In this document: positions 1-64,000 of the stretch, piece after piece | Layout: every line of letters begins with the position of its first letter | Position numbering within the stretch: position 1 is the first letter of the stretch | Origin: a virus | Length of the DNA: 64,000 bases | Virus record (IMG/VR): IMGVR_UViG_3300045988_134109 | Location: 1 to 64,000 of that record | Reading direction: 5' to 3' (one strand) | Notes under the pieces: model-generated | Database searches by the model: none | What the model was told of the DNA's origin: nothing | What the model saw: only the letters and a program-made list of their open reading frames with translations | Position numbers and translations under genes: made by a program

Positions 1-104
1 TCCCATCAACAAAATTCAACCTCCAATCAACAAAATTCAACCTCCCATCAACAAAATTCAACCTCCCACCAACAAAATTCAACTTCCCACCAACAAAATT
101 CAAC
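1..104. repeat. tandem direct repeat, 21-bp unit CAACAAAATTCAACCTCCCAT, about 4.7 copies; array probably continues upstream of the window
   Basis: read directly: units at 7-27, 28-48, 49-69, 70-90 and a partial unit at 91-104, with 1-2 mismatches per unit. Confidence 0.9.
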
Positions 105-107
105 AGA

Positions 108-276
108 TCAGAGCTTTAAAACGGCATTTTGTAGTTTCTTCCCACAAAATTAAGACAGTGCTTTAAAACAGCATAATGTGGATTATTCCCACAAAATCAA
201 GTATAATAGGAGCTTAAAACAGCATTACATAGGTTCCTTCCAACAGATTAAGGGTTAAGGACTGCATTATGTGAGT
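108..276. repeat. three degenerate ~50-bp direct repeats (GCTTTAAAACRGCATWWTGTRG...TTCCCACAAAATYAAG), related to the 21-bp unit
   Basis: units at about 111-157, 158-208 and 209-261 plus a partial unit at 262-276; each carries a CCCACAAAAT core resembling the upstream 21-mer. Confidence 0.7.
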
Positions 277-309
277 ATTTTTTTAAGAGGAATGTTTAAC
301 AATTAAAAT

Positions 310-579
310 ATGGATGGTATGAACGTATATGATTTTGCACCCGATTTAGATTTGAGTAAAGAAGTAGAAGGTTCTATTTTTGGGGTGAAAGGAATAGAAG
401 GCAGTGATGGTATAGTATATGCTAAGGTAGTTAGCTGTGTAGACGTCAAGGATTACAGTTGTGAGAGATGTATTTTTTATGATTGTTATAAGGATAAATG
501 TTTGTTATGGGGTAGTGATAGTTATGTAGATAGAGATTGGATTTGTAGGTACGAACAGGCTGCCATAGAGGGGGAGTAG
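310..579 (+). CDS. hypothetical Cys-rich small protein (89 aa)
   Basis: ATG ORF, first gene after the repeat region; contains CxxC-type cysteine pairs (C..DYSCERCIFYDCYKDKC). Confidence 0.5.
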   Translation: MDGMNVYDFAPDLDLSKEVEGSIFGVKGIEGSDGIVYAKVVSCVDVKDYSCERCIFYDCYKDKCLLWGSDSYVDRDWICRYEQAAIEGE

Positions 580-686
580 GCGGCGCCTTGGGTTAAGGCC
601 TGCGGTTGTAGGTAGGGCGTAGGTCGGAGCAGAGCCGGAACAGTTTATTGTGGAACGTGAAAAGAACAGATAAAAAAGGAGGAGAT

Positions 687-767
687 ATGAAAAAGATATT
701 TAAGACATTCTCTATTATGCTTGTCATAGAAATAGTGTTGATAGCTATTTTAGATGCTATGTCGTAA
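687..767 (+). CDS. 26-aa hydrophobic (single TM-like) peptide MKKIFKTFSIMLVIEIVLIAILDAMS
   Basis: strong SD AAAAAGGAGGAG 5 nt upstream of the ATG; TAA stop at 765-767; immediately followed by the terminator hairpin at 811-849; below the ORF-track size cutoff. Confidence 0.45.
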   Translation: MKKIFKTFSIMLVIEIVLIAILDAMS

Positions 768-810
768 GTGAGAAAAATTTTCTTCATTAATTTTCTTATG
801 CTTTAGACAG

Positions 811-849
811 AACGCTCCCGTCTGCGAAGATCGGAGCGTTTGCTTTATG
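811..849 (+). terminator. intrinsic terminator hairpin (8-bp stem AACGCTCC/GGAGCGTT, apex TCTGCGAAGA with a GCGA tetraloop) followed by a T-rich tail
   Basis: perfect 8-bp stem with a 14-nt loop, followed by TTGCTTTAT; the apical 12 nt GTCTGCGAAGAT are identical to the hairpin at 5194-5230. Confidence 0.6.
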
Positions 850-893
850 GGATTCATGGTGCAGCAGGTCGGTTCGATTCCGGCGATCTCACA
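841..893 (+). other. tRNA-like fragment (T-stem GTCGG/CCGGC, T-loop TTCGATT, acceptor 3' strand GATCTCA plus C); not a complete tRNA
   Basis: canonical GGTTCGATTCC T-arm is present, but no complementary 5' acceptor strand and no foldable anticodon arm; 3' half is conserved with the element at 1613-1674. Confidence 0.4.
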
Positions 894-921
894 CAACATT
901 AAAAACAAAGGAGGAAAGAAA

Positions 922-1263
922 ATGAAAGATGGTATCACATTACACCCAGAGCACGGATTGAATCCGTCTATAGAAGTCTGCATAGTGTGTGGTGCAGAGA
1001 TGGGCATTGCTTTATTAGGAAATAATATCAAAGGTCAGGCGCCGCATCATATATGCACGGGCGGAGTATGTGACGATTGCAAAAAGATAATAGATGACGG
1101 AGGCTGTTTTATTATCGAAGTCGAGGATGGATCAGATCAAAAGAATCCGTATCGTACAGGAAGATATTGTGCGATAAAGAAAGAGGCGGCAAAGAAGATA
1201 TTTGGACAGGAGCATAATATTGTGTACATGGAAAAGTCTGCATACAGTCAAATAATACCATAG
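922..1263 (+). CDS. hypothetical zinc-ribbon-like protein (113 aa from the ATG at 922)
   Basis: strong SD AAAGGAGGAAAG then ATG at 922; CIVCGAEMG...HICTGGVCDDCKK cysteine pairs; the track ORF begins earlier at 847 without an RBS. Confidence 0.6.
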   Translation: MKDGITLHPEHGLNPSIEVCIVCGAEMGIALLGNNIKGQAPHHICTGGVCDDCKKIIDDGGCFIIEVEDGSDQKNPYRTGRYCAIKKEAAKKIFGQEHNIVYMEKSAYSQIIP

Positions 1264-1306
1264 GTTAGAGGATGGGGAATACATATGTGTTGCGTTAAGA
1301 AATGTA

Positions 1307-1519
1307 GTGTTTATGTATTTCAAAACACATAAAAATATCTATGAGTTTTGTTCAGACGAAATGGTGAGAATATATTTCCCGGAATTGGAGGAGAAGATAA
1401 GTATGGCCACAGAACCAGAGGAAACAAGAACGTTTTATGGGTGGTTTGGTTGTCTTAGTCCAGAAACGAAGGAGGTAAGGCTGAATATTGTGAAAGATAT
1501 TATAAAAGAATTAGGATAG
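1307..1519 (+). CDS. hypothetical protein (70 aa)
   Basis: ATG ORF in the same-strand gene series. Confidence 0.45.
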   Translation: MFMYFKTHKNIYEFCSDEMVRIYFPELEEKISMATEPEETRTFYGWFGCLSPETKEVRLNIVKDIIKELG

Positions 1520-1612
1520 TATTTTTGTTAATCTATTTTATTCATCAAATTAAGTTTTGGGTTTTGGCATGTCGGTTCGTGAGGATAGGCATGCCTATTT
1601 CTGTATCATAGA

Positions 1613-1674
1613 GGAGATGACGCGGCGTGCCGGCATGTATGTACCGGTCCTGGTTCGATTCTGGGCATCTCACA
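1613..1674 (+). other. second tRNA-like fragment (T-stem CCTGG/CTGGG, T-loop TTCGATT, acceptor-like CATCTCA plus C)
   Basis: GGTTCGATTCTGGGCATCTCACA aligns with GGTTCGATTCCGGCGATCTCACA at 871-893, and both are followed by similar A-rich leaders ending in an RBS/ATG; a 6/7 complementary 5' partner GGAGATG lies at 1613, but the total length (~61 nt) is too short for a tRNA. Confidence 0.35.
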
Positions 1675-1693
1675 AACAATAAAACGAAAGATT

Positions 1694-1927
1694 ATGAGAA
1701 TATACAAGAATGATATTATAAAGGCGTCAGCGATAAGCACAGACGACGAAAGGGGATTATTACTATGTTCAATAACAGATTCAGGCTTTACGTCTATAGC
1801 GGGCGTAATATCGGCTGTTAAGGATAAGTTGCCAAACAAAGATCATAAGAAGATGGTTTTTGAAATTTTGAATGATACGAAAAAAGAGTATGGAAGATAT
1901 AATAATTGCGGAACAAAAGTATTGTAA
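1694..1927 (+). CDS. hypothetical protein (77 aa)
   Basis: ATG ORF 20 nt downstream of the tRNA-like element. Confidence 0.5.
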   Translation: MRIYKNDIIKASAISTDDERGLLLCSITDSGFTSIAGVISAVKDKLPNKDHKKMVFEILNDTKKEYGRYNNCGTKVL

Positions 1928-2046
1928 TAAAGAGTAGAAAACAATATGTTTATGTAATATTAGTTTTTTCATTTTTATTGAAAGGAGCGCCGGCCTGTGA
2001 AGGTATGCGCTCTTTGTATTTGTATAATGCATAAAACAATAATAAT

Positions 2047-2301
2047 ATGACAGATAATAACATAGATGTGAATATCGTACCTGTAAGGAATGGTGCGAAA
2101 CGAGTTGTGGTATCATATTACCATTATTCACGCAAGGACAAAAATCACATAAGTTCCCAAACGGATTACGTTTGGGAAACAAAGAATGAAGAAATGTTTA
2201 AATACTTTGAGGCCAGGAGGGCAAAAGTATTTTATAGTCAGATTCGTGCCATGTGTAGATTCTATGGCAAGAAAAATGTACGTAAATACAAAAAGTTATG
2301 A
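2047..2301 (+). CDS. hypothetical protein (84 aa)
   Basis: ATG ORF; its stop overlaps the next start (ATGA). Confidence 0.5.
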   Translation: MTDNNIDVNIVPVRNGAKRVVVSYYHYSRKDKNHISSQTDYVWETKNEEMFKYFEARRAKVFYSQIRAMCRFYGKKNVRKYKKL

Positions 2302-3107
2302 TATTAAAAACAACAACCAACGAATTTTGTTTCATTAACGTAAGTTTTTATGAAACAGTAGCAGACCCGCGTCATTTCTTTTCACAGGAATATGATGAGA
2401 TGCCGGAATATGAAGAAGAATCAAATTTTGATTTTGATTCTTATTGTAATGCGTTCATACCTTATGTGCAAAAATGGGCGGACGAGGTTAAAGAACGTCT
2501 TTTAGTATATGGTGTAAAGGATATAAAGGTGATATCAGTCGGACACCCAAGAGAGTATAACTATGATACTGATTGGATGGAGGTAGAGGTGGAGTTCTGT
2601 GATGGGTGGCGACAGATGCTGTTATCCAACATTGGTAAGATAATCGATGATGATAGATGTAGAAAATATGCTGAGGTAAATTATAAATCAGTTCAGGGCT
2701 ACATATTTTTCGGGCCCGAAAATCTAAAGGAGTTTGAGAAAGAAATAATAGAAAAGAATCCAAATTCAGGATATGATCCGGCAGTACTATTAAATATGTA
2801 TCTAACTTTGGCTTTTGTAAAAGAATTTGGATTTAAAGCCGGAGAAGCATGGAGTGAAATAACAGAATATGCTTACGAATGTTTGTTGTATTCCGATTTC
2901 GCAACAACAGAAATGCTTATACCGGAAGGTTCGGAGTATTTATTCAATGACGTGCATACAGCAGAAGCCGACGAATTGTATCATCATGTCCTGGATAAAT
3001 TCGGATGGGCGTGGCGTGATCCGAAATATAAATCAGAAACAGAATTATGTACGATGTTAAAGTGGGCAGAAGAGAAAGGCTTGACCATTGAAGAGTTAAG
3101 TATTTAA
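2298..3107 (+). CDS. hypothetical protein (269 aa)
   Basis: long ORF, operonic overlap with the upstream gene. Confidence 0.6.
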   Translation: MILKTTTNEFCFINVSFYETVADPRHFFSQEYDEMPEYEEESNFDFDSYCNAFIPYVQKWADEVKERLLVYGVKDIKVISVGHPREYNYDTDWMEVEVEFCDGWRQMLLSNIGKIIDDDRCRKYAEVNYKSVQGYIFFGPENLKEFEKEIIEKNPNSGYDPAVLLNMYLTLAFVKEFGFKAGEAWSEITEYAYECLLYSDFATTEMLIPEGSEYLFNDVHTAEADELYHHVLDKFGWAWRDPKYKSETELCTMLKWAEEKGLTIEELSI

Positions 3108-3170
3108 TTGTTAAACATAAGGCAGTATTGGTGCGTGAGTATAGGTGCTGCCGTTAAATTATTTTATAAT

Positions 3171-3419
3171 ATGAAAAAGGAAGAGATTCAAACTATTTTA
3201 TACACAATCAAAGAAGGAGACAGTATTAAGATCAAAGTACAAGACAAAAGTGAAGAAATAAGATTGCGGGATCATGTAAGAAGAACGCAGAAATACGGAT
3301 ACCGGTTTTGCTTATCTCATTTGCATGATGGAATTTTCTATCTGGAGAAGTTAGAAGAGGGGGATAAAGATAAATACTATAGAGTAATCAACAGAGGAAA
3401 TGGAAAGACCGGAGTATAA
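3171..3419 (+). CDS. hypothetical protein (82 aa from the ATG at 3171)
   Basis: the track ORF at 3108 starts at TTG; the first ATG is at 3171. Confidence 0.4.
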   Translation: MKKEEIQTILYTIKEGDSIKIKVQDKSEEIRLRDHVRRTQKYGYRFCLSHLHDGIFYLEKLEEGDKDKYYRVINRGNGKTGV

Positions 3420-3693
3420 TAAGCTACGTAAAATGGCTAAGACTACTCCAGGTCTGATAGTGGACGAGGCGCAAAACATGATGCGTGTATCGCTATACGA
3501 TAATGGGGAGCTTAAGAAGGTGGTAGTAGTAATGAAATGCGATTCTTTTTTACAGTCAAAAAGTAACATAGAAAAGATAATGTTATTATCATCTTCTATA
3601 GAAGATAGAAAAAACAAAGAAAAAAATAAAACAAAATCAGAAAATGAACAGAATAACAAAAATAAGAGAAGAAATAGGAGGAAAACAGGTTGA
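3400..3693 (+). CDS. hypothetical protein with a low-complexity K/N/E-rich tail (97 aa)
   Basis: ATG ORF overlapping the upstream gene by 20 nt in another frame; contains LIVDEAQN. Confidence 0.4.
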   Translation: MERPEYNKLRKMAKTTPGLIVDEAQNMMRVSLYDNGELKKVVVVMKCDSFLQSKSNIEKIMLLSSSIEDRKNKEKNKTKSENEQNNKNKRRNRRKTG

Positions 3694-4027
3694 TTTGACC
3701 TTTTACGGGCGCTTTTGCAGCCTTATCGAAGGTGACAGAAAGATAATACTAAGGGCAATAAAAAACGGTCGTAAGAAGGGCGTAATCGGAGCCATTCAGC
3801 CTGGGAGACATGACAGAATTTGGACCACATGGGCTATTGCTTTTGAGGATCTGAAGGTAGGGGATACGGTAGAGTTTAGTACATCCGGGAAATACAATCC
3901 AGGTTTTCATTCTACAGAAAAGTATGTAGGATGTGTAGAATGGATAAAAGGGTCAGAATGTGCGATAAAAACCGGTAAGGGAATGGCGGTAGTATTAATT
4001 AAACACGTGGAAAGGGTGGTGAAATAA
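3644..4027 (+). CDS. hypothetical protein (127 aa)
   Basis: ATG ORF. Confidence 0.5.
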   Translation: MNRITKIREEIGGKQVDLTFYGRFCSLIEGDRKIILRAIKNGRKKGVIGAIQPGRHDRIWTTWAIAFEDLKVGDTVEFSTSGKYNPGFHSTEKYVGCVEWIKGSECAIKTGKGMAVVLIKHVERVVK

Positions 4028-4308
4028 TGGATTTAAGGATGTTTATAGACCTATTTCAGGAGATTGAGGTAGAGAGCTTGTTTAAAGCGTTAGATTTATG
4101 TATGGAATATGCGAGATTAGATTTACATGTGTTTAATGTAGGAGCTCATGTAACGTGTTCATACAGTAATGATCTTGAATATCTTTCACAGGTAGAAGGT
4201 TGTAATGTGAATATGATAATAGAGGTACCCCACTTATTCGAAGCATTCATGGAATACGCTTCACCGGAAATGAAATTGTATTACGAAAAACTAACAGAGA
4301 CAGTATAA
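4027..4308 (+). CDS. hypothetical protein (93 aa)
   Basis: ATG overlaps the upstream stop (TAATG); SD-like GGTGGTGAAATA. Confidence 0.55.
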   Translation: MDLRMFIDLFQEIEVESLFKALDLCMEYARLDLHVFNVGAHVTCSYSNDLEYLSQVEGCNVNMIIEVPHLFEAFMEYASPEMKLYYEKLTETV

Positions 4309-4309
4309 T

Positions 4310-4792
4310 ATGAAAAAGGAAGTAGAACGGATAAAGAAGTTGGTTGGCATAGATCATAATAGATGGGAGCAGCCTTGTACATGTGATAAATGCAAGAACA
4401 TGTGTAAGGTTCCTTGTATTGGTACGCCAAAAGACATAGAGGCTATCATAGATGCCGGATACGCTGATAGGTTAAAAGAAACAATGTGGATGGTAGGGTA
4501 TCTTGCAGTGAAAGAAAAACCAATAGCGATGATCCAGCCAACAGAGAAAGACGGGTGGTGCGTGTTCCGCCGGCCAGACGGTCTCTGCGAGCTGCATGAC
4601 CGCGGACTAAAGCCGACCGAAGGAGTTCTGGCTTCCTGTAAGATGATTGAAGAAGACAATGTTCCAACATACGAAACGTCTGTACTTAGAGCAGTGGCTA
4701 ATGAGTGGGTTAAGGTGGAGAACTTTGGAGATATAATGAGAGTCGTTTTTAAATTTTTGCATGAAAATGAACGTAGAAAACAAATTAGATAA
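4310..4792 (+). CDS. hypothetical Cys-rich protein (160 aa)
   Basis: ATG ORF; CTCDKCKNMCKVPC cysteine cluster. Confidence 0.55.
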   Translation: MKKEVERIKKLVGIDHNRWEQPCTCDKCKNMCKVPCIGTPKDIEAIIDAGYADRLKETMWMVGYLAVKEKPIAMIQPTEKDGWCVFRRPDGLCELHDRGLKPTEGVLASCKMIEEDNVPTYETSVLRAVANEWVKVENFGDIMRVVFKFLHENERRKQIR

Positions 4793-5171
4793 AGTAGTTA
4801 AGATCCTAAAAGAAAAAGGATTTGTGGTATATAGAAAGGGCGGAAAGGAGCCGGGTGTATTTTACGCCAAAGAAGGTGACAGCCGGATAGGATTCGTTTA
4901 TCCCAACAACGGATATATATATGATAGAATAAAAATGTGGTCTTTTTCAAGGATATATAAACCACATAAGAAAACCGGGTCTTCGTGTTTAATGAGCGTC
5001 AGCGACGAATTTACGATAGAAAATGCGATTAAGAACATAGAGGATAGACTGTGGGTGAATTACATAAAAGACGGTAACAGAAAACGACCAGAAGAATATA
5101 AAAATATAAGAGAATTTGTTGGTAGCTTCACTAAATTCTACAGCTCTGTAGAATTAGTTGAAGTAAAATAG
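4761..5171 (+). CDS. hypothetical protein (136 aa)
   Basis: ATG ORF overlapping the upstream gene by 32 nt; followed by the terminator at 5194-5230. Confidence 0.5.
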   Translation: MKMNVENKLDKVVKILKEKGFVVYRKGGKEPGVFYAKEGDSRIGFVYPNNGYIYDRIKMWSFSRIYKPHKKTGSSCLMSVSDEFTIENAIKNIEDRLWVNYIKDGNRKRPEEYKNIREFVGSFTKFYSSVELVEVK

Positions 5172-5193
5172 TTTTCCATGTAAGTTAGTTACC

Positions 5194-5230
5194 GGCACTG
5201 GTCTGCGAAGATAGGTGCCGTTTTTTTATT
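5194..5230 (+). terminator. rho-independent terminator (stem CGGCAC/GTGCCG, same apical GTCTGCGAAGAT as 811-849, then T7)
   Basis: hairpin directly followed by TTTTTTT; the apical sequence is shared with 811-849 while the stems differ. Confidence 0.8.
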
Positions 5231-5248
5231 CAAGAAAAGAGGACAAAT

Positions 5249-5500
5249 ATGGAGAAAAGAGACAAGAAGATGCCTTACGAGGTAGTCATACAGGAAAGAA
5301 AAAGAGTGGATTTGTACGGTAACGTAGTGTATTATATCCATTGGTTTGATGAATATGGGTACAATATCACAAACGAATGGAAATTCTGGAGCAAGGGTCC
5401 GAAAAAGAAATACGATAGAGTTAATCGTTATCTAACGGATAGTTGGTTGAAGGAATACTGTGGGAATAACGATTTAAAGATAAGGAGAATAAAGGAATGA
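5249..5500 (+). CDS. hypothetical protein (83 aa)
   Basis: SD AAGAGGA then ATG; first gene after the terminator. Confidence 0.55.
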   Translation: MEKRDKKMPYEVVIQERKRVDLYGNVVYYIHWFDEYGYNITNEWKFWSKGPKKKYDRVNRYLTDSWLKEYCGNNDLKIRRIKE

Positions 5501-5601
5501 AGCCAGGAAAGTATGTTATGGTAACAAACGAGTGTGGTGCCTTGGATGTTATAAAAGAAAAATTCGATAACATAAATATAGTGGAATATGGATCTGAATG
5601 A
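5497..5601 (+). CDS. possible small protein (34 aa, MKPGKYVMVTNECGALDVIKEKFDNINIVEYGSE)
   Basis: SD TAAGGAGAATAAAGGA then ATG, overlapping the upstream stop (ATGA); fills an otherwise uncovered 88-nt gap; below the track cutoff. Confidence 0.3.
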   Translation: MKPGKYVMVTNECGALDVIKEKFDNINIVEYGSE

Positions 5602-5956
5602 ATTGTACAAAGAAATAGAAAAAGCAGAGGTTGATCTGAATGCAAAAAGATTAAAGTACATCAAAGAGGCATTAGTGGAGAACGGTGGAAGTATAAAGCT
5701 AAAATTCAAAGAATTTAAAGAGTTTAAAGAAACTAATGATGCGTTTGACTTCGATGATCAGTTTCCGGTGATAATAGAAATTGCTGGGATTCCTATGTAT
5801 TTAACGGAAGTGTATGTCAAAAAAAACGATTTTCGTATAGTTCTGCTGGATTATGATGATATGACTTTAGGTGATTATGATAATACAGGGGAAAATGAAC
5901 AGGTTGCTTATTTTATTAACTATTGTTTAAATCAAGACAAAGATGGGAAAGAGTAG
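5588..5956 (+). CDS. hypothetical protein (122 aa)
   Basis: ATG ORF. Confidence 0.5.
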   Translation: MDLNELYKEIEKAEVDLNAKRLKYIKEALVENGGSIKLKFKEFKEFKETNDAFDFDDQFPVIIEIAGIPMYLTEVYVKKNDFRIVLLDYDDMTLGDYDNTGENEQVAYFINYCLNQDKDGKE

Positions 5957-6131
5957 AAAAGATTATGAGAAGTTTCTTAACTCCATATCTCCAGATAGAG
6001 ACGATGAAACATGGATCATTGGAGGAAAGAACAGGTATTGCGGTAGAGAGAATTACGGCACTATGATCAAAAGGTATGATCCTATTGGTTTTAACGTAGG
6101 GTACAGGGAGTGGGCAGAACAGCCAGGGTAA
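5943..6131 (+). CDS. hypothetical protein (62 aa)
   Basis: ATG ORF overlapping the upstream end. Confidence 0.4.
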   Translation: MGKSRKDYEKFLNSISPDRDDETWIIGGKNRYCGRENYGTMIKRYDPIGFNVGYREWAEQPG

Positions 6132-6262
6132 GGTGGAGCCTGCCCTGCCATGAGGTCGGCCTGGCTGTCTGTGGCCAGGGTCGTATATTAGTCAGATAGT
6201 GAACAATGAAAACGATACAAATATTATGAATTTAGGCAATCATATACCTAAAATAATAGCTT

Positions 6263-6577
6263 ATGACATTTAAAGAATTTATGAAAGAAGTAGGCTATGA
6301 CCCAATGACTACCTTTTGGGAAGATTTCAGCATAGCCGACAAGTATGGTATAGCAGGTGTCAAGGATACCTACAAACGTGCATTCAGTGAATGGAAAGAT
6401 GATTATAAGTTTTTCACGGAATTAACGCTTGTATTGAATCATAAAATCTGGCAACATTATGAAAGCAATCGTAAACTGGCTGCACTGTATGACCGGTTGT
6501 GGCGAGAAGCTGACGAGTATGCCATGAACAACTTTAAGGGAGAAGAACTTGATTATTATTACAGAATAACAGATTAA
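6263..6577 (+). CDS. hypothetical protein (104 aa)
   Basis: ATG ORF downstream of a GC-rich intergenic patch. Confidence 0.5.
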   Translation: MTFKEFMKEVGYDPMTTFWEDFSIADKYGIAGVKDTYKRAFSEWKDDYKFFTELTLVLNHKIWQHYESNRKLAALYDRLWREADEYAMNNFKGEELDYYYRITD

Positions 6578-6625
6578 TATTATGACAGCAGCAGAAAAAT
6601 TAAGAACTATTTAAAATATAAAGAC

Positions 6626-7435
6626 ATGGAAGACGATCTTATTACAACAAAAGAAGTAGGTGATTATCGCATTAAAGTGTATTATTGCCGTGATTCAGAA
6701 TGCCCTATAACTAATTGGGGTTTGTTTGGGTCATTCTTTTTTGAATACTCTGATATGCATCGATTGCATGATGAATGCAATTGGAAAACTTTCTTCTACG
6801 ATAACAAGCATAATCTTAGAGATGTTATTGATGCTATTGTAATGAAGCATATAGAACAGAAAGACATTGTAAAATATTTAAAGAAAGGGGAAGCGAATGG
6901 GATCTCATTCACATACAACAGAGGTAGCAATGTATGGGAGTTGAAGCATAAGACAAGTCCATATATAGATCAAGAGTTTTCACCAAGTGATTTGACGGAC
7001 TTTGATTGCAGAGGAGAATTAATAGAGGATCTGGATGACGAAGATTTGTTAGATATCATATCCAAATATGGAAAAGATGTGGTGGCTATAGAGTGGTCAA
7101 CAAGGGGTTATAATCAAGGTGATTATATAAAAGGGATAGCATACGTTACAAAAGAAAAATATGATAATGAAGTCTGCGATAAAGAAGGAGACTGGAAAGA
7201 AGATTGTGCCAAAATTATAGATAATGAAGTAAAGTCCATAGGTATGTGGATGTGGGGAGATGTAAAAGGGTACGTTCTTGAAAAGAAGGTAGCATTTACC
7301 AAGAGATACAAAGACGAATCAAGAGAGGATGAAGATTGTGAAGAATGGGAAGAGGTTGATTCTTGCTGGGGATGTTACGAGGAGACAGATGAATTGATAA
7401 AGGAAGTTATGATAGAGAATGATTTAGAAGAATAG
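6626..7435 (+). CDS. hypothetical acidic protein (269 aa)
   Basis: long ATG ORF. Confidence 0.6.
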   Translation: MEDDLITTKEVGDYRIKVYYCRDSECPITNWGLFGSFFFEYSDMHRLHDECNWKTFFYDNKHNLRDVIDAIVMKHIEQKDIVKYLKKGEANGISFTYNRGSNVWELKHKTSPYIDQEFSPSDLTDFDCRGELIEDLDDEDLLDIISKYGKDVVAIEWSTRGYNQGDYIKGIAYVTKEKYDNEVCDKEGDWKEDCAKIIDNEVKSIGMWMWGDVKGYVLEKKVAFTKRYKDESREDEDCEEWEEVDSCWGCYEETDELIKEVMIENDLEE

Positions 7436-7441
7436 GTTATA

Positions 7442-7576
7442 ATGGCTGATAGTGACGGACGCCACAGGAGACAGGTGGGAAAGTGCGAAGAGCTCCGGTT
7501 CAGGGGAGACGGGGCCTGCTTTGCGTGGCGTAAGGCTACAGTAGATGAAATTGTTGAACATTTTAAAAACAGATAA
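7442..7576 (+). CDS. possible small Arg/Gly/Cys-rich protein (44 aa)
   Basis: ATG 6 nt after the upstream stop, in-frame to a TAA at 7574-7576; accounts for the GC-rich 'intergenic' patch; below the track cutoff. Confidence 0.35.
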   Translation: MADSDGRHRRQVGKCEELRFRGDGACFAWRKATVDEIVEHFKNR

Positions 7577-7578
7577 TT

Positions 7579-7992
7579 ATGGGATATATATGTACAAGAT
7601 GTGGTGGAACAAATGTTGCTTGTGAAGCCATAGTAAATCCGAATACCGGAAAAATAATAGATTATTTTGATGGATCTTTTATGCATGCTATTTGCTCGAA
7701 TTGTGAAAACGAGGTGATAATATCCAACATTGAAGAAGTCAAACATGAAATTGATTTAAGATTTCATGAATTTGTAGAAAGAACAGGGAAGGAGCCTGAA
7801 TACGTAGAATGTCAGATTGTACGGAAAGAGACAGGAGATGAACAAAGAAAGACAATGAAACTATCATTGAGCATCAACGATGATGACAATGATGATGTTT
7901 TTTGTTACTGCAATGGGATAGAATCGTTTAAGCAACTTGCTGAATACGGAATGGGAGAATTTATCGTAACATTTTGTTGGAGTTTCTTTTAA
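7579..7992 (+). CDS. hypothetical zinc-ribbon protein (137 aa)
   Basis: CTRCGG...C...CSNCEN four-Cys arrangement at the N-terminus. Confidence 0.55.
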   Translation: MGYICTRCGGTNVACEAIVNPNTGKIIDYFDGSFMHAICSNCENEVIISNIEEVKHEIDLRFHEFVERTGKEPEYVECQIVRKETGDEQRKTMKLSLSINDDDNDDVFCYCNGIESFKQLAEYGMGEFIVTFCWSFF

Positions 7993-8029
7993 GAAACATA
8001 TTTAGTTATCATTTTTAATAACATATCTT

Positions 8030-8503
8030 ATGAAAACACAAGAAGAATATGCCCGTGAGATTGACGAGATTGTTCTCCGGGATGTAGAGAGTTGCCAGGG
8101 TGATTGGTTTAATATCAATAAAGAGATATTCATGCAGCCAGAGAATAAGAACAAGGCATTTATTTTGGGAACCCGGAAGACCGGATGTGATTTAATTGTG
8201 CTGGGTGGCACTAATTGTGATGAAGGTAGTATGGATTGGCTTTTTGGGAGTCTTGGCAATGAAAATTTCTATGTATGTCAGCCAGCATCTTTCTATAAAT
8301 CACAGCAAGAAATTGAGAAAGTGAATCCGCTATATGCTTTTAAGGTGGCTACTGCTTATTTCAGGGGACAGGGTTTGGTTCCGGTATTTGAAGATTGTCA
8401 TTGCAGACTTATCATTTTGAGGTATGGGGGTGGGTTAGATGAGGATAATAATCCCATCACTGGAGGAGAATCAAAAAAATGGTTTTTGATGATGTGGATA
8501 TAA
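8030..8503 (+). CDS. hypothetical protein (157 aa)
   Basis: ATG ORF. Confidence 0.5.
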   Translation: MKTQEEYAREIDEIVLRDVESCQGDWFNINKEIFMQPENKNKAFILGTRKTGCDLIVLGGTNCDEGSMDWLFGSLGNENFYVCQPASFYKSQQEIEKVNPLYAFKVATAYFRGQGLVPVFEDCHCRLIILRYGGGLDEDNNPITGGESKKWFLMMWI

Positions 8504-8507
8504 TAGA

Positions 8508-8762
8508 ATGTGTATAAACGAAGGTAGCATGATAGAAATAATAAGATACAGGCTTCCGGTTTATTGGGCTTGCGCTCTGATAAATGATGATTATACCGGA
8601 CTGTCTGAAGAAGAAATACAGGAAATAGATGCTTTTTTGAAAAAAGCAGAAGGTTATCCGGTAGATGTAGATTTGGGAACACAAGGGTTTTACCGTTGTA
8701 ATGACGCAGGAACACTTCCCGGAGAGTGTGCAGATTTTATTTTTCATAAGTGTAATGATTAA
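8508..8762 (+). CDS. hypothetical protein (84 aa)
   Basis: ATG ORF. Confidence 0.45.
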   Translation: MCINEGSMIEIIRYRLPVYWACALINDDYTGLSEEEIQEIDAFLKKAEGYPVDVDLGTQGFYRCNDAGTLPGECADFIFHKCND

Positions 8763-8773
8763 ACTAAAATAAC

Positions 8774-9424
8774 ATGGGAACTGCTAAGAGTATCCTTAAA
8801 AAGAGTGCTAATGATTGGCTTGGAACCAATCATGAATTATCCAAAAGCGAAGATAGTATCAAGCGTAAGCACGTACATGAATTAAAACGCATCTTTCAAA
8901 TTTTATTGGATCATCAAGGATTAAAAGTGTTAGGGACCGTAAATGTGATTGTTGATGAAGTTTGCGGGGAAGGTACATGGATTAAGTATTCAGAAAGATC
9001 TGAAAGATGGAGAAAGGGTGAGGAAGAAAGAAAAAGAATAAAATTAGAGAGATTAAGAAAGGAAGAAGAAGCCCGTTACAAGGATTTTGATGAAAAACTG
9101 GAAGAGTGGAAGTCAGGAGAAATCAATTTCTTGAATACACCTTTCTATATTCCTGGTGAAAAACCTAACGCCTGGATTCGTATAAAAGGAAATATTATTG
9201 AGATAAGTAAACAGATAAAGATTGGAATAGCAGAAGCCAAAAAACTGTGGCGGGATGTGTCGGCAATGCACCGGGGCGCCGAGTTTCGGCACGGTCTGGT
9301 GGAGGACGTCACCGGTCACCAGTGGAGTCTAAATCGGTACGAAAACGATTTGCTAACCGCTGGATGTCATAGGATAGCATATAACGAAATGGAGAGAATA
9401 GCAAAACAACTGGGATGGGTGTAA
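8774..9424 (+). CDS. hypothetical protein with a K/E-rich coiled-coil segment (216 aa)
   Basis: ATG ORF. Confidence 0.55.
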   Translation: MGTAKSILKKSANDWLGTNHELSKSEDSIKRKHVHELKRIFQILLDHQGLKVLGTVNVIVDEVCGEGTWIKYSERSERWRKGEEERKRIKLERLRKEEEARYKDFDEKLEEWKSGEINFLNTPFYIPGEKPNAWIRIKGNIIEISKQIKIGIAEAKKLWRDVSAMHRGAEFRHGLVEDVTGHQWSLNRYENDLLTAGCHRIAYNEMERIAKQLGWV

Positions 9425-9471
9425 GTAGTCCATCTTATTTTATTAATCACATAATTAAAAACAAGAAAAAT

Positions 9472-10206
9472 ATGAAAAATCTAATTATTGTTCCGTTTGA
9501 TTTAGAAACGGCAAAAAAAATAAACATAGGGGAAATAGCAGGTCGTATTGTGACAGAGAAAGGACAAAATAGAGCAGAAATCGTATATGAAGACAATTCG
9601 TCAAATTGTCCGTTATTGGTTGTAATTCATTCGATTTCTGTATCGGCAGACTGGTTTTCTGCTACAGGAAAAGCACTTAGCAGCGCAAATCGACTCCTTC
9701 TTGAAGTTCCAGAATATACTACGTTTAAAGATGGAGAGGTGTTAAGTAATAAAGATGGTAGCTATATCTTTATTTTAAATACACATGGGAAATATTTAAC
9801 GTCTTTTTATGCCTCTTTAAATCAAAAAGGTATTCTTAAAATAGAAGATGGTTTATCTGCTTGGGAAAATCAGATAGAAAAATACAGATTTGCCACTGAG
9901 TCCGAAAGACAAAAGTTGGTTGACGCATTAAAGGCAAGCAAAGAACCTAAAGCTAAAGAGTATCTGAAACGCTTCTTCGGGATTGAAGAAAAGCCGAAAT
10001 ATGATTTTAAGCCGTTTGACAAAGTGCTGGTAAGAGACGAGGACGATAAAGAATGGCATATCAGCTTGTTTGCAAGGGAAATTGTGGACGATTCTGATGG
10101 ATTGTCTTATAAGCATGAATGTTCCAATGGAACATTATGGGACTGTTGCATTCCTTTTGAGGGCAATGAATATCTTTTAGGAACTGCTGAAAATCCAGAA
10201 GATTGA
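9472..10206 (+). CDS. hypothetical protein (244 aa from the ATG at 9472); its last codon and stop are supplied by the IS end
   Basis: the track start at 9415 is non-ATG; the ATG at 9472 is preceded by an A-rich leader; the stop TGA at 10204-10206 lies inside the IS right-end sequence TTGACATACTCCCAT. Confidence 0.5.
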   Translation: MKNLIIVPFDLETAKKINIGEIAGRIVTEKGQNRAEIVYEDNSSNCPLLVVIHSISVSADWFSATGKALSSANRLLLEVPEYTTFKDGEVLSNKDGSYIFILNTHGKYLTSFYASLNQKGILKIEDGLSAWENQIEKYRFATESERQKLVDALKASKEPKAKEYLKRFFGIEEKPKYDFKPFDKVLVRDEDDKEWHISLFAREIVDDSDGLSYKHECSNGTLWDCCIPFEGNEYLLGTAENPED

Positions 10207-10514
10207 CATACTCCCATGTTGTTTGAGAATGAAGAAGATTTCTTTTAATTCTTTTGGTAAAATGTTTCTTCATTTTATCAACTGAGATATATTTTCCAAA
10301 CAGTTTGTAATACCTACGTTGTAGAGCTAAAGCATGATTCCACACAAAACAACATTCACGAAGTATCTTGACAAGATACTTCGTTTTCTTCGAATGATAG
10401 ATGTTGTATTTGTATGAAATCATTTTTTTATCTGTAATTTTGATTCAAAATTAATCAAACCAATTCATCCACCTTCTAAAGTATGGTGGTTTTGTTGGTT
10501 AAATAATCATAAAA
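10203..10514 (-). mobile_element. IS200/IS605-family (TnpB-only type) element remnant, copy 1; internally deleted (right-end tip, first ~73 codons of tnpB, left end)
   Basis: 10203-10217 equals the first 15 nt of the repeat at 28861 and 42783; 10219-10514 is ~90-95% identical to 29466-29776. Confidence 0.75.
10204..10423 (-). pseudogene. tnpB: tnpB N-terminal fragment (MISYKYNIYHSKKTKYLVKILRECCFVWNHALALQRRYYKLFGKYIS...)
   Basis: the N-terminus is identical to the 191-aa TnpB fragment at 29110-29685; classic OrfB/TnpB N-terminal pattern (YKYRIY...CRFVYN); the reading frame diverges after ~50 aa. Confidence 0.7.
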
Positions 10515-10531
10515 CAAAATCACTTATAACA

Positions 10532-10915
10532 ATGAGCTATTTTATATTAATGGGAAGAAGAATCCCAAAACAAGCCGTAACAGGCTTCAAGTTTCAAAAT
10601 GAAACAGATAACATTCGTCCTTTCCTGTCAATCAGGATAAGAGGGAAGGAGGAAATTATACCCCTTAAAGATAAAAGAGAAATACTGTCCGTGAAAGCAC
10701 ATCTGTGCTCTGTCTTCTCCGGGTTTGTGAAAATAGGCGACTGGTATCTCAAGATGTCGGAAGTTAAGGAATATAAGCCGGTGACTGCCGAAGACATGAA
10801 CCCCTACATCTTGTTTAAGACATCTAAGTTCGGAAATATAAAAGTTCGTTTTCCGAAAGATGAAGATATGAATGCGGAATTGTTGGTGCTAGATCAACTT
10901 TTTGACGTAGAATGA
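10532..10915 (+). CDS. hypothetical protein (127 aa)
   Basis: ATG ORF starting 18 nt after the IS left end. Confidence 0.5.
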   Translation: MSYFILMGRRIPKQAVTGFKFQNETDNIRPFLSIRIRGKEEIIPLKDKREILSVKAHLCSVFSGFVKIGDWYLKMSEVKEYKPVTAEDMNPYILFKTSKFGNIKVRFPKDEDMNAELLVLDQLFDVE

Positions 10916-10956
10916 ATTAGTAAGGTAATTATATACCTAAAATAATATAAAGAGAT

Positions 10957-11220
10957 ATGAGCAAATACAGAACAAAAGCCGGAATAGAATGCACGGAAGA
11001 AGAATGCAAGCTAATTGATTCATTTAAGAGGCTTGCCAAAAAATGGAAGAAAGATGGAAAACGATTGTGGATATATTCAGCAAGCGGAACATTACATGTA
11101 ATGATGCATGGAGATACAAACTATAATCCTACACCGGAATTTACGCAATATGGAGGCAGTAACATTGAAAATAGTATAACCATCATTGATGGAATACCAA
11201 ATGATGGCGGAGATTGGTAA
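10957..11220 (+). CDS. hypothetical protein (87 aa)
   Basis: ATG ORF. Confidence 0.5.
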   Translation: MSKYRTKAGIECTEEECKLIDSFKRLAKKWKKDGKRLWIYSASGTLHVMMHGDTNYNPTPEFTQYGGSNIENSITIIDGIPNDGGDW

Positions 11221-11247
11221 TAATATTCATTTTTAAAAGTTAGAGTT

Positions 11248-11484
11248 ATGAAAAAAGATTTAACAGACAAAGAAAAAGAGGAAAGAATGAATTACCTTAC
11301 CATCCATAAATGTAAAAACGAGGATGAACGTAAAGAGTTAAAAGAATTATGTGATTGGTATTTTAAGGATACCCCTACGTTAACTATGTCTTTTTCTTTA
11401 ACAGAAGAAGATCTTTCGGGTAACAATGGAAGGGGACGTGGAGTTGTCGGCGGTAGTCGGAGCTGTGAAGCGTCAACACCTTAA
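11248..11484 (+). CDS. hypothetical protein (78 aa)
   Basis: ATG ORF. Confidence 0.45.
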   Translation: MKKDLTDKEKEERMNYLTIHKCKNEDERKELKELCDWYFKDTPTLTMSFSLTEEDLSGNNGRGRGVVGGSRSCEASTP

Positions 11485-11503
11485 GAAGAAAATTTGAAAG
11501 GTT

Positions 11504-11707
11504 ATGACTGACAGAGAACTTCTTGAAGAAAACAATAAAATGTTAAAGGAAATTCTAAGTTTTGTGAGAAAAGTCGATTCTGTTGAATATAGGGATCATC
11601 AAGACTTTATGGAATTTCTTAGAAATGTGGCAGCCGATATATGGGTAGAATATACGGAGCCTGAACAAAGAAGTAAGTTGTTTAATTTAATAAATAAAGA
11701 AAAATGA
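11504..11707 (+). CDS. hypothetical protein (67 aa)
   Basis: ATG ORF; its stop overlaps the next start. Confidence 0.45.
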   Translation: MTDRELLEENNKMLKEILSFVRKVDSVEYRDHQDFMEFLRNVAADIWVEYTEPEQRSKLFNLINKEK

Positions 11708-12372
11708 AAACAATTTTTGATTTAAGCAGAGATGAGATTACGGCATTGACAGACGAAGACATAAGTCTGTATATAGACAAAGAGCTTGCTAATAAAGGTA
11801 TTCCAATTGAAGCTAAAAACTGGAATATAAAGGACGAAAAAGAAGTCGCGTATCCAAGAACGGGAGTTCCAGTATTTATGTTAAAAGATATCGGCATCGG
11901 TTTTAGAACCATAGAAGGTGCAACTGAGGTGGCTAATTTGCTTGTCAAGTATAATGCATTTAAAACAGAATCAAAGTATCTAACAGGATCGTATGAACGG
12001 TTTTGGATCATAAAGGAGGGTGTTTGCCCGGCTGTTAAAGGAGAAACAGGATATAGCGAGAAAGAGTTTGATAAGATAGATGAGAAAAATAAAAACCCTG
12101 AATTGACAAGTATAAATACCTTCAATGACACCGTGAAAAAAGCCAATGAAATTAAAGACAGGGTATTGAAATACGTGTACAATATAAAACAAGAACGTTC
12201 ATACAACAATGACCTGGTTGGTATCTTTGAAAGGTATAAAGATATAGCAGACGGTGACATGGAAGTAGCTATGAATTTTATTAAGGAGGCCTATCCATTC
12301 AATGAAGAAACAGAATCGTTTATCAGGAAAAAGTTTGACATGCCTATGCCGAACGAATCAAAAGAGCAGTAA
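11704..12372 (+). CDS. hypothetical protein (222 aa)
   Basis: ATG ORF. Confidence 0.55.
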   Translation: MKTIFDLSRDEITALTDEDISLYIDKELANKGIPIEAKNWNIKDEKEVAYPRTGVPVFMLKDIGIGFRTIEGATEVANLLVKYNAFKTESKYLTGSYERFWIIKEGVCPAVKGETGYSEKEFDKIDEKNKNPELTSINTFNDTVKKANEIKDRVLKYVYNIKQERSYNNDLVGIFERYKDIADGDMEVAMNFIKEAYPFNEETESFIRKKFDMPMPNESKEQ

Positions 12373-12446
12373 TTAAGCTAAATTAAATCATTTTGAATCT
12401 TTTTTATTATCAAAAGACATATCTTTGTCCAAAAAAAACAAACAGA

Positions 12447-12707
12447 ATGGAAGAAAAAGAGATAAAAGAAGCTATGATTGAAGCCCTGACGCACTTAGAG
12501 GGGTGTAAGTATTTCGTGGCTACGATAGTAAACGAAGAGGAAAGAAGATTTGATATGAGCCTAAGAATGTCACAACATCAATTGGCATTAGTTATAAAAG
12601 GTATCTTATCTAATAATGAGATGATGATGATGGACGTTTTGCAATGGTGTTCTGAAAGATTTAAAAACAGTATAGAGAAAGGGAAAAATCAACTAATTAA
12701 ATATTAA
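12447..12707 (+). CDS. hypothetical protein (86 aa from the ATG at 12447)
   Basis: the track start at 12393 is TTG; the first ATG is at 12447. Confidence 0.45.
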   Translation: MEEKEIKEAMIEALTHLEGCKYFVATIVNEEERRFDMSLRMSQHQLALVIKGILSNNEMMMMDVLQWCSERFKNSIEKGKNQLIKY

Positions 12708-12711
12708 TACA

Positions 12712-13182
12712 ATGAATCGCTGGTTTGAAATTACGGTAAAAGCCGAGATTGATAATATCGAGAACGGCAAAAAAAAGAAAGTAACTGAAAAGTATTTGGT
12801 AGATGCCTTATCTTATACAGAGGCAGAATCAAGATCTTTAGAGATTTTCAAGGATTTATTTCAAGTGTTCGACATTGTTAAAATAAATCCTATTAAAGTG
12901 TCGGAAATCTTCTTCAACGGAGAAGCTGAGTACTGGTATAAGTGTAAGGTAAATTACATTACACTGGATGAAAAGAAAGGTAAAGAAAAGAAAACTCCAT
13001 GCTATATGTATGTCCAGGCCGGCAATCCTAAGGATGCCGAAGCTGTGTTGACTAAAGGTATGCAGGGCACGTTAGGCGACTGGAATTGCGAAGCTATTGC
13101 TGAAACGAAGATCATTGACGTATTCAAATATGATCTTCAGAAGGGAGCTGAAAAATTAGGCGAGAAGAAGAGTGAAGAGTAA
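12712..13182 (+). CDS. hypothetical protein (156 aa)
   Basis: ATG ORF. Confidence 0.55.
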   Translation: MNRWFEITVKAEIDNIENGKKKKVTEKYLVDALSYTEAESRSLEIFKDLFQVFDIVKINPIKVSEIFFNGEAEYWYKCKVNYITLDEKKGKEKKTPCYMYVQAGNPKDAEAVLTKGMQGTLGDWNCEAIAETKIIDVFKYDLQKGAEKLGEKKSEE

Positions 13183-13411
13183 GGCTGATGTAGTTTCCAA
13201 CATAGCGCTTGTTGTGGCGATAATATCATTGCTTTCAGCAGGCGCTTTCCTTCTGATAGTGATTAAGACAGACGAGGTATCTAAATTATTAATGAACGTA
13301 CCTTATCTACTGGCTTCAGCGGGATTGTTCTTTTCAATAATATCATTATTATTCGAATGGAAAGCAAGGAAAAGAAGCTATACGTCTGCGAACGATGCGG
13401 ACGAAAAGTGA
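13172..13411 (+). CDS. small membrane protein with two predicted TM helices (79 aa)
   Basis: two hydrophobic stretches (IALVVAIISLLSAGAFLLIVI; LASAGLFFSIISLLF). Confidence 0.5.
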   Translation: MKSKADVVSNIALVVAIISLLSAGAFLLIVIKTDEVSKLLMNVPYLLASAGLFFSIISLLFEWKARKRSYTSANDADEK

Positions 13412-13878
13412 TGATAAGAAGTCATGGCTTATGCCAGGCTTGCAGGAGCAAAGAGTTGACTCCGAAGAAGAAAAACAGAATTACATCCATTAAAAACAGC
13501 AGCAAGAAGAAAAAGTTAGAGAGCCCGGATTTATCCGGGTTTTTTCGTCTTATGCTGGAAGAGTTAAATAACAGTCGGATGTCTATGACCGGTAAAGCTA
13601 TTCATTTTCCTACAGTATGTAACGTATGTCACATACTTCCAAAAAGGATATATAAGTCGGTTGCTACTTGCAGGGATAATATAGTTTTCCTACATGAATC
13701 GGAGCATACGGTATTCGACATGTATCTTGACCGGATAGAATTTGATAAACTTGAAACAGAATTTCCTTTTGTGTGGAAATATGCGGTAAAGAAGGTACTG
13801 GATATGGAAAGCAGGGGAATGATTAAAGAAAGAGGTAGGTTGATTATTGAAATAATTGACAGATATAACCCCAAATAG
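13357..13878 (+). CDS. zinc-ribbon protein, possibly an HNH-type endonuclease (173 aa)
   Basis: N-terminal CERCG...CQAC; later CNVCHILPK...DNIVFLHESEH resembles HNH spacing (CxxCH...N...H); weak. Confidence 0.35.
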   Translation: MESKEKKLYVCERCGRKVMIRSHGLCQACRSKELTPKKKNRITSIKNSSKKKKLESPDLSGFFRLMLEELNNSRMSMTGKAIHFPTVCNVCHILPKRIYKSVATCRDNIVFLHESEHTVFDMYLDRIEFDKLETEFPFVWKYAVKKVLDMESRGMIKERGRLIIEIIDRYNPK

Positions 13879-13960
13879 TATTTGAGAAAGCAGCCACAGA
13901 TATTGATGAGACTGTAACTGTGTTGTATTATGTTAAAGAGGAATTAATTGAGAAATTGCG

Positions 13961-15280
13961 ATGATAGAACAGAAAATAAAAATATTGACAGATTTAGGGT
14001 TTGTACCTATGGTGGAGGGAAAAGGAAATACGTTGTTTAGAATGAACGATGTTGTGATGTCGGTGTCAGATCCTAATCAAACACCGGAGCAATTGAGAAA
14101 GGAAGTTATGTCTTTAATAAAAAACAAAGACATAGCAGAAAGAGGCGGACAGGTTCCAGTAGTTAAAGAGCCGGCGCCTGAGCCAGAGCAGGCCCAGAAG
14201 GAGGAACCGGAAGCTCCGGCGGAGGAAGCCGCTCCTAACCCTGGAGAAGAGGATTCGAATCCGTTTACAGAAAATCAGGAAACGTTAGAACCGTTTTATA
14301 TCTGTGATGAGTTAAAGAAGATCGAGACTCCCAAATTCGTAAGATTGACATTAGACGGTAATCGTTTTTATGTAAGAAAGATGGACGATGGGACAGCCAA
14401 GATATACGCCTCGGTAACAACCATGATCAGAGACGGATTCGTAGATGACAAGACGGCTCTTCAAGAATGGAGACAGGAGATGAGGATGATTGGTCGCAAT
14501 CCGGAAGAAGTATCAGAATATGATGCAGATAAAGGAACGATCATGCACTACCTATACGGATTGTACTTGACAGGTAGAGATATGGTCTTAAATCGAAGTT
14601 TTATAGTTAAGACAGTGCAAGAAGGCAAGCTGAAGATATCGAAAAAGAATCTTGACAAATTCTTTGGTAGCATAGATGATCTTGATGATATGATTGTCAG
14701 AGTTATGAAGTTTGCTAAGTTTTGTTCGGAGTATAAGGTTAAGCCGATGATGATTGAAAGAATATTATCATTAGAAGATTATTTGGTAGCTACGCCAATA
14801 GATGCGATGGTTAAAATGACATTCAAATACAAAGAAGAAGGTTATTTTGGAGCCGTGTATCAAAGGGCTACGGGGCAGTTCAAAAAAGGCGATCCGAAGA
14901 AGGAAGTGAGAGAAGTGGAGAAAGAAGAGATTGTTATCTTAGATTTTAAATCAGGTGACATACGAAATGAACACGCTTTTCAATTGGAGGCTGAAAGAAG
15001 AATGGTTAAAAACTGGTACGGAATTGATGCACGTATTATGAATTTTTCTCCAAAAAGCACGAACAGTAAAGGTTATACGCTAAAAGAATGGTCTGATAAA
15101 AATGCTGCTATGGAGAAAGCGGACTGCGTGTTTCAACAAGGTATGTTGAATCACCTTAGAAAAGATAAGAAGTTCAAAGTGAGAAAAGGAGTGCTGAATA
15201 TCAATAAGCCGTACAATGAAGAGGATCATACGGTCGTGTATGATATTGCAGAGGAAATGTCTAAAAGATTCATAATATGA
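13961..15280 (+). CDS. PD-(D/E)xK nuclease, RecB/Cas4/lambda-exonuclease-like (439 aa)
   Basis: motifs IDAMVKM (D), ILDFKSGD (D/ExK) and AFQLEAERRMVKNWY (QxxxY). Confidence 0.5.
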   Translation: MIEQKIKILTDLGFVPMVEGKGNTLFRMNDVVMSVSDPNQTPEQLRKEVMSLIKNKDIAERGGQVPVVKEPAPEPEQAQKEEPEAPAEEAAPNPGEEDSNPFTENQETLEPFYICDELKKIETPKFVRLTLDGNRFYVRKMDDGTAKIYASVTTMIRDGFVDDKTALQEWRQEMRMIGRNPEEVSEYDADKGTIMHYLYGLYLTGRDMVLNRSFIVKTVQEGKLKISKKNLDKFFGSIDDLDDMIVRVMKFAKFCSEYKVKPMMIERILSLEDYLVATPIDAMVKMTFKYKEEGYFGAVYQRATGQFKKGDPKKEVREVEKEEIVILDFKSGDIRNEHAFQLEAERRMVKNWYGIDARIMNFSPKSTNSKGYTLKEWSDKNAAMEKADCVFQQGMLNHLRKDKKFKVRKGVLNINKPYNEEDHTVVYDIAEEMSKRFII

Positions 15281-15510
15281 ACGATATTGTTATTCCTGAA
15301 GGAGATTATATAGAAATCGTAAAACCGATATGCATCAATCCTTTTGGTGATTATTTTATTAACATCAAAAGGGGTTCGAGATTAAGATTATCGAAAGATT
15401 TGAAAATAGGAGATAAATATGCAATATGTGTACTTGCATCTTATGAGAAATATGGCAAGACCATCGAAATAATAATGCCTATATTGGTCAGAAATACAAG
15501 AAGAGTATGA
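15277..15510 (+). CDS. hypothetical protein (77 aa)
   Basis: ATG overlapping the upstream stop. Confidence 0.45.
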   Translation: MNDIVIPEGDYIEIVKPICINPFGDYFINIKRGSRLRLSKDLKIGDKYAICVLASYEKYGKTIEIIMPILVRNTRRV

Positions 15511-15857
15511 AAAGAAAAATTAGAAGAACAGGAGAGATAATAGACGTAATCACCTTCAGCGGCTCAACTACAAGAAGCGACTGTGACAAAATACAGTTCT
15601 ATGACAGAAACGGAAGTGTGATAAATGAGAGTTTAAATTATTATCTCGATACCCTTCCTGTGGATGATGAAAACAAAGATGTAGATTGGGAACAACGTAG
15701 ATTCGATCTTGTTAAGGCTTATTCTATTGAGTTTATCAAAATGCAAAATAGAAAAGGTGAAATAGATTGCGGAGTATATGTACCAGATGTGGTGTCATGG
15801 TCTATAACTATAGCAGATAGAGTCATAGAGGCAATGAGAGGAGTTAAAAATGCTTGA
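15507..15857 (+). CDS. hypothetical protein (116 aa)
   Basis: ATG overlapping the upstream stop. Confidence 0.5.
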   Translation: MKRKIRRTGEIIDVITFSGSTTRSDCDKIQFYDRNGSVINESLNYYLDTLPVDDENKDVDWEQRRFDLVKAYSIEFIKMQNRKGEIDCGVYVPDVVSWSITIADRVIEAMRGVKNA

Positions 15858-16863
15858 TTTCAGGAAATACGAAAACGTACCTCGGTTTCAACTTGACCGC
15901 AGGCCCGGAAGGAGCCGACTGAAGCTAACCTGCCCGGCTTGCGGAAAAAGCCGGTGCCTTACCCCTTATATTGATGTGGCAACAGGTCAGGTTGTTGGAA
16001 ACGAGTTCGGAAGATGCGATCATGAACGGACTTGCGGTTACGATAAACGACCTACTGGTAAGGATGTAGGTGATAAAGATCTTTGGATTTCGGGAAACAA
16101 GTGTATAAGAGCTTATCGTCCTCCTGTAAATCCTGACGTTGTAAATTACATACCTTTTAGCGAGTTTGAGAGGACTGTAGTTCCAGACGATAGAAACACT
16201 GTATTTAGATTTTTATCGTCTCTATGGGGAAAAGAAAGGGTATCTGACGTGTTTAGAAGATATCATGTCGGAACAATGGATTTATGGGGATGGAAAGGGT
16301 GTTGTATATTCTGGCAGATAGATAAGGATTTTGTATGTAGAACTGGCAAGATCATGGACTTTTATATAAAGACCGACAGCCAGGGGAATGAGATTGATGT
16401 AAAAAGAGTGAAGGAAAAAGAAGGTGACAATGAGCGGCCTCATGTTATGTTTTATCACTCGTTGCATGCAAGAGACTTCTTGTTTAGACAATGCCTGTTT
16501 GGAGAACATCTTCTAAGCCAGTATCCAGATAAGGTAGTTAATTTGGTGGAGTCAGAAAAGACGGCTATTATATGCGCTGTAAATAAACCAGATGAGTTGT
16601 TTGTAGCTACCGGTGGGTTGCAGAACTTAAGACCGGAAGTGATAGATGTTTTAAAAGATAGAAAGACTGTAGCTTTTCCGGACAAAGGACAAGCATTTGA
16701 CACATGGAGTAAAAAGATAGATGGGATGATGATGAAGTCAAGGATAAAAGTATCGGACTATCTTCAGAGTGTTGAGAATGTAGGGGACGGAGATGATGTG
16801 GCAGATTTGATAATTAATAACAAAGTAAAAGAGAAATATTATGAGCCTGGACGTTTATATTAA
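15850..16863 (+). CDS. DnaG-like DNA primase with a zinc-binding domain and a TOPRIM domain (337 aa)
   Basis: N-terminal CPACGKS...C...H...CGY zinc-binding region; C-terminal LVESEKTAII ... VAFPDKGQA matches the TOPRIM E...DxD pattern. Confidence 0.55.
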   Translation: MLDFRKYENVPRFQLDRRPGRSRLKLTCPACGKSRCLTPYIDVATGQVVGNEFGRCDHERTCGYDKRPTGKDVGDKDLWISGNKCIRAYRPPVNPDVVNYIPFSEFERTVVPDDRNTVFRFLSSLWGKERVSDVFRRYHVGTMDLWGWKGCCIFWQIDKDFVCRTGKIMDFYIKTDSQGNEIDVKRVKEKEGDNERPHVMFYHSLHARDFLFRQCLFGEHLLSQYPDKVVNLVESEKTAIICAVNKPDELFVATGGLQNLRPEVIDVLKDRKTVAFPDKGQAFDTWSKKIDGMMMKSRIKVSDYLQSVENVGDGDDVADLIINNKVKEKYYEPGRLY

Positions 16864-17194
16864 GAGCAAGAAGAAAGAAGAGGATCGTAAATGGGTTGCA
16901 AACATCACCCACAACATGAACAAGATGGCACAAAAAATATTCGTATCAGAAAACAAAGAAACACTATACGATTATGTTTGGAGACCGGAAGAATTGGGCA
17001 GGGAAATAGATACCAAAGAGATGGCGAAGATACTCACAAAAGGTATATATATTATGATCTCCAAGAGAAAGAGTCTTTTGAGATACGAACCGGAAAACGG
17101 ATGGGGGTCTTATGATTCATTTCTTAAGTTTCTTATCGAATACAAAGAGGCATGTGAAGATAATCCAGGGTGTGTAATTGAAGCAAGTAGATAA
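16841..17194 (+). CDS. hypothetical protein (117 aa)
   Basis: ATG ORF. Confidence 0.5.
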   Translation: MSLDVYIKSKKKEEDRKWVANITHNMNKMAQKIFVSENKETLYDYVWRPEELGREIDTKEMAKILTKGIYIMISKRKSLLRYEPENGWGSYDSFLKFLIEYKEACEDNPGCVIEASR

Positions 17195-17195
17195 T

Positions 17196-17453
17196 ATGGA
17201 AAATTATAAAAACACTTTAAACGAGGTAGTGGTGATCGAATCATCACCAGAAACGTATTTTGTTTACGCTATTCGTAATGCTATTCGTATCTCTAAATGT
17301 GCGTATCCTACAGCCAAGAAAGTAATTTTCAAAAGAGAGGACGTAGAGGTGGAGATCTCGGAAATGGAAACTGAAAGCAGTTTGTATGAAAAGTTTAAAG
17401 AGAAACAAAAGGATAGAGTATGGAACTCAATGTGCGGCAACAACGGATTTTAA
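17196..17453 (+). CDS. hypothetical protein (85 aa from the ATG at 17196)
   Basis: the track start at 17178 is TTG; the ATG at 17196 lies 2 nt after the upstream stop. Confidence 0.45.
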   Translation: MENYKNTLNEVVVIESSPETYFVYAIRNAIRISKCAYPTAKKVIFKREDVEVEISEMETESSLYEKFKEKQKDRVWNSMCGNNGF

Positions 17454-25835: not shown

Positions 25836-28278
25836 ACTTAGACCTTACCAAAAAGAGGCAGTAGATGCCGGGCTTAAGTTTCTTACAGGAAGATCTAAGA
25901 AGCCTGGCATAATCGTAGCTCCATGCGGATGTCATGCAAAAGGATACGGAATACTCATGTATGACGGGACAATAAAGAAAGTGGAGGATATTGTAGTTGG
26001 AGATAGGGTAATGGGTGATGATGGAACCCCAAGAACTGTCCTGGAATTGCATAATGGAATAGATGACATGTATGAAATAAGACCTTTAAAAGGGAAGCCT
26101 TTTATCGTGAATAAAGGCCATATAATGTCAATGTATAGATTAAAAGATAAACGAAAAGATGGTCCATCTATAGAAGAAGTAAGCATCGGGGAGTATATAA
26201 AATTTGCTCCTTATCATAAGACGATTCTTAAGCTTAGAAGACCAAACGGTTTCGATTTTGAGGAATCTAAAAAGAATATGCCGTTAGATCCTTATTTTTT
26301 GGGATTGAGCCTTGGAGATGGCAGTATCACCTCCAGTCTTAGCATAACTACTCAACGACAAGAAATAGTAGAATATTTATATTCGTTTGTTAAGCAGTAC
26401 AATATGTATATAAGAGTAGCAGAGAAGAAAGGAACTAACAATAAGTCAAAATCTTATTTTTTATCAAAAGGATGTGGAAGAGGTGGGAACCCTATAATAA
26501 ATGCTATTAAAGATATAGGATTATACAATAGAAAATCTGGTGATAAATTTATACCAATACAATATCTTACATCAAATAAAGAAAACAGATATAAACTATT
26601 AGCTGGATTTCTTGACACAGATGCTTATTATAATAAATCAGGAAAAGGGTATGAGTATTGCAGTAAATCTGAAACAATGATGAAACAATTTGTTTTATTG
26701 TGTAGAAGTTTAGGATTGTTATGTTCAGGATACTCATGTAAACTTGTTGATGGTGTAAAATATTATAGAACTGGAATATATGGAAATTTAGAGAATATAC
26801 CCGTAAGGGTTGGTATAAGAAAAGGAGCCAATAGGATAATAAATAAAAATCCATATGTTGTTGGCTTCAAGGTAGAATATGTAGGAAAAGGAGAATATTA
26901 TGGTTTTACAACAGATGGGAACCATTTATATTTGGATGAGCAATGCTTTATTCATCATAATTCGGGAAAATCTTTAATAATATCCAAGATAGCACATGAA
27001 ATAAATAGACCGACGTTAGTATTACAGCCCTCAAAAGAGATTCTGGAGCAGAATTATGCAAAGGCTGTATCATTCGGTTCTAAACCTACCATATATTCTG
27101 CTTCATGTGGTATAAAGGAGCTGTCGGCTATGACTTATGCAACATTAAAGAGCATAAAGAAAGATGTAGCGAAGTTGAAGGATATAGGGATAGATACCTT
27201 ATTGATAGACGAATGTCATTCAGGATATTCCCCAGAAGAAGGTTCTGAATTTATGGAGTTTATGAGCAGGTTTCCAGAGGCGAAGGTGCTGGGCTTCACT
27301 GCCACGCCCTGCCGCCTCCGGACCTACAGCTCCATGCTGGAAGGGAACTATAGCAAGCTCAATATGCTGACGAAAGACGAACATAACTTCTTCAAGAAAA
27401 TAGTTCATGTAACTCAAATACAAGAACTAACCTCTCAAGGGTTTTGGTGTCCACTTAAGTACGAACGATGGTCGTTTGATGAATCGGCTCTGATGTTAAA
27501 CAGTACCGGGGCTGAATACACCAACGAATCTATTAAAGAAAGTATTGTAAGAAATGGCTTAAACAACTCTATCTACAAGCGCCTTCTTCAACTTATGAAC
27601 GAACGTAAAGCCATTTTGGTTTGCATGGATTCTATTGAATCATGTAATAGAATATCAGAGTTCATGAATGCCAAGATGGGAGCCATAACCGGTGTCGTAA
27701 CATCGCTAACAACCAAAAAGAAAAGAGAACAAATCATATCCGATTTCAAAGAAGGTAAGTTGAAGGTGGTTTTTAATTATTCAACGCTTGCTACCGGATT
27801 TGATTTTCCTGAACTTGATTGTGTGATGTTTGGTCGCCCAACTTTCTCATATTCAACGTATTACCAAATATTAGGCCGCGCCATCCGCATCCATCCTGAC
27901 AAGAAAGAGGCACTGATAGTTGATTGCTGCGACAACATGAGGCGCTTCGGCCGAATAGAGGACTTGACAATCGAACAATTTCCTTCTAAGGGTTGGTGTA
28001 TGTTTGCCGGCAATCAACTTCTGTCCAATATAAGGATGGGTGATATTATTACCAAAGACGAGATCCTTCGCCGGGCAGCCTCGCTTAAATCTGTGAATGG
28101 AGATGGTAGGAGAGAAGACGATCTTGACAGTATAATAATGTGGTTTGGAAAATATGAAGGAATTAGATTCAAGGATATACCAGTGTCGTATTTTAGGTTT
28201 TTGGCTGAGAATATGGCAGTAAAACCGGGAGATAGGAAAGAAAAGATTATCGAATATTATAATAGGATAAAGGCATGA
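25825..28278 (+). CDS. SF2 DNA helicase (UvsW/XPB-like; extein of 473 aa) interrupted by an intein in the Walker A motif; C-terminal DUF3820-like tail
   Basis: LRPYQ at the N-terminus, APCG|intein|SGKS reconstitutes APCGSGKS; LIDECH (motif II), GFTATP (III), ILGRAIR (VI); C-terminal IMWFGKYEGIRFKDIPVSYFRFL resembles the FGKYKG...P.SYL.WL domain. Confidence 0.75.
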   Translation: MGFELRPYQKEAVDAGLKFLTGRSKKPGIIVAPCGCHAKGYGILMYDGTIKKVEDIVVGDRVMGDDGTPRTVLELHNGIDDMYEIRPLKGKPFIVNKGHIMSMYRLKDKRKDGPSIEEVSIGEYIKFAPYHKTILKLRRPNGFDFEESKKNMPLDPYFLGLSLGDGSITSSLSITTQRQEIVEYLYSFVKQYNMYIRVAEKKGTNNKSKSYFLSKGCGRGGNPIINAIKDIGLYNRKSGDKFIPIQYLTSNKENRYKLLAGFLDTDAYYNKSGKGYEYCSKSETMMKQFVLLCRSLGLLCSGYSCKLVDGVKYYRTGIYGNLENIPVRVGIRKGANRIINKNPYVVGFKVEYVGKGEYYGFTTDGNHLYLDEQCFIHHNSGKSLIISKIAHEINRPTLVLQPSKEILEQNYAKAVSFGSKPTIYSASCGIKELSAMTYATLKSIKKDVAKLKDIGIDTLLIDECHSGYSPEEGSEFMEFMSRFPEAKVLGFTATPCRLRTYSSMLEGNYSKLNMLTKDEHNFFKKIVHVTQIQELTSQGFWCPLKYERWSFDESALMLNSTGAEYTNESIKESIVRNGLNNSIYKRLLQLMNERKAILVCMDSIESCNRISEFMNAKMGAITGVVTSLTTKKKREQIISDFKEGKLKVVFNYSTLATGFDFPELDCVMFGRPTFSYSTYYQILGRAIRIHPDKKEALIVDCCDNMRRFGRIEDLTIEQFPSKGWCMFAGNQLLSNIRMGDIITKDEILRRAASLKSVNGDGRREDDLDSIIMWFGKYEGIRFKDIPVSYFRFLAENMAVKPGDRKEKIIEYYNRIKA
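25930..26961 (+). mobile_element. intein (344 aa) with a LAGLIDADG homing-endonuclease domain
   Basis: starts with Cys (CHAKGYGILMYDGT..VEDIVVGDRV Hint block A) and ends ...CFIHHN followed by Ser of the extein; internal FLGLSLGDGSI and LAGFLDTDAY LAGLIDADG motifs. Confidence 0.8.
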
Positions 28279-28631
28279 ACAACAAGAGAAGAAAAAAAAT
28301 ATTGGATGTTATTAACAACGTAAATAAGTATAAAACGGATTTTGAATACATCAAATCAAAGTTATCGGAGTTGAAGTACAACATAAATTCAGCCAAAGAT
28401 GATGTTGATATGATTTTAGATGAAGAGACGGAGGCGAGAGATAATATACCGGAATCGTTACAAGACTCAGAAAGATATTGGGAATCAGATCAGGCTGTAA
28501 CTGATATGGAGGAGGTGGTTGATGACATGGAAAGTATTATAAATGATATAGATGATGTGATTTCAACCATAGATGGGAGCATTAAAACCATAAATGGTTC
28601 TATTAAAGTAAATTTGGAAGGAGTAATATAA
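28275..28631 (+). CDS. hypothetical acidic protein (118 aa)
   Basis: ATG overlapping the upstream stop. Confidence 0.5.
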   Translation: MNNKRRKKILDVINNVNKYKTDFEYIKSKLSELKYNINSAKDDVDMILDEETEARDNIPESLQDSERYWESDQAVTDMEEVVDDMESIINDIDDVISTIDGSIKTINGSIKVNLEGVI

Positions 28632-28877
28632 ATGAAAACAAATGAATTAAGGGAAATACTTAAATTGTATGGTCTTCAACATGATGTTGTTATCAACAAA
28701 AGTTCAAGAAGGTATTCTATTATCTTAGATAATAACATAATAGGAACCAATCACGACAAAGAGAGGGTGGTTGTGTTCCGTCCTATACCGGAAGGGAAAA
28801 ACACATTCTGCATGGAGCGAGATAGGTTCTACACGGAGTTTGAAGAAGCTTTTGATGATGTTGACATACTCCCATAG
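28632..28877 (+). CDS. 5' part of a gene disrupted by the IS insertion (76 native codons, then 5 codons plus stop from the IS end)
   Basis: SD GGAAGGAG then ATG; the reading frame runs into TTGACATACTCCCATAG of the IS right end. Confidence 0.6.
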   Translation: MKTNELREILKLYGLQHDVVINKSSRRYSIILDNNIIGTNHDKERVVVFRPIPEGKNTFCMERDRFYTEFEEAFDDVDILP

Positions 28878-29776
28878 CTAAAGCAAATGGGATTCTTGGA
28901 TACAAACGTATGGAACCCCGGTATTTCTACCGCTGGAATTACCCATACTCTCCAATTCGGAAATGCCCTTCCGAAGTATATTACGGGCTGCAAGAACATC
29001 ACGGTCGTTGACCGCGCCGCACGACGGGCATACCCACGTGCGGTCGCGTAACGACAGACCTTTATTAATGCAGCCACATTCACAAGTTTTGGAAGAAGGA
29101 TACCATTTATCATTTGTTCCCATCACTTTTAGTTAGATAAGTTTTCAGGCCAAAATCCAATCCGATAGATGCACCATCATGTGTCTTTCTATAAGAGTTT
29201 GAAGGATTATGATCTGTAACTATAATCAAACTAAAGCGGGAACAGGTTTCTTTAACTATTCTTATTTGTTTAACATTACCTTCGTAGACTCTACTGTATG
29301 AAAATCTAAATCGTTTCTTCCCTTTGTTAATTGTTAAACAATTACCATTCAGGGTAAAACCACCTTGTTTGAAAACAAAAGAATTGAATTTCTCCGGTGA
29401 TTTAAACTTAGGAGGTCGTTTAGCCAACTTCTTAAAGAAACGATTATAAGATTCATCAAGACGTTCAAGTATTTCTTGTGTTGTTTGGGAATGAAGCAAG
29501 TTTCTTTTAATTCTTTTGGCAAAATACTTCTTCATTTTGCCAACTGAGATATATTTTCCAAACAGTTTGTAATACCTACGTTGTAGAGCTAACGCATGAT
29601 TCCACACAAAACAACATTCACGAAGTATCTTGACAAGATACTTCGTTTTCTTCGAATGATAGATGTTGTATTTGTATGAAATCATTTTTTTATCTGTAAT
29701 TTTGATTCAAAATTAATCAAACCAATTCATCCACCTTCTAAAGTATGGTGGTTTTGTTGGTTAAATAATCATAAAA
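28861..29776 (-). mobile_element. IS200/IS605-family TnpB-only element, copy 2 (916 bp, decayed)
   Basis: the right end (28861-28993) is ~90% identical to 42783-42915; 29466-29776 matches 10219-10514; the flanking ORFs fuse in frame when 28861-29776 is removed. Confidence 0.8.
28878..29685 (-). pseudogene. tnpB: tnpB pseudogene: N-terminal 191 aa (through RuvC-I IGLDFGL) plus a frameshifted C-terminal 82 aa (zinc finger CxxC..CxxC plus RuvC-III DRDVLAARNI); ~100 aa including RuvC-II are missing
   Basis: two ORFs at 29110-29685 and 28878-29126 overlap in different frames; the N-terminus MISYKYNIYHS..CCFVWNHAL is typical of OrfB/TnpB. Confidence 0.75.
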
Positions 29777-29778
29777 AG

Positions 29779-30024
29779 GATGAAGATGAAAAAGGGTATG
29801 TCTATACCGTAAGAATAAAACAAAACAACGGAAGGGTTGTGCATGCTACTCTATTTTTTAAAGACAAGAAAGGCCCTACATTTGAAGATTTAAAGAAGGA
29901 GCTTGATGGCATGGGAGTTAAAAATGATAGTTATAGCAATAACGGCATAATTATCATTAACCGCATTATCATGAGCGGAGAAGAATTTGATCGCTTTGTA
30001 GGAGATGATGGGCGATATTATTAG
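29779..30024 (+). pseudogene. 3' part of the IS-disrupted gene; in frame with 28632-28860 after in-silico excision of 28861-29776 (track ORF 29839-30024)
   Basis: the open frame extends without an ATG from the IS boundary (DEDEKGYVYTVRIKQNNGRVVHATLFF...); joining ...EEAFDD + E + DEDEKG... restores a 159-aa ORF. Confidence 0.6.
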
Positions 30025-30060
30025 ACAGTTAATTAAAATAACGATAAAACAAAATAAAAG

Positions 30061-30606
30061 ATGGACGATATTATTATTAAAAAAGGAACCGATGTAGTTC
30101 TTAACAGAGATCTTAATGTTCGTGAAGTAACAGTAGCCAGAAAAGGACTTAAGGTTGCATGTGAAAAGGATATCAAAAAAGGAGATACAGAAGTTACACT
30201 GTCATACGAAGGTCGTATGGAGTTCGATGTACCAGTTGAATATATATCTAAGAGTGATAATACTCTTTTTGAAAATAAAGAAAGTAAGTCGGTGAAGAAT
30301 GACATCATAGACGACAAACTACGATGGGACTTGCTTCCAATGGAGGAGATTGAAGACATTGTAAGAGTCTATCATGCTGGTGCAAAGAAGTACGGACCCA
30401 ATAAATGGCAGAACCTTGACAACGGGTTTGAACGGTATCGTGCTGCGGCTGCCAGACACCTAATGGAATACATGAAAGGGGAAAGAATAGACTCAGATAC
30501 AGGAGCTTTTCATCTTGCACAATGTGCATGGAATTGTATAGCTATGCTGTGGTATGATAAGCACGGGAAAGGATTAATACCATTAAATAAGGAGGAAAAG
30601 AAATGA
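30061..30606 (+). CDS. dATP/dGTP pyrophosphohydrolase-domain (MazG-like) protein (181 aa)
   Basis: LRWDLLPMEEIEDIVRVYHAGAKKYGPNKWQN...YRAAAARHL matches the phage dATP/dGTP diphosphohydrolase N-terminal domain pattern (L.P..L..V..FGA.KY..NW..G...Y.aA..RHL). Confidence 0.5.
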   Translation: MDDIIIKKGTDVVLNRDLNVREVTVARKGLKVACEKDIKKGDTEVTLSYEGRMEFDVPVEYISKSDNTLFENKESKSVKNDIIDDKLRWDLLPMEEIEDIVRVYHAGAKKYGPNKWQNLDNGFERYRAAAARHLMEYMKGERIDSDTGAFHLAQCAWNCIAMLWYDKHGKGLIPLNKEEKK

Positions 30607-30911
30607 CAAAAGAACAAATGATTCAACTGTTAGACACAGAGCTTGATGCAATGAACAAACATAGAAATAATATTGAAAGAATTAAAAAGGAATATTTCGA
30701 TTCTGTTTATGGATTCAAGAAGGGAGATAAGGTAAGCGTTCTTTACAAACGTTCGAAAGAACCTCTTGTTGGTTTCTTCAAGAGCATTCAAATCATGAGT
30801 ACTGGAACAGTTATATTTACAATCCAGGAAGTTAATAAAGAAGGAAGACCTGGAAGAGGATCTTATTTGGTGTATGAAGGCGATTTAAGCGAAATCAAAA
30901 AAGTAGAATAA
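30603..30911 (+). CDS. hypothetical protein (102 aa)
   Basis: SD TAAGGAGGAAAAG then ATG overlapping the upstream stop. Confidence 0.55.
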   Translation: MTKEQMIQLLDTELDAMNKHRNNIERIKKEYFDSVYGFKKGDKVSVLYKRSKEPLVGFFKSIQIMSTGTVIFTIQEVNKEGRPGRGSYLVYEGDLSEIKKVE

Positions 30912-30912
30912 C

Positions 30913-31434
30913 ATGATTAGAGCAAGATTTTACATTAGAAAGGATGACTGTAACAATGATTACCGTCCAGTCAAATGGTCTATAAAATATCCATATTGGT
31001 GTAGTGCAGAATCCAGTAATTCATTTGTATTGGTAGCGTATGCTGAAGATGAAGACAGCATAAAAGAACTGTGGCCGGAGGCGTATGATATTAATGTCTT
31101 AGAGAAAGATACCGAAATTAGATTCACATTAAGATTTCCTAAGCCGGAATGGTATGAATTATATGAAGAAATGTATGATACATTTGTGTGGATTACAGAC
31201 ACATGTCTGCAAGATGGTAAGATAAGAAAAGTAAAAGCTAAAATAGAAGATTATGATGGTACTTTATTAGCCGACACTCCTGGCCGGTTCACTCCTTATA
31301 CAATAGGGTATCAAGCTTTTAAAAGTAAAGAAGAAGCTTTGAAATATGCAGAGGAACAGAGAACGGATTTAATTAAGCATCTTAAGTTGCAAATACACGA
31401 ACTTGAAAATCTAAAATTTAAATGCGATGATTGA
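30913..31434 (+). CDS. hypothetical protein (173 aa)
   Basis: ATG ORF. Confidence 0.55.
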   Translation: MIRARFYIRKDDCNNDYRPVKWSIKYPYWCSAESSNSFVLVAYAEDEDSIKELWPEAYDINVLEKDTEIRFTLRFPKPEWYELYEEMYDTFVWITDTCLQDGKIRKVKAKIEDYDGTLLADTPGRFTPYTIGYQAFKSKEEALKYAEEQRTDLIKHLKLQIHELENLKFKCDD

Positions 31435-31487
31435 ATAATTTGATTATTTTACAAATAACGATTACATTTACGATATAAATCATTCAA

Positions 31488-32678
31488 ATGAGATTAGTTG
31501 AAAGGCATATAGTTAAAGACAACCGGTTTGAGGATATTTGCTTCAAATCCGGCTTGTTATATAATTATGTTCTTTACAACATTCGTCAAGGAATCTTTTC
31601 AGGTAACTATTTAAAGGAATTTGATTTATCAGACAAACTTTGCAAAGAAAACCAATTCGATTTCAGGAATTTACCTAATCATGTATCCCAACAGGTGATT
31701 AAACAGGTATTTAAAAACATAAAATCCTGGATAAAACTCAAGAAGGATTTTGAAAAGAATCCTTCTAAATACGGAAATCATAGACCTCACCTTCCATCAT
31801 ACAAACAAGGTAAGAAACAAAACATGGTTGTTTTCACCAACTGCAATTGTAGGGTAAAGGGTGATAATTGTATTTATTTTGTTAAAGATATAATCAAACC
31901 TATCAAAACAAATGTAAAGAAAGACGAACTAAAACAAGTTAGAATAATCCCTCAAGCTACATGTTATGTAGTAGAGGTAGTTTATGAAAGAAAGGAAACT
32001 GATCTTGGTTTAAACAAAGACAATTTTCTTTCGATTGATTTAGGATTGAATAATTTATGTTCATGTATTAGTAATGTAGAAACTAATTCTTTCATTATAA
32101 ACGGACGGGTTATGAAATCAGTAAATCAGTGGTACAATAAGAAGAAAGCTAAGTTGATGTCTTTTGTTGGTAATAAGGGAACTTCAAATAGAATAAGAAA
32201 AATTACTTTGTTTAGAAATTGTTGGATAGAAGACAAATTGCATAAAATCAGTAGATACATTGTAGACTTTTGTAAATCTAACAATATAGGAACAATCATC
32301 ATTGGATTAAACAAAGAATGGAAAAACGAGATAAATATCGGTAAAAGGAATAACCAACATTTTGTTTCTATTCCTCATTCTAAATTGATCGATAAGATTG
32401 TTTACAAAGCAAATCTTTTAGGGATAGAGGTAATTACTCATGAGGAATCTTACACATCAAAGATTGACCATCTTGCTTTTGAACCTCTAAAGAAACAAGA
32501 ATCCTATTTAGGGAAAAGAAAGAAACGTGGATTATTCCAAAGTTCCGTTGGAAAGCTAATTAATGCTGATATTAATGGAGCTATAGGAATAGCAAGAAAA
32601 GTAGTCGGTGATTCTTTCATTGGAAAGATAATCGATAGTGGATTTGTGTTTAATCCGGTTAGAATAAATATTTTGTGA
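31488..32678 (+). CDS. tnpB: full-length TnpB (IS200/IS605 OrfB-type RNA-guided nuclease homolog, 396 aa); RuvC-I/II/III residues present, zinc-finger cysteines absent
   Basis: LSIDLGLNN (RuvC-I D), ITHEESYTSKIDH (RuvC-II E), INADINGAIGIARK (RuvC-III D, NADxNAAxNIA pattern); the segment between RuvC-II and RuvC-III (SKIDHLAFEP...RGLFQSSVGKL) has no CxxC pairs. Confidence 0.75.
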   Translation: MRLVERHIVKDNRFEDICFKSGLLYNYVLYNIRQGIFSGNYLKEFDLSDKLCKENQFDFRNLPNHVSQQVIKQVFKNIKSWIKLKKDFEKNPSKYGNHRPHLPSYKQGKKQNMVVFTNCNCRVKGDNCIYFVKDIIKPIKTNVKKDELKQVRIIPQATCYVVEVVYERKETDLGLNKDNFLSIDLGLNNLCSCISNVETNSFIINGRVMKSVNQWYNKKKAKLMSFVGNKGTSNRIRKITLFRNCWIEDKLHKISRYIVDFCKSNNIGTIIIGLNKEWKNEINIGKRNNQHFVSIPHSKLIDKIVYKANLLGIEVITHEESYTSKIDHLAFEPLKKQESYLGKRKKRGLFQSSVGKLINADINGAIGIARKVVGDSFIGKIIDSGFVFNPVRINIL

Positions 32679-32694
32679 TATAAGGTTGAATCTA

Positions 32695-33432
32695 ATGAAT
32701 AAAATGAATAATTTTAATAACATTAACTACGCAGCAAAAGCCAGAAAAGCTTATTTGATAAATAATTTCGATAAGATTCTTAACAGCCTCAACACGCTTC
32801 ATTCAACGGTTGAAACCATGACGTTGTTCGTAAATGACCAGGCTTATAATTACATTCTTAAGCTGAAGGAAGTGATTAAGGGCGGCCCTATGTACAGGCA
32901 TAATGTCAAACGATTTTTGAATGAGATGGATAAGGAGATAAAGAAGTATAATGCTTCTATCTACTACATAAATAAAGAGCGTAGTGAGGTTATAGCTGAT
33001 ATAACACAAGCGATGGAAGATTACCTCATGCCATACATAGACGACCTGGCCGGCGCTATAAGGGCAGCCGTGTGGTCGAGGGGTGTATCCGAGGAGCGGA
33101 CGGAGGTGGCGGTACTGTCCCTAATCGTATCCTCCTTGGCCACGACATCAGGCAGACTTATCTCAGGTGGATATCAGATCATGAAAGAAATGGGTGGGGG
33201 TCAAGGTGGTAATCCATTTACGTTTATGAGCATTGATAAGATAAGACACTTATCTACATCATTATCTGATGCTATTACCGGTGGAGAAATAGCTCTTGAA
33301 GAAAAAGAAGCCAATGACATAACTAAGGCAATGGATGTTTTTATTGAGAAAATGTCAGATTCGTATATTGTTGATAAGGTGATCAGCATACTTGAAGAGG
33401 CAGAATCTAAAAACAAGGAGGAAGTATCATGA
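32695..33432 (+). CDS. hypothetical protein (246 aa from the ATG at 32695)
   Basis: the track start at 32686 is TTG, 8 nt after the tnpB stop; the first ATG is at 32695. Confidence 0.5.
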   Translation: MNKMNNFNNINYAAKARKAYLINNFDKILNSLNTLHSTVETMTLFVNDQAYNYILKLKEVIKGGPMYRHNVKRFLNEMDKEIKKYNASIYYINKERSEVIADITQAMEDYLMPYIDDLAGAIRAAVWSRGVSEERTEVAVLSLIVSSLATTSGRLISGGYQIMKEMGGGQGGNPFTFMSIDKIRHLSTSLSDAITGGEIALEEKEANDITKAMDVFIEKMSDSYIVDKVISILEEAESKNKEEVS

Positions 33433-33911
33433 ATTTAAAACTCGTATGTCCTAAGTGTGGTGCCAAGCACAATCCCAACTCTACACATTCAATGAATGCC
33501 TCGGATTTCATAGAAGGGGACATTAGGACCATTATGGAAGAACGTGGGTGGTGCTTTCAGTGCGCCTGCTGGCAGAATATATACAACGTACACAAAGACA
33601 ATCCAGGATGGGTTAGAATCGATGGCGTAAGCTGGATTATCAAACCTATGGCAGCGATCGTACCAGGTGGATGGAATGCTCTTGGATGCGGAGGGAGAAA
33701 GATGTATATTAACATCGAAGGAAAGGGTATTGTTGTATCTAATAATACTTGGTGTCAGGGCTATGTTCCAAAAGTCTTTAAGGAACTGATGCCTGATAAT
33801 GCTACGTGGGCTACGAAAGAGGAATACGATAAAGCTCCTACAGTAGGATACGTTATAGAAGGTGTTGGTTTGATTTTCACAGATAGGACAGGTCATGAAG
33901 TTAATGTTTAG
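33429..33911 (+). CDS. hypothetical Cys-rich protein (160 aa)
   Basis: strong SD ACAAGGAGGAAG then ATG overlapping the upstream stop; CPKCG...CFQCAC. Confidence 0.6.
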   Translation: MNLKLVCPKCGAKHNPNSTHSMNASDFIEGDIRTIMEERGWCFQCACWQNIYNVHKDNPGWVRIDGVSWIIKPMAAIVPGGWNALGCGGRKMYINIEGKGIVVSNNTWCQGYVPKVFKELMPDNATWATKEEYDKAPTVGYVIEGVGLIFTDRTGHEVNV

Positions 33912-34159
33912 GAATCTATTCCATACTCCTCTTAGAATAGTTGAAAGGAAATTAACTAATGGGGAAGTGGAATATTGATGCCAATATCAAAACATTTTTG
34001 GGAAATGGAAAAACAGGATAAAATACGATATGTTTGGCATGTGGTGTTATGCTGTTTTTTATTCATTCGAAGATGCGTATGAATTTAATTATGGTAAGAA
34101 CAAAGAAGAAAAGGTAAAGGTAGTGGATTCTTGTTACAAGAAAAGATGGTAACTACAAT

Positions 34160-34196
34160 AATCCCCGGCCATACAATAGGTGTACGGTTGGGGATT
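34160..34196. terminator. imperfect hairpin (AATCCCC...GGGGATT) in the convergent strand-switch region; candidate bidirectional terminator
   Basis: 7-bp GC-rich stem flanked by A-rich (upstream) and T-rich (downstream) sequence between the last plus-strand gene and the first minus-strand gene. Confidence 0.35.
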
Positions 34197-34232
34197 ATTG
34201 TAATATATGATTAATAACCGTCTTATCTTTTA

Positions 34233-34682
34233 TTATAATTCTACATAGGTGTCAATAGGAACAAAGCTGCCAATTGTACTTATCTTATATATTGAATGAA
34301 TAAGGTGAGTACTTGGACTTAATTTCAGTTGAGGTACTTGATTGGATCCTTCTGTAATAAAGAAATAATAAAAAACGTCTCCAATCGTAAACTGTAACAT
34401 AATATCACCTGTTACCGATCCTTCATTAAAGTAAGCCTGGATATATTGTCCAGAATTTGATATCGTACAATTTATAGGATTACCGCCCATCGTACATACC
34501 TTGCTATTATTAATTTCATCTAAAACATAGGAAGCCGCCATAGTTGCTCCATTAGATCGGTATCTACAACCAAGAATAGGTACAGGATTTCGCCATGTGG
34601 TTGTAGGGGCCGAAATCGAACAAGCAAAAACAGGGATCTTGCCGCCAGCAACTGTATTAATATTTTCAAATCTTCTTCTCAT
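34233..34682 (-). CDS. MRRRF-family small protein 1 (149 aa)
   Basis: ATG start; N-terminal MRRRFENINTVAGG shared with two paralogs. Confidence 0.6.
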   Translation of the reverse strand: MRRRFENINTVAGGKIPVFACSISAPTTTWRNPVPILGCRYRSNGATMAASYVLDEINNSKVCTMGGNPINCTISNSGQYIQAYFNEGSVTGDIMLQFTIGDVFYYFFITEGSNQVPQLKLSPSTHLIHSIYKISTIGSFVPIDTYVEL

Positions 34683-34686
34683 AATT

Positions 34687-34914
34687 TTATAAAATTAATT
34701 CAGTAAAAGGACGGACATAATGTGAACTACCCCTTGAACCTGTATCCAAATGATCTCCTTGGATGTTTATATCATAATACCACGAATAGGAAAATTTTTC
34801 ATTTCGAGTGGATGTCCACATTCTATTACTCATTATCGTACCTCCTACCATTAAAAGGCATTCGTTTATTTCATTAGCATACAATGATATCAAAAAAAAA
34901 CTCTCCGGCGCCAC
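34687..34914 (-). CDS. ORF that would be fused to MRRRF-2 by a 1-nt slip in the T9 tract (+1 frame; track start is GTG)
   Basis: no ATG start; begins inside the 3' end of MRRRF-2, immediately at the T9 run (top-strand A9 at 34892-34900). Confidence 0.3.
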   Translation of the reverse strand: MAPESFFLISLYANEINECLLMVGGTIMSNRMWTSTRNEKFSYSWYYDINIQGDHLDTGSRGSSHYVRPFTELIL

Positions 34915-35305
34915 CTACATATCCATTTTGACCATTTTTAAATAAATAGCTATTAGCTTTATTAAAAGCGTAATCTGTATTACTGGTATCATATTCAAGA
35001 TACGCATTCTGATTTTCACGCCCCCAATAATCCTTTTTAATAGTTCCCATATGAGAACTATCTTGTGCAAATATATTGTCTATTTCTCCATCCTTACCCC
35101 AACGAAATGTGCCAATATATTCGGTGGCTATAACAAAACACACTTTATCTACAAGAGCTATTCCATTGCATAGATCATTGGAATATCCTTTATTAGACCA
35201 ATTTTCTTTTGTATATAATCCTCCATCTACATGTTGGATGTATATGCCTTTATTGATTATAAGCGAGGGATTTACCCCCATCCCTATTTGAAATCTTCGT
35301 CTCAT
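34874..35305 (-). CDS. MRRRF-family small protein 2 (143 aa from the ATG at 35305)
   Basis: the track start at 35392 is TTG; the ATG at 35305 gives MRRRFQIGMGVNPS; the C-terminal ...KNGQNGYVGGAGEFFF aligns with paralog 3 (...NNSGNAIKLNGEFG). Confidence 0.55.
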   Translation of the reverse strand: MRRRFQIGMGVNPSLIINKGIYIQHVDGGLYTKENWSNKGYSNDLCNGIALVDKVCFVIATEYIGTFRWGKDGEIDNIFAQDSSHMGTIKKDYWGRENQNAYLEYDTSNTDYAFNKANSYLFKNGQNGYVGGAGEFFFDIIVC

Positions 35306-35348
35306 GATTTTTGTTTGCAAGATAGCAATAATTGACAACATAAAAGAA

Positions 35349-35383
35349 ACCGGTTCTCTATCATCTCTGACTGAGAACCGGTA
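35349..35383 (-). terminator. 10-bp perfect hairpin (ACCGGTTCTC/GAGAACCGGT) followed by a U-rich stretch on the minus strand; terminator after the 2148-aa gene
   Basis: the minus-strand RNA reads hairpin then UUCUUUUAUG; located between the 2148-aa gene and MRRRF-2. Confidence 0.5.
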
Positions 35384-35517
35384 AGAAAACAATTTTAGAA
35401 AAAATTAAACCTACATAATCTTTCAAGTAAGAACAAAAACGTATAGTCTACTCTTTGACGATGCTAATATAACATATTGGAATCATACAAAAACAATGCA
35501 AGTCCGGTATTCTTCGT

Positions 35518-38500
35518 CTATTTGTAACTAACATCATCGTCTCCTTCCGAATCAGGAGTAGCGCCGATGAAGAACATCATTGACTTGTTGTTCGTCTGCT
35601 GCCACCAATTATAGGCGCGCGCTACGTCTTCCGGCGTCTTGATATTATACCATTGTTTGATAAACGTCTGTTTGGCGAGTTGCCTAAATAACTTAGACTC
35701 TCCTTTGTATGTGCCGGATGTTACTTTATCAAGTGAGTAATTCCTAAGATCAGTAAGATCCTTCAACTTCCGCCCCATGACAAACGGGTCGTTAATGATA
35801 TCTACCACGTTAAGCTCCATAATAAACGGCATCTGTGAAGCTATTTCGTTTATGGTTCTGAATCCGACATAGGATCCAAATTGAGTAAGCCAACTTTCTT
35901 CGTTTTCATCATCATCACGCCATCCGGCAAGAAGCATAGATACGGCTTGCATGATAAGAAACGTGCCGGCATAGACACTGAGGCGTTTGAGATTAGTTTT
36001 TTCTACCTCATTCATATTGTCTTTATTTTCGTTCCAGGCATCTATGATGTTTTTCATACCAGACTCGGAAGCCAGGCTAAATGTTTTGGCTATCATATTC
36101 TTTAACGTAATTGACAACCCTTCCTCTTCTTGCATTGTCTGGAAATTGAAGCCACGTCTTTTCCACAGACGTTGAGCTGCCAGCACCAGCCAGCCTCGGT
36201 GGGCGGTCATGAACCTGGCTATCCAGTTGCGCGATGCGGCAGTTCGGTTTTCTTCATTCAAAGATCCGTTACATATCTGCGACAAGCTACGGACTTGATT
36301 CCTGGTTATAGCCATCTGGGTTTCAACTTCCTCAACAGTAACACCCGATCCCGGCTTTACAACCACCTTTCCATCCACGACGTCTACCATACTCCATAAA
36401 GTACGATCTTTTAATGCGTTCCATTCTCTTTTTATGGTACTCTGTTCTTTATTGCGTTCTTTTTCCATCTTGAAATCTTGGAACGTGTAGAACCGGCCTT
36501 TGTAATAACGAACATTGTCCATAGTAGCAATCATAACCTGCGGATCAAGAGGGTAGTTCAGGATTTCCATAAAAGCATACATCGGTGAACGCATTAAGGT
36601 CCTGGCCACTCTATTGTATCCGGCACCATACATACGATTTCGGATATTGAATATCCCCATTCTCTCACCTATGACATATAATTTGCTTTTCCTATCTATG
36701 TCTCCGGTTTCTGCTATACAAGATGGCGCAAGGCGTGAAAACTCAGCCGATGCGTATCTAAGGGAATCTTTACTTATATACTGTCCTACGGCAGATTCCA
36801 TGATGAGGTTGATGTGGCCGGTAAGGGCGCCGGTAGCTGCCACAAACGGGGACAGCGCCAGGTTCATGACCGACATAAATCTTTCAACGGCCATCATTAT
36901 CCTGGTAAGGTCTACTGTGTACCCACCGATGTTTACCGTCAGTTTTTTGGTGTTCATTCTAATGCCATAATAATGGTCATTGAAGAAGTCTCTAAACATC
37001 TGATATGCTTGAGTTGCTTCAGCTTTCTTCCCGCCTTCAAATTGCTTATTCAGCAACATCTGCTCCAGCCCTTGTGCAAGCTCTATAGATTTCTGCTTTT
37101 CGTTGTATAATGATGACTGCATCATAAGCATCGAATAAGAGTAGCCAAAATCGTGAGATACGTCATCTTGGTTCTCTAATTCATATATGTAGTATTTAGG
37201 TATGGACCGAACCCTATCTTCCGGATCATATACCTCACCCTGGCGTGTTTTACCATACAGGGAGTCATCTACGCGGTCAAGACATAAATCGGATACGAAG
37301 TTCCTGACCGTACTTTTAAGGCTGATACCCAATCCTTCTACACGTTCTATATCTTGTTTGGATATCTGTGGAATAGCATACAGATTAGGGCTCTGCTCTT
37401 TATATAGATCAAGGGATTGTCTTTTTATTTCCTTGAGTTTTTGAATCATATTCCACTGCTCTACGTTTTTAGTAGCGACCTCATTACCATCAGCATCATA
37501 CTTAATGCCGAAGTCGTTGAAATACGATTCATCACGATACAGGCTCTTCTTGGGCATACGATGACCATACCCATGATCTTTTACATAATCAGGGTTACGA
37601 CCGCTATTTTCGGCCTCAGATTCAGCCACCCACGCTCTTGCAGGGTCGAAAGAAAGGTACGATATGTCCATACCATAATCTTGTGTGGAAGTCCCATTCT
37701 GTACGTCCTTAACCATCTGCGCTACATCTATCTCACCTCGACCGATTTTGTCGATCATAGCCGCATATCCGGTAGGCGCCATGCGTTTATAGTACGAAAA
37801 GACCTGGCTCCTGGCAAATTCATTAACAATAGCATTAGCTTCTTCTATGCCCGCTTTTATGTCAGCTTCTATACCCTCTTCCCTTGTATTATTTAAAAAT
37901 AAGCTGGCCATCTTAGCATTAACAGCATTCCTAAAATCTCTACCGTCTAATTCTTTGCTTATACCAAGCTTTTCTGACAGGTAGTTGGTTTCAGATACGG
38001 TAAACAGATATCGGTTATCAGCAGCCTTAAACAGCTTATCCCTTAAAGCCTGAATCCTTTTTGCTTTCTTCGCCGTAGTATGACGTTGTACGAACTTCCA
38101 TTCCACTTCCTTAGAGTCAGCAAGAGCATTTAAATAAGACTGATTGACTTCGTTTTCAGCCTTACTGCTTTTAGTAAGGTATTTATCAATATCTTCAAGA
38201 CCCACCATCTTAGCATAATCTATCAAAATAGCGTAATCGGTTTCAATAGCTTCGGATGCGGCCCTAAAAGCATCTCTTTCAGATGAGGTAAATGTCGCTT
38301 CATTGATTTCTCCGATGTCAGCCACGTCACGGTTGTTGCCGATTATTTCCTTGATAATGGCCTTATTTTTTTCTATATCTTTTACAATGGAATCCACGTC
38401 AGTCGCATCTCTATCACTTGTCGTAGAACTAATGATGTCTTGTGCCATTTTGAGATACGAAGCCTTGTTATTTGATTCGGTACGTGCCGACTGTTCCGAT

Positions 38501-41500
38501 TCTATGTCATTCCAAAACCGATCGTTAAATGACAGGTGCCCTCCCAACATAAGTGTCTTCAGCGCAGCTTCTCCTCCTGACTCGATTTGAATCGTTCTCA
38601 ATTTTTGTAAAAACGATTCTGATACGGCATTAGTGACATTATTTGATTCTTTTCTCCAAACTTCATTTATGGCTTGTATTTCTTTAGCCATCTTAAGCTG
38701 GTCTCCGGTTTTTTCAACACGTCTGGTACCAACATATATGTATTCCGAAGCTGCTTCCTTACGTTGTTTACGAAGCAGTCCTTCTTCTTCGTAGTTACTA
38801 CTCTTATAGTAGGCAACCTCATCAAAATTACCACCGCTATCAATAAAAGGCTGCCTCAATATCCGTTTTTGCCGGGAAAGAGCATTAAGGTATTCTTTAG
38901 TTGTTTGAGAAACCGGATGCCCTAATTCTTCTTCGGCCTTTTTGTATATGGATTCCATTCTTGTGGCATAACTTTCACTAAATTCCAATTCTGAATTTTC
39001 AGCATCCCACTTTTCCATCTGCTCCGTATAGATCTTTTCCTGCTCGATGGTAAAAATATCGGTATTAACCCTATCGGACGATGGTTTAAATTTAGCGTTT
39101 TCAGTAACCGTATTTCCGTCCTTGTCAACTACTTCTCTTTTAAATACGTAATTACGATTATTATCAACCACATCATTGATTTCTTCTTCTGATATTTCTA
39201 TGTTCATGGCAGTCGCGAACGCACGCATCTGTGCCAGTTTCTTATTACGATCGTATTTAGCCATATCAAGAGCACTACGAAGGTAATTAGAAGTTTTGCC
39301 GTCTACTTTCTGAAGCAGTTTTTCAAATTCAGATTTGTTAAAACCATGCTTTTTAGCATATGCCAGGAAGTCGGATATGGCGGGCTGGGCATTCACCATC
39401 GCATTGTAATTGTCTTTGGCAATCATAGCTCCAAGAGCGTTATTGAACGGACTGGAAGAATGCTCTAATATACCGAACCACCTACTTATCCAAGAAACAT
39501 CGTGTTGAACCTTGTCAAAAAATTCTTTTACTCTCTTTACCTTATCTGCCGGCACATGAAGTTCGTTCATTAACTTATCAAGCAACGTACTTTCATCAAG
39601 GTCTTGTACTGATTTAATATCAGACTGAATACCATTGATGTCGGCAATGACGGTATTGATCCTATTTGTATAATCCTGCTTTTCACGTTCATCAAATTCG
39701 GTACTTCTGTTACGGATATATCCTCGAAGATCGTTCATGATCGGAAGAACCTGATTGTTGATAATATCTACGTTCTTTCGATCATTGGTATTGAAGTGAA
39801 GCTTACCATCTTTGGTATCACCATGAAGGATGGTGTTCACCACATTGCTTAAGTATCTGACCTGAGCTTCGGCTGTAGAGATCATGCTATTCATGGCAGC
39901 CGCCATCTCATTCTTGTCTATTTCGGTCTCTACCTTATTTATCTTATCTTCTATAGTCTTAAGCTGAGCAAGGGTCATAGACGTAGTTACAGCCCTATCA
40001 GAGCTTATCTGACGCAAGTCTCTTAAGGTTTTTCTCAATGCCCGGATCTTAGACTCAAGAAACTTGTTCTTGTTCATAGAAGAAAGGGAGTATAATGTAA
40101 AGTCATTATCCTTTAACAGAGAGGTATCAAATCCTTTATCTATGTCAGTAATGGCAAGATCACGAATGCTTTTAATAACGTTATTCAAATCTTGTCTTTG
40201 GGTTGATAAAGCTGATTTAAGCCAGCTTACGATTCCAGAGAGAAGCTGCCGGACGCGCCCCAGGAAGGAGGTGGGCTCTACCGGCGCCTGTGCTGTTCCG
40301 GTCTGCATCTCCCTGGCGAGGATCTTTCCAAGAATTTCTCTCCTAACAGCATTATCAAGCTCAGCTCCTTCATATACCTTACCGTATGTATTATAATACT
40401 GACCTGCATACTGGTTCCACTCTTCCGTACCTTCTACATCTTGCAGAACAGCCTCAACAGCATTCTGATCTCTGTATGCCTCTACAAGGAAGTGGGCTGT
40501 TTCTTCTACTAAATCAGATAAAGTAGCATCTTCACCAACTGCTATTACGTTATTGGCAATATCCGCCAATGCCTTAGCAGAAGGTTCATGCCCGTATTTG
40601 GTTTGGTACTTCTCTATATAGTCGGTCATACCTATGACACTAACGCCAAGAGTTTTCAGTATCTCGACAATAGAATTTCGTTGATCACGTTCCTGCCTGC
40701 TATAATCTGATACGATCTTAGCTTTAGTATCAGCATAAAGATCGTTGTCTTCTAATATGAATGAAACTACAAGCGCATCAAAATGATCGTACTTGGCGTC
40801 CAATTCATTGTATCTTCCTGACTTAAGATCGTTCTTTATCTGCTCTTTGCTAACCCTTTCCGTTCCTCCGGTAGCGAGCCTCATAGTTACCTTGCTATTA
40901 TCCAACGAGCTTATGGTTATCATACCTTGGTCGTTCATGGAAACATCGGAACCAAAATGATTACGGAGCTCGGTGTAGGATAATGCTGAATTGAAAAGTC
41001 TAATTTGTCCTGTATGTCCTTCTCCTGTAAGATAATAGCTTCTTGTTTCCGAATCGAATATCTTAGATCCTGACAAAAGACCTTTCTTTATAAGGTAGTT
41101 AATTATCCCGCCTTTTGTTGATAAAGAAGTAGAAGCAGACGCGGTCATGACCGGTATAAAAGACTTGGGATTATTAAGAACATACTTTCCAGCCTTGTAT
41201 GTAATGTCTGCCACGCCATCCACGGTAGATTCTTGAACGGTGCCGGATAAGAATCCTATTCTAATATCATTCCCACCAGAACGAAGAGCTTCTCCGTAAT
41301 CTTCAAATAATTGACTACGATCGTTCATAAAAAACAAACGAGGCTCTCCGGTCTGATACGTTACACCCACAGGATTAGGATCTGCCTCCGGTAGCTCTTC
41401 TGGGCTAAATATCTTAAGACCGTCTTTTATAACCATATAATTAGCATCCTTATCCTGTACCATAGATACGGGAGTGAAGTCCGAAGATATAGCATCTTGT

Positions 41501-41964
41501 AGATACTGACCGGCGTCTATTCCAGGTCCTTCCAGCACGGAAATGCTTGACGGAACCATAGCATCCACCAACATAATATTATCACCCAGATCTTGGCTGT
41601 AGAATCCAAAGCCCGATTCTTGAATCCCATAAGGTGCATCTGATTTTGACACAAGAACAGGGTTACTCATCTTAGACGCCTTATCCAGCACCCTTTCTCT
41701 ATAGGATTCCGGAATAAGGCCGATGTTGGATTTTACCTTATTATAAGCCTGTTTATTAACAGGTACATTCCTTCTCCAGTCACCAAAAGCCTTTAAGAAC
41801 TTATTAGAAAATACGGTTTTAAAAACAGTAGTAGCCCGTTCCCTATTCTCCATAAGAGGAATAGATGCTATTTTATCAAACAACATAGACCTGTCCCCTG
41901 ATCTGGTAGAGACAGAAACAACTTTCTTTTTATTATCTCTTTTAATAATACACGTTGATGTCAT
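35518..41964 (-). CDS. giant virion-associated protein (2148 aa), function unknown
   Basis: uninterrupted 6.4-kb ORF with ATG start and TAG stop; largely alpha-helical/coiled-coil composition; no recognisable catalytic motifs. Confidence 0.8.
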   Translation of the reverse strand: MTSTCIIKRDNKKKVVSVSTRSGDRSMLFDKIASIPLMENRERATTVFKTVFSNKFLKAFGDWRRNVPVNKQAYNKVKSNIGLIPESYRERVLDKASKMSNPVLVSKSDAPYGIQESGFGFYSQDLGDNIMLVDAMVPSSISVLEGPGIDAGQYLQDAISSDFTPVSMVQDKDANYMVIKDGLKIFSPEELPEADPNPVGVTYQTGEPRLFFMNDRSQLFEDYGEALRSGGNDIRIGFLSGTVQESTVDGVADITYKAGKYVLNNPKSFIPVMTASASTSLSTKGGIINYLIKKGLLSGSKIFDSETRSYYLTGEGHTGQIRLFNSALSYTELRNHFGSDVSMNDQGMITISSLDNSKVTMRLATGGTERVSKEQIKNDLKSGRYNELDAKYDHFDALVVSFILEDNDLYADTKAKIVSDYSRQERDQRNSIVEILKTLGVSVIGMTDYIEKYQTKYGHEPSAKALADIANNVIAVGEDATLSDLVEETAHFLVEAYRDQNAVEAVLQDVEGTEEWNQYAGQYYNTYGKVYEGAELDNAVRREILGKILAREMQTGTAQAPVEPTSFLGRVRQLLSGIVSWLKSALSTQRQDLNNVIKSIRDLAITDIDKGFDTSLLKDNDFTLYSLSSMNKNKFLESKIRALRKTLRDLRQISSDRAVTTSMTLAQLKTIEDKINKVETEIDKNEMAAAMNSMISTAEAQVRYLSNVVNTILHGDTKDGKLHFNTNDRKNVDIINNQVLPIMNDLRGYIRNRSTEFDEREKQDYTNRINTVIADINGIQSDIKSVQDLDESTLLDKLMNELHVPADKVKRVKEFFDKVQHDVSWISRWFGILEHSSSPFNNALGAMIAKDNYNAMVNAQPAISDFLAYAKKHGFNKSEFEKLLQKVDGKTSNYLRSALDMAKYDRNKKLAQMRAFATAMNIEISEEEINDVVDNNRNYVFKREVVDKDGNTVTENAKFKPSSDRVNTDIFTIEQEKIYTEQMEKWDAENSELEFSESYATRMESIYKKAEEELGHPVSQTTKEYLNALSRQKRILRQPFIDSGGNFDEVAYYKSSNYEEEGLLRKQRKEAASEYIYVGTRRVEKTGDQLKMAKEIQAINEVWRKESNNVTNAVSESFLQKLRTIQIESGGEAALKTLMLGGHLSFNDRFWNDIESEQSARTESNNKASYLKMAQDIISSTTSDRDATDVDSIVKDIEKNKAIIKEIIGNNRDVADIGEINEATFTSSERDAFRAASEAIETDYAILIDYAKMVGLEDIDKYLTKSSKAENEVNQSYLNALADSKEVEWKFVQRHTTAKKAKRIQALRDKLFKAADNRYLFTVSETNYLSEKLGISKELDGRDFRNAVNAKMASLFLNNTREEGIEADIKAGIEEANAIVNEFARSQVFSYYKRMAPTGYAAMIDKIGRGEIDVAQMVKDVQNGTSTQDYGMDISYLSFDPARAWVAESEAENSGRNPDYVKDHGYGHRMPKKSLYRDESYFNDFGIKYDADGNEVATKNVEQWNMIQKLKEIKRQSLDLYKEQSPNLYAIPQISKQDIERVEGLGISLKSTVRNFVSDLCLDRVDDSLYGKTRQGEVYDPEDRVRSIPKYYIYELENQDDVSHDFGYSYSMLMMQSSLYNEKQKSIELAQGLEQMLLNKQFEGGKKAEATQAYQMFRDFFNDHYYGIRMNTKKLTVNIGGYTVDLTRIMMAVERFMSVMNLALSPFVAATGALTGHINLIMESAVGQYISKDSLRYASAEFSRLAPSCIAETGDIDRKSKLYVIGERMGIFNIRNRMYGAGYNRVARTLMRSPMYAFMEILNYPLDPQVMIATMDNVRYYKGRFYTFQDFKMEKERNKEQSTIKREWNALKDRTLWSMVDVVDGKVVVKPGSGVTVEEVETQMAITRNQVRSLSQICNGSLNEENRTAASRNWIARFMTAHRGWLVLAAQRLWKRRGFNFQTMQEEEGLSITLKNMIAKTFSLASESGMKNIIDAWNENKDNMNEVEKTNLKRLSVYAGTFLIMQAVSMLLAGWRDDDENEESWLTQFGSYVGFRTINEIASQMPFIMELNVVDIINDPFVMGRKLKDLTDLRNYSLDKVTSGTYKGESKLFRQLAKQTFIKQWYNIKTPEDVARAYNWWQQTNNKSMMFFIGATPDSEGDDDVSYK

Positions 41965-42105
41965 AGTAAAACATTTTTGTTATAAGACAAAGGTAGTTAA
42001 AAATCAAGCATATCATAAAAAATTAAGCCATCTAACTTCTCAGTCTGATGGCTTAAAAATAATATGAAAAAAAATTATAATCTGACGTAAATCGTCAAGT
42101 TACGC

Positions 42106-42429
42106 TTATGCATTATATTTGTACCCATTTCTATGAATAAACCTTCCAGATTCGAACCTTTCCACATCATCCGGTCCAATAGGTCCGCAGTCTTCCCTCC
42201 TTGCCTCATACCACAGCCCCGGCTTACGGAGCCGGCAGGTTATGACGTATTTAAAGCAGTTGTGAGTAAAATGGAATACGGATCCTACTGGGAAATACCT
42301 GGTAGTTTGAAACACTATTCTTTTTCGTTTAGTATCAAACGTGATATCTCCTACTACCTTAGTCACGTAATAGCTTATGCCATTTAACGTTTCATCTGTC
42401 TGCGGTATCCAATAATAACCTCGTGCCAT
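42106..42429 (-). CDS. hypothetical protein (107 aa)
   Basis: ATG ORF in the island between the giant genes. Confidence 0.45.
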   Translation of the reverse strand: MARGYYWIPQTDETLNGISYYVTKVVGDITFDTKRKRIVFQTTRYFPVGSVFHFTHNCFKYVITCRLRKPGLWYEARREDCGPIGPDDVERFESGRFIHRNGYKYNA

Positions 42430-42458
42430 GCCACAAATATATGAAAAAGTCGGATAAC

Positions 42459-42780
42459 TTACGTACCCGACTTTATTATTTGTTTAAATAGTCCAATTTC
42501 ATCTATTTTTACATGACCGCTTTGCATACGACCATTATTAGGATTGTGTAGAAAATTGAAACCACTTTCTTTTTCCTGTCTTTCAAAAGAACTGATATCC
42601 TTTCCTCTACGAGCTCTTCCAAAAGCTTTCTTGAACAACTTTCCTCTGAAGGTCTTGATGAGGATCTTGGTAGCGTTATTGCCAGCTCTTACCATCGCTT
42701 TCCTTGCCTGGTCCTCCGAGACAAAACTACTTTGGAAAATATACGATGCTGCTGCTTGTATGTCCTGCTTGGTAATCATA
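42459..42780 (-). CDS. basic hypothetical protein (107 aa from the ATG at 42780)
   Basis: the track start at 42833 is TTG inside the IS-derived repeat; the ATG at 42780 is the first nucleotide outside the repeat. Confidence 0.45.
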
Positions 42781-42782
42781 TG

Positions 42783-42915
42783 TTGACATACTCCCATAGC
42801 TAAAGCAAATGGGATTCTTGGATACAAGCGCAAGAAACCCCGATATTACTATCGCTGGAATTACTCTTGCTCTCCAATTTGGAAATGCCCTTCCGAAGTA
42901 TATTACGGGCTGCAA
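42783..42915 (-). repeat. solo 133-bp copy of the IS right end (tnpB 3' end plus RE = omega-RNA scaffold region), no TnpB attached
   Basis: ~90% identical to 28861-28993, starting with the same TTGACATACTCCCATAGCTAAAGCAAATGGGATTCTTGGATACAA. Confidence 0.8.
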
Positions 42916-43042
42916 ATACTTTTTAAAACAAACCAGGGCCCGCATCACTGCGAACCCTGATCTACGCTAATCTAAACTAATACCATGAAAAACTTAAATC
43001 TAAAAACTAAAGAACACACAAATGTATGAAAATGTATGGTTT

Positions 43043-43240
43043 TCACAAAGAATCTGTATCCTGTTCTTTTGTGTGATTCAAGACATGGGATATAGTTCTG
43101 ATACTTAATCCGGTTTGATTTTGTATCAGATTATAAATATAGGATTTTGAAACTACAGTTCTTAATTGACCTAAATCATTCATAATGTTTTTATACATAA
43201 GATGAATGCTGTTATTACGTTTGATGGTACTGATTCTCAT
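43043..43240 (-). CDS. small putative helix-turn-helix DNA-binding protein (65 aa)
   Basis: TGLSIRTISHVLN resembles an HTH recognition helix; followed by a 220-bp AT-rich region. Confidence 0.4.
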   Translation of the reverse strand: MRISTIKRNNSIHLMYKNIMNDLGQLRTVVSKSYIYNLIQNQTGLSIRTISHVLNHTKEQDTDSL

Positions 43241-43464
43241 TTCCTACTGTTATTAGTTACGTTCGGTTCTTACTTTTTCCTTATTCCCATAATCCCTTCC
43301 TGAAACTAATATTGCAAACTTAACAAAAATAATCCATAAACAATGAAAATCTAACTTTTCTTATATGTCATTGATATACGTGCATATATAAGAAAAGTGA
43401 GACTTTCACAAGCTTCACTTCCCAAATTATAACTATGAAAAAACTATATATATGTATATAAAAA

Positions 43465-45723
43465 TTACCTGCATTCCAATTTGTTAAGATCATCCAATTC
43501 AGACTTGCTTACGGTCATGTCTTGCGTCAAGCCAGATCTGTTTTGGTATGGAGCGTAATCGGTTTCTACCGTCTTAGCCTTCTGAGTAGAATCGTATTTC
43601 ACCTCTGATTCGGTTCCTGTCAGATTTTGGTAGATAGAGCCGGAACTACTCTCGCTTACTTTAGACCATATCTTATTACCTACTCTTATAAAATTATCAT
43701 AAATACCTTCGGCTGTTATAACACCATCTTGCTCTACGATATTAGGGCCCGATTTTTCTTTTAACAAATACGGGTGCCTGGTGTAAAAATAGTGTTCAAA
43801 ATCATTCCCGGCATACGAAGGGTCATACTTCTCCAAATAAAACAATTCTGATAAAGAAGGGTCGGTACTGGTCATGCTATAATCAAACAACATCAACCTG
43901 TCTTTTCCAGATAAAGATAATTCTATTGATTTCAAAATATCAGGATCATCAGAAATAAGGCCCAAAGATGGACCAGGTTTGAAGTCAAGATACTTATAGG
44001 CATTATCATATAATTTTGTTTTATGGAGTTTGTTGTCAAGGTAAGATTGGTATAAATCGAATAAGGATAATGGGTTTTCGCTATCTTGTTTTTTGTTCAT
44101 GTATCGACTATACTCCCGATCCACATCCACGTAAGGAACGTCAAGTACCTCCGGGTGCCCAAACGCCATCCTGGTCATTATCATGTCCTCTGTGTTCTGA
44201 GAATCCATGAACGATCTGACGTATTTTTTAATGGAATCCATGAGCGTATTATTATCTACGTTCCGTACTTTCTCTTTATCCAAAACGCCGTTCTTAAAAC
44301 AAGATTCAGGATATATTTTAGTAGAAAAATGAGTTAGGTTGTGCTTGGCTAACACTGTTGATATTTGATACATCTCGTTAAGATCATCTTTGCTGATCCT
44401 TTGATATAGATTATCTCCTACCTTAAGCAATGAATGTTTCTCAAACGCTTCTACTGGGTCTATATCGGATTCAGAATAAACGATATTCAAATTATCCATA
44501 TACTCCGGTAATAATCCAAAATAATAATCTGTGCTATCACCAAGAACATCATCTATAGAAGATGCCAGCGTTGGAGCATAATTTACATCATTATGCCTGG
44601 CCACATAAATATCAAGATCCAGCATCAAATTATCTATCTTATTCAAAGATTCTTCTGTGCCATCATAAGTTTCCGATGTCCCTATTATATCTATGCCAAA
44701 CCACGTACAAGCCTCTTCTATATCCCATATCATGCTTCTTAAATCAGATTCGGTGTCGGCATTAGCCCTATGTAAATAAGCTGATATACGAGCTCTTAGG
44801 AACTCTATTTTGCCAGGATTGTAATAAGACAGATCTTGTAGCTTAGATAAGGATCTTCTCTTGCCTTCCACCACATCATCCCCTTCTATGTTTATTACCG
44901 GAATCTTATTCGTAGATGAGAACTCATCAAACATAGATTCGGCAAATTCTTTATCAGAAACGAATTTCTCAACCAGTTCAGGATATGAATTTCTCAACAA
45001 TTCAAAAGCAGATGAAAATTCAGAAAAGTTTTTTATGCCGGCTACTGTTTTACGCATAGCATAATAAAGCTCAGAAGGATTATATGGTACTTTTTTACCA
45101 AATTGGTTAAACACTCCCTCCTTGTAAACAATAGGACCATACTGATAGTCAACAGACATAAAATAATTATCCTTTTCCCTATCATGTTCGTTAATAGAAC
45201 AATCTATTAACTTTCTCATGGAAGTCGAAACCTCATTTAAAACAGAAGGATCGGATAAAATACGACTTATCTCTGTTTCATCATACAAACCGGATCTCCT
45301 TAATTTCTGCTCATTCAGTATCAAACTGCCATCTACATAAAAATCGAAGAGAATAGCATTAGACAATGAAGACGCATTGAAAAAATAATGAGTAGACAAA
45401 AGGAAATCCCTTACATCCTTAATGTCCTGAGCCGTTAAAGGATCAGCAAAATAAGTCTGACGCTTCATATACGACAGCACGTCTTCTAAAAGAGGTTCAC
45501 CATTGGGATCGGTATTAAACATCTCCCCTGGAGCCGGGTTATTCCAATGACCATAATACGACAAAAAACCAGGAGTGTAAGCCTTAGCCCATACCTGAAG
45601 AGCCCGCTCGCTGTTTCCTAATACTTTCAAAGCACTTTCGTAAAGAACGGAAGGCTCCCCGTTAGGAGCCTTAACCCGTTTTATTTCATTTTCCTTTTTT
45701 TCTATCTGACATTTGACACCCAT
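43465..45723 (-). CDS. large virion-associated hypothetical protein (752 aa)
   Basis: ATG start, TAA stop; in the structural gene block. Confidence 0.75.
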   Translation of the reverse strand: MGVKCQIEKKENEIKRVKAPNGEPSVLYESALKVLGNSERALQVWAKAYTPGFLSYYGHWNNPAPGEMFNTDPNGEPLLEDVLSYMKRQTYFADPLTAQDIKDVRDFLLSTHYFFNASSLSNAILFDFYVDGSLILNEQKLRRSGLYDETEISRILSDPSVLNEVSTSMRKLIDCSINEHDREKDNYFMSVDYQYGPIVYKEGVFNQFGKKVPYNPSELYYAMRKTVAGIKNFSEFSSAFELLRNSYPELVEKFVSDKEFAESMFDEFSSTNKIPVINIEGDDVVEGKRRSLSKLQDLSYYNPGKIEFLRARISAYLHRANADTESDLRSMIWDIEEACTWFGIDIIGTSETYDGTEESLNKIDNLMLDLDIYVARHNDVNYAPTLASSIDDVLGDSTDYYFGLLPEYMDNLNIVYSESDIDPVEAFEKHSLLKVGDNLYQRISKDDLNEMYQISTVLAKHNLTHFSTKIYPESCFKNGVLDKEKVRNVDNNTLMDSIKKYVRSFMDSQNTEDMIMTRMAFGHPEVLDVPYVDVDREYSRYMNKKQDSENPLSLFDLYQSYLDNKLHKTKLYDNAYKYLDFKPGPSLGLISDDPDILKSIELSLSGKDRLMLFDYSMTSTDPSLSELFYLEKYDPSYAGNDFEHYFYTRHPYLLKEKSGPNIVEQDGVITAEGIYDNFIRVGNKIWSKVSESSSGSIYQNLTGTESEVKYDSTQKAKTVETDYAPYQNRSGLTQDMTVSKSELDDLNKLECR

Positions 45724-45749
45724 TGTAATTAACTTTTTTGCAAAGTTAA

Positions 45750-46280
45750 TTATAAAACCGACTTATACAATGACGGATCCCAAATTCCTTCTATATAAAT
45801 CTCCGGAAAACTCAAACTGCCATCACGAAGAGTGGTGACTTCCAAGCTGGGAATGTTGAAAACAGTACTGGTATCACCAAACTCACCATTCAACTTGATA
45901 GCATTTCCGCTGTTATTAGCCTCATAATAAAAATAACAATAATTTTCATTAATGCTTGGATCATATTCGTACCAATATGTTAGATCTTGTATATGATCTT
46001 CTATGTTACCAATTTTGTTTTCACCTAATATAAAAATACCATTATTGCTATGATTATAAACCATAGATTCATAACCACCATAATTCCAATTACTATTAAA
46101 CATTATGTAACTAACATCAGAATCATGATCTTTTAATACAGGTCCTATATGTATATGAATTTTATTAAACTGACATACATAAGGTCTTTTTCCTCCAAGC
46201 CTTTTTATATCTTCATTGGATAACTTATTATAACATCCTCCCACGAAATTATCCGCAGCATTAAAAAATCTCCTTCTCAT
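45750..46280 (-). CDS. MRRRF-family small protein 3 (176 aa from the ATG at 46280)
   Basis: SD AAGGAG then ATG 2 nt after the TGA of the 2136-aa gene; N-terminal MRRRFFNAADNFVGG. Confidence 0.6.
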   Translation of the reverse strand: MRRRFFNAADNFVGGCYNKLSNEDIKRLGGKRPYVCQFNKIHIHIGPVLKDHDSDVSYIMFNSNWNYGGYESMVYNHSNNGIFILGENKIGNIEDHIQDLTYWYEYDPSINENYCYFYYEANNSGNAIKLNGEFGDTSTVFNIPSLEVTTLRDGSLSFPEIYIEGIWDPSLYKSVL

Positions 46281-46282
46281 AC

Positions 46283-49200
46283 TCAACACTCCTTATTTAA
46301 CTCATTTATCGAATCCGAATTATCAGAACCTTCTACGAGATTCTTATTCCTATCTATCTCTTCCTGGCTCATGTTACTCATCATATTTTGTATTTTTCTA
46401 CCAGATTGAGATAAAGAACGGATGAATGCGCTGGAACTTATCTTAACTCCAAGATCCGGTTTTGCCCTAAACGCTTCACCGGTACTGATATTATACAAAT
46501 CATACACACCTGAGTTCATATAGAATTTATATATCCAGTTTCCACCAGCTTTTTTGTACCCTAATTTGGTTAACTCGACTACACTCATACCAAATTTAAT
46601 GCCATTACGACCCATTATCTTCTCTGGTATAGGTTCTACCTTAGCCGGAACAGATGTATATGCTTCATCGCCGCCGTACAGGAAATAAGGAGATATTACC
46701 CTTGATATGTGAGTAAGCGGTTCTTCGGATATACGAGGTTCGTCTTTTTCTATTTCTCCTTTTGTAGATCCAGGTAATTCGACATTTCCTTCAACTTCGA
46801 CATTTGTTCTGGATTGTCCTTTGCCTTCTCCATCTCCCTTTTTATCGCCATCTTCCTCAGTGCGTACTGCACCGCCTTCTGCACTTCCTTCTTTTCCATC
46901 ATTTAAAATATTATCTGATTCTGACTCTATAGACTCCACAACAGCATCATACTCTGGTATGCCGCTAAGGAAATCTGCTACGTTATTCAAAAACTCTATT
47001 TTTTCCTCGTTTGTCATATCAAGGCTTTCCACGGGCCTCCATATGGCAGGCAAGTTGTTTGATTTTATTGCAGTAGAAACATCTTCTACAGTTTTATTAT
47101 CCACCGTAGGCAAAACTTTAGAAACCAAACTATTGATATCAGATTCCATTTTTTCTACTTCCTCTTTTGTGCCATATTCTTTTAGGGTATCCATGCCATT
47201 GACTCTAAGAGAATAATTCAAAGCCTTGCTTGGAACAAAATTAATATATTTCAAAAAGTTTTTCAACTCTGATATAATTTGTTCGTCAGATCTTGGCCCA
47301 ACATAATCAACCACCACCTGATCTGTTTGAGAACGAAGCCAAGAAACGTATTCTTCTAAGGTCTTACCACCTTTACTGGAAGGAGTGGATATTTTATCAC
47401 CTACTGTTCCTTTAGGTTCTAATCCCATTTCTTCCTTAAGGCTTTTAGGATTACCTCTCTCACGAAGAAACCTCAAATCACCTCCTACAATCTTCCTTGC
47501 TATAAAATCAAAAATATTAGCATAAGACGGCAATCCTTCTTTTTCTATATGAGATTCTATTTCGTTTAACATAAGAGAGAAGTTTTTCCTGGAGGTACGC
47601 TTCTTGCCAGGTAAAGACTGCGTAGCTTGTGCCGCAGGAGCCGGCTGAGCTAATGGCGCCGGCTGAGTCTCCCGGGCAGCCCCTTCCTCTGGCATTTCCT
47701 CTTCATAAACTTCCACATCTTCTACCTTAGAAGTAACGGTCTTACCCTCATCAGAGAAAGGAAGATCATCCTCTATAAGCGATTTAGGTCTGGAAGATGA
47801 TTTGCCAAACTGAATCCTGATCTTAGGAGCGACAAACATCTCACCTTCGAAATCTATTCCAGATTCTACTTCAGACGTCACAATGTCTTTCACATTCCTG
47901 CTTTCATCTTCCACCCACTTAACAACATCAGGAACCGTAGATAATTTTTCTATAGCCTCACGAGCTTTTCTAAGCCCTGAAATAGGATTCAAATACGATA
48001 CTTGATACGAAGCCGGATCAAGACCTAACTTGGTTAGATACGCATTAAGATCTTGTATGTCATCTTGACCCATCTGTAGCAATTCAGAATCACCAGATTC
48101 AAGCAGCATATCTATAAAAGACATCCATTTCTGCCCTTCCTCTGATTCTACAGAACGTAGGCTAACTGGGAAAAGATAATTAAGACCGTTTTTACCTTTG
48201 ATGACGACTACCGGAACTCTTACATTTTTGTAATTATTCCCCTTGTCATTTAATATAGAATAAGCAAATGGGAAGCCTGTGTATTTAGATCCGTTCTTAA
48301 GCACGACTTTGCCATTTAATACATATCCAACATCAGATACTTTTTCAGCACCTTTTTCGGTAATAGGGAGATTTTCTATCTGGCCATATCCTTGACCGTT
48401 CACCTTCATGTTAAACACCGGTCTTCCGGGAAGGGTCTGGGCAACAACATGCGTGCCGACGCCGATGGTAGCCGACCGGCCGGCGTCCTTCTTCCACTTG
48501 TTAAAAGCCGTTCTTCTTATTTTACTTATACCATCTATGCCTCCTGTATCAGCTTTTACAACAGAAACGAATCTGTTCCCACTCATGACCTTGATAACCA
48601 TATTGGACACCAGTTTATTCTCAGCAGATTCTATTCTTTTTTTATCGCCGGACTGAACAGCATCATTGTATTCGGCAAAAAGAGACTGATTATAAGTATC
48701 ATTTACATCTATTTCGAGATTAACCTTATCTCCTTTTTTCAAAGAAGATAATGCTTCCTGATCTATTTTATCTACCTCATTCTCTCCGAATCCGACACCC
48801 GTTCTGTACGGAACCAATTCATCTGAATCAAGACGCTTATAAACCAAAGAATAGGAATTACCCACGTCCTGAATAGACACGTCTGTGTAACGGTTAAGAA
48901 CACGAGCCGATTCTTTGTCTATAGACCATCTCGCATGATAAGGCAGTTCAATTATAGTAGCCGTTTCTCCACCTATGTTAAGAGAATACCTTTTAGTACC
49001 ATTAGCGTTCGTTTCAGAGCTTATTTGAATAGGAACCAATGATTTTATAGAAGATATAAATTTATCGGCTCTAAGACCCGCAATTTCATACCTTTCGTTG
49101 CCATCGTTGGATATTCTTCTAACCATCAACGTCTCTGGATTTTGGGCACTATCTATGTTAGCTCCAGGCGTATTATCGGATTCATCTAACTCATTTACAA

Positions 49201-52200
49201 GAGAATCTATATTGGTATCATCCTCCCCAAAATTACTTAACGTAGATTCGGAAATACGACCTTTATCAATAATCCTGTTTTGTTCGATATAAGGAAGGAG
49301 ATCTGTGATGTTTCCAACCTGGCCAAGATCTTCTATGGTAAATACAGAATCGGCAAGCTTATCTTCGTCAACCTTCTCCCCTTTATCCCGTCTGTTCATT
49401 ATATCAACATACGAAGAAATAGCATCATCAAGTTCCTTCCTTTGATCTGGTTCCAAATTGGATTTAGCCATATCAATAATAGCTTTATTATCCTCATACA
49501 CAGATCGATGTTCAGTAAGTCTCCTAACTTTATCTGATAAATCTTTTATCATCTTAGCCGGACTATCACCAAGATTTGATATATAATCATCAATATCCTG
49601 TTTATACTTTTCATATATCTCCTTCTCCCTTGGAGATAAAAGATCTTGATTACCTGTATATATCTTATCTACGATACGTTCTTTAACCTCTATAGGTGCA
49701 GACAAAAGATCTTCCATTGCCGACTCATAATCAAAATCAGACAATATATCTTCTTTCGGCTTCTGAGTTATACCATCGTTTAGATGACCAAATACTTTCA
49801 TGGTAAATGCTTCATCTGAATTTATTTCTCCATTATTCAGAAGCTCATCTATTTTTTCATCCAAACTGATATTATTACCCTCTGTCTGGTAAAAACGATC
49901 ACTTTCTATAGATTTAGTATTAGAAGATACCATATCATTTAAGAACTTAGAAAATAAAGAAAAATCATGTCTCATGAATTTCTTATCCTGTATGGAGTTC
50001 ATAAATGACCGTAAAACCTTATATTGGGTAATGGCTTTCTGGTATTTCACCACCATATTTCTTAAATCCTCTGCTTCTTTCTTCCCTTTATTATTCTCAA
50101 TATAAGTACTTAAAGAAGCTACAGAGTCATAAGCTTTCAATATATCTTCAGCAGTTATTGTTTCGGATTTAAACAACTCAAGAGCTAATACTCCAGGATC
50201 AAAAGAATAAAATACTTCTTTATAACTACTAAGAAGATCTTCTGACAACCTTCTATATTCCTTATTAAGATTATCGTATTTAATAGTTTTTTGTTTTATA
50301 GCCTCTGCTTCGGTATCATTGCCATCCTCTACTCTTCTCGGAGTTGTAGCCAACCTCTCTATTTCAGCATTCAGATCATTGATCTCATTACGCAATTCCC
50401 TTAACTGATTAACTGTATCAAAAGCTTGACTTGATAATGAATAAAACGTATTTATATCATCAAACAAATTATTGTCATTTACATAATCAGCAATATCATT
50501 TGATGCTTCCATTGCTATATCTTCTGCATCCAACCCCTTAAACACAGCATTAGCAACATTAGATCGATAAAGATCAGATGAAGTCTCAGCAGTAATAGCC
50601 TCAGCAAAAGAAGAAGCTTTTTTATAATTGGCTAACTTCTTATCAAAATCTTTTATAATATCTTCCTTGTATTTTTTAACAGTTTCTTCATCTACTTTCA
50701 TTTCAGAAGCCAACTCATTTTCGTCAAGGCTTTTAACCATTGACCTGAAATTGTTAGCCGTATCCTCTAACATTCCCATTCTGTCAGATAATTCAAATTT
50801 AGAATAATAATCTGATTCAGGATCATTCATTTGAGCATTAAATTCGGCTAAATTTCGCATAGAGTCTTTTACGGATTGAGAAGTAAAAGCATTATTACTA
50901 TTAAATTTCTCAACATCAGTATTAATAGTACGCTCTTTATTTCTCCTTTCATATAAACCAAAAGCACCATTTCTGGCTCCAAATAAACCACCAATCAGGG
51001 CTCCTATGCCAATCTCTTTCAATCCTTCTTTGGTTGTAAATTGTTCAGCTATGGCCTTAGAAAAAGAATCAACTATAGAAGACGTAGCATCAAGATACGT
51101 CTTATCATATCTTGATCTAATAAAATCTTCTCCCATGCGCTGAGCAACACCTTGCATGCCTTCCTCCCATACACCTTCAGATATGGGTCTTTTAGATACA
51201 TTCCAAATAGTAGCTAAGGATTTCTGGAATAAATTTGCTTTTACCGTCTGTAATCTTCCAGCATCACCCGCTACCTTCTTAGTCCCTAATCCAAACAAAT
51301 AGCGATCTACAAAACTCTTTGATCCCCTATATGTGTTTGATACACCCTTTAATCCAGGTATGTATTTAGAAGCAAAACCAGTGTCTACTCCAAGATATTT
51401 TCCCAGAAGAAGATAATTGGATAATCCAACTATACCCATATTAGCTAAAAATATGCTGTTTGCCGTATCGGAAATAGAACTCTTAAATTCAGCCATCTCA
51501 GACTGATTAGGATTCCGACCATACATATTTTTAAAATATTCCTTGTATTTACTTTCAGAGTCTTTCATAAAGGACTGAGCCTCCACGGCAGACTCCCAGC
51601 CGGCGCCCACAAACGTATTTACTCCTACCTTGGCCATATTGCCTATGGCCCTGCCGTACATCGCTCCTGCCCTATACGCTCCAAAAGCAGATTTTACAGC
51701 ACTTGCCGCAATCTTAGACGCCGCCATCTTTCCGGCCACCCTCATCCCTACTTTAGCACCAACAGCTCCAAGACTTGACACACCCATCCCACCTGTAAGG
51801 TAGGCAGACAAAATAGCTCCTGTCGTAAACGATAGACCATTTCCAATAACATCATTAAAAATAAAATTTGCAGTTCCAAGACTCTGCAAAAATCCCATAT
51901 CACGTTCTTCTCTTGTATAATAATGAGGAAGAGAGTGGTTTATTCTTTCATCTATATCATTTATGGTTCGTGTAAAATCATTGTCAAATGCAGAAGATAA
52001 CGTACCAGTCTTTATAAGATTATACGCAGCCGGGATAATACCTACTACTCCTGATACACCATATAATGCTGTTTTTGTGACAAGCTTCCCTATGCCATTA
52101 ACAGCCTTATTCCAAGTAGTTTGACTTCTTCCGTAATAATCTTCATTATCCCTTCCTGGCATATAACTTTTAAACTTTGCAAGACCGATGTTCCCATCGG

Positions 52201-52693
52201 ATAAAAAGTCATATGCTTCATCTAACTTAATAGTTCTTCCTTTACCAAATACACCAAAATCAGCAGCAGATGACTGTTGATTACCAGCTATAACCTCACC
52301 ATAAGACGTTTGTTTACCAGAATAAGTATTCCTTGATTTATCTTGAATAGATTTTATCATGGAATTTAACTTATTATAAGACTCCTCTTTCTTCTTTCTT
52401 GGATCATCTCCACCATTCAGAGCCGATTTTAGTCCAGAAAAAGATGTGTCTACATCAAAAGAAGTATCTATTCCGCTAATATCATATCCTTTTTCTGAAT
52501 CATCATCAGGATTTATGGCTGATACCGGGGGAGTATATGAACCTACTTTCATCCTCTCCATCTCTCTTTTTGCTCCCTCAATAAGAGAAGATTCTTCTTC
52601 ATATCGCGTAGGAACTCCGGCATTATACCCTCTCAATCCAGTAGATGGTAAGAAACCTGATTTCTCTACCAATGTCTGTTCCTTATTTTCCAT
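46283..52693 (-). CDS. giant virion protein (2136 aa) with a Gly/Ala-rich hydrophobic segment and long acidic coiled-coil regions; tape-measure or ejection-protein-like
   Basis: uninterrupted ORF; residues ~200-400 form repeated G/A-rich hydrophobic helices (VSGVVGIIPAAY..., GAVGAKVGMRVAGKMAASKIAASAV...); TGA stop. Confidence 0.8.
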   Translation of the reverse strand: MENKEQTLVEKSGFLPSTGLRGYNAGVPTRYEEESSLIEGAKREMERMKVGSYTPPVSAINPDDDSEKGYDISGIDTSFDVDTSFSGLKSALNGGDDPRKKKEESYNKLNSMIKSIQDKSRNTYSGKQTSYGEVIAGNQQSSAADFGVFGKGRTIKLDEAYDFLSDGNIGLAKFKSYMPGRDNEDYYGRSQTTWNKAVNGIGKLVTKTALYGVSGVVGIIPAAYNLIKTGTLSSAFDNDFTRTINDIDERINHSLPHYYTREERDMGFLQSLGTANFIFNDVIGNGLSFTTGAILSAYLTGGMGVSSLGAVGAKVGMRVAGKMAASKIAASAVKSAFGAYRAGAMYGRAIGNMAKVGVNTFVGAGWESAVEAQSFMKDSESKYKEYFKNMYGRNPNQSEMAEFKSSISDTANSIFLANMGIVGLSNYLLLGKYLGVDTGFASKYIPGLKGVSNTYRGSKSFVDRYLFGLGTKKVAGDAGRLQTVKANLFQKSLATIWNVSKRPISEGVWEEGMQGVAQRMGEDFIRSRYDKTYLDATSSIVDSFSKAIAEQFTTKEGLKEIGIGALIGGLFGARNGAFGLYERRNKERTINTDVEKFNSNNAFTSQSVKDSMRNLAEFNAQMNDPESDYYSKFELSDRMGMLEDTANNFRSMVKSLDENELASEMKVDEETVKKYKEDIIKDFDKKLANYKKASSFAEAITAETSSDLYRSNVANAVFKGLDAEDIAMEASNDIADYVNDNNLFDDINTFYSLSSQAFDTVNQLRELRNEINDLNAEIERLATTPRRVEDGNDTEAEAIKQKTIKYDNLNKEYRRLSEDLLSSYKEVFYSFDPGVLALELFKSETITAEDILKAYDSVASLSTYIENNKGKKEAEDLRNMVVKYQKAITQYKVLRSFMNSIQDKKFMRHDFSLFSKFLNDMVSSNTKSIESDRFYQTEGNNISLDEKIDELLNNGEINSDEAFTMKVFGHLNDGITQKPKEDILSDFDYESAMEDLLSAPIEVKERIVDKIYTGNQDLLSPREKEIYEKYKQDIDDYISNLGDSPAKMIKDLSDKVRRLTEHRSVYEDNKAIIDMAKSNLEPDQRKELDDAISSYVDIMNRRDKGEKVDEDKLADSVFTIEDLGQVGNITDLLPYIEQNRIIDKGRISESTLSNFGEDDTNIDSLVNELDESDNTPGANIDSAQNPETLMVRRISNDGNERYEIAGLRADKFISSIKSLVPIQISSETNANGTKRYSLNIGGETATIIELPYHARWSIDKESARVLNRYTDVSIQDVGNSYSLVYKRLDSDELVPYRTGVGFGENEVDKIDQEALSSLKKGDKVNLEIDVNDTYNQSLFAEYNDAVQSGDKKRIESAENKLVSNMVIKVMSGNRFVSVVKADTGGIDGISKIRRTAFNKWKKDAGRSATIGVGTHVVAQTLPGRPVFNMKVNGQGYGQIENLPITEKGAEKVSDVGYVLNGKVVLKNGSKYTGFPFAYSILNDKGNNYKNVRVPVVVIKGKNGLNYLFPVSLRSVESEEGQKWMSFIDMLLESGDSELLQMGQDDIQDLNAYLTKLGLDPASYQVSYLNPISGLRKAREAIEKLSTVPDVVKWVEDESRNVKDIVTSEVESGIDFEGEMFVAPKIRIQFGKSSSRPKSLIEDDLPFSDEGKTVTSKVEDVEVYEEEMPEEGAARETQPAPLAQPAPAAQATQSLPGKKRTSRKNFSLMLNEIESHIEKEGLPSYANIFDFIARKIVGGDLRFLRERGNPKSLKEEMGLEPKGTVGDKISTPSSKGGKTLEEYVSWLRSQTDQVVVDYVGPRSDEQIISELKNFLKYINFVPSKALNYSLRVNGMDTLKEYGTKEEVEKMESDINSLVSKVLPTVDNKTVEDVSTAIKSNNLPAIWRPVESLDMTNEEKIEFLNNVADFLSGIPEYDAVVESIESESDNILNDGKEGSAEGGAVRTEEDGDKKGDGEGKGQSRTNVEVEGNVELPGSTKGEIEKDEPRISEEPLTHISRVISPYFLYGGDEAYTSVPAKVEPIPEKIMGRNGIKFGMSVVELTKLGYKKAGGNWIYKFYMNSGVYDLYNISTGEAFRAKPDLGVKISSSAFIRSLSQSGRKIQNMMSNMSQEEIDRNKNLVEGSDNSDSINELNKEC

Positions 52694-52696
52694 ATA

Positions 52697-55600
52697 TTAT
52701 TCCCTATTTACACTATTCAACAACTTCATCAACTTGCCGTTTTTATTCAAAGACGTAGGCAAATTACCTCCTTCTTTTGCTGCCACCATATCCTTAATCT
52801 CTTCTGTTATGGCTGGCACAACAAAAACAACTATTTTTTTCTGAGGCGCAACAGCAAGTTCTTTAGACACATTATCCGCAAACCATACATTAGGAGTATC
52901 AAACGAATCTATTAACTCAGGTTTACCATTCTCCATAAGATAAAGCCTTGTCTCATATCCATAACCGTAACTTGTCTTAGGATCATAACCTTCAACCTTT
53001 ACACCAAGCTTTCCACTGTTATCCAATATATCTTTAGCTGCATTAAGAAGCCAAACCTTTTGTTCTGGCATATCATCTAAATTATTACCAGATTCATTTA
53101 TCATATCCGATAACACTTTCATCATTGAAGATACAGAAGCATAAGCGGGTGATATATCTGAATTTTCAAGCATCTTCGGATACCACATATTGGTATCACT
53201 TCCAAATGTAGGTCTTATAATACCACTTTCATATCCACCTATATCGACGGAAGGAGTATTAATACCAGGATCTATGCCATTATTTATCAACTCTGTTTCA
53301 GATACCTCAACAATATCTATTTCCTCTCTTTCACCAGTATGATTAGCAACCAAACTGTAAGTCTTCTCTCCATTGTCGGCTATTCCCGATTCTGTCAAAG
53401 AAAATGATTCAATAGTTGCCGATGATGATTTCGATTTACCAACAGGATGCTCTGCCATTTTCTTAGTAAATAGATCCCTGAGAACCCCCATCTCTCTATA
53501 ACCAGCCTCCTTGGAGGTTAATTTGGTTGAATACGTTACTGTGTTAGGTGAATACAGTTCGAGATATTCTTTACGTATCTCATTTATACCATCATCTTGA
53601 ACCTTAGTTATTTGATCAGCTATATTAATATCACTTACTGCATAGTTTCCAACGCCCTCCATTCCACTAATAGAATACAGTGCATTAAAAAACACCTTTT
53701 CTTCACCATCCGAGAAACTATTTTTTACATCATCGTATTTTTTTAAGAAATACCTGCCACTTTTGCTATCCCTCTCAAATACTTTAGATAAATCAATGCC
53801 ATCATTTTTCACCCTCTTTCTTATAGTAGCTATATCAGCAGGCGAGAATCCTTTTTCATAATATCTTACTCCAGATTCTACATCGCCGACTGTACCTCTA
53901 TTTTTTCTTAAAATATCATTAAGGGATAACGCTGTAGCATAGGCTATATATTCTTCGGGTTTACCTCCTTCCTTCTGCGCGATCGCATTTGCTATTTCAG
54001 ATACAATATTATCATAAATCTTATTCTCCTTCTTAATTCTATCATTCTCTATATCCATCTTGTCTACAGCGCTATTAAGCTGCATATAAGCATCTGTGGC
54101 AGCTTTTCTCTCTGCCATAGGTAGCTTATCAAACATATCATTAGAAAGACCTCCATTGTCCTTTATATACTTAAGAAGTTTTTCTTCATCCATAAGATAC
54201 TTGTATCCTGATGTTTCATCCGTCATATTTCTTGATATGGCAGCTTGAATATTTTTCATGTTTTCAGCACCAAGGGCCGTAGATAGTCTACTTCCGGATG
54301 TTACAAGATCTGTATATGCCTTATTAAACTTCTTATGAGTTTCTTCTGATATGCTAATATTTTTAGTTTCGATAGGATTAGCTGAAATAGTTCCACCAGA
54401 GTTTGTGCCAACGCCCACCTGCATGGCTCGGCTTCCAGCTCTGCCGCCTGCCGCTCCTGCACCAGAGGACATAAGTTTTGCTATTCTGGCTTCATTAAGC
54501 CTATTCTGCATCTTCAGACGTTCTTCGTCTAATCCAAATCTGGCTTCATCCTTATTCTTACCATATTCAAACTCTGCAATATCCCTATTTCTTTCATATT
54601 CAAATTCTATCTTCCATTTTTCGAAATTCAAATTAGCTAATCTTTCCCTCTGATTATATTCTTTGGTTTTCCAGTAAAGCTCGTCGGCTTTGATTATGAA
54701 AGACGAATTATCATAAGCATATGAAGCAGCAGCATTATTAATAAAATTATTTTCAATAACCTTCATCGCTCCAAGATACGGATCGTAAGTCCTTTCATCC
54801 ATTCTGCTAAATTCAGATTTCATGGAAGCTATTTCAGATTTGGCTCTCTTTATTTCATTTTCAACCATTTCTTTCTTTGCAGGATCAGAACCCAAACCGG
54901 AAAGATCGGCAGTAAGAGCATCAACATACCTCTGCTTATCACTTATCTGCTTATTCATAAAACCAAGAACAGAATCATACGAATATAAAGAGGGATTAGA
55001 GTCTACCATGTAAATAGCCTCCACCTGCATCTGCTGCCTTGCTTTATCTGATAACCCTGACAATGCGAAAGAAGCTATCTGTTCAGGAGTAAGCATATCC
55101 TTAGTTACTTCTTGTACTGCCCCGGTAGGATGACCATCCTTGTCAAGAATAGGAATCTGAACTTTAGCTCCTTTATGAAGCTTGCTTATAAAATCTATCC
55201 TATCTTTTAATTCCTTATTATAATCAGTATAAGGAGTATATTGAAGAGGAGCAAGACGGGAACCAGCCTTTCCATCATTCACCCATTCATTATACGGCTT
55301 TAAAGTCGCATAAGCATTCGCAGCAGAATAAAGTTCTGGATTATTTATTTGTAAATCAGATAGCATTTTATGCATTCTCCTGCCTTCTTTTGTGCCGGCA
55401 ATCGCGTTAATGACCGTATCATCCAACACTGAACTGATCTCTCCTTGTATAGCTCTCGTAACACCATCAGAAGAAAGATCCACGCCTTTGAATTTTTGAT
55501 TGATGTTAGCAATCACACCTGACATCTTATCTTCCATATAAGCGCGGGCTTCAGGCTTATCTATCTCTTGACCCATAAGATAATCTACCTGGGTATAGAT

Positions 55601-55720
55601 CTTTTCACGAGCAGCATCAACCTTCTGCTGTTTGTACATCATGACGTCCTTAACAAGATCTATGTTGTAAGGACTAACATACGGGGCATATTGCCTTAAA
55701 ATACTATACTGTGAAGCCAC
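52697..55720 (-). CDS. large virion-associated hypothetical protein (1007 aa)
   Basis: GTG start preceded by AAGAAGGAGGA, overlapping the TAG stop of the upstream gene; TAA stop. Confidence 0.75.
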   Translation of the reverse strand: MASQYSILRQYAPYVSPYNIDLVKDVMMYKQQKVDAAREKIYTQVDYLMGQEIDKPEARAYMEDKMSGVIANINQKFKGVDLSSDGVTRAIQGEISSVLDDTVINAIAGTKEGRRMHKMLSDLQINNPELYSAANAYATLKPYNEWVNDGKAGSRLAPLQYTPYTDYNKELKDRIDFISKLHKGAKVQIPILDKDGHPTGAVQEVTKDMLTPEQIASFALSGLSDKARQQMQVEAIYMVDSNPSLYSYDSVLGFMNKQISDKQRYVDALTADLSGLGSDPAKKEMVENEIKRAKSEIASMKSEFSRMDERTYDPYLGAMKVIENNFINNAAASYAYDNSSFIIKADELYWKTKEYNQRERLANLNFEKWKIEFEYERNRDIAEFEYGKNKDEARFGLDEERLKMQNRLNEARIAKLMSSGAGAAGGRAGSRAMQVGVGTNSGGTISANPIETKNISISEETHKKFNKAYTDLVTSGSRLSTALGAENMKNIQAAISRNMTDETSGYKYLMDEEKLLKYIKDNGGLSNDMFDKLPMAERKAATDAYMQLNSAVDKMDIENDRIKKENKIYDNIVSEIANAIAQKEGGKPEEYIAYATALSLNDILRKNRGTVGDVESGVRYYEKGFSPADIATIRKRVKNDGIDLSKVFERDSKSGRYFLKKYDDVKNSFSDGEEKVFFNALYSISGMEGVGNYAVSDINIADQITKVQDDGINEIRKEYLELYSPNTVTYSTKLTSKEAGYREMGVLRDLFTKKMAEHPVGKSKSSSATIESFSLTESGIADNGEKTYSLVANHTGEREEIDIVEVSETELINNGIDPGINTPSVDIGGYESGIIRPTFGSDTNMWYPKMLENSDISPAYASVSSMMKVLSDMINESGNNLDDMPEQKVWLLNAAKDILDNSGKLGVKVEGYDPKTSYGYGYETRLYLMENGKPELIDSFDTPNVWFADNVSKELAVAPQKKIVVFVVPAITEEIKDMVAAKEGGNLPTSLNKNGKLMKLLNSVNRE

Positions 55721-58575
55721 TATTTGGTCCTCCTTCTTCTTTTATTTTCGTCATCTTCTTCATTTAAACTTCTCAAGTAAGGTGTAGAATAATCACCCAT
55801 ATTCATCACATCCTGATTACCTTGAACGTAAATAATTTGGCCACTTGGAAGCATTCTCATATTCGGAGCTATGGAAGCTATGGTATTCAACGATGTACGA
55901 ACATTGAACTTATTCTGTATTTCGCTGTTTATGCTATCATAATAACGAGCAAGATTTTCATCCCTTATAGCCATAGCCTTCAATAACCCAGATTCATAAC
56001 GTTGCCTTTCCGCTATGTTCTTATCGTCTGTCTGAACATAAGCCATTTCATTGAATCTATCAGCTTCGTTTATTTGCCTTGCGTTATTGAAATTTACTTC
56101 GTTAATGTACTTGGCTATATTGCTTCCGGCTATGGCGTTCATATTAGCCAGAATAGCAGAGCGCTGGGAGTCGGGCACGTCACCTACTGCGTCCAACTGA
56201 GCCGATGTCGCGCGGTTGAGCTCGTTGATATACTGATCAGCAGATTGCAGAACCGGATCTATTCTCGGAGCCTGATGCCTTTCCAATCCCTCTATCTCCA
56301 AGCCTGTATCGAGCGTTCTCAGCATCTCCGGGAAGATAGGACCGAACGCCGCCGGTCTGCCCTGTCCTTTAGGTCCGTTGTCTTCAACCACCTCCTCTGT
56401 ATCGGTGTCGGTTGCAGTCGTAGGCGTACTTGCTTTCGGTTTTACCTCTATCCTTCCAGGAGATCCAATCTTAGGCGGTGTAAGGCCTGGTGCTATGGGA
56501 CCGGCCTCAATAGGCTTCATTTCTGGTTTAACAGACTCAAGAACGAAGTCTATTTCCGGCATTAACCCACTATCTCTTAAAGCAACAAACTTATTATAAT
56601 CGGAGCCCAGAATCTTCTTAGCGGCATCAGATTTATCACCAAATAAGTCAACATAATTCTTTATTCCTTTTTCGTTTAACAATCTTTTTTGCTCTGCCGA
56701 AACAACGTCCAACCCATAATAAGAACGAGTAGCTGTTGTCTGACCAAACTTATCATCTACGGCAAATGAATTATAAGCCTGATTCCCTCCGTAGCTTCCG
56801 GCGTCCTGGCCCCAGAATCCGTATTCATCTCTGAATTTCTTGGCTGCATCAGCATTCGTAATAGCGCCTACATCAGCTAACGCCCACAATGCATTTAATT
56901 GCCTGTTGTATCCTTTCTGGAAACCTTCTGTATCAAAATCACCATCCGTATTGTACTTGTTAGCCCATCGGTTTACGTCGAGCAAATTAGATACCGCCTT
57001 ATCATTTACCCTGCCGTATCCTAAATTGCTTCTATGTTGGAGATTCTGGTTGGCATTGACACTGGAATCAGGATTAAGAATCTGCTCACGACCGCTAACA
57101 TCAGATACAGTCATATTAAGAGTTCGTCCAAATAACTGATTGATAAGCTTATTGTAGCCGATAGCATTCTTTCTAAGTTCCTCCAGCTCCTTCTGAGTAG
57201 GTCCACCTTCAGCCATTTTCCTGGTTTGCTTAACATACTCGTCATATATCCAGTTCTTGGCATCTGATTCTGCAATATTAAAAGCCTTGGCTTGTTTCTT
57301 TACCTGATTCAGATCAACAACCCCGCCATCCCTGAAGAAAGCATCCATCTTCTCGTTACGCTTAGATTCTTCCTGTTTACCATAAACGATTTCAGCGAAA
57401 GAACGAAATTGTGCTTCAAGTTCGTCTATCTCTTTCTGGTTTTCATTGACGTACTTGGAAAGAATAGAAGCATTAAGATTAGATGTATTTTTATCTTTTA
57501 CATCTTCATTTTTCTCTAATCTCTTATATACACGCTCCTGATCTTCGTACTTATCAGACAAACCGATCTTTTTCTTATATCGATCAAGGAGTGTAGCATA
57601 CGTATCTTTAGACGTTGCCTTAATACCGTAGTTTTCTCTAACGTAAGAGGCAAAATCATCATCTATCTTACGATAATCGGAAACAATATAAGCTTCCGGT
57701 AAATCAACTGGAGTGCCACCATCTTCATGTCTGTTACCTTTTGCCTCCATAGGCCCCACTGAATCAGGCGTCAGTACATACTCACCTTTTTCTATCTCTA
57801 CATTCGCAGCATCTTCCATAGACTTGGGAAGAGGGTAAATATATTCGCCGGTCATATCAGACGTATCCATCTTCTGACCGTTACCTAAATTCACGCCACC
57901 GCCTTCACGTTCCCACTTGATGAATTGCTGACGACGCTCCTTGGCAAGTTTTTCCCTTGCAGCCTGCTCGTCTCTGCTGGCAGCATATGCAGCAGATGAA
58001 GCTCCCATGATATTACGGGTAAGACCTAATCCTAAACTAATACCAGACAAGGCGGCTTGAGCCACGTTAGCACCCACCTTATTACCGGCTCTTATCCGAC
58101 CAAGGCTTGTACCGAACATTTGAGCCCTACTTCCAAGATCAGGCGAATAATATGGCATAGTCATAGGATCCATAGGATTACCATCTTGGGAACGCTTTTC
58201 TTTAGAAGAATCAGCATCAACACCACCTACATTCATTGCATCATTAACGACTGATTTCTCTACGTTTTTAACCATGCTCCTATTATCAGCGAGATATCCT
58301 GCATATCCTGCATCATTATTTTCAAAAAACTGATCGGATGTAGGCATACTACTAAATGGATTTATCTCCCCCTCCTCTGTTTCTAAAGTCACATCAGAAG
58401 GCATATATATATTCTGAATATCAGATTCACCCCATTTATTAACAGGCGTTCCATAATCAAGAATAGGCTGAGTAGAGGATACATTAATATCCTGTTTTTT
58501 ATCCTGAACACTACCACCAGGAGCAAATACCGGACGATTTTTCACTATTCGTAATTTCATACCATCTTTTTTCAC
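55720..58575 (-). CDS. large virion-associated hypothetical protein (951 aa by track; 946 aa from the ATG at 58560)
   Basis: the track start is GTG at 58575 and the first ATG is at 58560; TAG stop. Confidence 0.75.
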   Translation of the reverse strand: MKKDGMKLRIVKNRPVFAPGGSVQDKKQDINVSSTQPILDYGTPVNKWGESDIQNIYMPSDVTLETEEGEINPFSSMPTSDQFFENNDAGYAGYLADNRSMVKNVEKSVVNDAMNVGGVDADSSKEKRSQDGNPMDPMTMPYYSPDLGSRAQMFGTSLGRIRAGNKVGANVAQAALSGISLGLGLTRNIMGASSAAYAASRDEQAAREKLAKERRQQFIKWEREGGGVNLGNGQKMDTSDMTGEYIYPLPKSMEDAANVEIEKGEYVLTPDSVGPMEAKGNRHEDGGTPVDLPEAYIVSDYRKIDDDFASYVRENYGIKATSKDTYATLLDRYKKKIGLSDKYEDQERVYKRLEKNEDVKDKNTSNLNASILSKYVNENQKEIDELEAQFRSFAEIVYGKQEESKRNEKMDAFFRDGGVVDLNQVKKQAKAFNIAESDAKNWIYDEYVKQTRKMAEGGPTQKELEELRKNAIGYNKLINQLFGRTLNMTVSDVSGREQILNPDSSVNANQNLQHRSNLGYGRVNDKAVSNLLDVNRWANKYNTDGDFDTEGFQKGYNRQLNALWALADVGAITNADAAKKFRDEYGFWGQDAGSYGGNQAYNSFAVDDKFGQTTATRSYYGLDVVSAEQKRLLNEKGIKNYVDLFGDKSDAAKKILGSDYNKFVALRDSGLMPEIDFVLESVKPEMKPIEAGPIAPGLTPPKIGSPGRIEVKPKASTPTTATDTDTEEVVEDNGPKGQGRPAAFGPIFPEMLRTLDTGLEIEGLERHQAPRIDPVLQSADQYINELNRATSAQLDAVGDVPDSQRSAILANMNAIAGSNIAKYINEVNFNNARQINEADRFNEMAYVQTDDKNIAERQRYESGLLKAMAIRDENLARYYDSINSEIQNKFNVRTSLNTIASIAPNMRMLPSGQIIYVQGNQDVMNMGDYSTPYLRSLNEEDDENKRRRRTK

Positions 58576-58628
58576 AAAGATAAGAGAAACGAACGAGAAA
58601 ATCCAACGTTATGGGATACGTTTAAAAA

Positions 58629-59648
58629 TCAATCATGTACGGCAGACAAACCGCCCGAATCAGGGTCGTACTTAAGACCGCATGCCCGGCGATAGTTCTT
58701 AAGCGCTCTCTTGTACAAAAACAGCACTGTCTTGGAAACTATTTTCTTCATAGATTTGGTTAAAACCTCTTCTGTTGAAACAGACATCAGACAGCTATTC
58801 AAAAACGACCTGACATTGGAACCGAACAAGATCTTCACCATTTTTCTAAACGTTCTAAAAAGATATGATGCAGAAAGAGACTTTAACCCATTGCGAACCA
58901 GTCTCTTATTCAAATACGAAACAGCCTTTTCAGATAGACAGAGCCTATTCTTTCCTTCGCTATCTACCTCTGATGAAAACCACGAATATAAAGTGGTAGG
59001 ATGTTTCTTAAGGTGATTGATGAAGGAAGTCATTATCCCTTCTTTTAAAGCCCTTTTGTGGGCTACGCATGCAGCAATCTTCTCTTCTCTTTTTAAAGAG
59101 CTGTCAAGGCATCTAAACACCGTCCTATCGTCTCCGATGAAATACTGAGGACGTTCTTCCTTGAACTTAGCCCGATAAGCGGCATATCCTTCCTTACGAA
59201 GCATATCTATCTGAGACCGGATATAGAACCTTACACACTTTTCTTCAGCCTCTTGCACGCTTTTAAGATAAGGAACTGACTTTCTCCCATATCGAAGATA
59301 ATCGTAAACCATAGCCTCAATAAAGTCATTGTACGGAAAGAATCTTCCAAATCCAAAGTTCCAAACTATGAAACATCGCACTCTATCTTTCCAGTAATCA
59401 GATATGAGAAAATTACTACAATATCTCAACTTCCTGTTTTTCTGATAGAAATGATGAGTATGTTTGTCATAAAATAGATTAAAATATCTCAAATTGCCCA
59501 AACACTGACCGGCTGGACGGCGTACTACATTGTACCCTAAGTTGCTGAAGCTATTGTATATAACTTCTATCGGAGAGACCTGCTCTTTCTTGAAGAGCTT
59601 GTCGTGTAACTTGTGAGGATTCATTATTTCAGTTATTTTTGTCTCCAT
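58629..59648 (-). CDS. orphan basic/aromatic-rich protein (339 aa) inserted between giant structural genes
   Basis: ATG start preceded by TATATTTG and directly downstream (on the minus strand) of the hairpin at 59708-59748; no recognisable domain. Confidence 0.6.
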   Translation of the reverse strand: METKITEIMNPHKLHDKLFKKEQVSPIEVIYNSFSNLGYNVVRRPAGQCLGNLRYFNLFYDKHTHHFYQKNRKLRYCSNFLISDYWKDRVRCFIVWNFGFGRFFPYNDFIEAMVYDYLRYGRKSVPYLKSVQEAEEKCVRFYIRSQIDMLRKEGYAAYRAKFKEERPQYFIGDDRTVFRCLDSSLKREEKIAACVAHKRALKEGIMTSFINHLKKHPTTLYSWFSSEVDSEGKNRLCLSEKAVSYLNKRLVRNGLKSLSASYLFRTFRKMVKILFGSNVRSFLNSCLMSVSTEEVLTKSMKKIVSKTVLFLYKRALKNYRRACGLKYDPDSGGLSAVHD

Positions 59649-59707
59649 ATTGTTTTTGTTTTTTAGTGCAAATATATGATTTTATATAAAAAGAAGAAAA
59701 TGCACTG

Positions 59708-59748
59708 CCTTGTATCCGGTTTGAGAGAAATAGGATACAAGGTTTTTT
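59708..59748 (+). terminator. strong hairpin (CCTTGTATCC / GGATACAAGG, 15-nt loop) followed by T6 on the plus strand and by a U-rich stretch on the minus strand
   Basis: 10-bp perfect stem; plus strand TTTTTT immediately 3'; the minus strand reads CAGUGCAUUUUCUUCUUUUU 3' of the stem. Confidence 0.6.
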
Positions 59749-59749
59749 A

Positions 59750-60400
59750 TTTTATGACGGTTTGGATAAGAGACAGGAAAACGACTCTGAACGTAACCGA
59801 CTGACCGTCAGTGGTGGGACAACAAATCTTGAATTAAAACTACGCCTATGAATAGTCTCCGTTTTCCTTAATATTAAGACCATTTTCAATGATCTTACTC
59901 ATTATATTATTTATATTATTTTATATACTTTACCATTTATTCATATAATTGTTTGCAGTGAATGAACTTAACGACTGAAGGGAGTTAAGTGAGTGAACGG
60001 ATTGACAAATTACTTTTTCCGTCTATTGTATTGTTTGCCTAATTGTGTTAAAAGATTGAGTATCGTGACCGAAGGGAACGATGCGAAAGAACATATAATA
60101 TTTAAAAACGACTGAACCTATCGACTGAAGGGAGATAGGTGATGGAGTGACGTTAATAATTATATTAGATAGCCAGTGGAGAATTAGGCAGGCTGGTAGG
60201 CGAGACGAGCGTCCATGCCCGTCAGGACAGTGGAAGTACGTAGGTCTGTTCTGTTAAACCAAGACGATGATAGTTCCATCCTTCACGAAATTGCACAAAA
60301 AAGCCGGATTATCTTGATATCGTTCTTCAACCTTTGGTATCCGCATAACGAGTCTCAAATCCGGCTTCGCTTTATTAATATGAGAAATAAAATAATTGTT
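59750..60400. other. 650-bp non-coding, locally GC-rich region with three stem-loops sharing the loop GAC(T/C)GAAGGGA; candidate structured RNA or protein-binding array
   Basis: hairpins at 59967-59989 (CTTAAC/GTTAAG), 60062-60082 (ATCGT/ACGAT) and 60117-60139 (CCTATC/GATAGG) have different stems but the same 11-nt loop; additional partial CGACTGA copies at 59782, 59798 and 60109. Confidence 0.5.
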
Positions 60401-63400
60401 CTAATTATCAGTGACGCCTTTAATGCGAAGCTGTATATTGGGAAGCACGGCATTAATCAAAGCCATTTTCTTCTCCTCTTCGCTTTCTTTTTCATGCTGT
60501 CTATACATCATATTATAATCACTGTCATCACCATCCTTTTTCCCGTCTAACGTCAGTAAATGATTTATGATGTCTTTACCATACGTTTCAGTCCATGTAC
60601 GGAATCTCTCTTCCTCGGACTGTCTCTCCTGGGACGGAGCTTCCGGGTTAGGGAGGGCGGCTGCCACTTCTACCTCTGGAAGTGTTACCGATGCTGCTAT
60701 TTCTCCATCATCTCCGAATCCCATTTGACCATACGAAGATACGGAATTTTCTTCAATATCCAAACCAAGATTTTTAGCAACTTCCATAGCATAGTTATAA
60801 CGGTCATCGTTTCTTATAACACTCTTATGAGGACGTCCTGCTCCTTGGTTCCAAGCTACTACTGCATCCTTAAGGTTATCGGCGTTCATAAAATCCTGCC
60901 GGCTGTAGTTGTAATATCCTGGTCCTTCTTTTCCTTTTCTTGTGTATAAGAAATTAGAATATCCGGTTTTCCCTTCGTATTCGTCAGCCAAAAACTCAAG
61001 TTGGTCTTTGAATGTGGGTGTAGAATGACCTTTCTTTTTGGCGTGCTTGAATAACTTATCCATGCGCTCATTATGCCATTGTTGTATGCCGTATGATGTT
61101 CTGTTGTCTCCATATATGTCATCTTTAAGACCGGATTCAGCCATGAGATTGCCTATGATGGCTAGCGCCTGTATCTTAGACATGCCGCGCTTATTAGTAA
61201 AGTAATCATATGCTTCACGCTGCTTGCCAATTACGCCACCTTCTTCAGCAAACACAATGCTTTTACTCGGTTTATCGTTTTCATAGAAATACATGAATTT
61301 CCTACTTGGAATCCTGTGTGATGCATCTTTCGGATCTCCGTATTCTTTTTTATGATCAATAAAACGAAAACCAGCTTTGTATGGAGTAAGCTTCCCTCCG
61401 TTTCTTTTCTTTTCTTTTTTAGGATTAGCAATCTTATCCCCTACATAGTAGGCCCCTAATCCCACCGAGGCGTGATCTGTTATCCATTTGGCAGCCTTTT
61501 TATAGTCTGATATGGATTCAAAATATTCTTTCATCTCATTATCATACCCATAATCCTTCAAGTAATTTCTGGCTGCATATTCTAACATTTCAGGCGTCAC
61601 TTCTTGAGCATCATCGGTCAAACCAAAATAATTTTTAATCTGAGTTCCTCTGGCCGCCATTTCCGTAAAATGATCCTCTTTGAAATAATCTTTTACTTCA
61701 TCATCATCTATCTTATTCAAATCAAATCCGTTTTTATCTGCGCCTGAATCTGGATAATGAATTTTGTGTTCCACTTCATGACTTTTCACAAAATTCTCTA
61801 CATCCTTGTTAGATATATTGGGGTTTCTTTCGAGAAATAAATCAATGAACTTATCAACGTTTTTAGACCTGATTATATTTCCATTTAATACCCCATATCC
61901 AGATATTTCATCTATTATCTCCCTTATCTCATCATCAGAGTATTCATCTCCTAAAAAATACTTTGCATCCCTGAAAACTTTCGGATCATCCCAATCATAT
62001 ATGTTGGTATCAAGCATATCCGGATCTGGCTCCCCATTTTTCATCCTTAACCTCTCCCCAGTAAGCCTTTCATAGGCTCCAGAGAAAAGTCGCTTTTTAT
62101 GATTTTCCCATGCCTCGCCTATAGGAGATGCTGGTTTAGCATATTCAGGCAACGATCCTAAAAGTTCTTTATCTCTTTGAGATAGTTTTTTAGTAGCTCT
62201 TTTCGCTTGCATTGCTTTTTTCGATATACCTCCTACAAAAGGAATAAGACCCATAGCGGCCATAACCATTCCAAGCGCATCTCTATCTATGAAAGAATCA
62301 TACGCATCCTTGACGTCCATTATATCACCTACTACAGGAATGCCTCCAGCTACAATTTCGTTGATATCCACGCCATCAACAGGGATCGTGCCATAATTAG
62401 CATTTTCATTTATTCCGCTTGACCCTACTGATGTATTATCCTTAGATGCAATGTACCTATATTTAGATCCGTTTTCTTCATCTACGGCTCCTCCTTCTTT
62501 TTTTATATTGGTATTGTATCTCTTTCCATTCCATGTAAATTCCTTAAGACCTCTTTTCCTGGCTTCTTTAAAGGCTTCGCCTCTTGTAGTGGAAATCGGG
62601 TCTTGTAATTCAAGATCGTTTTTTATGTCAAGAATAGCATCAATAATACTATTATTCTTTTTATCAGCATCATCTGAATTATTAACATTATCCGTAACAT
62701 AAGATTGGCTTATCAAGTTTGATACGCTCTTTCTGTTTTTATAAGTCCCTTCTTTATCTGATGGAGCTTCAAAAGCATATACAAGTGGATACGAATAATC
62801 CGTATCTGGATCTTCTGACATAAATTCGTTTACTGCATGAATAGCTTTTTTGTATTTAGTATCTTTTATACTATACTTCCCAGCATCTTGAACATGATCA
62901 TAAAATCTGTCTATCATATAGTTGATATATCCACGCTTATCGCTCTTAAATCTCTCTTTATCTCTTTCAAACTCTTTTGGCGGATATCTTTTGTAATATT
63001 CTTGAAAAAGTCCCCTAAATTTTCCATCCTCAGATACAGCGTAGGGGTTTCCACCAGATTCTTCAATAATATTTCCAAGTACGGCTTCTATCTGGCGTTG
63101 ATTAAAACCTTTATCATATAAAGCATCATAGATCATATTCATCCCTTCTACGTCCATAGTACGATGCTTACCCTTACCCACACGCTTCATATTTTCATAT
63201 TTGGATTTGAATAAATCCCAATCTATTTCCGGCTTAGAAGAATCCCCTCCTTGTTTTTTGGATCTTATCTCCATCCTTTTATCCAAATCATTCTTTGAAT
63301 CAATAATGGATCTAAACAGGATCTTGTTTGGATCATTCTCTTCGTATGGGATTTTATCTTCTACATAATCCCTTATTTCAAAAGGATATCCTATTGTATC

Positions 63401-63961
63401 AAGAGTCTTAGTAACAACCCCAACACCAAAAGGTTGATCGCTTCTATAAAAATCGTACTTATCTTTCACAACCATCCTACCTCTATCATCACGGTACATG
63501 GTAAAACTTGATAAGCCTGATAAATCATTTAAATCTCCGTAAGCATCCGGTATAAAATTATATTCGTTAAATACCTGATGTTCCCCGGTTCTGGCTTTTT
63601 TTAAGAGATCTATACCCTCTTCTACCATTCCAAGTTTCCTGCTCGTTACATCCCTTAACTCCTCCAAATCAGATACGTCCTTGCCTGCAACTTTTCCATC
63701 AATTATCTTATTATCTAAGGAATCAAGCTCCTTCCCATATTTTTTAGCCATTTTCTCCCACCCACCATTTATCCTGTCAGATATAATGGATTTGATATTA
63801 TCTGGTATTCTAACAATCCCGTTTTCCTCTTTCAGGTTATTTGGTTGGTTTAAGAATCTAAACCAAAGATTCTGACTAAAATCATCTACATTGGCTTTCG
63901 GAACATCTTGACCAAAAAATTCCATTATTTTGGTTTTCAATCCTCTTTCGTTAGCATACAC
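60401..63961 (-). CDS. giant virion-associated peptidoglycan hydrolase with two SLT/GH23-like lysozyme domains (at least 1186 aa; N-terminus may lie beyond the window)
   Basis: two copies of the lytic-transglycosylase signature: VLGNIIEESGGNPYAVSEDGKFRGLFQE and IIGNLMAESGL...YGIQQW; TAG stop. Confidence 0.75.
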   Translation of the reverse strand: MYANERGLKTKIMEFFGQDVPKANVDDFSQNLWFRFLNQPNNLKEENGIVRIPDNIKSIISDRINGGWEKMAKKYGKELDSLDNKIIDGKVAGKDVSDLEELRDVTSRKLGMVEEGIDLLKKARTGEHQVFNEYNFIPDAYGDLNDLSGLSSFTMYRDDRGRMVVKDKYDFYRSDQPFGVGVVTKTLDTIGYPFEIRDYVEDKIPYEENDPNKILFRSIIDSKNDLDKRMEIRSKKQGGDSSKPEIDWDLFKSKYENMKRVGKGKHRTMDVEGMNMIYDALYDKGFNQRQIEAVLGNIIEESGGNPYAVSEDGKFRGLFQEYYKRYPPKEFERDKERFKSDKRGYINYMIDRFYDHVQDAGKYSIKDTKYKKAIHAVNEFMSEDPDTDYSYPLVYAFEAPSDKEGTYKNRKSVSNLISQSYVTDNVNNSDDADKKNNSIIDAILDIKNDLELQDPISTTRGEAFKEARKRGLKEFTWNGKRYNTNIKKEGGAVDEENGSKYRYIASKDNTSVGSSGINENANYGTIPVDGVDINEIVAGGIPVVGDIMDVKDAYDSFIDRDALGMVMAAMGLIPFVGGISKKAMQAKRATKKLSQRDKELLGSLPEYAKPASPIGEAWENHKKRLFSGAYERLTGERLRMKNGEPDPDMLDTNIYDWDDPKVFRDAKYFLGDEYSDDEIREIIDEISGYGVLNGNIIRSKNVDKFIDLFLERNPNISNKDVENFVKSHEVEHKIHYPDSGADKNGFDLNKIDDDEVKDYFKEDHFTEMAARGTQIKNYFGLTDDAQEVTPEMLEYAARNYLKDYGYDNEMKEYFESISDYKKAAKWITDHASVGLGAYYVGDKIANPKKEKKRNGGKLTPYKAGFRFIDHKKEYGDPKDASHRIPSRKFMYFYENDKPSKSIVFAEEGGVIGKQREAYDYFTNKRGMSKIQALAIIGNLMAESGLKDDIYGDNRTSYGIQQWHNERMDKLFKHAKKKGHSTPTFKDQLEFLADEYEGKTGYSNFLYTRKGKEGPGYYNYSRQDFMNADNLKDAVVAWNQGAGRPHKSVIRNDDRYNYAMEVAKNLGLDIEENSVSSYGQMGFGDDGEIAASVTLPEVEVAAALPNPEAPSQERQSEEERFRTWTETYGKDIINHLLTLDGKKDGDDSDYNMMYRQHEKESEEEKKMALINAVLPNIQLRIKGVTDN

Positions 63962-64000
63962 ATCAGGTGTTATATTAGATGCCAGATATTCTCTAAGCTT

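Follow-up and report, generated by a model that had tools for sequence, protein, structure and literature searches.

A hypermutable tandem array of candidate binding sites ahead of a block of small genes in an epsilon crAss-like phage

At the very start of a viral genome fragment, short direct repeats are stacked immediately before the gene that opens a long block of small genes on the same strand, and this arrangement raises the question of what such repeats do there. We have analyzed positions 1 to 64,000 of the IMG/VR record IMGVR_UViG_3300045988_134109, a stretch of 64 kb that is referred to in the following as the window. A preliminary description had pointed out both the position of the repeats and their iteron-like geometry, and had proposed a replication origin, a partition or packaging site, or an early-promoter operator cluster. 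Position and geometry were confirmed, the latter with 21-bp units that carry a YCAAC pentamer every 10 or 11 bp. A binding site is still a plausible description of the locus, but the origin is the proposal that has been weakened most, by the pattern of conservation, the GC skew and the predicted terminus set out below.

The first 3 kb of the window match phage "csAssE-Sib" (crAssE-Sib, OR575929.1; 91% identity), a record of 151,256 bp from a human gut source that was the only epsilon crAss-like genome found in the GenBank phage set and serves as reference genome here. It has been placed among the epsilon crAss-like phages, a group that is uncultured (PMC11054128). The gene content of the window agrees with this identity: on the plus strand genes of the helicase, exonuclease and primase type come after small unannotated ones, up to ~34 kb, and beyond that point the minus strand encodes giant virion proteins and a tail lysozyme. 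By its sequence, the window is assigned to the genome of an uncultured epsilon crAss-like phage. A virion RNA polymerase related to gp66 of phi14:2 has been reported for crAssE-Sib, whose genome was assembled as "pseudo-circular" with a start set by PhageTerm (p = 1.5e-22), and repeats are discussed in the same paper only in connection with the DGR cassette (PMC11054128). Note that no promoter motif has been found so far for the crAss-type virion RNA polymerase.

In the reference genome the array is internal to a co-oriented arm of ~58 kb, of which ~17 kb precede the record junction and ~40 kb follow it. In the orientation of the window, the GenBank record ends, and the PhageTerm start is found, ~640 bp upstream of the repeat region; the published start is thus near the array but outside it. 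Further upstream, genes for nucleotide metabolism and replication as well as tRNAs are found on the same strand, and the array sits where the arm switches from annotated replication genes to a series of ~45 mostly small and mostly unannotated genes. Replication genes begin ~14 kb downstream of the array, and putative genes for the small and large terminase subunits are located at 20.1-23.2 kb of the record, ~20 kb away. If the block that follows the array is called 'early', this is by gene size, gene order and analogy alone.

With Tandem Repeats Finder, a 21-bp unit, TCCCATCAACAAAATTCAACC, was detected in 5.0 copies at 1-104 (95% matches, score 180), and no other tandem repeat of the 64-kb window comes close to it in strength. 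When up to three mismatches are allowed, the 21-mer has five matches, all at 1-105, as compared to none in 100 shuffles. A repeat search further yielded three 46-nt copies at 109-154, 156-201 and 207-252, with spacings of 47 and 51. The preliminary description had counted nearly five 21-bp units at 1-104 and three degenerate units of ~50 bp at 108-276. The 21-bp repeat as such holds, but with the unit register taken from the comparison with relatives only four short units remain, as the 'fifth 21-mer' is the first part of a longer module, and the modules number four, at 87-277, instead of three. Each module of ~50 bp consists of a box A (CCAACAAAATTCAA, also given as YYCCNACAAAATTMAN), a spacer of 6-10 nt and a box B (GYTTTAAAACAGYATTNTRTAGG), and the short units contain box A only. 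The features are as follows.

1-86, plus strand: box-A-only tandem array, four full 21-bp units with the consensus CCATCAACAAAATTCAACCTC (3-23, 24-44, 45-65 and 66-86), preceded by a 2-nt remnant (bases 1-2), the tail of a unit cut by the window or contig edge.
87-137, plus strand: module M0, with box A at 87-104 (CCACCAACAAAATTCAAC), a spacer, and box B at 113-134 (GCTTTAAAACGGCATTTTGTAG).
138-184, plus strand: module M1, with box A (CTTCCCACAAAATTAAG) and box B (GCTTTAAAACAGCATAATGTGG).
185-236, plus strand: module M2, with box A (ATTCCCACAAAATCAAG) and box B (AGCTTAAAACAGCATTACATAGG).
237-277, plus strand: module M3, the last one and degenerate (CTTCCAACAGATTAAGGGTTAAGGACTGCATTATGTGAGTA).
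278-284, plus strand: poly-T run of 7 T in the window, 7 to 11 T in relatives (mode 9).
285-318, plus strand: leader and translation-initiation region (AATGTTTAACAATTAAAA), almost invariant in the alignment columns.
310-579, plus strand: gene 1, with the start of the open reading frame at 310, as described previously, and the ATG conserved in homologs at 319 (MNVYDF...).

Box A is a 14-nt motif, CAACAAAATTCAAC, with two YCAAC pentamers 10 bp apart. Read directly from the window, the pentamers start at 6, 16, 27, 37, 48, 58, 69, 79, 90 and 100, and as their spacing alternates between 10 and 11 bp, all copies come to lie on one face of the helix. The region from 1 to 105 contains no G, and no other G-free run of the window reaches its 105 nt (68 nt at most in shuffles); the C content of the region is 33%, and the predicted single-strand MFE of the array is 0 for both strands. 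Box B is partly palindromic, with a core GTTTTAAAAC in many relatives, and the modules are AT-rich, with TTTTAAAA stretches. The degenerate form of M3 is present in the group of relatives to which the window belongs, while other groups have a better-preserved module at this position. Neither box A nor box B has another occurrence in the 151-kb reference genome or the 64-kb window.

A search of IMG/VR with gene 1 returned 171 encoding stretches, 80 of which were retrieved and compared; 55 of these loci span the repeat interval and 25 are cut inside it. As had been suspected, the array very likely continues past the start of the window, since so many other loci are cut there too and since the conserved G-rich flank that bounds the array upstream in intact relatives is missing from the window. 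The length of the interval ranges from 153 to 455 bp among the 55 spanning loci, and about 80 relatives have 65 distinct alleles, with 0 to 10 or more box-A-only units and 1-8 full modules. Conservation of the 21-bp array in close relatives, which would be expected of an iteron-type element, was not observed: box-A-only units are entirely absent from 38 of the 55 spanning alleles, the GenBank reference included, and number 1-8 in the other 17, and their period differs as well as their number. Depending on the lineage it is 15, 17, 19, 20, 21, 22 or 27-29 bp, and whole modules of ~50 bp have also been expanded. Units of 21 bp in different lineages include CTACCAACAAAATTCAACTCC and TAACCAACAAAATTCAATAGA, those of 22 bp ATACCAACAAAATTCAATAGAT and CTACCAACAAAATTCACACTCC, and nearly all types of box-A-only unit retain CCAACAAAATTCA. 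They are found solely at the 5' edge, beside the conserved G-rich flank (...GGAGAGGGGGAGAGGGAGGGCAC), which is itself variable in length. The box-A-only arrays are independent expansions with different boundaries.

How fast the array turns over is evident from the two relatives nearest to the window by gene 1 (98% identity), one of which (L003) has no short units at all, while the other (L004) has seven units of 22 bp and of a different type. Such copy-number polymorphism between close relatives is the mark of a variable-number tandem repeat, or minisatellite. The array and allele of the window itself have no match in IMG/VR or in JGI metagenome contigs. With a pattern for the 21-bp dimer, 31 stretches were found in IMG/VR, most of them on contigs of ~76-154 kb and several already known from the search with gene 1, and none in 185,579 bacterial and archaeal species genomes.

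What is kept across the relatives is the 14-nt core of box A together with at least 1-2 full modules, and this makes a function as a binding site plausible. When units were compared with the consensus of their own array, 26 of 342 linker cells differed as opposed to 6 of 672 core cells (Fisher p = 3e-8), so that the core varies about 8-fold less than the linkers; note that the counts are of cells, not of mutational events, and that the register is anchored on the core. In the array that looks oldest (L166), five of seven linker columns vary, but only two of 14 core columns do. The concentration of within-array differences in the linker argues for constraint on the core. Box A thus behaves like a functional site, being unique in the genome, conserved amid turnover and repeatedly amplified.

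Several known types of element were considered and discarded. Coding sequence does not account for periods of 17, 19, 20 and 22 bp, which are not multiples of three, and the CDS that the reference annotation places over the corresponding stretch (L001, 588-710) is likely to be spurious. A CRISPR array had been dismissed from the outset and rightly so, as the units are contiguous and have no spacers. There is no tRNA, no match to Rfam at the gathering threshold in the window, and none at E <= 1 when the corresponding region of the relative L017 is searched. With respect to host promoters, the plus strand has one 9/12 sigma-70-like site, within chance expectation, and no Bacteroides -7 motif (TAnnTTTG) at 1-310, for which good candidates lie in other parts of the upstream region; when read on the minus strand, one box A gives TAATTTTG, without a properly spaced -33 element. 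Hairpin promoters of the N4 type were rejected on the basis of the module MFE, which ranges from -0.2 to -4.3 kcal/mol with z values from -1.0 to +1.4, and of the array MFE of 0. Dispersed promoter copies of the box motifs were found neither in the 151 kb of the genome nor in the remaining gaps between genes of the early block, and the motif is therefore not a general early promoter. In crAss001, a cultured crAss-like phage for which transcript data exist, there is no tandem array upstream of the early operon.

With a probability of somewhat less than 0.4, and thus with moderate-to-low confidence, we favor the reading that the locus is a hypermutable array of binding sites and serves as the cis-acting control region that heads the first early-type operon. 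The functional unit would be box A, present once in every module of ~50 bp and in extra box-A-only units in many strains. Box A, and probably the partly palindromic box B, would be bound by a protein, either on the DNA or on the unstructured, G-free transcript; slippage or unequal exchange would alter the number of sites, and this number may set the strength of early-operon expression in the manner of a 'tuning knob' or contingency locus.

Several observations speak for this regulatory reading. The leader is almost invariant from the last module to the ATG, which ties the repeat region to gene 1. The preceding transcription unit ends at two terminator-like hairpins upstream of the array, and no such site is found between these hairpins and gene 1; with no terminator between the upstream small open reading frame and gene 1, the array is probably co-transcribed with the latter. 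The poly-T run beside the array likewise varies in length, from 7 to 11 T, and part of this variation could stem from sequencing or assembly error. The freedom with which the period changes argues against a strictly phased nucleoprotein machine. Finally, a few hundred bp separate the array from the predicted genome end, and the phage belongs to a family in which early genes are expressed from one end by an injected virion RNA polymerase; this would make the region a natural place for the polymerase or a controlling factor to engage. In crAss001, the early genes are found at one end of a linear genome (PMC8375218), and the virion RNA polymerase of P23-45 uses AT-rich promoters beside the left end (bioRxiv 10.1101/2022.12.01.518664). 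That the modules have no host-type promoter on the plus strand leaves room for a non-host polymerase or for read-through transcription.

Other observations count against the regulatory reading. The virion RNA polymerase of phi14:2 transcribes the early genes, but the early transcripts share no common upstream motif. The extra box-A-only units are dispensable, as their absence from 38 of the 55 alleles demonstrates, and the lack of a sigma-70 or TAnnTTTG match, of an N4-type hairpin and of a tandem array in crAss001 also has to be set against it. No candidate binding protein emerged among the neighboring genes, where family matches are missing and AlphaFold models are poor. The product of gene 1 is a small Cys-rich protein with no match in Pfam or PHROG and a model whose pLDDT of 53 is too poor for fold searches, and the same is true of a 179-aa open reading frame upstream of the array (no family match, pLDDT 44).

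Early promoters are clustered at the leading genome end in other phages, such as A1-A3 in T7 and P1-P3 in N4. The locus resembles such clusters, including that of P23-45, in that its tandem elements stand a few hundred bp from a predicted end and in front of small genes on the same strand, and the setting of N4 and P23-45 also in that the phage carries a virion RNA polymerase. It differs from them in having no sigma-70 or Bacteroides consensus and no N4-type hairpin, and in that its motif is not reused at the early gaps. In contingency loci, repeats or homopolymers upstream of a gene tune its expression, an example being the TAAA tract upstream of nadA in Neisseria. The hypermutable repeat number, the variable poly-T run before one gene and the alleles that differ between near-identical genomes are similar here, but with 15-22 bp the units are long, and each includes a conserved site instead of being simple sequence.

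The alternatives have to be weighed in the light of a second hypervariable array that is located ~2.8 kb upstream of the first, with 2-9 units of 27-31 bp (ATGTGATGRGAGAGATATGAGAAAGAGGTTT). It directly follows a strong terminator and precedes a conserved G/C-rich tract. On the plus strand the second array is C-free, in runs of 119-123 nt, where the first is G-free, and the inner side of each is bordered by a G/C-rich tract, homopurine or homopyrimidine. No sequence similarity exists between the two arrays, and their alignment in inverted orientation scores 16, below the shuffle mean of 17.7. The segment between them contains the PhageTerm start, beside which there are two copies of an 18-bp repeat, and a stretch of 80% AT. 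Of all 200-nt windows in the genome, the second richest in AT also falls between the arrays. Four of the ten TGATWATCA palindromes in the genome are inter-array, three of them in the AT-rich stretch and the fourth further along. The segment also includes long G+C-rich non-coding stretches, two terminator-like hairpins and a small open reading frame for a membrane protein. In a region of roughly 180 nt within it, pairing is possible between a CU-rich stretch and the G-rich flank, with weak support from covariation.

It is possible, though unlikely, that the array is an iteron-type replication origin or a plasmid-like partition or maintenance site, where a protein binds the repeats and opens the DNA or pairs copies, in the service of lytic replication or of an episomal carrier state. 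Iterons are found as seven 22-bp repeats in the gamma origin of R6K, as four 19-bp repeats in the lambda origin, and in oriR and incA of P1. At least three direct repeats of ~17-22 bp characterize such elements, and the window has 4-5 units and its relatives up to 10. Like iterons, the units of 21-22 bp are arranged head to tail with a length of about two helical turns, are divided into two pentamer half-sites one turn apart, are unique in the genome and lie beside AT-rich DNA, the modules themselves having their TTTTAAAA stretches. The centromere sopC of the F plasmid consists of 12 units of 43 bp, each with an inverted repeat, and centromeres of this kind tolerate changes in copy number. The tandem modules of ~50 bp with a short, partly palindromic core recall this arrangement, and the tolerance would fit a partition site. 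For the prototypical crAssphage, two origins ~2.6 kb apart at the head of a replication strand and a phage-plasmid lifestyle have been proposed (PMC10983915), a distance that compares with the 2.8 kb between the two arrays here, and the AT-rich segment with its four palindromes would be in keeping with an origin as well.

Against an origin, neither number nor spacing of the repeats is conserved among close relatives. With a copy number of 0 to 10+ and a period of 15-29 bp that differ between near-identical strains, most of which have no extra units, the array is unlike origins that need phased binding of an initiator. A GC-skew switch at the array was looked for as well, but the cumulative skew turns at 17.4 kb and 110 kb of the record rather than at 150.5 kb, where the array is located; relative to the array, the turns lie ~18 kb away on the upstream and ~34 kb away on the downstream side. 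Both turns are switches in gene orientation, which the GC skew in this genome simply tracks, and this tempers the objection. There is no cluster of DnaA boxes near the array. The annotation of the flanking 10 kb and the Pfam and PHROG comparison of the neighbors show no adjacent gene of the initiator (Rep), ParA/ParB, SopA/SopB or terminase type, in which the locus differs from both iteron origins and sopC, and the replication genes are at the above-mentioned distance of ~14 kb. Near the array, the reference annotation comprises hypothetical proteins only, and these neighbors may have remote homologs. The absence of the array from the 185,579 bacterial species genomes gives no sign of resident episomes or prophages.

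Distinctly unlikely is a second alternative, in which the arrays flank the concatemer junction or the terminal region and act in terminus formation or packaging, as sites for the terminase or for end processing or as boundary repeats. Short-repeat arrays flank the terminal repeat of T7. Here, too, two short-repeat arrays bracket the region that holds the predicted terminus, but unlike those of T7 they are hypervariable, show no relationship in sequence and stand at a distance of 2.8 kb from each other, and the terminus is a predicted one. The mirrored composition of the two arrays, with homopurine and homopyrimidine tracts on their inner sides, the PhageTerm start between them at ~640 bp from the first, and the two 18-bp repeat copies at this start are consistent with such a role. 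Long direct terminal repeats have moreover been reported for crAss001 (PMC10136315). The predicted start is outside the array, however, and derives from one PhageTerm run by others, the annotated terminase genes are ~20 kb away, and the arrays have no sequence similarity to each other. In addition, it is at the two arrays that contig ends pile up, and not at the PhageTerm site. Both ends of several near-complete contigs (142-154 kb) fall in the repeat interval, with terminal overlaps of 34-42 bp, and these contigs are circular assemblies broken at the repeat.

We consider it very unlikely that the 21-bp array is a neutral minisatellite, a by-product of slippage without function beside a structure-prone polypurine tract, in which case the modules might still matter. 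The units are dispensable, being absent from 38 of 55 alleles, and they turn over rapidly, as seen in L003 and L004, both at 98% identity in gene 1. The array begins at the length-variable G-rich tract, which is complementary to CTCCC linkers, and the allele of the window recurs nowhere else in IMG/VR or the JGI metagenome contigs. The independent expansions with their different boundaries, however, nearly all include the whole 14-nt core, and older arrays with diverged units keep this core while their linkers drift.

The least probable alternative is a loading platform that acts purely at the RNA level through G-free, unstructured, CA-rich transcript repeats, be it as a Rho utilisation insulator, as a standby site or S1 enhancer in a host without Shine-Dalgarno sites, or as a sponge for an RNA-binding protein: the 105-nt G-free tract with 33% C and an MFE of 0, the probable transcription of the array with no terminator between the upstream small open reading frame and gene 1, and a flexible period that suits single-strand binding better than one face of a duplex would all agree with it, but half of the independent unit types have a G in the linker (L004, L029, L051, L025 and L042), the array is ~200 nt upstream of the start codon, and a Rho site needs no conserved A-rich core.

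Tandem arrays of binding sites in phage control regions are of a known kind, and the present one has not been described before. What is unusual is that its expansions share a core yet differ in period, and that a second array of mirrored composition stands on the other side of the predicted terminus. Both arrays fragment assemblies, and in very many samples the segment between them is recovered as a separate contig of ~2.75 kb. In Logan/ENA data, many clusters of the 179-aa inter-array protein have a longest contig of only 2.7-2.8 kb, which indicates that the segment assembles on its own. As near-complete contigs start and end inside the array, completeness calls based on a 'direct terminal repeat' may rest on the array itself. 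The array also explains a systematic artefact of assembly and completeness, and its diverse alleles could be used to tell strains apart.

The epsilon crAss-like phages, abundant in samples from the human gut, are uncultured and have hardly any annotation. Among candidates for a cis-acting control element in these phages, the array is the most concrete to date, whether its target is early transcription, replication or packaging, and it offers a short and defined target for experiments. It is a long shot, but the two arrays and their flanks might bracket the true terminal or control region, with the modules as the site of early entry of the virion RNA polymerase and their copy number tuning the start of infection or the carrier state; the modules of box A and box B could then lie about 0.65-0.85 kb from the genome end. 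If this were true, they would provide the first sequence handle on initiation by the crAss-type virion RNA polymerase.

The upstream flank of the array at the start of the window is seen in relatives, not in the window, and the features of that flank and of the region behind it are listed here. L017 and L087 are related loci, and L001 is a stretch of the reference genome, OR575929.1.

Features upstream of the array studied
L017 ~2640-2820: flank adjoining the array, not contained in the window
L001 588-710 (OR575929.1 150547-150669): WOZ57410.1, annotated as a 40-aa 'hypothetical protein', extending over the first module as well as the G-rich flank
OR575929.1 151142-151159 and 151216-151233 (L001 24-41 and 98-115): two exact copies of ATTGGTCTAAAACGAAAC
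OR575929.1 1813, 1924, 1951 and 151028 (L017 ~190-350 and ~2400): TGATWATCA palindromes
L017 100-2820: segment between the two arrays
L017 1-100 (L087 3408-3526; OR575929.1 2059-2177): second tandem array, 2.8 kb upstream of the array studied

The G-rich polypurine tract that adjoins the array differs in length through duplications of the (GGGAGA) type. Pairing between this tract and a CU-rich stretch that lies 150 nt farther upstream is possible, with compensatory change in only 2 pairs. WOZ57410.1 is probably not a real gene. The GGTAGGGCGTRGG motif occurs twice in this flank and once downstream of gene 1, at window 611-623. Gene 1 itself contains a 95-nt run without C (window 457-551), the longest of the window.

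Three further features lie downstream of gene 1.

Features downstream of gene 1
Window 688-767: tiny membrane-peptide ORF
Window 811-850: hairpin AACGCTCCCGTCTGCGAAGATCGGAGCGTT followed by TTTGCTTTAT
Window ~845-895, also L017 ~1650-1670: tRNA-like minihelix

The hairpin downstream of the membrane-peptide ORF looks like an intrinsic terminator, and its stem shows compensatory changes among relatives (ACGC/GCGT, ATGC/GCAT, GTGC/GCAC). The minihelix has GTCGG-TTCGATT-CCGGC as its T arm and possibly an acceptor stem of 7 bp; neither ARAGORN nor Rfam made a call at window ~845-895. The annotation of the reference genome includes a Ro60-related protein and a CCA-adding/poly(A) polymerase, which makes a Y-RNA-like transcript conceivable. 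The ORF listed as 847-1263 probably starts near 922, since the gene encodes 115 aa in relatives. Elsewhere in the window, an ORF of 396 aa (31488-32678) matches PHROG 506 (transposase); TnpB-type genes have been described for this phage group (PMC11054128).

Within the inter-array segment are clustered four of the ten TGATWATCA copies of the genome, three of them in an 80% AT stretch near a Bacteroides-type promoter candidate, and these palindromes may be operators for a phage repressor. The ATTGGTCTAAAACGAAAC copies, 74 bp apart and each followed by a terminator-like hairpin, directly adjoin the genome start defined by PhageTerm.

The second array is likewise hypervariable: its unit (ATGTGATGRGAGAGATATGAGAAAGAGGTTT), 27-31 bp long, is present 2-9 times, and its plus strand contains no C. 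A strong terminator directly precedes it, a G/C-rich tract follows, and the gene content upstream varies from genome to genome. Contigs also break here, and in Logan and ENA assemblies the inter-array segment forms a separate contig of ~2.75-2.8 kb; the protein clusters from such stand-alone contigs have member sequences in the thousands (Logan/ENA). Near-complete IMG/VR contigs both begin and end inside the array studied, with overlaps of 34-42 bp, so the array itself may be what underlies their 'terminal repeat' completeness calls.

Follow-up and report, generated by a model that had tools for sequence, protein, structure and literature searches.

The window analysed here, a stretch of 64,000 nucleotides of phage DNA, contains at positions 25930–26961 a 344-codon insert that splits the ATP-binding loop of a predicted SF2 helicase. 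We are confident that this insert is a class-1 intein, which would splice by the established mechanism and is, or very recently was, mobile. With considerably more reserve, we lean towards a fuller reading in which the intein has been caught in the midst of invading gut phages, with copies that are 99.0–99.8% identical residing in at least four helicase backgrounds. About 3% of the relatives sampled carry it, which is no clean population frequency because most of the contigs come from a single IMG dataset (3300045988). The transferred unit would include a minimal, one-sided tract of 17–53 nt that brings the intein's own +1 Ser codon and converts Cys or Ala P-loops, and the endonucleases of this clade would use P-loop DNA as a landing pad between unrelated NTPase genes, including those for helicases, RecA, DnaB, AAA proteins, kinases, and terminases.

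The interrupted helicase and the splicing domain

The helicase precursor gene (25825–28278, + strand, as are all features described here) is one unbroken frame of 817 amino acids plus a stop codon, comprising an N-extein, the intein, and a C-extein, with ResIII, Helicase_C, and Hom_end_hint all scoring above their Pfam cutoffs. The N-extein (25825–25929; 35 amino acids) ends with the first half of the Walker A motif (…GIIVAPCG) and matches the intein-less allele of phage csAssE-Sib at 104 of 105 nt; the C-extein (26962–28278; 438 amino acids plus stop) contains the SGKS half of Walker A, the remainder of the ResIII/DEXH domain, Helicase_C, and a C-terminal extension. The insert corresponds to codons 36–379 and translates to exactly 344 codons, starting with CHAKGYGILMYDGT and ending with CFIHHN. 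It lies in frame between Gly35 and the 'x' of Walker A (GxxG|xGKS), with ...GIIVAPCG before it and SGKSLII after it, and the motif is thus split as APCG|C...HHN|SGKS. An earlier note on this DNA had proposed an intein of this length and position with these flanks, and both the translation and the csAssE-Sib allele place its boundaries on the same bases. Removal of the insert gives the APCGSGKS loop that the note had reconstructed; the natural csAssE-Sib allele reads APCG-C-GKS rather than APCG-S-GKS, and other phages have Ala or Ser at this position.

In the spliced sequence ResIII scores 74.6 bits (cutoff 22.5), Helicase_C 63 (23.5), and DEAD 35.9 (26), and excision extends the ResIII match from model positions 34–163 (52 bits) to 2–163 (74.6 bits). 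A DECH motif is visible in LLIDECH, and the precursor matches phrog_16 'DNA helicase' at 1e-68. By these sequence matches the host protein is an SF2 helicase (ResIII/DEXH plus Helicase_C) with both RecA-like domains, Walker A, and DEXH, as had been supposed. Its neighboring genes suggest a role in replication or repair; the earlier note's view that the intein marks the helicase as essential is conjectural. Identification as the DNA repair helicase RadD (YejH) was considered and rejected: NF053632 is the top-scoring NCBIfam family, at 183.4 bits against an equivalog cutoff of 720, which is below membership, and the protein is therefore described as RadD-like only. The gene is best annotated as a single helicase precursor with an intein, rather than as a fusion or as two genes, with a predicted mature protein of 473 amino acids carrying the P-loop APCGSGKS.

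The insert has the parts expected of a Hint domain split by an endonuclease. The N-terminal Hint subdomain spans residues 1 to about 107 (25930–26250), with predicted beta strands from residue 7 to 103 and a match to Hom_end_hint (PF05203) on residues 1–52 that, at 69.4 bits against a cutoff of 32.1, bears out the N-terminal Hint block read earlier from the sequence. Cys1 of block A is encoded by TGT at 25930–25932, and CHAKG aligns to CFAKG of PI-SceI; block B, Asn61-x-x-His64 (26110–26121; N61-K-G-H64), also aligns to its PI-SceI counterpart. The C-terminal Hint subdomain (26854–26961) contains block F (GEYYGFTTDGNHLYL) and block G (CFIHHN), aligned to PI-SceI …DDYYGITL..DSDHQFLLANQVVVHN, with …FIHHN|S set against VVVHN|C. 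Cys1, Asn61, His64, His343, and Asn344 are invariant in the homologue alignment, and His64 is at least 90% conserved in the set of 30 homologues. The canonical splicing residues are therefore complete (Cys1, block B His64, block F, His343-Asn344, and Ser +1), and the terminal His-Asn followed by Ser is as the earlier note described it.

PI-SceI is the top PDB match for the intein, both as a single sequence (E=1.9e-17) and as a profile built with its homologues (E=4.5e-50), the latter aligning block A, both LAGLIDADG motifs, block F, and the terminal HN. An AlphaFold (AF2) model of the intein has a pLDDT of 92.6 and a pTM of 0.90, and its top Foldseek matches are all PI-SceI (E=1e-24; TMq 0.74–0.79), followed by the TliVMA/PhoVMA inteins, PI-PfuI, and I-DmoI; the Prp8 and gp41-1 mini-inteins are also found. 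The Hom_end_hint score, the PI-SceI matches, and the collinear csAssE-Sib helicase together argue that the insert is not a chance pattern. The earlier note had envisaged that related helicases might share a homologous insertion of another kind, or that HMM comparison might fail; instead, the relatives are collinear without the insert and Hom_end_hint passes. The insert ends in His-Asn, is followed by Ser at +1, and includes the endonuclease, which led us to discard a bacterial intein-like (BIL) or another non-canonical Hint domain as its identification; a group I intron or free-standing endonuclease gene was discarded because the reading frame runs through unbroken, without internal stop or start context. 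A search of the 155 six-frame ORFs of the window with a local HMM gave no second intein of the same clade.

By the established mechanism, splicing after translation would begin with an N-S acyl shift at Cys1, the N-extein would pass to Ser +1, cyclization of Asn344 would free the 344-residue intein, and an O-N shift would yield the 473-residue helicase with its P-loop restored to APCGSGKS. The unspliced precursor has an interrupted ATP-binding loop and is presumably inactive as a helicase. Splicing is read here from sequence and model, and the closest distant relative, P0001, lies in a helicase ORF cut short soon after the intein, both of which would suit an insert that does not splice and that either inactivates the helicase, as a pseudogene in the making, or is kept as a permanent extra domain. 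We regard this as highly improbable: the catalytic residues are present and conserved, all five occupied genomes preserve the 817-residue frame, and divergence of the C-extein is mostly synonymous, with eight amino acid changes for 56 nucleotide changes relative to csAssE-Sib. Moreover, a 344-residue domain left within Walker A would be incompatible with ATP binding, yet the helicase is kept in every related contig sampled.

A somewhat less remote idea is that the intein, besides being mobile, is a conditional post-translational switch of the helicase. Splicing sensitive to redox state or to metals, for example, would depend on Cys1 and on the Cys at −2 in the N-extein (APCG|C), and the P-loop would stay broken until conditions permitted splicing. 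Conditional splicing of mycobacterial DnaB P-loop inteins in response to oxidative stress, zinc, and reactive chlorine is reported (PMC6195587, PMC7360933, PMC8557812). However, the −2 Cys is part of the host P-loop in all empty alleles too, and so was not recruited for the intein, and about 97% of the sampled relatives lack the intein, which speaks against its being required for regulation; we consider such a switch quite unlikely.

The nested endonuclease

The endonuclease domain occupies approximately intein residues 118–290 (26281–26799), and both its predicted secondary structure and its Foldseek matches point to two alpha-beta-beta-alpha-beta-beta-alpha halves. Predicted helices at 121–130, 144–155, and 188–195 are each separated by two strands in the first half, and those at 217–228 and 248–260 are each followed by two strands in the second (the last strand at 276–284). 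The first LAGLIDADG motif, FLGLSLGDG (residues 123–131; 26296–26322), aligns to YLLGLWIGDG of PI-SceI, and the second, LAGFLDTDA (residues 224–232; 26599–26625), to FLAGLIDSDG. The two motifs quoted earlier, FLGLSLGDGS at residues 123–132 and LAGFLDTDAY at 224–233, are thus in register with those of PI-SceI. Both have an acidic residue at position 8 when set against LLGLWIGDG and LAGLIDSDG, and Asp130 and Asp231 are the putative catalytic residues, matching the catalytic Asp residues of PI-SceI. Among 30 homologues, Gly125 is invariant and Asp130 and Gly131 are at least 90% conserved in the first motif; in the second, Gly226 and Asp229 are invariant, and Leu224, Ala225, and Asp231 are at least 90% conserved.

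Foldseek also pairs this region with the endonuclease domains of PI-SceI, PI-PfuI, I-Tsp061I, and the free-standing I-DmoI (E about 1e-5), and the profile has a domain match to PI-SceI residues 210–454 with an i-E of 1e-29. Precomputed Pfam matches for most of the intein homologues include PF05204 and PF14528. Comparison to Pfam models, which the earlier note had recommended, supports the splicing domain and falls just short for the endonuclease, since LAGLIDADG_3 (20.5 against 22.5) and Hom_end (19.8 against 21.1) are narrowly under their gathering scores; for this reason the assignment is based on the profile alignment to the PDB sequence and on the structural match. By that alignment and the modeled fold, the insert carries a double-LAGLIDADG homing endonuclease of the PI-SceI type, whose cleavage activity is putative. 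At 344 residues and with a high-confidence predicted structure, this compact PI-SceI-type intein with its endonuclease may interest intein or meganuclease engineers.

We note some departures in the motifs. The final residue of the second motif is Ala and not Gly, and Ser127, inside the first, is particular to the window copy, the other four copies having Cys. The intein polymorphisms are few and mostly non-synonymous (five of nine in L083), as might also be expected if constraint on a decaying endonuclease had been relaxed.

Empty alleles, probable recent spread, and the 3′ tract

The helicase of phage csAssE-Sib (OR575929.1) provides the intein-less allele that the earlier note had suggested looking for. 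It is 473 amino acids long, which equals 817 less 344, and removal of the 1032 nt from the window gene leaves a 1422-nt gene that is collinear with it at 96.1% nucleotide identity; the presence/absence difference is exactly 1032 nt. The empty site in csAssE-Sib reads GTAGCCCCATGCGGATGTGGAAAGAGCCTTCTGATATCCAAG; joined without the intein, the occupied-type tract would read …CCATGCGGATCGGGAAAATCTTTAATAATATCC…. A literature search for phage csAssE-Sib returned nothing. At least 80 further uninterrupted helicase alleles are present among the relatives, and in IMG/VR the junction is empty in at least 117 contigs and occupied in four, the same four in which the exact-type intein was located. The occupied site is therefore rare in the sampled phage population. 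In a collection of 5.8 billion proteins the exact intein was not found, the best match being 50% identical. The phage lineage is abundant in the human gut and has a genome of roughly 150 kb.

The inteins are much more alike than the genes that contain them. Copies of the intein differ at 2–10 of 1032 nt (0.2–1.0%), whereas the C-exteins of the occupied alleles differ at 23–67 of 1317 nt (1.7–5.1%), and the intein is thus 5–25 times less diverged than the adjoining extein. This contrast is significant for the three pairs that include the window (Fisher, p=4e-15, 8e-10, and 1e-6) and not for the occupied pair L083 and L085 (p=0.16). For each distinct occupied C-extein there is an empty allele that resembles it more closely than the other distinct occupied alleles do, as illustrated by L083, which is 5 nt from the empty L008 and at least 23 nt from the other occupied alleles. 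The 3-kb flanks of the occupied genomes are only 92–99% identical. A long 5′ co-conversion was also considered and rejected, because the upstream 3 kb are 94–96.5% identical among occupied alleles and nothing there is closer.

Immediately downstream of the intein is an AT-rich tract of 18 nt (26962–26979; TCGGGAAAATCTTTAATA) that encodes SGKSLI, C-extein codons 1–6, and includes the codon of the +1 Ser nucleophile. Six nucleotide states within it are present in all four distinct occupied alleles and in none of 81 empty alleles, and 10 of the 56 gene-wide differences from csAssE-Sib are clustered in 17 nt of the tract (permutation p<5e-6). Eight of these 10 changes are synonymous, which fits co-conversion rather than selection at the protein level. 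The tract shares the low GC of the intein, with a GC content of 0.24, the GC3 of the intein being 0.23 compared to 0.42 for the extein. What the distinct occupied backgrounds have in common is the intein, 17–53 nt downstream of it, and fewer than 10 nt upstream. None of the IMG/VR contigs carries the tract on its own, lacking the intein, and the distant intein-bearing helicases L209 and L210 encode SGKSL[IV]I at the junction with other codons; the donor of the tract is therefore taken to be an unsampled one.

Near-identical inteins in diverged and polyphyletic host alleles, together with a short 3′ tract that is fixed and common to them, are consistent with a probable recent horizontal spread of the intein by homing with a short co-conversion tract. 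The population data suggest that during co-infection the freed endonuclease would cut an empty helicase allele at its P-loop codons, and that repair on the occupied allele would copy the intein and, beyond it, 17 to 53 nt downstream and less than 10 nt upstream. The downstream segment would bring the intein's own +1 Ser codon, such that recipient alleles with Cys, or even Ala, would become competent for splicing.

The same pattern could come from a splicing-competent intein with a dead endonuclease, which invaded once, long ago, and has since been moved by general homologous recombination among mosaic gut phages. The flanking regions are indeed mosaic in all of the genomes, L083 and L008 being 99.5% identical downstream and 95.8% upstream, and the polymorphisms and sub-threshold Pfam scores described above would agree with such a history, as would the mini-inteins P0038, P0040, and P0051 at the same site, which indicate that endonuclease loss occurs in the lineage. 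We nonetheless find this account rather unlikely. The common segment is very tight and has identical ends in all of the distinct occupied backgrounds, as expected from double-strand-break repair at one fixed site and not from random crossovers; the intein is far less diverged than its extein; both catalytic Asp residues and the entire predicted endonuclease fold are intact; and the GC3 of the intein has not been ameliorated towards that of its host. Recent homing remains the preferred reading. The value of the intein is as a clean natural system in which near-isogenic occupied and empty alleles, a sharply bounded mobile unit, and relatives in unrelated P-loops are available together. Such a system opens tests of homing frequency, of co-conversion tract length, and of endonuclease target specificity, including other P-loop sequences.

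Comparison with known inteins

The closest characterized system by sequence, profile, and fold is PI-SceI, the VMA1 intein of S. cerevisiae (PDB 1VDE, 1EF0, 1LWS). Both have a double-LAGLIDADG endonuclease nested in a Hint domain of the same Pfam family (Hom_end_hint), and they have in common Cys1, the two LAGLIDADG Asp residues, and a His-Asn terminus. Block B is N-x-x-H and not T-x-x-H in the two inteins. Identity is about 20–27%, however, and the phage intein is 344 rather than 454 amino acids long; PI-SceI has an additional segment between block B and the endonuclease, most of which falls opposite alignment gaps in the phage intein. The +1 residue is Ser in the phage intein and Cys in PI-SceI, and the phage intein interrupts the P-loop of an SF2 helicase, whereas the yeast VMA1 junction (…VG|C…HN|CGER) has no GxxGxGKS context.

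By insertion site, the phage intein is instead likened to the P-loop inteins of DnaB (site b), MCM (site a), RFC-S (site a), and mycobacteriophage TerL1 (sites a and b), which likewise lie in Walker A of replication or packaging ATPases, although its ResIII/DEXH SF2 helicase host differs from all of these. The P-loop has been called a 'classic' intein niche, and about 70% of inteins are in ATP-binding proteins (PMC4760082, PMC5050341), in agreement with the earlier note's description of the ATP-binding loop; the sub-site used here, G|xGKS, lies three residues before the K|T junction, which is the classic one according to PMC5050341. The sequence relatives of the intein are found in the P-loops of DnaB, RecA, AAA, UvrD, thymidine kinase, a type II secretion ATPase, and a terminase-like protein, with 24 of 26 resolved junctions in P-loops; divergence is saturated, the nearest protein relative having 50% amino acid identity.

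A similar distribution has been described for Anaeramoeba 'cluster 1', a monophyletic group of inteins with phage relatives, all in P-loops of non-homologous proteins and interpreted as products of P-loop-to-P-loop transfer (Gallot-Lavallée et al. 2023, PMC10710043). The likeness, drawn from the published description, is in the near-complete confinement of relatives to P-loops; the Anaeramoeba inteins are in a eukaryotic nuclear genome and are described with atypical N-terminal residues, whereas the phage intein has the canonical Cys1. Closer to the helicase itself, the mini-inteins P0040, P0038, and P0051 are at the same insertion point (PTG|CHAKG…HHN|[ST]GKSL) in homologous ResIII+Helicase_C phage helicases, with up to 68% identity to the phage intein in the N-terminal Hint region. 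At 140–174 amino acids they lack the endonuclease domain, as would inteins further along the homing cycle; the helicases that carry them are far more distant (LPTG compared to APCG), and their flanking DNA is unlike the co-converted tract of the window. P-loop inteins and P-loop-to-P-loop transfer are both already known, and as a selfish element of a textbook kind in a textbook niche the intein described here changes no concepts.

The helicase gene and its insert

The helicase gene (25825–28278, +) is a single unbroken frame of 817 aa, and the insert at 25930–26961 translates as 344 codons that start with CHAKGYGILMYDGT and end with CFIHHN, lying between …GIIVAPCG on the N-terminal side and SGKSLII… on the C-terminal side. 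The position and length match those in the earlier note exactly, and both of the LAGLIDADG-like strings it quoted are found in the translation. The full protein matches Hom_end_hint (PF05203), ResIII and Helicase_C above the Pfam curated cutoffs. Once the 344 aa are removed, the ResIII match is extended from model positions 34–163 (52 bits) to 2–163 (74.6 bits), with the DEAD and SWI2_SNF2 models likewise above their cutoffs; the extended ResIII match shows that the insert breaks an otherwise ordinary SF2 helicase at the Walker A loop, as had been proposed. The helicase is RadD-like but is not RadD, since its score is 183 bits where the equivalog cutoff is 720. A PD-(D/E)XK nuclease gene (23942–24961, +; PDDEXK_1, 74.7 bits) is separated from the downstream helicase by two small genes, and its counterpart in the related phage csAssE-Sib is annotated as an exodeoxyribonuclease; its proximity to the helicase is consistent with a recombination/replication module.

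The reading of the insert as a Hint/LAGLIDADG element with a C-terminal HN followed by Ser is borne out by domain, sequence, profile and fold matches. Alone, the insert scores 69.4 bits with Hom_end_hint (cutoff 32.1), and falls narrowly below the cutoffs of the Pfam endonuclease models LAGLIDADG_3 (20.5 versus 22.5) and Hom_end (19.8 versus 21.1). PI-SceI, the yeast VMA1 intein, supplies all the top matches among PDB sequences (E=1.9e-17), in two segments, the N-terminal Hint and the endonuclease; in the latter, YFLGLSLGDG aligns with YLLGLWIGDG and LLAGFLDTDAY with FLAGLIDSDGY. A profile of the insert plus 29 homologues (alignment A1) matches PI-SceI with E=4.5e-50, aligning GEYYGF…DGNH.FL of block F with DDYYGITL…DSDHQFLL as well as the terminal HN. 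An AlphaFold2 model from the same alignment (mean pLDDT 92.6, pTM 0.90) has PI-SceI structures as its top eleven Foldseek matches in the PDB (E=1e-24 to 7e-21, query-normalised TM 0.71–0.79), followed by the archaeal endonuclease-inteins TliVMA and PhoVMA, PI-PfuI, the Prp8 and gp41-1 mini-inteins, and the free-standing I-DmoI.

Conserved among the homologues are Cys1, Asn61 and His64 (block B), His343-Asn344, and the LAGLIDADG residues Asp130/Gly131 and Asp229/Asp231. In the PI-SceI sequence of this conserved-residue alignment, residues 1–57 and 210–454 agree with the HMMER alignments, and the block B stretch is presumably correct. In LAGLIDADG motif 1 (FLGLSLGDG), the window intein has Ser127 (26308–26310) and all four IMG/VR copies have Cys. 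PHROG matches naming a terminase large subunit or DNA primase were rejected as functional assignments, these being matches to inteins inside some family members.

Empty and occupied alleles

The earlier note had suggested a search for intein-less alleles in related phages, and one is present in csAssE-Sib (OR575929.1, 151 kb, human gut), the only GenBank phage record matched by megablast of the gene (two pieces, 57% of the query). Its helicase (WOZ57338.1, annotated 'ATP-dependent DNA helicase') is 1422 nt and 473 aa long, exactly 817 minus 344, and the window gene minus 1032 nt is collinear with it and gapless, differing at 56 nt (96.1% identity) and 8 aa. Positions 14000–38000 share 93.8% identity with csAssE-Sib over 82% of their length, and the window is thus from a close relative. 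The empty P-loop of csAssE-Sib reads APCG-C-GKS, and among 74 anchored empty IMG/VR alleles (L002–L081) the Walker A 'x' position (codon 36, equivalent to +1, the first residue after the intein) is Cys in 58, Ala in 15 and Ser in one. The spliced product would read APCG-S-GKS, a P-loop state that is evidently tolerated.

The intein and two TnpB-bearing segments make three mobile-element differences from csAssE-Sib within ~7 kb. The first segment, ~0.9 kb at 28861–29767 immediately past the helicase operon, is missing from csAssE-Sib and is probably a decayed IS605/OMEGA-type element, with a split or shortened TnpB-like gene on the minus strand (ORF 29110–29685 and overlapping ORF 28878–29126), one ORF having a weak HTH_OrfB_IS605 match and the next a Cas12f1-like TNB domain (50 bits). 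The second (31437–32721, ~1.3 kb) also has no csAssE-Sib counterpart and carries a full-length TnpB of 396 aa (31488–32678, +; OrfB_IS605 64.5 bits, TNB domain 32.7 bits). Conversely, a cytosine-5 DNA methyltransferase of csAssE-Sib (9312–10439 of its locus, L001) has no counterpart in the window.

All of the best 80 IMG/VR helicase loci have an uninterrupted 473-aa gene. An exact-junction scan of IMG/VR finds the empty site in at least 117 contigs and the occupied junction in four, the same four recovered by protein search; about 97% of relatives are thus without the intein, which does not favour a regulatory role through conditional splicing, a possible alternative. Because two of the occupied contigs (L082 and L084) have the same sequence throughout the gene and its 3-kb flanks, the distinct occupied backgrounds number four, window included. 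A non-splicing insertion is very unlikely because the catalytic set is complete and the 817-aa frame is intact in all five occupied genomes.

Between distinct occupied backgrounds the intein differs at 2–10 of 1032 nt (0.2–1.0%) and the adjoining C-extein at 23–67 of 1317 nt (1.7–5.1%); the contrast is significant for the three pairs that include the window (Fisher's exact p=4e-15, 8e-10 and 1e-6) and not for the pair L083 and L085 (p=0.16). No distinct occupied C-extein has another distinct occupied one as its nearest neighbour, an empty allele always being nearer: that of L083 is 5 nt from two empty alleles (L008 and L010) and no nearer than 23 nt to any other occupied one, and that of L082 is 10 nt from the empty L020 and at least 33 nt from other distinct occupied ones. 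The 3-kb flanks of the occupied genomes share 92–99% identity, and none are mutual best matches. The occupied L083 (3300045988_115339) and empty L008 (_106933) share 99.5% identity over 3 kb on the downstream side of the intein site and 95.8% on the upstream side, placing a recombination breakpoint at that site; none of the 85 loci examined closely matches the upstream part of L083.

The shared tract and probable spread of the intein

Occupied alleles have in common, along with the intein, a tract directly 3' of it (26962–26979). Of the 56 differences from csAssE-Sib, ten fall in 17 nt of this tract, a clustering not seen in 200,000 permutations, and six of its nucleotide states, shared by the four distinct occupied alleles, are absent from 81 empty ones. 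Its 3' limit falls before spliced position 159 (less than 54 nt downstream), at which the window departs from the other occupied alleles; differences in L085 at −9 to −12 limit it to under 10 nt on the 5' side. Eight of the ten changes are synonymous, the others being Leu→Ile and Cys→Ser at +1. The GC content is 0.24 in the tract, compared to 0.43 for the same 21 nt in empty alleles, with a dip also at the intein (0.32, GC3 0.23) relative to the extein (0.41, GC3 0.42). The element appears to bring its own +1 nucleophile codon, and could thereby allow splicing even where the P-loop was of the Ala type, which could not support it unless that codon were co-converted, as the shared tract would do.

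The simplest interpretation of these sequence comparisons is that an AT-rich foreign element entered the phage lineage recently and was then copied into several helicase backgrounds. The mosaic nature of the region, and intein polymorphisms that are few and mostly non-synonymous, would also fit one invasion followed by general recombination with a dead endonuclease, but we consider this unlikely, as the tight boundaries are identical in all backgrounds and the catalytic residues are intact. The anatomy, residues, fold, precise presence or absence and population pattern are directly established, and the splicing and cleavage steps are inferred. Following the class-1 intein pathway, the Hint domain of the folded precursor would draw both junctions together, Cys1 would form a thioester, the N-extein would pass to Ser+1, Asn344 would cyclise with help from His343, and an O–N shift would give a 473-aa helicase with an intact GxxGxGKS loop and a free 344-aa protein. 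By analogy with PI-SceI-type biology, and in keeping with the population data, the free protein would recognise the empty allele of a co-infecting phage at its unbroken P-loop region and cleave it using Asp130 and Asp231; double-strand-break repair from the occupied allele at this one fixed site would complete homing and carry along a few donor-extein codons.

Relatives and known P-loop inteins

Among ~5.8 billion proteins the insert has 62 matches at E≤1e-5, the closest sharing only 50% identity, in hosts with Pfam domains of ResIII helicases, RecA, UvrD, DnaB, thymidine kinase, AAA ATPases, a type II secretion ATPase and terminase. For the 26 matches with both junctions resolved, the insertion site (slash) is G/xGK[ST], the sub-site of the window intein, in 15, GK/[ST] in nine, and outside the P-loop in two; these sites and hosts place the intein in a PI-SceI-type clade strongly tied to Walker A loops of unrelated NTPases. 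A 39%-identical intein in another SF2 helicase (226-kb viral contig) sits at AATG/C…QHN/SGKT, and mini-inteins of 140–174 aa without endonuclease, at the same site in homologous helicases (P0040, P0038 and P0051), represent later stages of the homing cycle. The nearest distant relative (P0001, 50% identity; locus L210, 3001–4245) lies in a helicase ORF of 414 aa that stops 32 aa past the intein, with HNH/NUMOD4 homing-endonuclease-like genes on either side; the host gene may be decayed and the region rich in mobile elements.

Strong intein enrichment is known for ATP-binding proteins and for replication or repair functions. P-loop inteins are documented in DnaB (site b), MCM (site a) and RFC-S, among many other proteins (PMC4760082). 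Of the TerL1 inteins in mycobacteriophages, those in the Walker A motif are the commonest; the same paper describes insertion at the K/T junction as 'classic' for the P-loop and lists two inteins in helicases (PMC5050341). The classic niche claimed for this intein is thus well documented, and the earlier reading was correct in observation and interpretation, its claim of essentiality aside. Related inteins of Anaeramoeba, with noted phage relatives, are reported to have been transferred between P-loops of non-homologous proteins (PMC10710043), the same pattern as among relatives of the window intein. The kind of element, its niche and its P-loop-hopping are therefore all already known; new are the specific allele, its host (the RadD-like SF2 helicase from a gut phage lineage that is abundant and has genomes of ~150 kb) and a clean population snapshot, whose chief added value is sequence evidence that the element is uncommon in a natural gut-phage population, has spread recently and has sharp boundaries.

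Follow-up and report, generated by a model that had tools for sequence, protein, structure and literature searches.

A decaying IS608-like element in an epsilon crAss-like phage adjoins two truncated genes and a 154-nt loss of phage DNA between TTTAT motifs

The 910-nt segment at 28861-29770 on the minus strand of the window (the whole 64,000-nt stretch analysed, positions 1 to 64,000 of IMG/VR record IMGVR_UViG_3300045988_134109) is an IS608-like element of the IS200/IS605 group. It is a decayed deletion derivative of a 1242-nt, tnpB-only IS608-like element and an ordinary member of a family that is common in epsilon crAss-like gut phages, which it has colonised. Taking all the evidence together, we consider it highly probable that the copy is decaying and non-autonomous, that the site ancestrally held two genes (here A and B), and that 154 nt between two TTTAT motifs have gone, presumably through a deletion mediated by the element.

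Results

Ends and target motif of the element

Read on the minus strand, and with a slash marking each junction with phage DNA, the element has the overall order TTAT / left end (LE; 19 nt, hairpin) - tnpB - omega-RNA scaffold - right end (RE; GAAT, hairpin, ...TCAA) / (Table 1). At the LE, TTTAT is followed by 19 nt ending in AAAA and by a CCACC-loop-GGTGG hairpin, and at the RE, GAAT precedes a CCCAT-loop-ATGGG hairpin, AGTATG and the terminal TCAA. Both ends carry subterminal hairpins in place of terminal inverted repeats, the arrangement that defines IS200/IS605 elements. In IS608, TTAC lies 19 nt 5′ of the left hairpin and TCAA 10 nt 3′ of the right one, with AAAG and GAAT as the guides (PMC3201880, PMC5934647); the tetranucleotides of the window copy stand at hairpin distances that agree with these published values, a match of sequence geometry from which cleavage is predicted. 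By the same signals, the window copy has both of its TnpA-recognition ends intact.

The RE boundary, 28860/28861, is supported by an empty-site relative and by ~30 other copies, all of which end ...GGGAGTATGTCAA/ and are followed by diverse, unrelated flanks. At the LE boundary, 29770/29771, TTAT adjoins the element at 13 independent sites, whose junctions read TTAT/GAT(T/A)ATTTAACC, with TTTAT in most. An earlier note on this DNA had placed both boundaries to the nucleotide; its RE is exact, but its LE, at 29776/29777, is 6 nt off. How the family inserts can be read from the window itself, which is the empty site (28266/28267, ...AATAGG/ATAAAGGCATG) of a 571-nt mini-element inserted in loci L049 and L113. 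The gap at this site is zero in 114 loci, so insertion is seamless, 3′ of TTAT, and without target duplication.

Table 1. Coordinates of the element, its parts and the adjoining genes. Positions are those of the window unless marked L001 (crAssE-Sib, OR575929).
Feature	Position	Strand	Basis or remark
Whole IS, 910 nt	28861..29770	(-)	Empty-site relative and 13 LE / ~30 RE junctions of other copies
TnpA right-end signals	28861..28895	(-)	Sequence, DNA fold, compensatory hairpin changes, IS608 match (PMC3201880, PMC5934647)
Cleavage tetranucleotide TCAA (RE)	28861-28864	(-)	6 nt from hairpin; TCAA end 10 nt 3′ of hairpin foot
RE hairpin CCCAT...ATGGG	28871-28891	(-)	Compensatory changes among copies
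RE guide tetranucleotide GAAT	28892-28895	(-)	
Left end	29686..29770	(-)	19 nt GATTATTTAACCAACAAAA from cleavage point, then hairpin; spacing as in IS608 (PMC3201880)
Candidate LE guide AAAA, final four of the 19 nt	29752-29755	(-)	
LE hairpin CCACC...GGTGG	29731-29751	(-)	DNA fold
Transposon-adjacent motif (TAM) TTTAT (ATAAA on +)	29771..29775	(-)	Phage DNA, equal to L001 4815-4819; present in empty-site relatives
tnpB N-terminal fragment, 191 aa, through RuvC-I IGLDFGL	29110..29685	(-)	ORF 29685->29110 and alignment to intact copy
tnpB C-terminal fragment, 82 aa, out of frame: CECGC...CPSCG zinc finger, RuvC-III NDRD	28878..29126	(-)	
Omega-RNA scaffold, ~117 nt, overlaps tnpB 3′ end, ends at RE	28861..28977	(-)	Covariation
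Flank 3′ of RE, would-be omega-RNA guide 5′-CATCATCAAAAGCTTCTTCA	28841..28860	(-)	Putative role, after the TnpB literature
Gene A 5′ remnant, 76/101 codons; ORF runs into IS, stops at 28877	28632..28860	(+)	Homology ends at 28860
Gene B 3′ remnant, ~last 80/113 codons; ATG and ~first 35 codons lost	29771..30024	(+)	Homology to relatives
Gene A in crAssE-Sib, 101 aa	L001 4432-4737		Annotated
Gene B in crAssE-Sib, 113 aa	L001 4715-5056		Overlaps A by 23 nt, other frame

State of tnpB and of the omega-RNA

The tnpB gene of the window copy survives as two fragments in different frames. The ORF 29685->29110 stops shortly beyond IGLDFGL, and its product gives only a weak HTH_OrfB_IS605 match in Pfam; the C-terminal piece matches PF07282, Cas12f1-like_TNB, with E 3.3e-13. 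Compared with the intact 379-aa copies of relatives, 332 nt (~111 codons) are absent, the joint of this internal deletion lying at ~29112/29113. Against the full-length copy in L232, the gap extends from ...SDG to ...IDKWYP, which removes IFIEDLN with its RuvC-II glutamate and shifts the frame. The 379-aa family members hold the RuvC D-E-D triad and the zinc finger in one ORF, and the window copy does not; judged from its sequence, this tnpB is dead and cannot make an active nuclease. No TnpA (Y1 HUH) was found in the element or elsewhere in the 64-kb window. The copy is thus non-autonomous, and it would now be mobile only with TnpA supplied in trans. In recognising a decayed, tnpB-only element of IS200/IS605 type, with tnpB split in two frames, its RuvC-II glutamate lost and no TnpA, the earlier note was correct.

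The RNA part of the element has fared differently from the nuclease gene. In an alignment of the final 125 nt of 35 distinct copies, the omega-RNA consensus comprises five helices with 38 pairs, 14 of which show compensatory changes, and 97% of cells are paired. On four of five measures, none of 500 shuffles reached the observed value, while slid-partner controls gave 35-55% paired. The scaffold had no match in Rfam beyond noise (28700-29900, E <= 10). Every helix is retained in the window copy, so its guide-RNA module is intact despite the dead nuclease gene. In the TnpB literature, the flank beyond the RE serves as the omega-RNA guide, in the standard homing configuration (PMC8612924; bioRxiv 10.1101/2023.03.14.532601). 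By that logic, the predicted target would be TTTAT-CATCATCAAAAGC..., which is the intact gene-A allele of sibling phages; TTTAT followed by the 20-nt guide flank occurs in 69 related loci and is absent from the window. Here, only a TnpA-independent TnpB provided in trans could put the omega-RNA to use.

The element family in crAss-like phages

Copies of the family were gathered by comparing the element with the fetched loci in BLAST and by an IMG/VR scan with an RE 14-mer. Seventeen full-length copies (~1242 nt) were extracted, all but one with an uninterrupted TnpB of 375-379 aa; the one in L232 is 95% identical to the window copy. Intact TnpBs of the family contain OrfB_IS605 and TNB domains. 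In MT839900 (L002), a related element encodes, in divergent orientation to tnpB, a Y1 transposase (Pfam Y1_Tnp, E 1e-39), and the element's homology to the window starts exactly at 28861; a second family copy with tnpA is found in L213. Some sites that hold full copies elsewhere are occupied by shorter derivatives (571 nt, ~200 nt and 87-202 nt), and the decay series is complete: tnpA+tnpB, tnpB-only (1242 nt), 910 nt, 571 nt, ~200 nt and solo RE. The closest GenBank record to the window, phage crAssE-Sib (OR575929, L001; 94% identity), has a 76%-identical element at 58969-60129. When bacterial genomes were scanned with the RE 14-mer, the matches listed held only distant relatives and identified no host; the best of these were Poribacteria TnpBs, at ~42% aa identity. 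For the window as a whole, Rfam at gathering thresholds returned no intron, omega-RNA or other family, a tRNA/suppressor check for recoding found none, and a promoter/terminator scan gave nothing relevant above expectation. An intein is located near the element in the window.

Genes A and B in relatives of the phage

The site can be compared directly with crAssE-Sib, an epsilon crAss-like phage (PMC11054128) that has no element there and carries two annotated genes, A and B, between a 118-aa gene and a dATP/dGTP pyrophosphohydrolase gene. Homology of the window to crAssE-Sib stops at 28860 (L001 4660) and restarts at 29771 (L001 4815), with 910 foreign nt in the window versus 154 nt (4661-4814) in crAssE-Sib. 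On the left, the remnant of gene A consists of native codons at 28632-28859 and the g at 28860, and shows 100% identity both with L001 4432-4660 and with 32 related loci. The ORF 28632-28877 (+), of 81 aa, then takes VDILP-stop from foreign sequence, just as the earlier note described. On the right, that note had an ATG-less frame beginning at the left boundary of the IS; there is indeed no ATG, GTG or TTG before GTG 29839 in the B-side frame ending at 30024, but the frame is open already from 29680.

IMG/VR scans with proteins A and B gave 160 locus entries on ~90 contigs, or 161 entries and 33 sequence variants with L001 included. In all 161 loci, BLAST finds 154-159 nt between the window's flanks and a pattern search finds the middle segment kept; the IS is absent from the site in every one of them, and the gap is never zero. 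Nearly all contain two genes, A (91-101 aa) and B (113 aa), that overlap or are ATGA-coupled and lie in different frames. The absence of the element from this site in the 161 loci, and of any true match to its junctions in viral and metagenome collections, bears out the earlier note's view of a recent insertion; the insertion is recent or private.

That note had further taken the element to be inserted in a single gene, with precise excision restoring an ancestral ORF of 159 aa. Removing the element on paper at its true ends does leave one open frame, of 160 aa, which is an in-frame A-B fusion ~47 residues short, and rare natural A-B fusion proteins are known. We regard a simple insertion of this kind as highly improbable nonetheless: every relative has 154-156 nt between the breakpoints that the window lacks, two genes in different frames are the usual arrangement, and an in-frame outcome is expected by chance in one case out of three. 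The product owes its reading frame solely to the combination of 154 = 1 mod 3 with a B that lies +1 relative to A in loci of the L001/L013 type. The tidy single gene obtained by paper excision is a chance fusion and not an ancestral gene. Relatives with an uninterrupted gene equal to the excision product were sought, and none was found; all have the 154-156 extra nt. They carry two genuinely separate genes, the very outcome that the earlier note had said would tell against its reading.

Most proteins that match the 160-aa paper fusion are either A-like (88-101 aa) or B-like (107-117 aa), each on its own; several of the clusters number hundreds of members, and no relative encodes the 160-aa form. 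Seven small clusters (P0001-P0007) of 193-207 aa, with 1-3 members each, cover 96-97% of the query. Alignment identifies them as natural in-frame A-B fusions that arose via at least four different small indels and that keep the middle segment, including the ~47 residues absent from the window product. Part of this variation has its source in an A-run (AATAAAACAG, AATAAAAACAG or AATAAAAAACAG) through which the locus changes from one form to another: overlapping, ATGA-coupled or fused. The existence of natural fusions means that A and B can be one protein, and, because independent fusions have occurred several times, the two genes are probably linked in function and tolerant of fusion. Both appear to be dispensable, and neither has a Pfam or PHROG match.

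The in-frame flanks could also be explained by a self-splicing intron or IStron, from which A′-B′ would be made as one protein through RNA splicing, and introns are frequent in phage genes, with the intein lying nearby in the window. The probability of this is close to negligible. Neither gathering nor permissive thresholds in Rfam bring up an intron or any other family, tnpB runs on the strand opposite to the host genes, and the DNA ends are of canonical IS608 type and common to copies at unrelated sites.

The 154-nt deletion

The lost segment (L001 4661-4814) spans the A/B junction. Both ancestral breakpoints abut ATAAA on the plus strand, i.e., TTTAT on the element strand, at L001 4661-4665 (site 1) and 4815-4819 (site 2), and the ancestral junctions read GATGATG/ATAAAGCC and TATCA/ATAAAAAGG. 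TTAT occurs at ~1.0-1.4% of positions, and since a random endpoint would rarely fall at TTAT, the deletion is very likely tied either to the element or to the 5-nt repeat.

The missing DNA could instead be an artefact of assembly, with IS copies at both TTTAT sites, in tandem or in two strains, collapsed or joined into an apparent deletion; the junctions RE/TGATACCATC... or LE-flank ATAAAGCCATAG would then be expected. The allele itself is on record more than once: the exact 81-aa A′ protein occurs in five contigs from several assemblies, and the four of these loci that were fetched agree with the window at 100% throughout, so that at least 4 further public contigs show an identical assembly. 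Of the four, three break inside the IS at 29442-29528, near the part repeated at 10217-10508, and a single 140-kb contig spans the LE junction. Fossils of the element at 10203-10508 and 42783-42915 make it a repeat within the genome, and the DNA directly to the right of the IS belongs to the L063 type, whereas that on the left is 100% L001/L013 type, all of which would suit an artefact. Set against this, two independent insertions 154 nt apart would be needed, the contig breaks are accounted for by the 97%-identical fossil at 10217-10508, and no contig was found with the reciprocal junctions. Moreover, a strain switch need not be invoked, given that both flanks find good matches in relatives such as L013 (100% and 96.5%). 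We judge an artefact to be distinctly unlikely. The corresponding values for L063 are 98.7% and 97.6%, and the mosaic signal in these flank similarities is weak and does not tell the mechanisms apart.

A different order of events, in which a 154-nt slippage between the ATAAA repeats first created an IS-free A-B fusion and the IS later entered at the remaining TTTAT, would draw on the 5-nt direct repeat that bounds the deletion and on the several independent small indels that have fused A and B in nature. It is very unlikely, in that the IS must then have picked this one TTAT among ~650 per strand in the 64-kb window, and the IS-free 160-aa allele (joint GATGATG/ATAAAAAGG) was not found in the collections scanned.

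For the preferred reading, in which the element entered at one or other TTTAT site and the IS mediated the deletion, three routes may be considered. By a transposase route, the element would have inserted at the second motif, after which TnpA would make cuts at the RE and at the first TTAT downstream and would ligate the RE to the flank so exposed, a chemistry that would be the same as that of the integration half-reactions. By a recombination route, two copies, one at each motif, would recombine, whether within a single genome or between co-infecting genomes. By a slippage route, replication would slip between the 5-nt repeats. Whichever applies, precise excision would now yield the 160-aa A-B fusion and not the ancestral gene. 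The junctions of the RE with site 1 and of the LE with site 2 were sought exactly in IMG/VR, and that of the RE with site 1 also in metagenome contigs, with 0 matches throughout; a degenerate pattern able to capture either the site-2 LE junction or an IS-free fusion matched 25 times, always by chance. In the collections scanned, neither TTTAT site bears a simple insertion and the IS-free fusion is absent. No intermediate allele is thus among them, and the order of events and the mechanism of the deletion given here are proposals.

The transposase route can be extended to a tentative proposal, which we think is more probably wrong than right by a wide measure, of adjacent deletion by a Y1 transposase. 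Here, TnpA would cut the RE together with a downstream TTAT caught by the LE guide, so replacing the element's own flank and freeing a 154-nt circle, and the resulting orphan omega-RNA might form a homing or exclusion cassette. Nothing explicit on adjacent deletions by IS200/IS605 elements was found in the literature searched.

Discussion

That paper excision leaves an in-frame junction says little in favour of a simple insertion, and comparison with an empty site is required; at this locus, that comparison reveals two truncated, conserved phage genes and the loss of 154 nt. Together with its relatives, the locus defines an IS608-like family in epsilon crAss-like phages by its ends, its TAM TTAT, a non-Rfam omega-RNA and a decay series. 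The deletion, bounded as it is by TAMs, is a modest curiosity, and offers a testable hint that the IS200/IS605 machinery can delete adjacent DNA. If a one-ended adjacent deletion did take place, the intact orphan omega-RNA of the allele would target gene A in its wild-type form in sibling crAss-like phages, and with a family TnpB supplied in trans it could then constitute the homing or exclusion cassette proposed above.

Comparison with known systems

The element resembles IS608 of Helicobacter pylori, the prototype of the IS200/IS605 group, in several respects. Both insert 3′ of a tetranucleotide without duplication, both have a left cleavage site 19 nt 5′ of the LE hairpin, and both have an RE made of a GAAT guide, a hairpin and a TCAA that ends 10 nt 3′ of the hairpin foot, with tnpB beside the RE. 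They differ in the target and TAM, which is TTAT here versus TTAC, and in the left guide, for which the candidate is AAAA versus AAAG; the combined change from TTAC/AAAG to TTAT/AAAA would fit the pairing rule. Further differences are that the window copy is without tnpA, that its tnpB is broken and that its host is a crAss-like phage.

ISDra2 of Deinococcus radiodurans is the corresponding reference for TnpB. Intact TnpB of the family aligns with it (E 3e-29, residues 11-352), including the D/E/D motifs and the zinc finger, and in both systems tnpB shares its 3′ end with a structured RNA that stops at the RE and for which the flank is the guide. In contrast, the TAM is TTAT/TTTAT here and TTGAT in ISDra2, the scaffold is without an Rfam family, and an active nuclease would be beyond the reach of the window copy. 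As in other non-autonomous IS200/IS605 derivatives (tnpB-only elements and PATE/MITE-like minis), the ends are retained and internal sequence is deleted; unlike in those, 154 nt of host flank, bounded by two TAMs, are lost as well.

TnpB genes are already known in this phage group, having been reported as 'transposase' genes in crAssE-Sib and some Epsilonunovirus genomes (PMC11054128). That report is one of gene annotation, and the ends, the TAM, the omega-RNA, the minis and the insertion site of the window are not described there. Finally, the nuclease-dead TnpBs named TldRs (bioRxiv 10.1101/2023.11.30.569447) have likewise lost RuvC catalytic capacity and kept a guide-RNA module. However, TldRs are intact, conserved ORFs at fixed loci, whereas the ORF in the window is split by a frameshift and its insertion is private.

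Degraded copies of the IS family

At several insertion sites (L232, L256, L210 and L207), some genomes carry the 1242-nt full element where others hold 87-202-nt remnants at the same position. Because full copies and remnants share insertion positions across genomes, the family element must have decayed in situ in different lineages. The window itself holds a second fossil of the IS. Its left end (LE) survives together with the initial ~290 nt, which match window 29479-29770 at 97% identity, and this LE part directly abuts the final 15 nt of the right end (RE; ATGGGAGTATGTCAA). The motif TTTAT adjoins this fossil at 10509-10513, the terminal TCAA of the fossil provides the TGA stop of the ORF at 9415-10206, and homology to the closest relative, crAssE-Sib, ends near the fossil at ~10200. 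A further piece consists of a solo RE with its omega-RNA scaffold, having neither tnpB nor LE, and is immediately preceded by a terminator-like hairpin; comparable pieces with an RE only, 117-140 nt long, are also present in L173, L182, L187, L245, L197, L206, L217 and L234. One relative carries a mini-element at a site that is clean and empty in the window (28266/28267) and in 114 other loci.

Mobile elements and their remnants in the window and in one relative
Feature	Location	Strand	Description
Second fossil, same IS as main copy	window 10203-10508	-	sequence match to main copy
Helicase gene with intein	window 25825-28278, insert ~25933-26979	+	Pfam Hom_end_hint
Intact second TnpB, other family than main IS, 396 aa	window 31488-32678	+	OrfB_IS605 and TNB domains
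Lone RE with its omega-RNA scaffold (133 nt)	window 42783-42915	-	92% identical
Mini-element, 571 nt (RE/omega-RNA and LE)	L049 1379-1949 / L113 1662-2232		between helicase gene and 118-aa gene

The 5′ coding part of tnpB also contains a perfect palindrome with 12-bp arms (ACGAAGTATCTTGnCAAGATACTTCGT; window 29620-29646), which is repeated at 10358-10384 and is conserved in both window IS copies.

Among the matches listed, the RE 14-mer TTGACATACTCCCA also terminates TnpB elements of distant bacteria (L379, L386, L364 and L397, from Candidatus Poribacteria and other MAGs), whose TnpBs are ~40-46% identical. At its extreme 3′ end, this omega-RNA/RE type is thus conserved far outside the phage family.

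Genes A and B at the main insertion site

Near the end of gene A lies a run of 4, 5 or 6 A's (crAssE-Sib locus L001 4690-4720, with the corresponding place examined in 161 loci), the length of which determines whether A and B overlap, are ATGA-coupled or are fused in frame. The seven rare A-B fusion proteins (P0001-P0007) originated through several different indels. This switching, together with the independently arisen fusions, suggests that A and B cooperate, or that frameshifting or slippage operates at the A-run.

Other mobile elements

The helicase is 817 aa in the window versus 473 aa in crAssE-Sib, and none of the eight relatives compared has its intein insert. In the second TnpB no CxxC pair is visible; this TnpB sits at the same position in the related locus L003 and is missing from L001 and L063. 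Two dissimilar TnpBs have been reported for crAssE-Sib (PMC11054128), with which the intact second TnpB of a different family in the window agrees.

Follow-up and report, generated by a model that had tools for sequence, protein, structure and literature searches.

The IS607 transposons, among them H. pylori IS607, ISXfa1, ISFba1 and CboIStron, have subterminal repeats and neither terminal inverted repeats nor target duplications. Their TnpA joins a MerR-like helix-turn-helix to a serine recombinase and overlaps the start of tnpB, and their omegaRNA lies partly within the tnpB 3' end and reaches beyond the right end (RE). Both junctions and the empty site share one dinucleotide, GG (PMC6188088, PMC10711439). 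RNA-guided homing and maintenance has been experimentally established for the TnpBs of the IS605 and IS607 families (PMC10055086, PMC10690162), the latter study showing it for IS607. On the protein side, the C4 zinc finger has been lost in large TnpB branches, and RuvC-II-rearranged and zinc-finger-less branches have already been published (PMC10691335). Three further systems are relevant here: IStrons (IS605 or IS607 elements with a group I intron), in which a TnpB element lying in or at a gene is phenotypically silenced and its omegaRNA kept; phage homing endonuclease genes (T-even and others; Seg, Mob), small nuclease genes wedged between conserved phage genes, whose presence varies among relatives and which are expected to spread by cutting the empty allele in co-infection; and the TnpB "transposases" annotated in some, not all, Epsilonunovirus genomes, including that of crAssE-Sib (PMC11054128).

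The locus described here, in a viral window (the whole 64,000-nucleotide stretch that was analysed), shares features with each of these systems. We consider it probable that it holds an IS607-family insertion of 1,292 bp that is non-autonomous through loss of its tnpA, encodes a rearranged TnpB without zinc finger together with an omegaRNA, spreads by homing and is mobilised in trans. The TnpB family is known; the phenotypically silent style of insertion is new.

As in the IS607 transposons, the predicted omegaRNA shares sequence with the 3' end of tnpB, its guide would come from beyond RE, subterminal repeats are present, the relatives' TnpA has the same two-domain build and overlap with tnpB, and a single dinucleotide, here AT, is shared by both window junctions and the empty site. 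Unlike IS607, the element has undergone a precise deletion of tnpA that leaves the left end (LE) abutting the tnpB ATG, its presumed crossover or TAM sequence reads ..[G/T]AT where IS607 has GG and ISFba1 AGGAG, its predicted RNA is without an Rfam match (RAGATH-18 included), its RE carries the start codon of the neighbouring gene, and its hosts are lytic-type crAss-like phage genomes. It differs from IStrons in that the silencing would be translational, through a stop in LE and a start in RE, with no RNA splicing and no intron detected by Rfam. It differs from Seg and Mob in that targeting would be RNA-guided and would depend on whether an allele carries the element, which also has transposon ends. 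The phage group is that of the Epsilonunovirus TnpB genes, which were reported as annotation only; in crAssE-Sib the copies occupy other loci, with identities of 45% to the TnpB at 31488-32678 and, for a second family, 81% to the other TnpB of the window. The latter is a clearly degraded remnant at 28.9-29.7 kb, and tblastn of the TnpB studied here against the window found no second copy.

The boundaries of the insertion were defined by comparison with crAssE-Sib, the closest relative, which is 93% identical to window positions 28000-36000 over the 66% that align and from which the element is precisely missing. Joining the two flanks reproduces the empty site, with no duplication except the shared AT. 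A GAT GAT repeat leaves the LE boundary uncertain by up to 3 nt. A boundary placed by eye at ATAGT^TGAAT (^ marks a junction) was ruled out by the empty sites, which indicate that the flank ends in ..AT and that the LE tip is [A/G]GT... In the tail beyond the tnpB stop the repeat TGAATAA occurs twice, and ATGs at 32695 and at 32704 are in frame; the tail closes with the terminus TTTTAATAAC-AT, which is conserved over about 25 sites; homology drops sharply at 32723 in at least three contexts. The LE motif TGAATAATTT recurs in RE, and no inverted repeat was found between the two ends. In a scan for sigma-70 promoters and terminators, whose scope excludes Bacteroidota-type promoters, promoter-like sites were fewer than in shuffled sequences and nothing useful appeared at the ends. 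The sequence-only reading had seen no room for an RE between tnpB and the next gene, which proved wrong, since RE runs 45 nt beyond the stop into the 5' end of the next ORF. Its other suggestion, an IS whose right end overlaps the start of the next gene, is supported by the empty sites, by the defined ends and by the copies at other sites.

Table 1. Features of the locus (positions in the window).
Feature	Position	Strand	Description
Upstream phage gene	30913..31434	+	173 aa
Left-flank GAT	31429..31431	+	presumed TAM side
Inserted element	31432-32723	+	1,292 bp; 56-nt left end, tnpB and the right end encoding the predicted omegaRNA
Left end (LE)	31432..31487	+	56 nt, from insertion boundary to tnpB ATG
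tnpB	31488..32678	+	396 aa; D184 (RuvC-I), G273, E320, D361 (RuvC-III, NADxN)
Predicted omegaRNA (reRNA) scaffold	32534..32723	+	about 190 nt; overlaps the tnpB 3' end and stops at the element boundary
Right end (RE), non-coding tail	32679..32723	+	45 nt past the tnpB stop
Downstream phage gene	32695..33432	+	in-frame start from RE ATGs
Predicted guide	32724..32743	+	flank TAACTACGCAGCAAAAGCCA; would be transcribed as the omegaRNA guide

The tight packing noted by the sequence-only reading is real: the upstream ORF ends 53 nt before tnpB, and the next mechanically called ORF starts at TTG 32686 or ATG 32695. In the uninterrupted arrangement the native downstream ATG overlapped the upstream stop (ATGATTAA), and the insertion separates the two. 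The stop of the upstream gene in the window, TGA at 31432-31434, consists of the first three bases of the element (GAT GAT^TGA ATA), as against a TAA provided by the right flank in the empty alleles (GAT GAT^TAA). Among the empty alleles, native ATG codons are seen split as AT^G. The N-terminus of the downstream protein reads MNKMNNFNN-INYAAKA in the window versus M-INYAAKA in crAssE-Sib. RE opens in frame 0 into a downstream ORF (64 to more than 800 codons) at 16 of the roughly 25 sites. Read in this way, the sequence has the element supplying a stop to the upstream gene and a start to the downstream gene. Since LE would give a new stop and the in-frame ATGs of RE a new start, the insertion is predicted to be phenotypically silent and transcribed with the operon.

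The ORF of 396 codons exists as the sequence-only reading described it, and its product scored above the cut-offs of NCBIfam NF040570 (guided_TnpB; 157.4 bits, cut-off 100), Pfam PF01385 (OrfB_IS605; 64.5 bits, cut-off 30.5) and Pfam PF07282 (Cas12f1-like_TNB; 32.7 bits, cut-off 26.3). A PDB search with the single sequence gave a weak best match to "nuclease-deactivated Cas12f" (E = 3.6e-4), and a profile search aligned ISDra2 TnpB over the N-terminal half only. The AlphaFold2 model (pLDDT 93.2, pTM 0.88) has a TnpB- or Cas12f-like fold, with AsCas12f (E = 3e-17), ISFba1 TnpB (1e-12) and ISDra2 TnpB (1e-11) as Foldseek matches.

Concerning the active site, the motifs LSIDLGL (D184), HEESYTSK (E319/E320) and NADINGA (D361) are present as had been pointed out, but the canonical RuvC-II position lies outside HEESYTSK. 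Among 124 diverse relatives (35-89% identity) D184 and D361 do not vary, and 123 of them keep E320; in a 99-sequence alignment G273 is invariant and E320 nearly so. In the model G273 ends the beta-strand 267-273, and E324 of Cas12f falls in the same loop in the profile alignment. Judging by these alignments, the canonical glutamate is replaced by Gly273 and E320 is its relocated counterpart, so the D-E-D triad is of the rearranged type. With G273, an alternative glutamate (E320) that is conserved immediately ahead of the usual zinc-finger site and an NADxN RuvC-III, the protein resembles in its motifs the RuvC-II-rearranged TnpBs (RIIr-5 and related; "pro-Fanzor"/TnpB2; Altae-Tran et al. 2023, Yoon et al. 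2023), and the occurrence of both transposase-bearing and solo copies is a further likeness. Unlike most described members of that group, which keep CxxC...CxxC (the search pattern of Yoon et al.), the proteins of this clade have 0-2 cysteines in the zinc-finger region (all 124 relatives). ISFba1 TnpB (D194/E290/D371; PMC11061315) also differs, the protein here having the relocated glutamate and no zinc finger.

The window copy has no cysteine at all in residues 319-361, which upholds the absence of zinc-finger cysteines reported before, and the region is nevertheless confidently folded in the model (pLDDT 90-95). Since this is a trait of a large clade and is found in the literature (PMC10691335), it does not mark a special copy, and because such losses are documented in large branches it is compatible with membership in TnpB. 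The ORF is intact in 79 of 82 copies, and copies that diverge by as much as 30% have dN/dS values of 0.05-0.13, a pattern that speaks for strong purifying selection on the protein. These ratios, the kept catalytic residues and the covarying predicted omegaRNA lend indirect support to the earlier suggestion of a potentially active RNA-guided nuclease, and we consider TnpB probably active.

The predicted omegaRNA comprises helices at 32534-32590, 32605-32635 and 32639-32657, a pairing of 32658-32663 with 32691-32696, and a helix at 32668-32681; the region folds with z = -3.1. In the alignment 96.8% of the cells are paired, compared with 34-53% when the structure is slid along it, with 11 pairs showing compensatory changes (2-4 when slid) and a covariation of 0.275 (at most 0.10 when slid), which argues for a conserved structured RNA whose helices are kept by compensatory changes. 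An A/T hairpin at 32701-32715, 8 nt ahead of the RE end, has no such changes and is deleted in some copies. Rfam returned no family, RAGATH-18 and group I introns included, for the full window at gathering thresholds or for 31300-32900 at E up to 1. The sequence-only reading had proposed a covariance search for an omegaRNA in 32450-32720 and put the start of its guide around 32680; because the covarying structure ends at the element boundary the guide would begin at 32724, 44 nt further on. With a length of 16-20 nt, as in characterised TnpBs (PMC8612924, PMC11061315), the guide would lie in the adjacent phage sequence. This same stretch is the predicted TnpB target, since it follows directly 3' of GAT in the empty alleles.

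How the element is distributed was surveyed in two collection scans, one of them designed from known variants. Among the 130 related loci in the matches listed, retrieved by a distal 17-mer, 28 were occupied and 102 empty, so that the occupancy of 22% is a rough figure; the listed empties all (102/102) read ..GATGAT^TAAY.. or near variants. The family occupies about 25 other insertion sites in epsilon crAss-like phages, and two contigs carry two copies. Over most of its length the element has a nucleotide diversity of 0.001-0.006, 10-50 times less than its immediate flanks (0.08-0.12 on the left, 0.04-0.09 on the right). Occupied loci interleave with empty ones by flank distance, the nearest flank neighbour being empty in 7-14 of 20 cases. 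Thus presence varies at one precise site and the element is much younger than its surroundings, as in homing elements, and since it is far less diverse than its flanks RNA-guided homing is suggested, with the element apparently passing copies of itself from one related gut phage to another. Low diversity within diverse flanks could also result if the element had inserted once, recently, and ordinary recombination had followed. Occupied copies lie on at least four target alleles, differing at +4, +7 and +10, which counts against homing in its simple form, as co-conversion around the cut would not predict them.

In the mechanism that we propose, the 3' part of the tnpB transcript would be bound and processed into an omegaRNA whose last 16-20 nt or so are phage sequence from 32724 onwards. 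The TnpB-omegaRNA complex would cut element-free alleles (5'-NGAT^TAACTACGCAGC...) of co-infecting related phages, and recombinational repair would copy the element into the cut allele. Moves to new sites would be rare and need an IS607 serine recombinase in trans, which might come from an autonomous relative in another phage or from the IS607 copies of Prevotella and Hallella that share the ends of the element.

The IS607 assignment rests on relatives. In agreement with the sequence-only reading, no tnpA was detectable within the window, whereas an IS607-type serine recombinase lies directly upstream of tnpB in about 20 bacterial and archaeal relatives, out of roughly 65 whose upstream sequence was long enough (from a genome scan with a 12-sequence alignment as query). 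One phage locus (L093) carries a serine-recombinase tnpA and a 77%-identical tnpB behind an LE colinear with that of the window, so that the window copy appears to be a non-autonomous derivative. IS607 copies of Prevotella and Hallella have the RE terminus TTTTAATAACGT (shared form TTTTAATAAC(G/A)T) and an LE core in common with it. On these comparisons the element is a transposase-less member of the IS607 type. Where empty alleles define the site, the last three letters of the left flank are GAT in the "AT" subfamily (6/6) and TAT in the "GT" subfamily (3/3). The window and all six "AT"-subfamily sites have AT at both junctions and in the target, and the AT of the left-flank GAT would be the crossover dinucleotide if IS607 rules hold. 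The "GT" subfamily and the Prevotella and Hallella IS607 copies have AT, CT or GT on the left and GT on the right; such mismatched junctions do not fit the textbook IS607 crossover at identical dinucleotides and count against the IS607 assignment. Some left junctions resemble microhomology joins.

These junctions bring up an IS200/IS605-type (IS1341-like) origin, with a Y1 HUH TnpA, single-stranded DNA transposition and insertion 3' of a TAM ending in AT. All sites do fit insertion directly 3' of [G/T]AT without target duplication and with a fixed RE end, a rule that also covers the "GT" subfamily, where the identical-dinucleotide rule fails, and RE has its short A/T hairpin. However, a Y1 TnpA adjoins none of the bacterial and archaeal relatives examined, the autonomous phage relative has a serine recombinase behind the same LE, subterminal hairpins at both ends were not found (only the weak one in RE, which lacks compensatory changes), and the junctions of bona fide IS607 copies in Prevotella are asymmetric in the same way. 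The association with serine recombinases and the homology of the ends led us to set aside the IS605-like reading of the junction rule, and we regard such an origin as quite unlikely. A different alternative, also unlikely in our view, is the domesticated gene that the sequence-only reading had offered as one of its two readings. On this view the gene would be fixed and no longer mobile and would serve the phage, for example as an RNA-guided weapon directed at competing phages or at the DNA of the host, or by a part in replication or recombination. Its orientation with the operon, its tight fit between phage genes, the strong purifying selection and the missing tnpA all agree with this, and it partly overlaps with homing, because cutting element-free competitors also benefits the carrier phage. 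Yet the locus is empty in 102 of the 130 related loci listed, the closest genome included, the element is much less diverse than its flanks, its ends are homologous to those of tnpA-bearing IS607, and the predicted guide matches its own empty site. Copies with defined ends are scattered over other sites in related genomes, the pattern that the sequence-only reading had itself named as a refutation, so that domestication is not supported.

Very little probability goes to an inert relic, that is a dead IS with a non-functional TnpB and RNA that persists because it is harmless to its neighbours. The loss of tnpA, the truncated LEs or interrupted ORFs of some copies (L002, L057, L091 and the L062 group) and the degraded TnpB 2 kb away would suit a relic, but not the low dN/dS, the RNA helices maintained by compensatory changes or the near-identical copies in diverged flanks. 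It is more improbable still, to the point of being barely credible, that the protein is a nuclease-dead, TldR-like RNA-guided regulator of transcription of the downstream gene. Here the guide would indeed pair with the 5' end of that gene, and the best single-sequence PDB match is a nuclease-deactivated protein; however, the catalytic D, E and D are kept throughout the clade, the element is polymorphic and mobile, and the target in the occupied allele has no adjacent TAM because it is preceded by RE.

Returning to the IS607-family insertion with homing, we tentatively put forward, at somewhat less than even chances, a joint reading in which the ends of this phage-borne IS607/TnpB lineage evolved as a translational patch and homing is engaged in an arms race with its target. 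The LE tip may serve as a stop, and RE may provide a start, either through a GTG or ATG that the junction restores or through in-frame ATGs just upstream of it. The arms race may appear as balanced synonymous polymorphism confined to +4, +7 and +10 of the empty site, which would be the TAM-proximal seed. If the patch reading is true, the element could occupy phage start codons harmlessly, a protein-level counterpart of IStron splicing.

This locus illustrates how an RNA-guided nuclease element that lacks its own transposase can persist in a gene-dense lytic phage genome: inserting at gene boundaries, it mends the reading frames of the genes on either side, and its spread is probably through cut empty alleles of co-infecting phages. 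The findings also revise how the downstream gene start and the "transposase" genes of epsilon crAss-like phages are annotated. A compact 396-aa TnpB that is free of a zinc finger, whose active site is rearranged and for which a short TAM (NGAT) and a defined omegaRNA are predicted, may interest genome editing. Epsilon crAss-like phages are common in the human gut and so form a natural population for measuring RNA-guided homing and escape of the target.

Alignment with crAssE-Sib, the epsilon crAss-like phage closest to the window (93% identity over the aligning 66% of window 28000-36000; PMC11054128), places the TnpB gene in a segment absent from that genome, in which the genes to either side overlap each other directly (...GAT GAT TAA / ATG ATT AAT TAC...). 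Two scans of the collection gave 28 occupied and 102 empty loci among 130 related loci in the matches listed, proportions that are rough because only listed matches were counted and the pattern for one scan had been built on variants already known; all 102 empties among them read ..GATGAT|TAAYTAYGC.. or a close variant. A copy in unrelated flanks, in MT835500, is homologous to the window only between ~31487 and 32723 and is nearly identical to it over the final 125 nt of the element. The GAT GAT repeat leaves the left boundary in the window ambiguous by up to 3 nt. The sequence-only reading had offered two accounts of this gene, as a TnpB domesticated in the phage or as an IS whose right end (RE) overlaps the next gene. 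We reject domestication, given a precise insertion, its absence from crAssE-Sib and the 102 listed empties, and a mobile family occupying ~25 sites, and accept the IS, whose RE contains in-frame ATGs of that gene.

Coordinates of the element and of other features of the window
Feature	Position	Strand	Remark
Insertion	31432-32723		1,292 bp
Left end (LE)	31432-31487		
Upstream ORF stop	31432-31434		TGA, first bases of LE
tnpB	31488-32678	+	396 aa
Strongest omegaRNA covariation	32605-32657		inside tnpB coding region
Downstream ORF starts	32695 or 32704		in-frame ATGs in RE
Polymorphic positions +4, +7, +10	32727, 32730, 32733		counted from the junction
GATTGAATAATTT, 13-nt exact repeat	31429-31441; 32044-32056		left junction; inside tnpB, coding GLNNL of RuvC-I
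TGAATAATTT	32705-32714		recurs in RE
Solitary RE-terminus 12-mers	8013-8024; 40170-40181	+	TTTTAATAACAT; TTTTAATAACGT; no adjoining tnpB
Second, degraded TnpB	28878-29685	-	within 28861-29770 (910 bp)
Empty site of two other insertions	42955-43009	-	same TnpB family
Methyltransferase gene absent	30731-30897		present in crAssE-Sib

The short repeats may be transposase-binding repeats or coincidence, and the solitary RE-terminus matches may be chance in AT-rich DNA or solo ends. The degraded TnpB belongs to a different, canonical family: its N-terminal 191 aa (RuvC-I GLDFG) are followed, in a different frame, by an 82-aa C-terminus that has CxxC...CxxC and NDRD, and the stretch with RuvC-II is deleted. 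Its segment replaces ~155 bp of crAssE-Sib, which encodes, at a different locus, a 'transposase' with 80.6% identity to the remnant. The gene missing from the window encodes a DNA (cytosine-5)-methyltransferase (L001, 4984-6276).

The full-length TnpB ORF was present as claimed; its product exceeded the curated threshold of NCBIfam guided_TnpB (157 bits) and passed those of Pfam OrfB_IS605 and Cas12f1-like_TNB. The AlphaFold2 model, with 99 relatives as input, was confident (pLDDT 93.2, pTM 0.88) with a single weak stretch at residues 271-300, and Cas12f, ISFba1 TnpB, ISDra2 TnpB and Fanzor2 were its closest structural matches. Among 124 diverse relatives (35-89% identity), taken from the 4,802 cluster representatives that an exhaustive search yielded, D184 and D361 were invariant and E320 was found in 123; between E319 and D361, 33 proteins had no Cys, 76 had one and 15 had two, and CxxC...CxxC was found in none. 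In a profile alignment the AsCas12f CxxC pairs lay opposite KIDHLA and FQSSVG, and its catalytic E324 fell in the loop after the strand ending at the invariant Gly273, so that Gly stands in place of the canonical RuvC-II Glu and E320, five residues ahead of the zinc-finger position, is the relocated glutamate. Altae-Tran et al. described the same change, Glu to Gly with a compensating glutamate, in RIIr-5, and their derived clades carry an NADxN RuvC-III motif. The zinc-finger cysteines are therefore missing, as had been noticed, and the reported RuvC triad stands in its conserved residues but not in the canonical RuvC-II position. Since zinc-finger loss is seen throughout the clade and was described before (PMC10691335), it is a trait of a known clade, not special to the window copy.

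The ancestry of the element was indicated by its relatives. Where the sequence of bacterial and archaeal relatives reaches far enough upstream of tnpB, ~20 of them (among these Helicobacter, Prevotella, Hallella, Phocaeicola and Asgard archaea) carry the IS607 TnpA (HTH and Resolvase domains), encoded by an ORF of 190-210 aa that lies immediately before tnpB and runs into its start; no Y1 transposase was seen beside them. The Prevotella and Hallella copies terminate in ...TTTTAATAACGT, as the phage elements do, and share their LE core and omegaRNA (predicted guide-RNA scaffold) core. In one related phage (L093, IMGVR_UViG_3300045988_093114) a serine-recombinase tnpA (Resolvase and HTH; 1917-2489) lies directly upstream of a tnpB whose product is 77% identical to that of the window, and the LE before its ATG is colinear with the LE before the window tnpB ATG; this element is an autonomous IS607. 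MT835500 retains only the last ~125 nt of tnpA, and its tnpB is interrupted. Elsewhere in the phage loci compared, and in the window, no tnpA was found, bearing out the reported lack of a partner. The window element is thus an IS607 derivative with tnpA deleted; transposase could be supplied by phage or host IS607 copies with tnpA.

The insertion splits the native gene overlap ATGATTAA, so that the upstream ORF now stops within LE and the downstream N-terminus reads MNKMNNFNN-INYAAKA (M-INYAAKA in crAssE-Sib). At 16 of ~25 sites the codon at the RE end opens an ORF of 64 to more than 800 codons, and at two sites only does a long ORF follow in another frame; in the empties of four sites the native ATG is split AT|G. 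In the 'GT' subfamily, whose RE ends in GT, an in-frame TAA in RE blocks upstream starts and the next base is G at all ~13 distinct sites, rebuilding GTG, whereas in the 'AT' subfamily upstream in-frame ATGs are present and that base varies. The long in-frame ORFs, the split AT|G and the invariant G argue that the neighbouring gene takes its start from RE, a role of which we found no description in the papers searched.

RE also forms the end of a structured RNA. The 230 nt that end with RE fold more stably than shuffled sequences (z = -3.1), and a consensus of eight helices from 36 distinct sequences was 96.8% paired (34-53% with partners slid), with compensatory changes in 11 pairs (2-4 in the slid control) and a covariation score of 0.275 (0.10 or less). 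The region proposed for a covariance search (32450-32720) holds covarying structure, and the scaffold reaches 32723; no Rfam family matched. By analogy with characterised TnpBs (PMC8612924, PMC10711439, PMC11061315), the predicted guide would be the 16-20 nt after 32723 (TAACTACGCAGC...), not sequence from ~32680, and the predicted target the empty site preceded by NGAT.

Relatives at 70-100% identity are encoded at 80 further IMG/VR loci, representing ~25 distinct sites, with two phage contigs carrying two copies each. RE always terminates in ...TTTTAATAAC(A/G)T, and empty alleles, obtained among the loci compared for eight sites besides that of the window, revealed a junction rule: the left flank ends in GAT where RE ends in AT (6/6 sites, window included) and in TAT where it ends in GT (3/3). 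The empty site elsewhere in the window is occupied in L047/L090 (..TTTTAGAT|TTAAGTTTTTCATGG) and in L048 (..GTTTAGAT|TAGTGTAGATCAGGG). Each site has a TnpB lineage of its own: copies diverge by at least 8% from site to site, and those at the window's site are 98-100% identical, so that moves to new sites are rare. An identical-dinucleotide crossover does not fit the junctions, AT on the left and GT on the right, seen in the 'GT' subfamily and in bona fide Prevotella IS607 copies, and some left junctions resemble microhomology joins with truncated LEs. L053 shares its left junction with L052 and L054-L056, but its RE meets the flank 35 nt farther downstream, past a further GAT; this is an adjacent deletion of the kind that a one-ended transposase event should leave. 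Four loci (L048, L060, L061, L099) lack 8-9 nt, the 5' arm of the RE terminal A/T hairpin, with tnpB intact. Two 79%-identical tnpB genes are filed as bacterial assemblies, L209 (Vibrio olivae CECT 8064, NZ_JBHMEP010000019) and L210 (uncultured Mollicutes UMGS1248). The L210 flank matches no listed phage site; L209 has the phage flank of L067 and is most likely a mis-binned crAss-like phage contig, which would explain the NCBI name 'TnpB [Vibrio olivae]'.

Selection and diversity at the window site bear on how the element persists. dN/dS between tnpB copies was 0.05-0.13. Among 19 occupied loci, nucleotide diversity was 0.078 in the 100 nt to the left of the element, dropped to 0.001 in LE, kept within 0.001-0.006 across most of the element apart from patches that reached 0.06, and was back at 0.04-0.09 on its right; the flanks of occupied loci were as diverse as those of empties, and the nearest flank neighbour was often an empty locus. 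This pattern is as predicted by nuclease-driven copying into diverged alleles, and homing or maintenance by IS605 and IS607 TnpB is established experimentally (PMC10055086, PMC10690162), but the pattern is not proof, since a single recent insertion could leave a similar picture if ordinary recombination then occurred often. Across the 102 listed empties (e.g. L113-L208, L301-L348), balanced synonymous polymorphism (diversity 0.43-0.50) is restricted to +4, +7 and +10, the three wobble positions closest to the junction, whereas +13, +16, +19 and +28 to +37 are invariant; only 10 of these empties agree with the commonest guide across 20 nt. The polymorphism could represent escape from cleavage; occupied copies lie on at least four of these target alleles, which simple co-conversion does not predict.

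Earlier work already covers the protein type, the loss of its zinc finger, the logic of homing and the occurrence of TnpB in these phages. The novelty lies in the architecture: an IS607 derivative that lacks tnpA and whose ends provide one neighbour with a stop codon and the other with a start codon, together with a pattern of diversity in crAss-like phage populations that points to homing.

Follow-up and report, generated by a model that had tools for sequence, protein, structure and literature searches.

Solo right end of a TnpB-only IS605-type element in an Epsilon crAss-like phage: a complete omega-RNA scaffold in what is probably a recent deletion scar

The fragment and its genomic setting

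The DNA analysed here (the window, 64,000 nt) comes from an Epsilon crAss-like phage whose sequence shares about 90-97% identity with that of csAssE-Sib (OR575929.1). At 42783-42915, on the minus strand, it carries a solo right end (RE) of a 1243-nt TnpB-only IS605-type element, and the features of the locus are, from high to low coordinates:

43019-43049, minus strand: nearest canonical Bacteroidetes-type promoter motif (TTTG-N19-TACATTTG), putative, from a motif scan
42925-42959, minus strand: intrinsic-terminator-like hairpin (CAGGGTTCGCAGTGATGCGGGCCCTG) followed by GTTTGTTTT, read from the sequence
42914-42916, no strand: deletion junction between phage DNA (equivalent to csAssE-Sib 95445) and the 3' part of tnpB, with 1-nt (T) microhomology, from synteny and the junction sequences
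42901-42915, minus strand: additional 15 nt of tnpB coding sequence (AARNI motif codons) 5' of the scaffold, from the alignment with copy B and intact copies
42783-42900, minus strand: complete omega-RNA scaffold and RE, matched end to end by covariance model R1 (138.3 bits), its structure predicted independently by RNAalifold
42880, minus strand: private G-to-A substitution (TTTCCGAA to TTTCCAAA) in the 3' arm of SL1, from the alignment of 40 REs and the comparison with intact copy L101
42763-42782, minus strand: flank at the guide position, CATATGATTACCAAGCAGGA, including the ATG of the downstream gene; RE boundary from ~30 insertion sites
42459-42779, minus strand: open reading frame of a 106-aa basic protein (pI 10.5), whose upstream partner gene is present in relatives and missing here

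A repeat search of the whole window paired 42780-42915 with 28858-28993 at 92% identity, and the 15-nt RE tip GTTGACATACTCCCA was located at three sites (28860, 42782 and, with one mismatch, 10202; 0.08 expected by chance). The sequence-only reading had proposed a solo RE copy with the 3' end of tnpB, and this was borne out: the fragment comprises 113 nt from the 3' end of tnpB, followed by the stop codon (42800-42802) and then a tail of 17 nt. In tnpB sense it starts in the AARNI codons (TTGCAGCCCGTAATATA...) and ends ...GGGAGTATGTCAA at 42783, where the element terminates (...GTATGTCAA|), and its identity to the corresponding end of intact 379-aa TnpB genes (PF01385 and PF07282) is 92-99%. 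A subterminal-hairpin test on both ends found RE hairpin P6 retained and the left end wholly missing, and the fragment is for this reason a remnant and not an element. The distance between the element end and the downstream ATG, first given as 1 nt, is 3 nt (CAT, 42782-42780; ATG at 42779-42777), and the downstream gene, first given as 107 aa at 42459-42780, is corrected to the 106 aa listed above; its product found no match in a Pfam search.

Synteny with csAssE-Sib is broken at this point. Window 33432-42782 corresponds to Sib 111608-102089 and window 42915-45757 to Sib 95445-92616, so that the fragment fills exactly the break, and 6.6 kb of Sib (95446-102088), with an antirepressor gene, a spike-like gene and several small genes, are absent. 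In csAssE-Sib and 80 IMG/VR relatives a 116-aa gene precedes the 106-aa gene, its TGA overlapping the ATG, and this upstream gene is missing from the window. The left junction (GTATT|TGCAG, one shared T) lies within tnpB coding sequence, which is joined there to phage DNA. The terminator-like hairpin follows the small gene upstream and immediately borders the fragment on its 5' side; hairpin and T-run are kept in csAssE-Sib and in three further contigs (L066, L089, L195), and a simple terminator scan did not call it.

The arrangement was found in 0 of the 80 related contigs, an exact-junction scan of IMG/VR returned no match to either junction sequence, and none of the fetched loci had the RE joined to CATATGA. 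Among 241 million metagenome records the RE-side junction matched only two (L167, L168), both chance 19-mers in sequences otherwise dissimilar to the window. A search through the exact 106-aa protein gave two contigs (L289, L290), rejected because both carry the un-inserted site. The arrangement is a singleton, seen in no other sequence.

Elsewhere in the window, an 817-aa helicase gene (25825-28278, plus strand) contains ~1 kb (~25932-26980) absent from its csAssE-Sib orthologue, and this insert, which starts ...APCGCHAKG and ends ...IHHNSGKS, looks like an intein with a homing-endonuclease-sized core. Repeat regions at window 1-105, 109-252 and 59942-60142 comprise tandem 21-nt repeats (TCCCATCAACAAAATTCAACC, ~5 copies), three ~47-nt repeats and a 51-nt direct-repeat pair 150 nt apart.

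The element family, its insertion site and its omega-RNA scaffold

The intact element measures 1243 nt and encodes a 379-aa TnpB with OrfB_IS605 and TNB domains, without tnpA. A tblastn search confirmed 304 loci in IMG/VR (including L086-L165 and L169-L285), nearly all in the Epsilon crAss-like clade, and the element occupies at least 30 sites in these phages. The 185,579 bacterial and archaeal species genomes searched held only one distant relative (54% aa identity, in a Cryptobacteroides MAG), and bacterial genomes were on this ground rejected as its source. No tnpA is annotated in csAssE-Sib, and mobilisation would presumably need TnpA supplied in trans.

The flanks of ~30 distinct insertions place a TTAT TAM immediately 5' of the left end and define the RE terminus GTATGTCAA, ending GTCAA; where an insertion is clean, its two flanks are contiguous in Sib or in the window, with no target duplication. 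Insertion 3' of a short TAM with defined termini, as in IS200/IS605 elements, was therefore found for the family, and the flank of the present copy follows TTTAT in relatives. The un-inserted site reads ...ATGTTTAT|CATATGATTACC in most of them (in longer form, ...GAAATGTTTAT|CATATGATTACCAAG), and in 30 of 80 it reads TTTAT|CATATGATTACCAAGCAGGA, i.e., a TTAT TAM followed by a perfect 20/20 match to the guide. The two contigs with an identical 106-aa protein read TTTAT|AATATG (TTTAT|AATATGATT), with the upstream gene intact. As the TTAT motif sits within the stop/start overlap ATGTTTATCATATGA ahead of the 106-aa gene, the RE adjoins the start codon, and the RE boundary, the TAM and the empty-site data together show the RE to lie exactly at the point to which a canonical TnpA-mediated event would bring it. 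The guide position adjoining the RE had thus been placed correctly by the sequence-only reading, and the search that it proposed for a target beside a TAM found one, the un-inserted allele; the rest of the window gave no guide match other than one chance match with three mismatches. This correspondence of guide and target results automatically from the IS605 mode of insertion.

The scaffold was modelled on an alignment of 40 distinct right ends, made up of the two window copies, the csAssE-Sib copy, 30 intact IMG/VR copies, four solo or mini copies, two other phage records and the Cryptobacteroides MAG. RNAalifold folded their last 118 nt into five helices (SL1, P2, P3, P4-P5 and P6): SL1 is formed by UUCGGAAG and UUUCCGAA, P2, which encloses P3 and P4-P5, by UUGGA and UCCAA. 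The tnpB stop codon is contained in the UUUAG loop of the terminal hairpin P6, after which comes the tail GUAUGUCAA. Changes on both sides with pairing kept were seen in 26 of 35 pairs; paired cells reached 97.8%, as against 32-54% with partners slid by 1-3 columns, and none of 500 shuffles was as good. In the most distant members (L166, L288) nearly every helix sequence is replaced and pairing is retained. Covariance model R1 matched csAssE-Sib at its one copy and the window only at 28861-28978 and 42783-42900. Since the five-helix covarying fold of the 40 members falls inside it, the fragment holds the complete covarying scaffold (118 nt) and 15 nt more, in line with the earlier claim that it represents the part of the element forming the omega-RNA. 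A 200-nt alignment gave only a weak extra hairpin, within zinc-finger codons, and the native omega-RNA may extend 5' beyond the fragment. No Rfam 15 family matched the window at gathering score, and at E<=10 the sole match over the copy B RE (28700-29400) was a spurious miRNA, which makes this a new sequence family within a known RNA class. The scaffold ends 3' at the transposon boundary, the flank stands as guide and a TAM-flanked empty site as target, so that by position, structure and guide geometry the fragment is assignable to the TnpB omega-RNA class and would act, or once have acted, in the manner of such an RNA.

Fragment and copy B differ at 11 positions, 8 of them compensatory, in paired columns of P3 and P5. 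Compensatory changes and a TAM-flanked target, whose absence the sequence-only reading would have counted against a guide RNA, were therefore both found. The B/fragment differences separate two sublineages of intact elements and are so attributable to selection at the level of the family, not of this copy; structure and target properties alike belong to the element family and not to the fragment itself. What is particular to the fragment is a substitution: compared from TTGCAG onward with the RE of an intact copy (L101), it shows one difference, G to A at 42880, and at SL1 pair 6-21 this A gives the sole unpaired cell in all 40 sequences. With G the predicted minimum-energy fold is the canonical structure (-40.4 kcal/mol); with A (-36.5 kcal/mol) SL1 and P2 are predicted to be lost, a new UCCAAAUUGGA hairpin sequestering the 5' strand of P2. 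The private substitution is thus predicted to damage SL1 and destabilise the scaffold.

Two other copies of the element lie in the window:

28861-29770, minus strand: copy B, both ends intact, tnpB frameshifted and with a ~340-nt internal deletion, scaffold at 28861-28978
10203-10508, minus strand: copy A, a 14-nt RE tip and 292 nt of left end and tnpB 5' part

Copy B stands in place of 154 bp of phage DNA bounded by two TTTAT sites. Its tnpB (28878-29685) now consists of two ORFs in different frames, one of 191 aa and one of 82 aa, the shorter with a Cas12f1-like TNB zinc-ribbon domain, and it lacks ~113 codons, including the RuvC-II glutamate region, of the intact 379-aa homologue (L025). 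Copy A, which proved to be more than an RE tip, has its left end at the same TTTAT as two intact copies (L097/L098), and beside its RE 4.9 kb of csAssE-Sib are absent. The split frames and missing codons agree with the earlier statement that the cognate TnpB copies in the window are inactive. All three copies sit where Sib DNA is missing (4.9 kb, 154 bp and 6.6 kb). A second TnpB gene of an unrelated family (31488-32678, plus strand) is intact, encodes 396 aa and is a clean insertion relative to csAssE-Sib (Sib 112759-112785); it was rejected as a partner, being of a different family and with no R1 match near the gene. The two TnpBs of csAssE-Sib are 18% identical.

Solo and miniature forms of the element occur elsewhere in the clade:

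L172:2972-3089, L173:10189-10307, L175:11866-11983, L204, L232, L252, L263: G1, a solo 117-nt RE at one orthologous intergenic site in seven contigs
L178:8361-8560, L183, L190, L235: G2, a PATE-like mini-element of ~197 nt, cleanly inserted with contiguous flanks at the site Sib 17372/17373

G1 starts exactly at the first scaffold stem, has undergone compensatory change and is preceded, ~14 nt upstream, by a perfect Bacteroidetes -7 box (TATATTTG), with GCATTATACAAATACA as guide; it is a candidate stand-alone omega-RNA gene, and no tRNA or other RNA was found beside it. G2 joins ~75 nt of an alternative left end, also present on many full-length copies, to a 122-nt RE scaffold. L288 (MT835674.1) has on its minus strand, at ~1490-1620, an RE scaffold all of whose helices have undergone heavy compensatory change; since the upstream sequence is unlike tnpB coding sequence, this may be another solo copy. 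RE stubs of 15-133 nt are frequent in the clade. Those of 33-96 nt are found at L030:2834-2866, L195:5498-5543, L241, L246, L251, L275, L280 and L284, and two of the short stubs sit at the site of full-length copies in L025/L026/L057. No remnant without a left end was observed between 133 and 1243 nt, so that truncation lengths are strongly skewed to short RE pieces. A TAM-like motif at the left breakpoints of the stubs, as for truncation made by TnpA, was sought and rejected, only assorted microhomologies being present.

DNA loss next to the RE, ranging from 12 bp to 4.9 kb, was recorded against empty references in 11 copies, including the window copies A and B, and the left-end junction was unchanged in all 11. 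Copies with a common left-end junction have the RE joined 12 bp to 4.9 kb further downstream, and in 8 of the 10 junctions examined in sequence the join falls exactly behind a different TTAT of the reference. The copies compared with csAssE-Sib are:

window 10203-10508: copy A
window 28861-29770: copy B
L086, L087, L092, L097, L107, L111, L129, L140: copies in IMG/VR relatives

These losses suggest intramolecular joining of the RE to a downstream TAM by TnpA or, equally, recombination between direct insertions.

Origin and possible function of the fragment

We consider the fragment probably an inert, recent deletion scar. A 1243-nt TnpB-only element, moved by TnpA in trans, would have come to lie with its RE directly 3' of TTAT; an illegitimate deletion with 1-nt microhomology would then have eliminated the left end together with tnpB as far as the AARNI codons and the phage genes upstream, which amounts to the 6.6-kb loss relative to csAssE-Sib, and the final 133 nt would thereby have been fused to the terminator that follows the preceding small gene. 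What survived would be the whole omega-RNA scaffold and the natural guide position, with no promoter of their own and with one destabilising mutation. We infer this order of events from the junctions and the synteny. Remnants of 15-96 nt in the clade indicate that decay to short RE stubs is common, and among the options offered by the sequence-only reading a deletion remnant is the best supported one, considering the singleton arrangement, the deletion junction behind a terminator, the lack of a canonical promoter and the damage to SL1.

Several observations pull the other way. The entire covarying scaffold was kept, at least two independent protein-less RE modules also keep it (117 nt in G1 and 122 nt in G2, and the L288 copy may be a third), and the gap in remnant length from 133 to 1243 nt gives a hint that modules of scaffold size are preferentially kept or formed. 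A perfect target with TAM is frequent in competing phages, one substitution is insufficient to establish relaxed constraint, and the fragment could be transcribed by read-through of the terminator. In addition, ~90 kb of phage genome beyond the window may hold an intact cognate tnpB, and the csAssE-Sib copy lies in the region corresponding to the part outside the window.

The same observations bear on the alternative that the fragment is an orphan omega-RNA gene acting in trans, which we regard as unlikely. A read-through or cryptic transcript of scaffold and guide would be loaded by the TnpB of another copy, elsewhere in the genome or in a co-infecting relative, and the complex would cut the un-inserted allele (TTTAT followed by CATATGATTACCAAGC), leading to gene conversion or to harm to competitors. 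Besides the complete covarying scaffold, with the guide exactly in register, the TAM and 20/20 match in 30 of 80 relatives and the recurrence of scaffold-keeping modules without protein (G1, G2), this finds a precedent in the PATEs, which often encode omega-RNAs dependent on TnpB in trans (Meers et al., bioRxiv 10.1101/2023.03.14.532601). Against it stand the missing canonical promoter and the terminator directly upstream: no TAnnTTTG motif (the Bacteroidetes -7 box) was found between the terminator and the ATG, and the putative promoter at 43049-43019, lying upstream of the terminator, would reach the fragment only via read-through. SL1 is broken by the private G-to-A change, which is also predicted to sequester a strand of P2, neither of the two cognate tnpB copies in the window is functional, the native omega-RNA may reach further 5' than the fragment does, and, the arrangement being a singleton, there is no evidence of selection. 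The guide RNA in trans put forward by the sequence-only reading is thus possible but unsupported. Nothing specific to this copy indicates function. The promoter motif, followed after ~60 nt by the conserved hairpin terminator (43049-42925, minus strand), could specify a short transcript from the interval that separates the upstream small gene and the fragment.

A cis-regulatory exaptation, in which the RE became the 5' leader or a weak promoter of the 106-aa gene after its translational-coupling partner was deleted, appears unlikely. Gene and RE lie on the same strand, with 3 nt between RE end and ATG, the gene that had its stop codon over this ATG has been lost, and the junction creates a sigma-70-like site (TTAAAA-N18-TATACT) with 9/12 matches. 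However, the scan that gave this site did no better than chance, with four sigma-70-like sites against 4.8 expected from shuffles, and it is ill suited to a Bacteroidales host; TTTG/TAnnTTTG promoters, the kind used by the presumed Bacteroidales-type host, are absent from terminator to ATG. Moreover, the singleton arrangement shows no conservation, and the location of TTAT fully explains the proximity to the ATG.

With regard to origin only, the element might have inserted further upstream, a TAM-delimited deletion beside its RE, through an intramolecular TnpA reaction or recombination between direct copies, having brought the RE to this TTAT, and a second deletion having taken the left part. 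The 11 copies with RE-adjacent losses of 12 bp-4.9 kb, the 8 of 10 junctions after another TTAT and the unchanged left-end junction in a series sharing one insertion site favour such a course; it needs, however, one event more than insertion at TTAT and a single deletion, and no left end survives upstream, and we hold it to be quite improbable. There is a similarly slight chance that the fragment, G1 and G2 are guide-only selfish or competitive modules borrowing TnpB from a co-resident copy or a co-infecting rival, in which case loaded TnpB would cut the rival's un-inserted allele and convert it to the module allele, here with a linked 6.6-kb deletion.

As a scar the locus is ordinary, yet it is a well-dated example of TnpB elements reshaping a gut phage genome. 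The analysis also yields a covariation-supported omega-RNA model and the TTAT TAM for a TnpB family of Epsilon crAss-like phages, and this family may serve as a compact phage-borne RNA-guided nuclease. The orphan-guide reading, if true, would mean that guide RNAs persist and act without a nuclease gene in phage-phage conflict.

Comparison with known systems

Solo IS ends at deletion junctions are commonplace. The fragment resembles them in having one end at a synteny break and the other junction with microhomology, and differs from ordinary cases in that the retained end also encodes a complete guide-RNA scaffold.

That scaffold is comparable to the TnpB omega-RNA (reRNA) of IS200/IS605-family elements such as ISDra2, whose coding sequence lies at the 3' end of tnpB, across the stop codon and the RE (Karvelis et al., 2021; Meers et al.). 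As in those systems, a multi-helix RNA, here with covariation, ends at the transposon boundary, the flank provides the guide and the target is the TAM-adjacent empty site, TTAT being the TAM in this family. Unlike them, the fragment has neither an attached tnpB nor a left end.

PATEs are protein-less IS200/605 derivatives that often encode omega-RNAs needing TnpB in trans (Meers et al., bioRxiv 10.1101/2023.03.14.532601). The fragment is likewise protein-less, keeps RE and omega-RNA and would depend on TnpB in trans; PATEs, however, keep both ends and can be mobilised, whereas the fragment is immobile, and the absence of the left end means that it is not a PATE. The true PATE-like relative within the same family is G2 (L178, L183, L190, L235).

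With TldR and other nuclease-dead TnpB derivatives that have dedicated guide RNAs, the fragment shares a TnpB-derived guide RNA module repurposed outside active transposons (Wiegand et al., bioRxiv 2023.11.30.569447). In contrast to TldR, no TldR-like protein accompanies it, the tnpB at 28878-29685 being a frameshifted pseudogene and not an in-frame nuclease-dead variant, and since no in-frame nuclease-dead protein is present the fragment is not a domestication of the TldR type.
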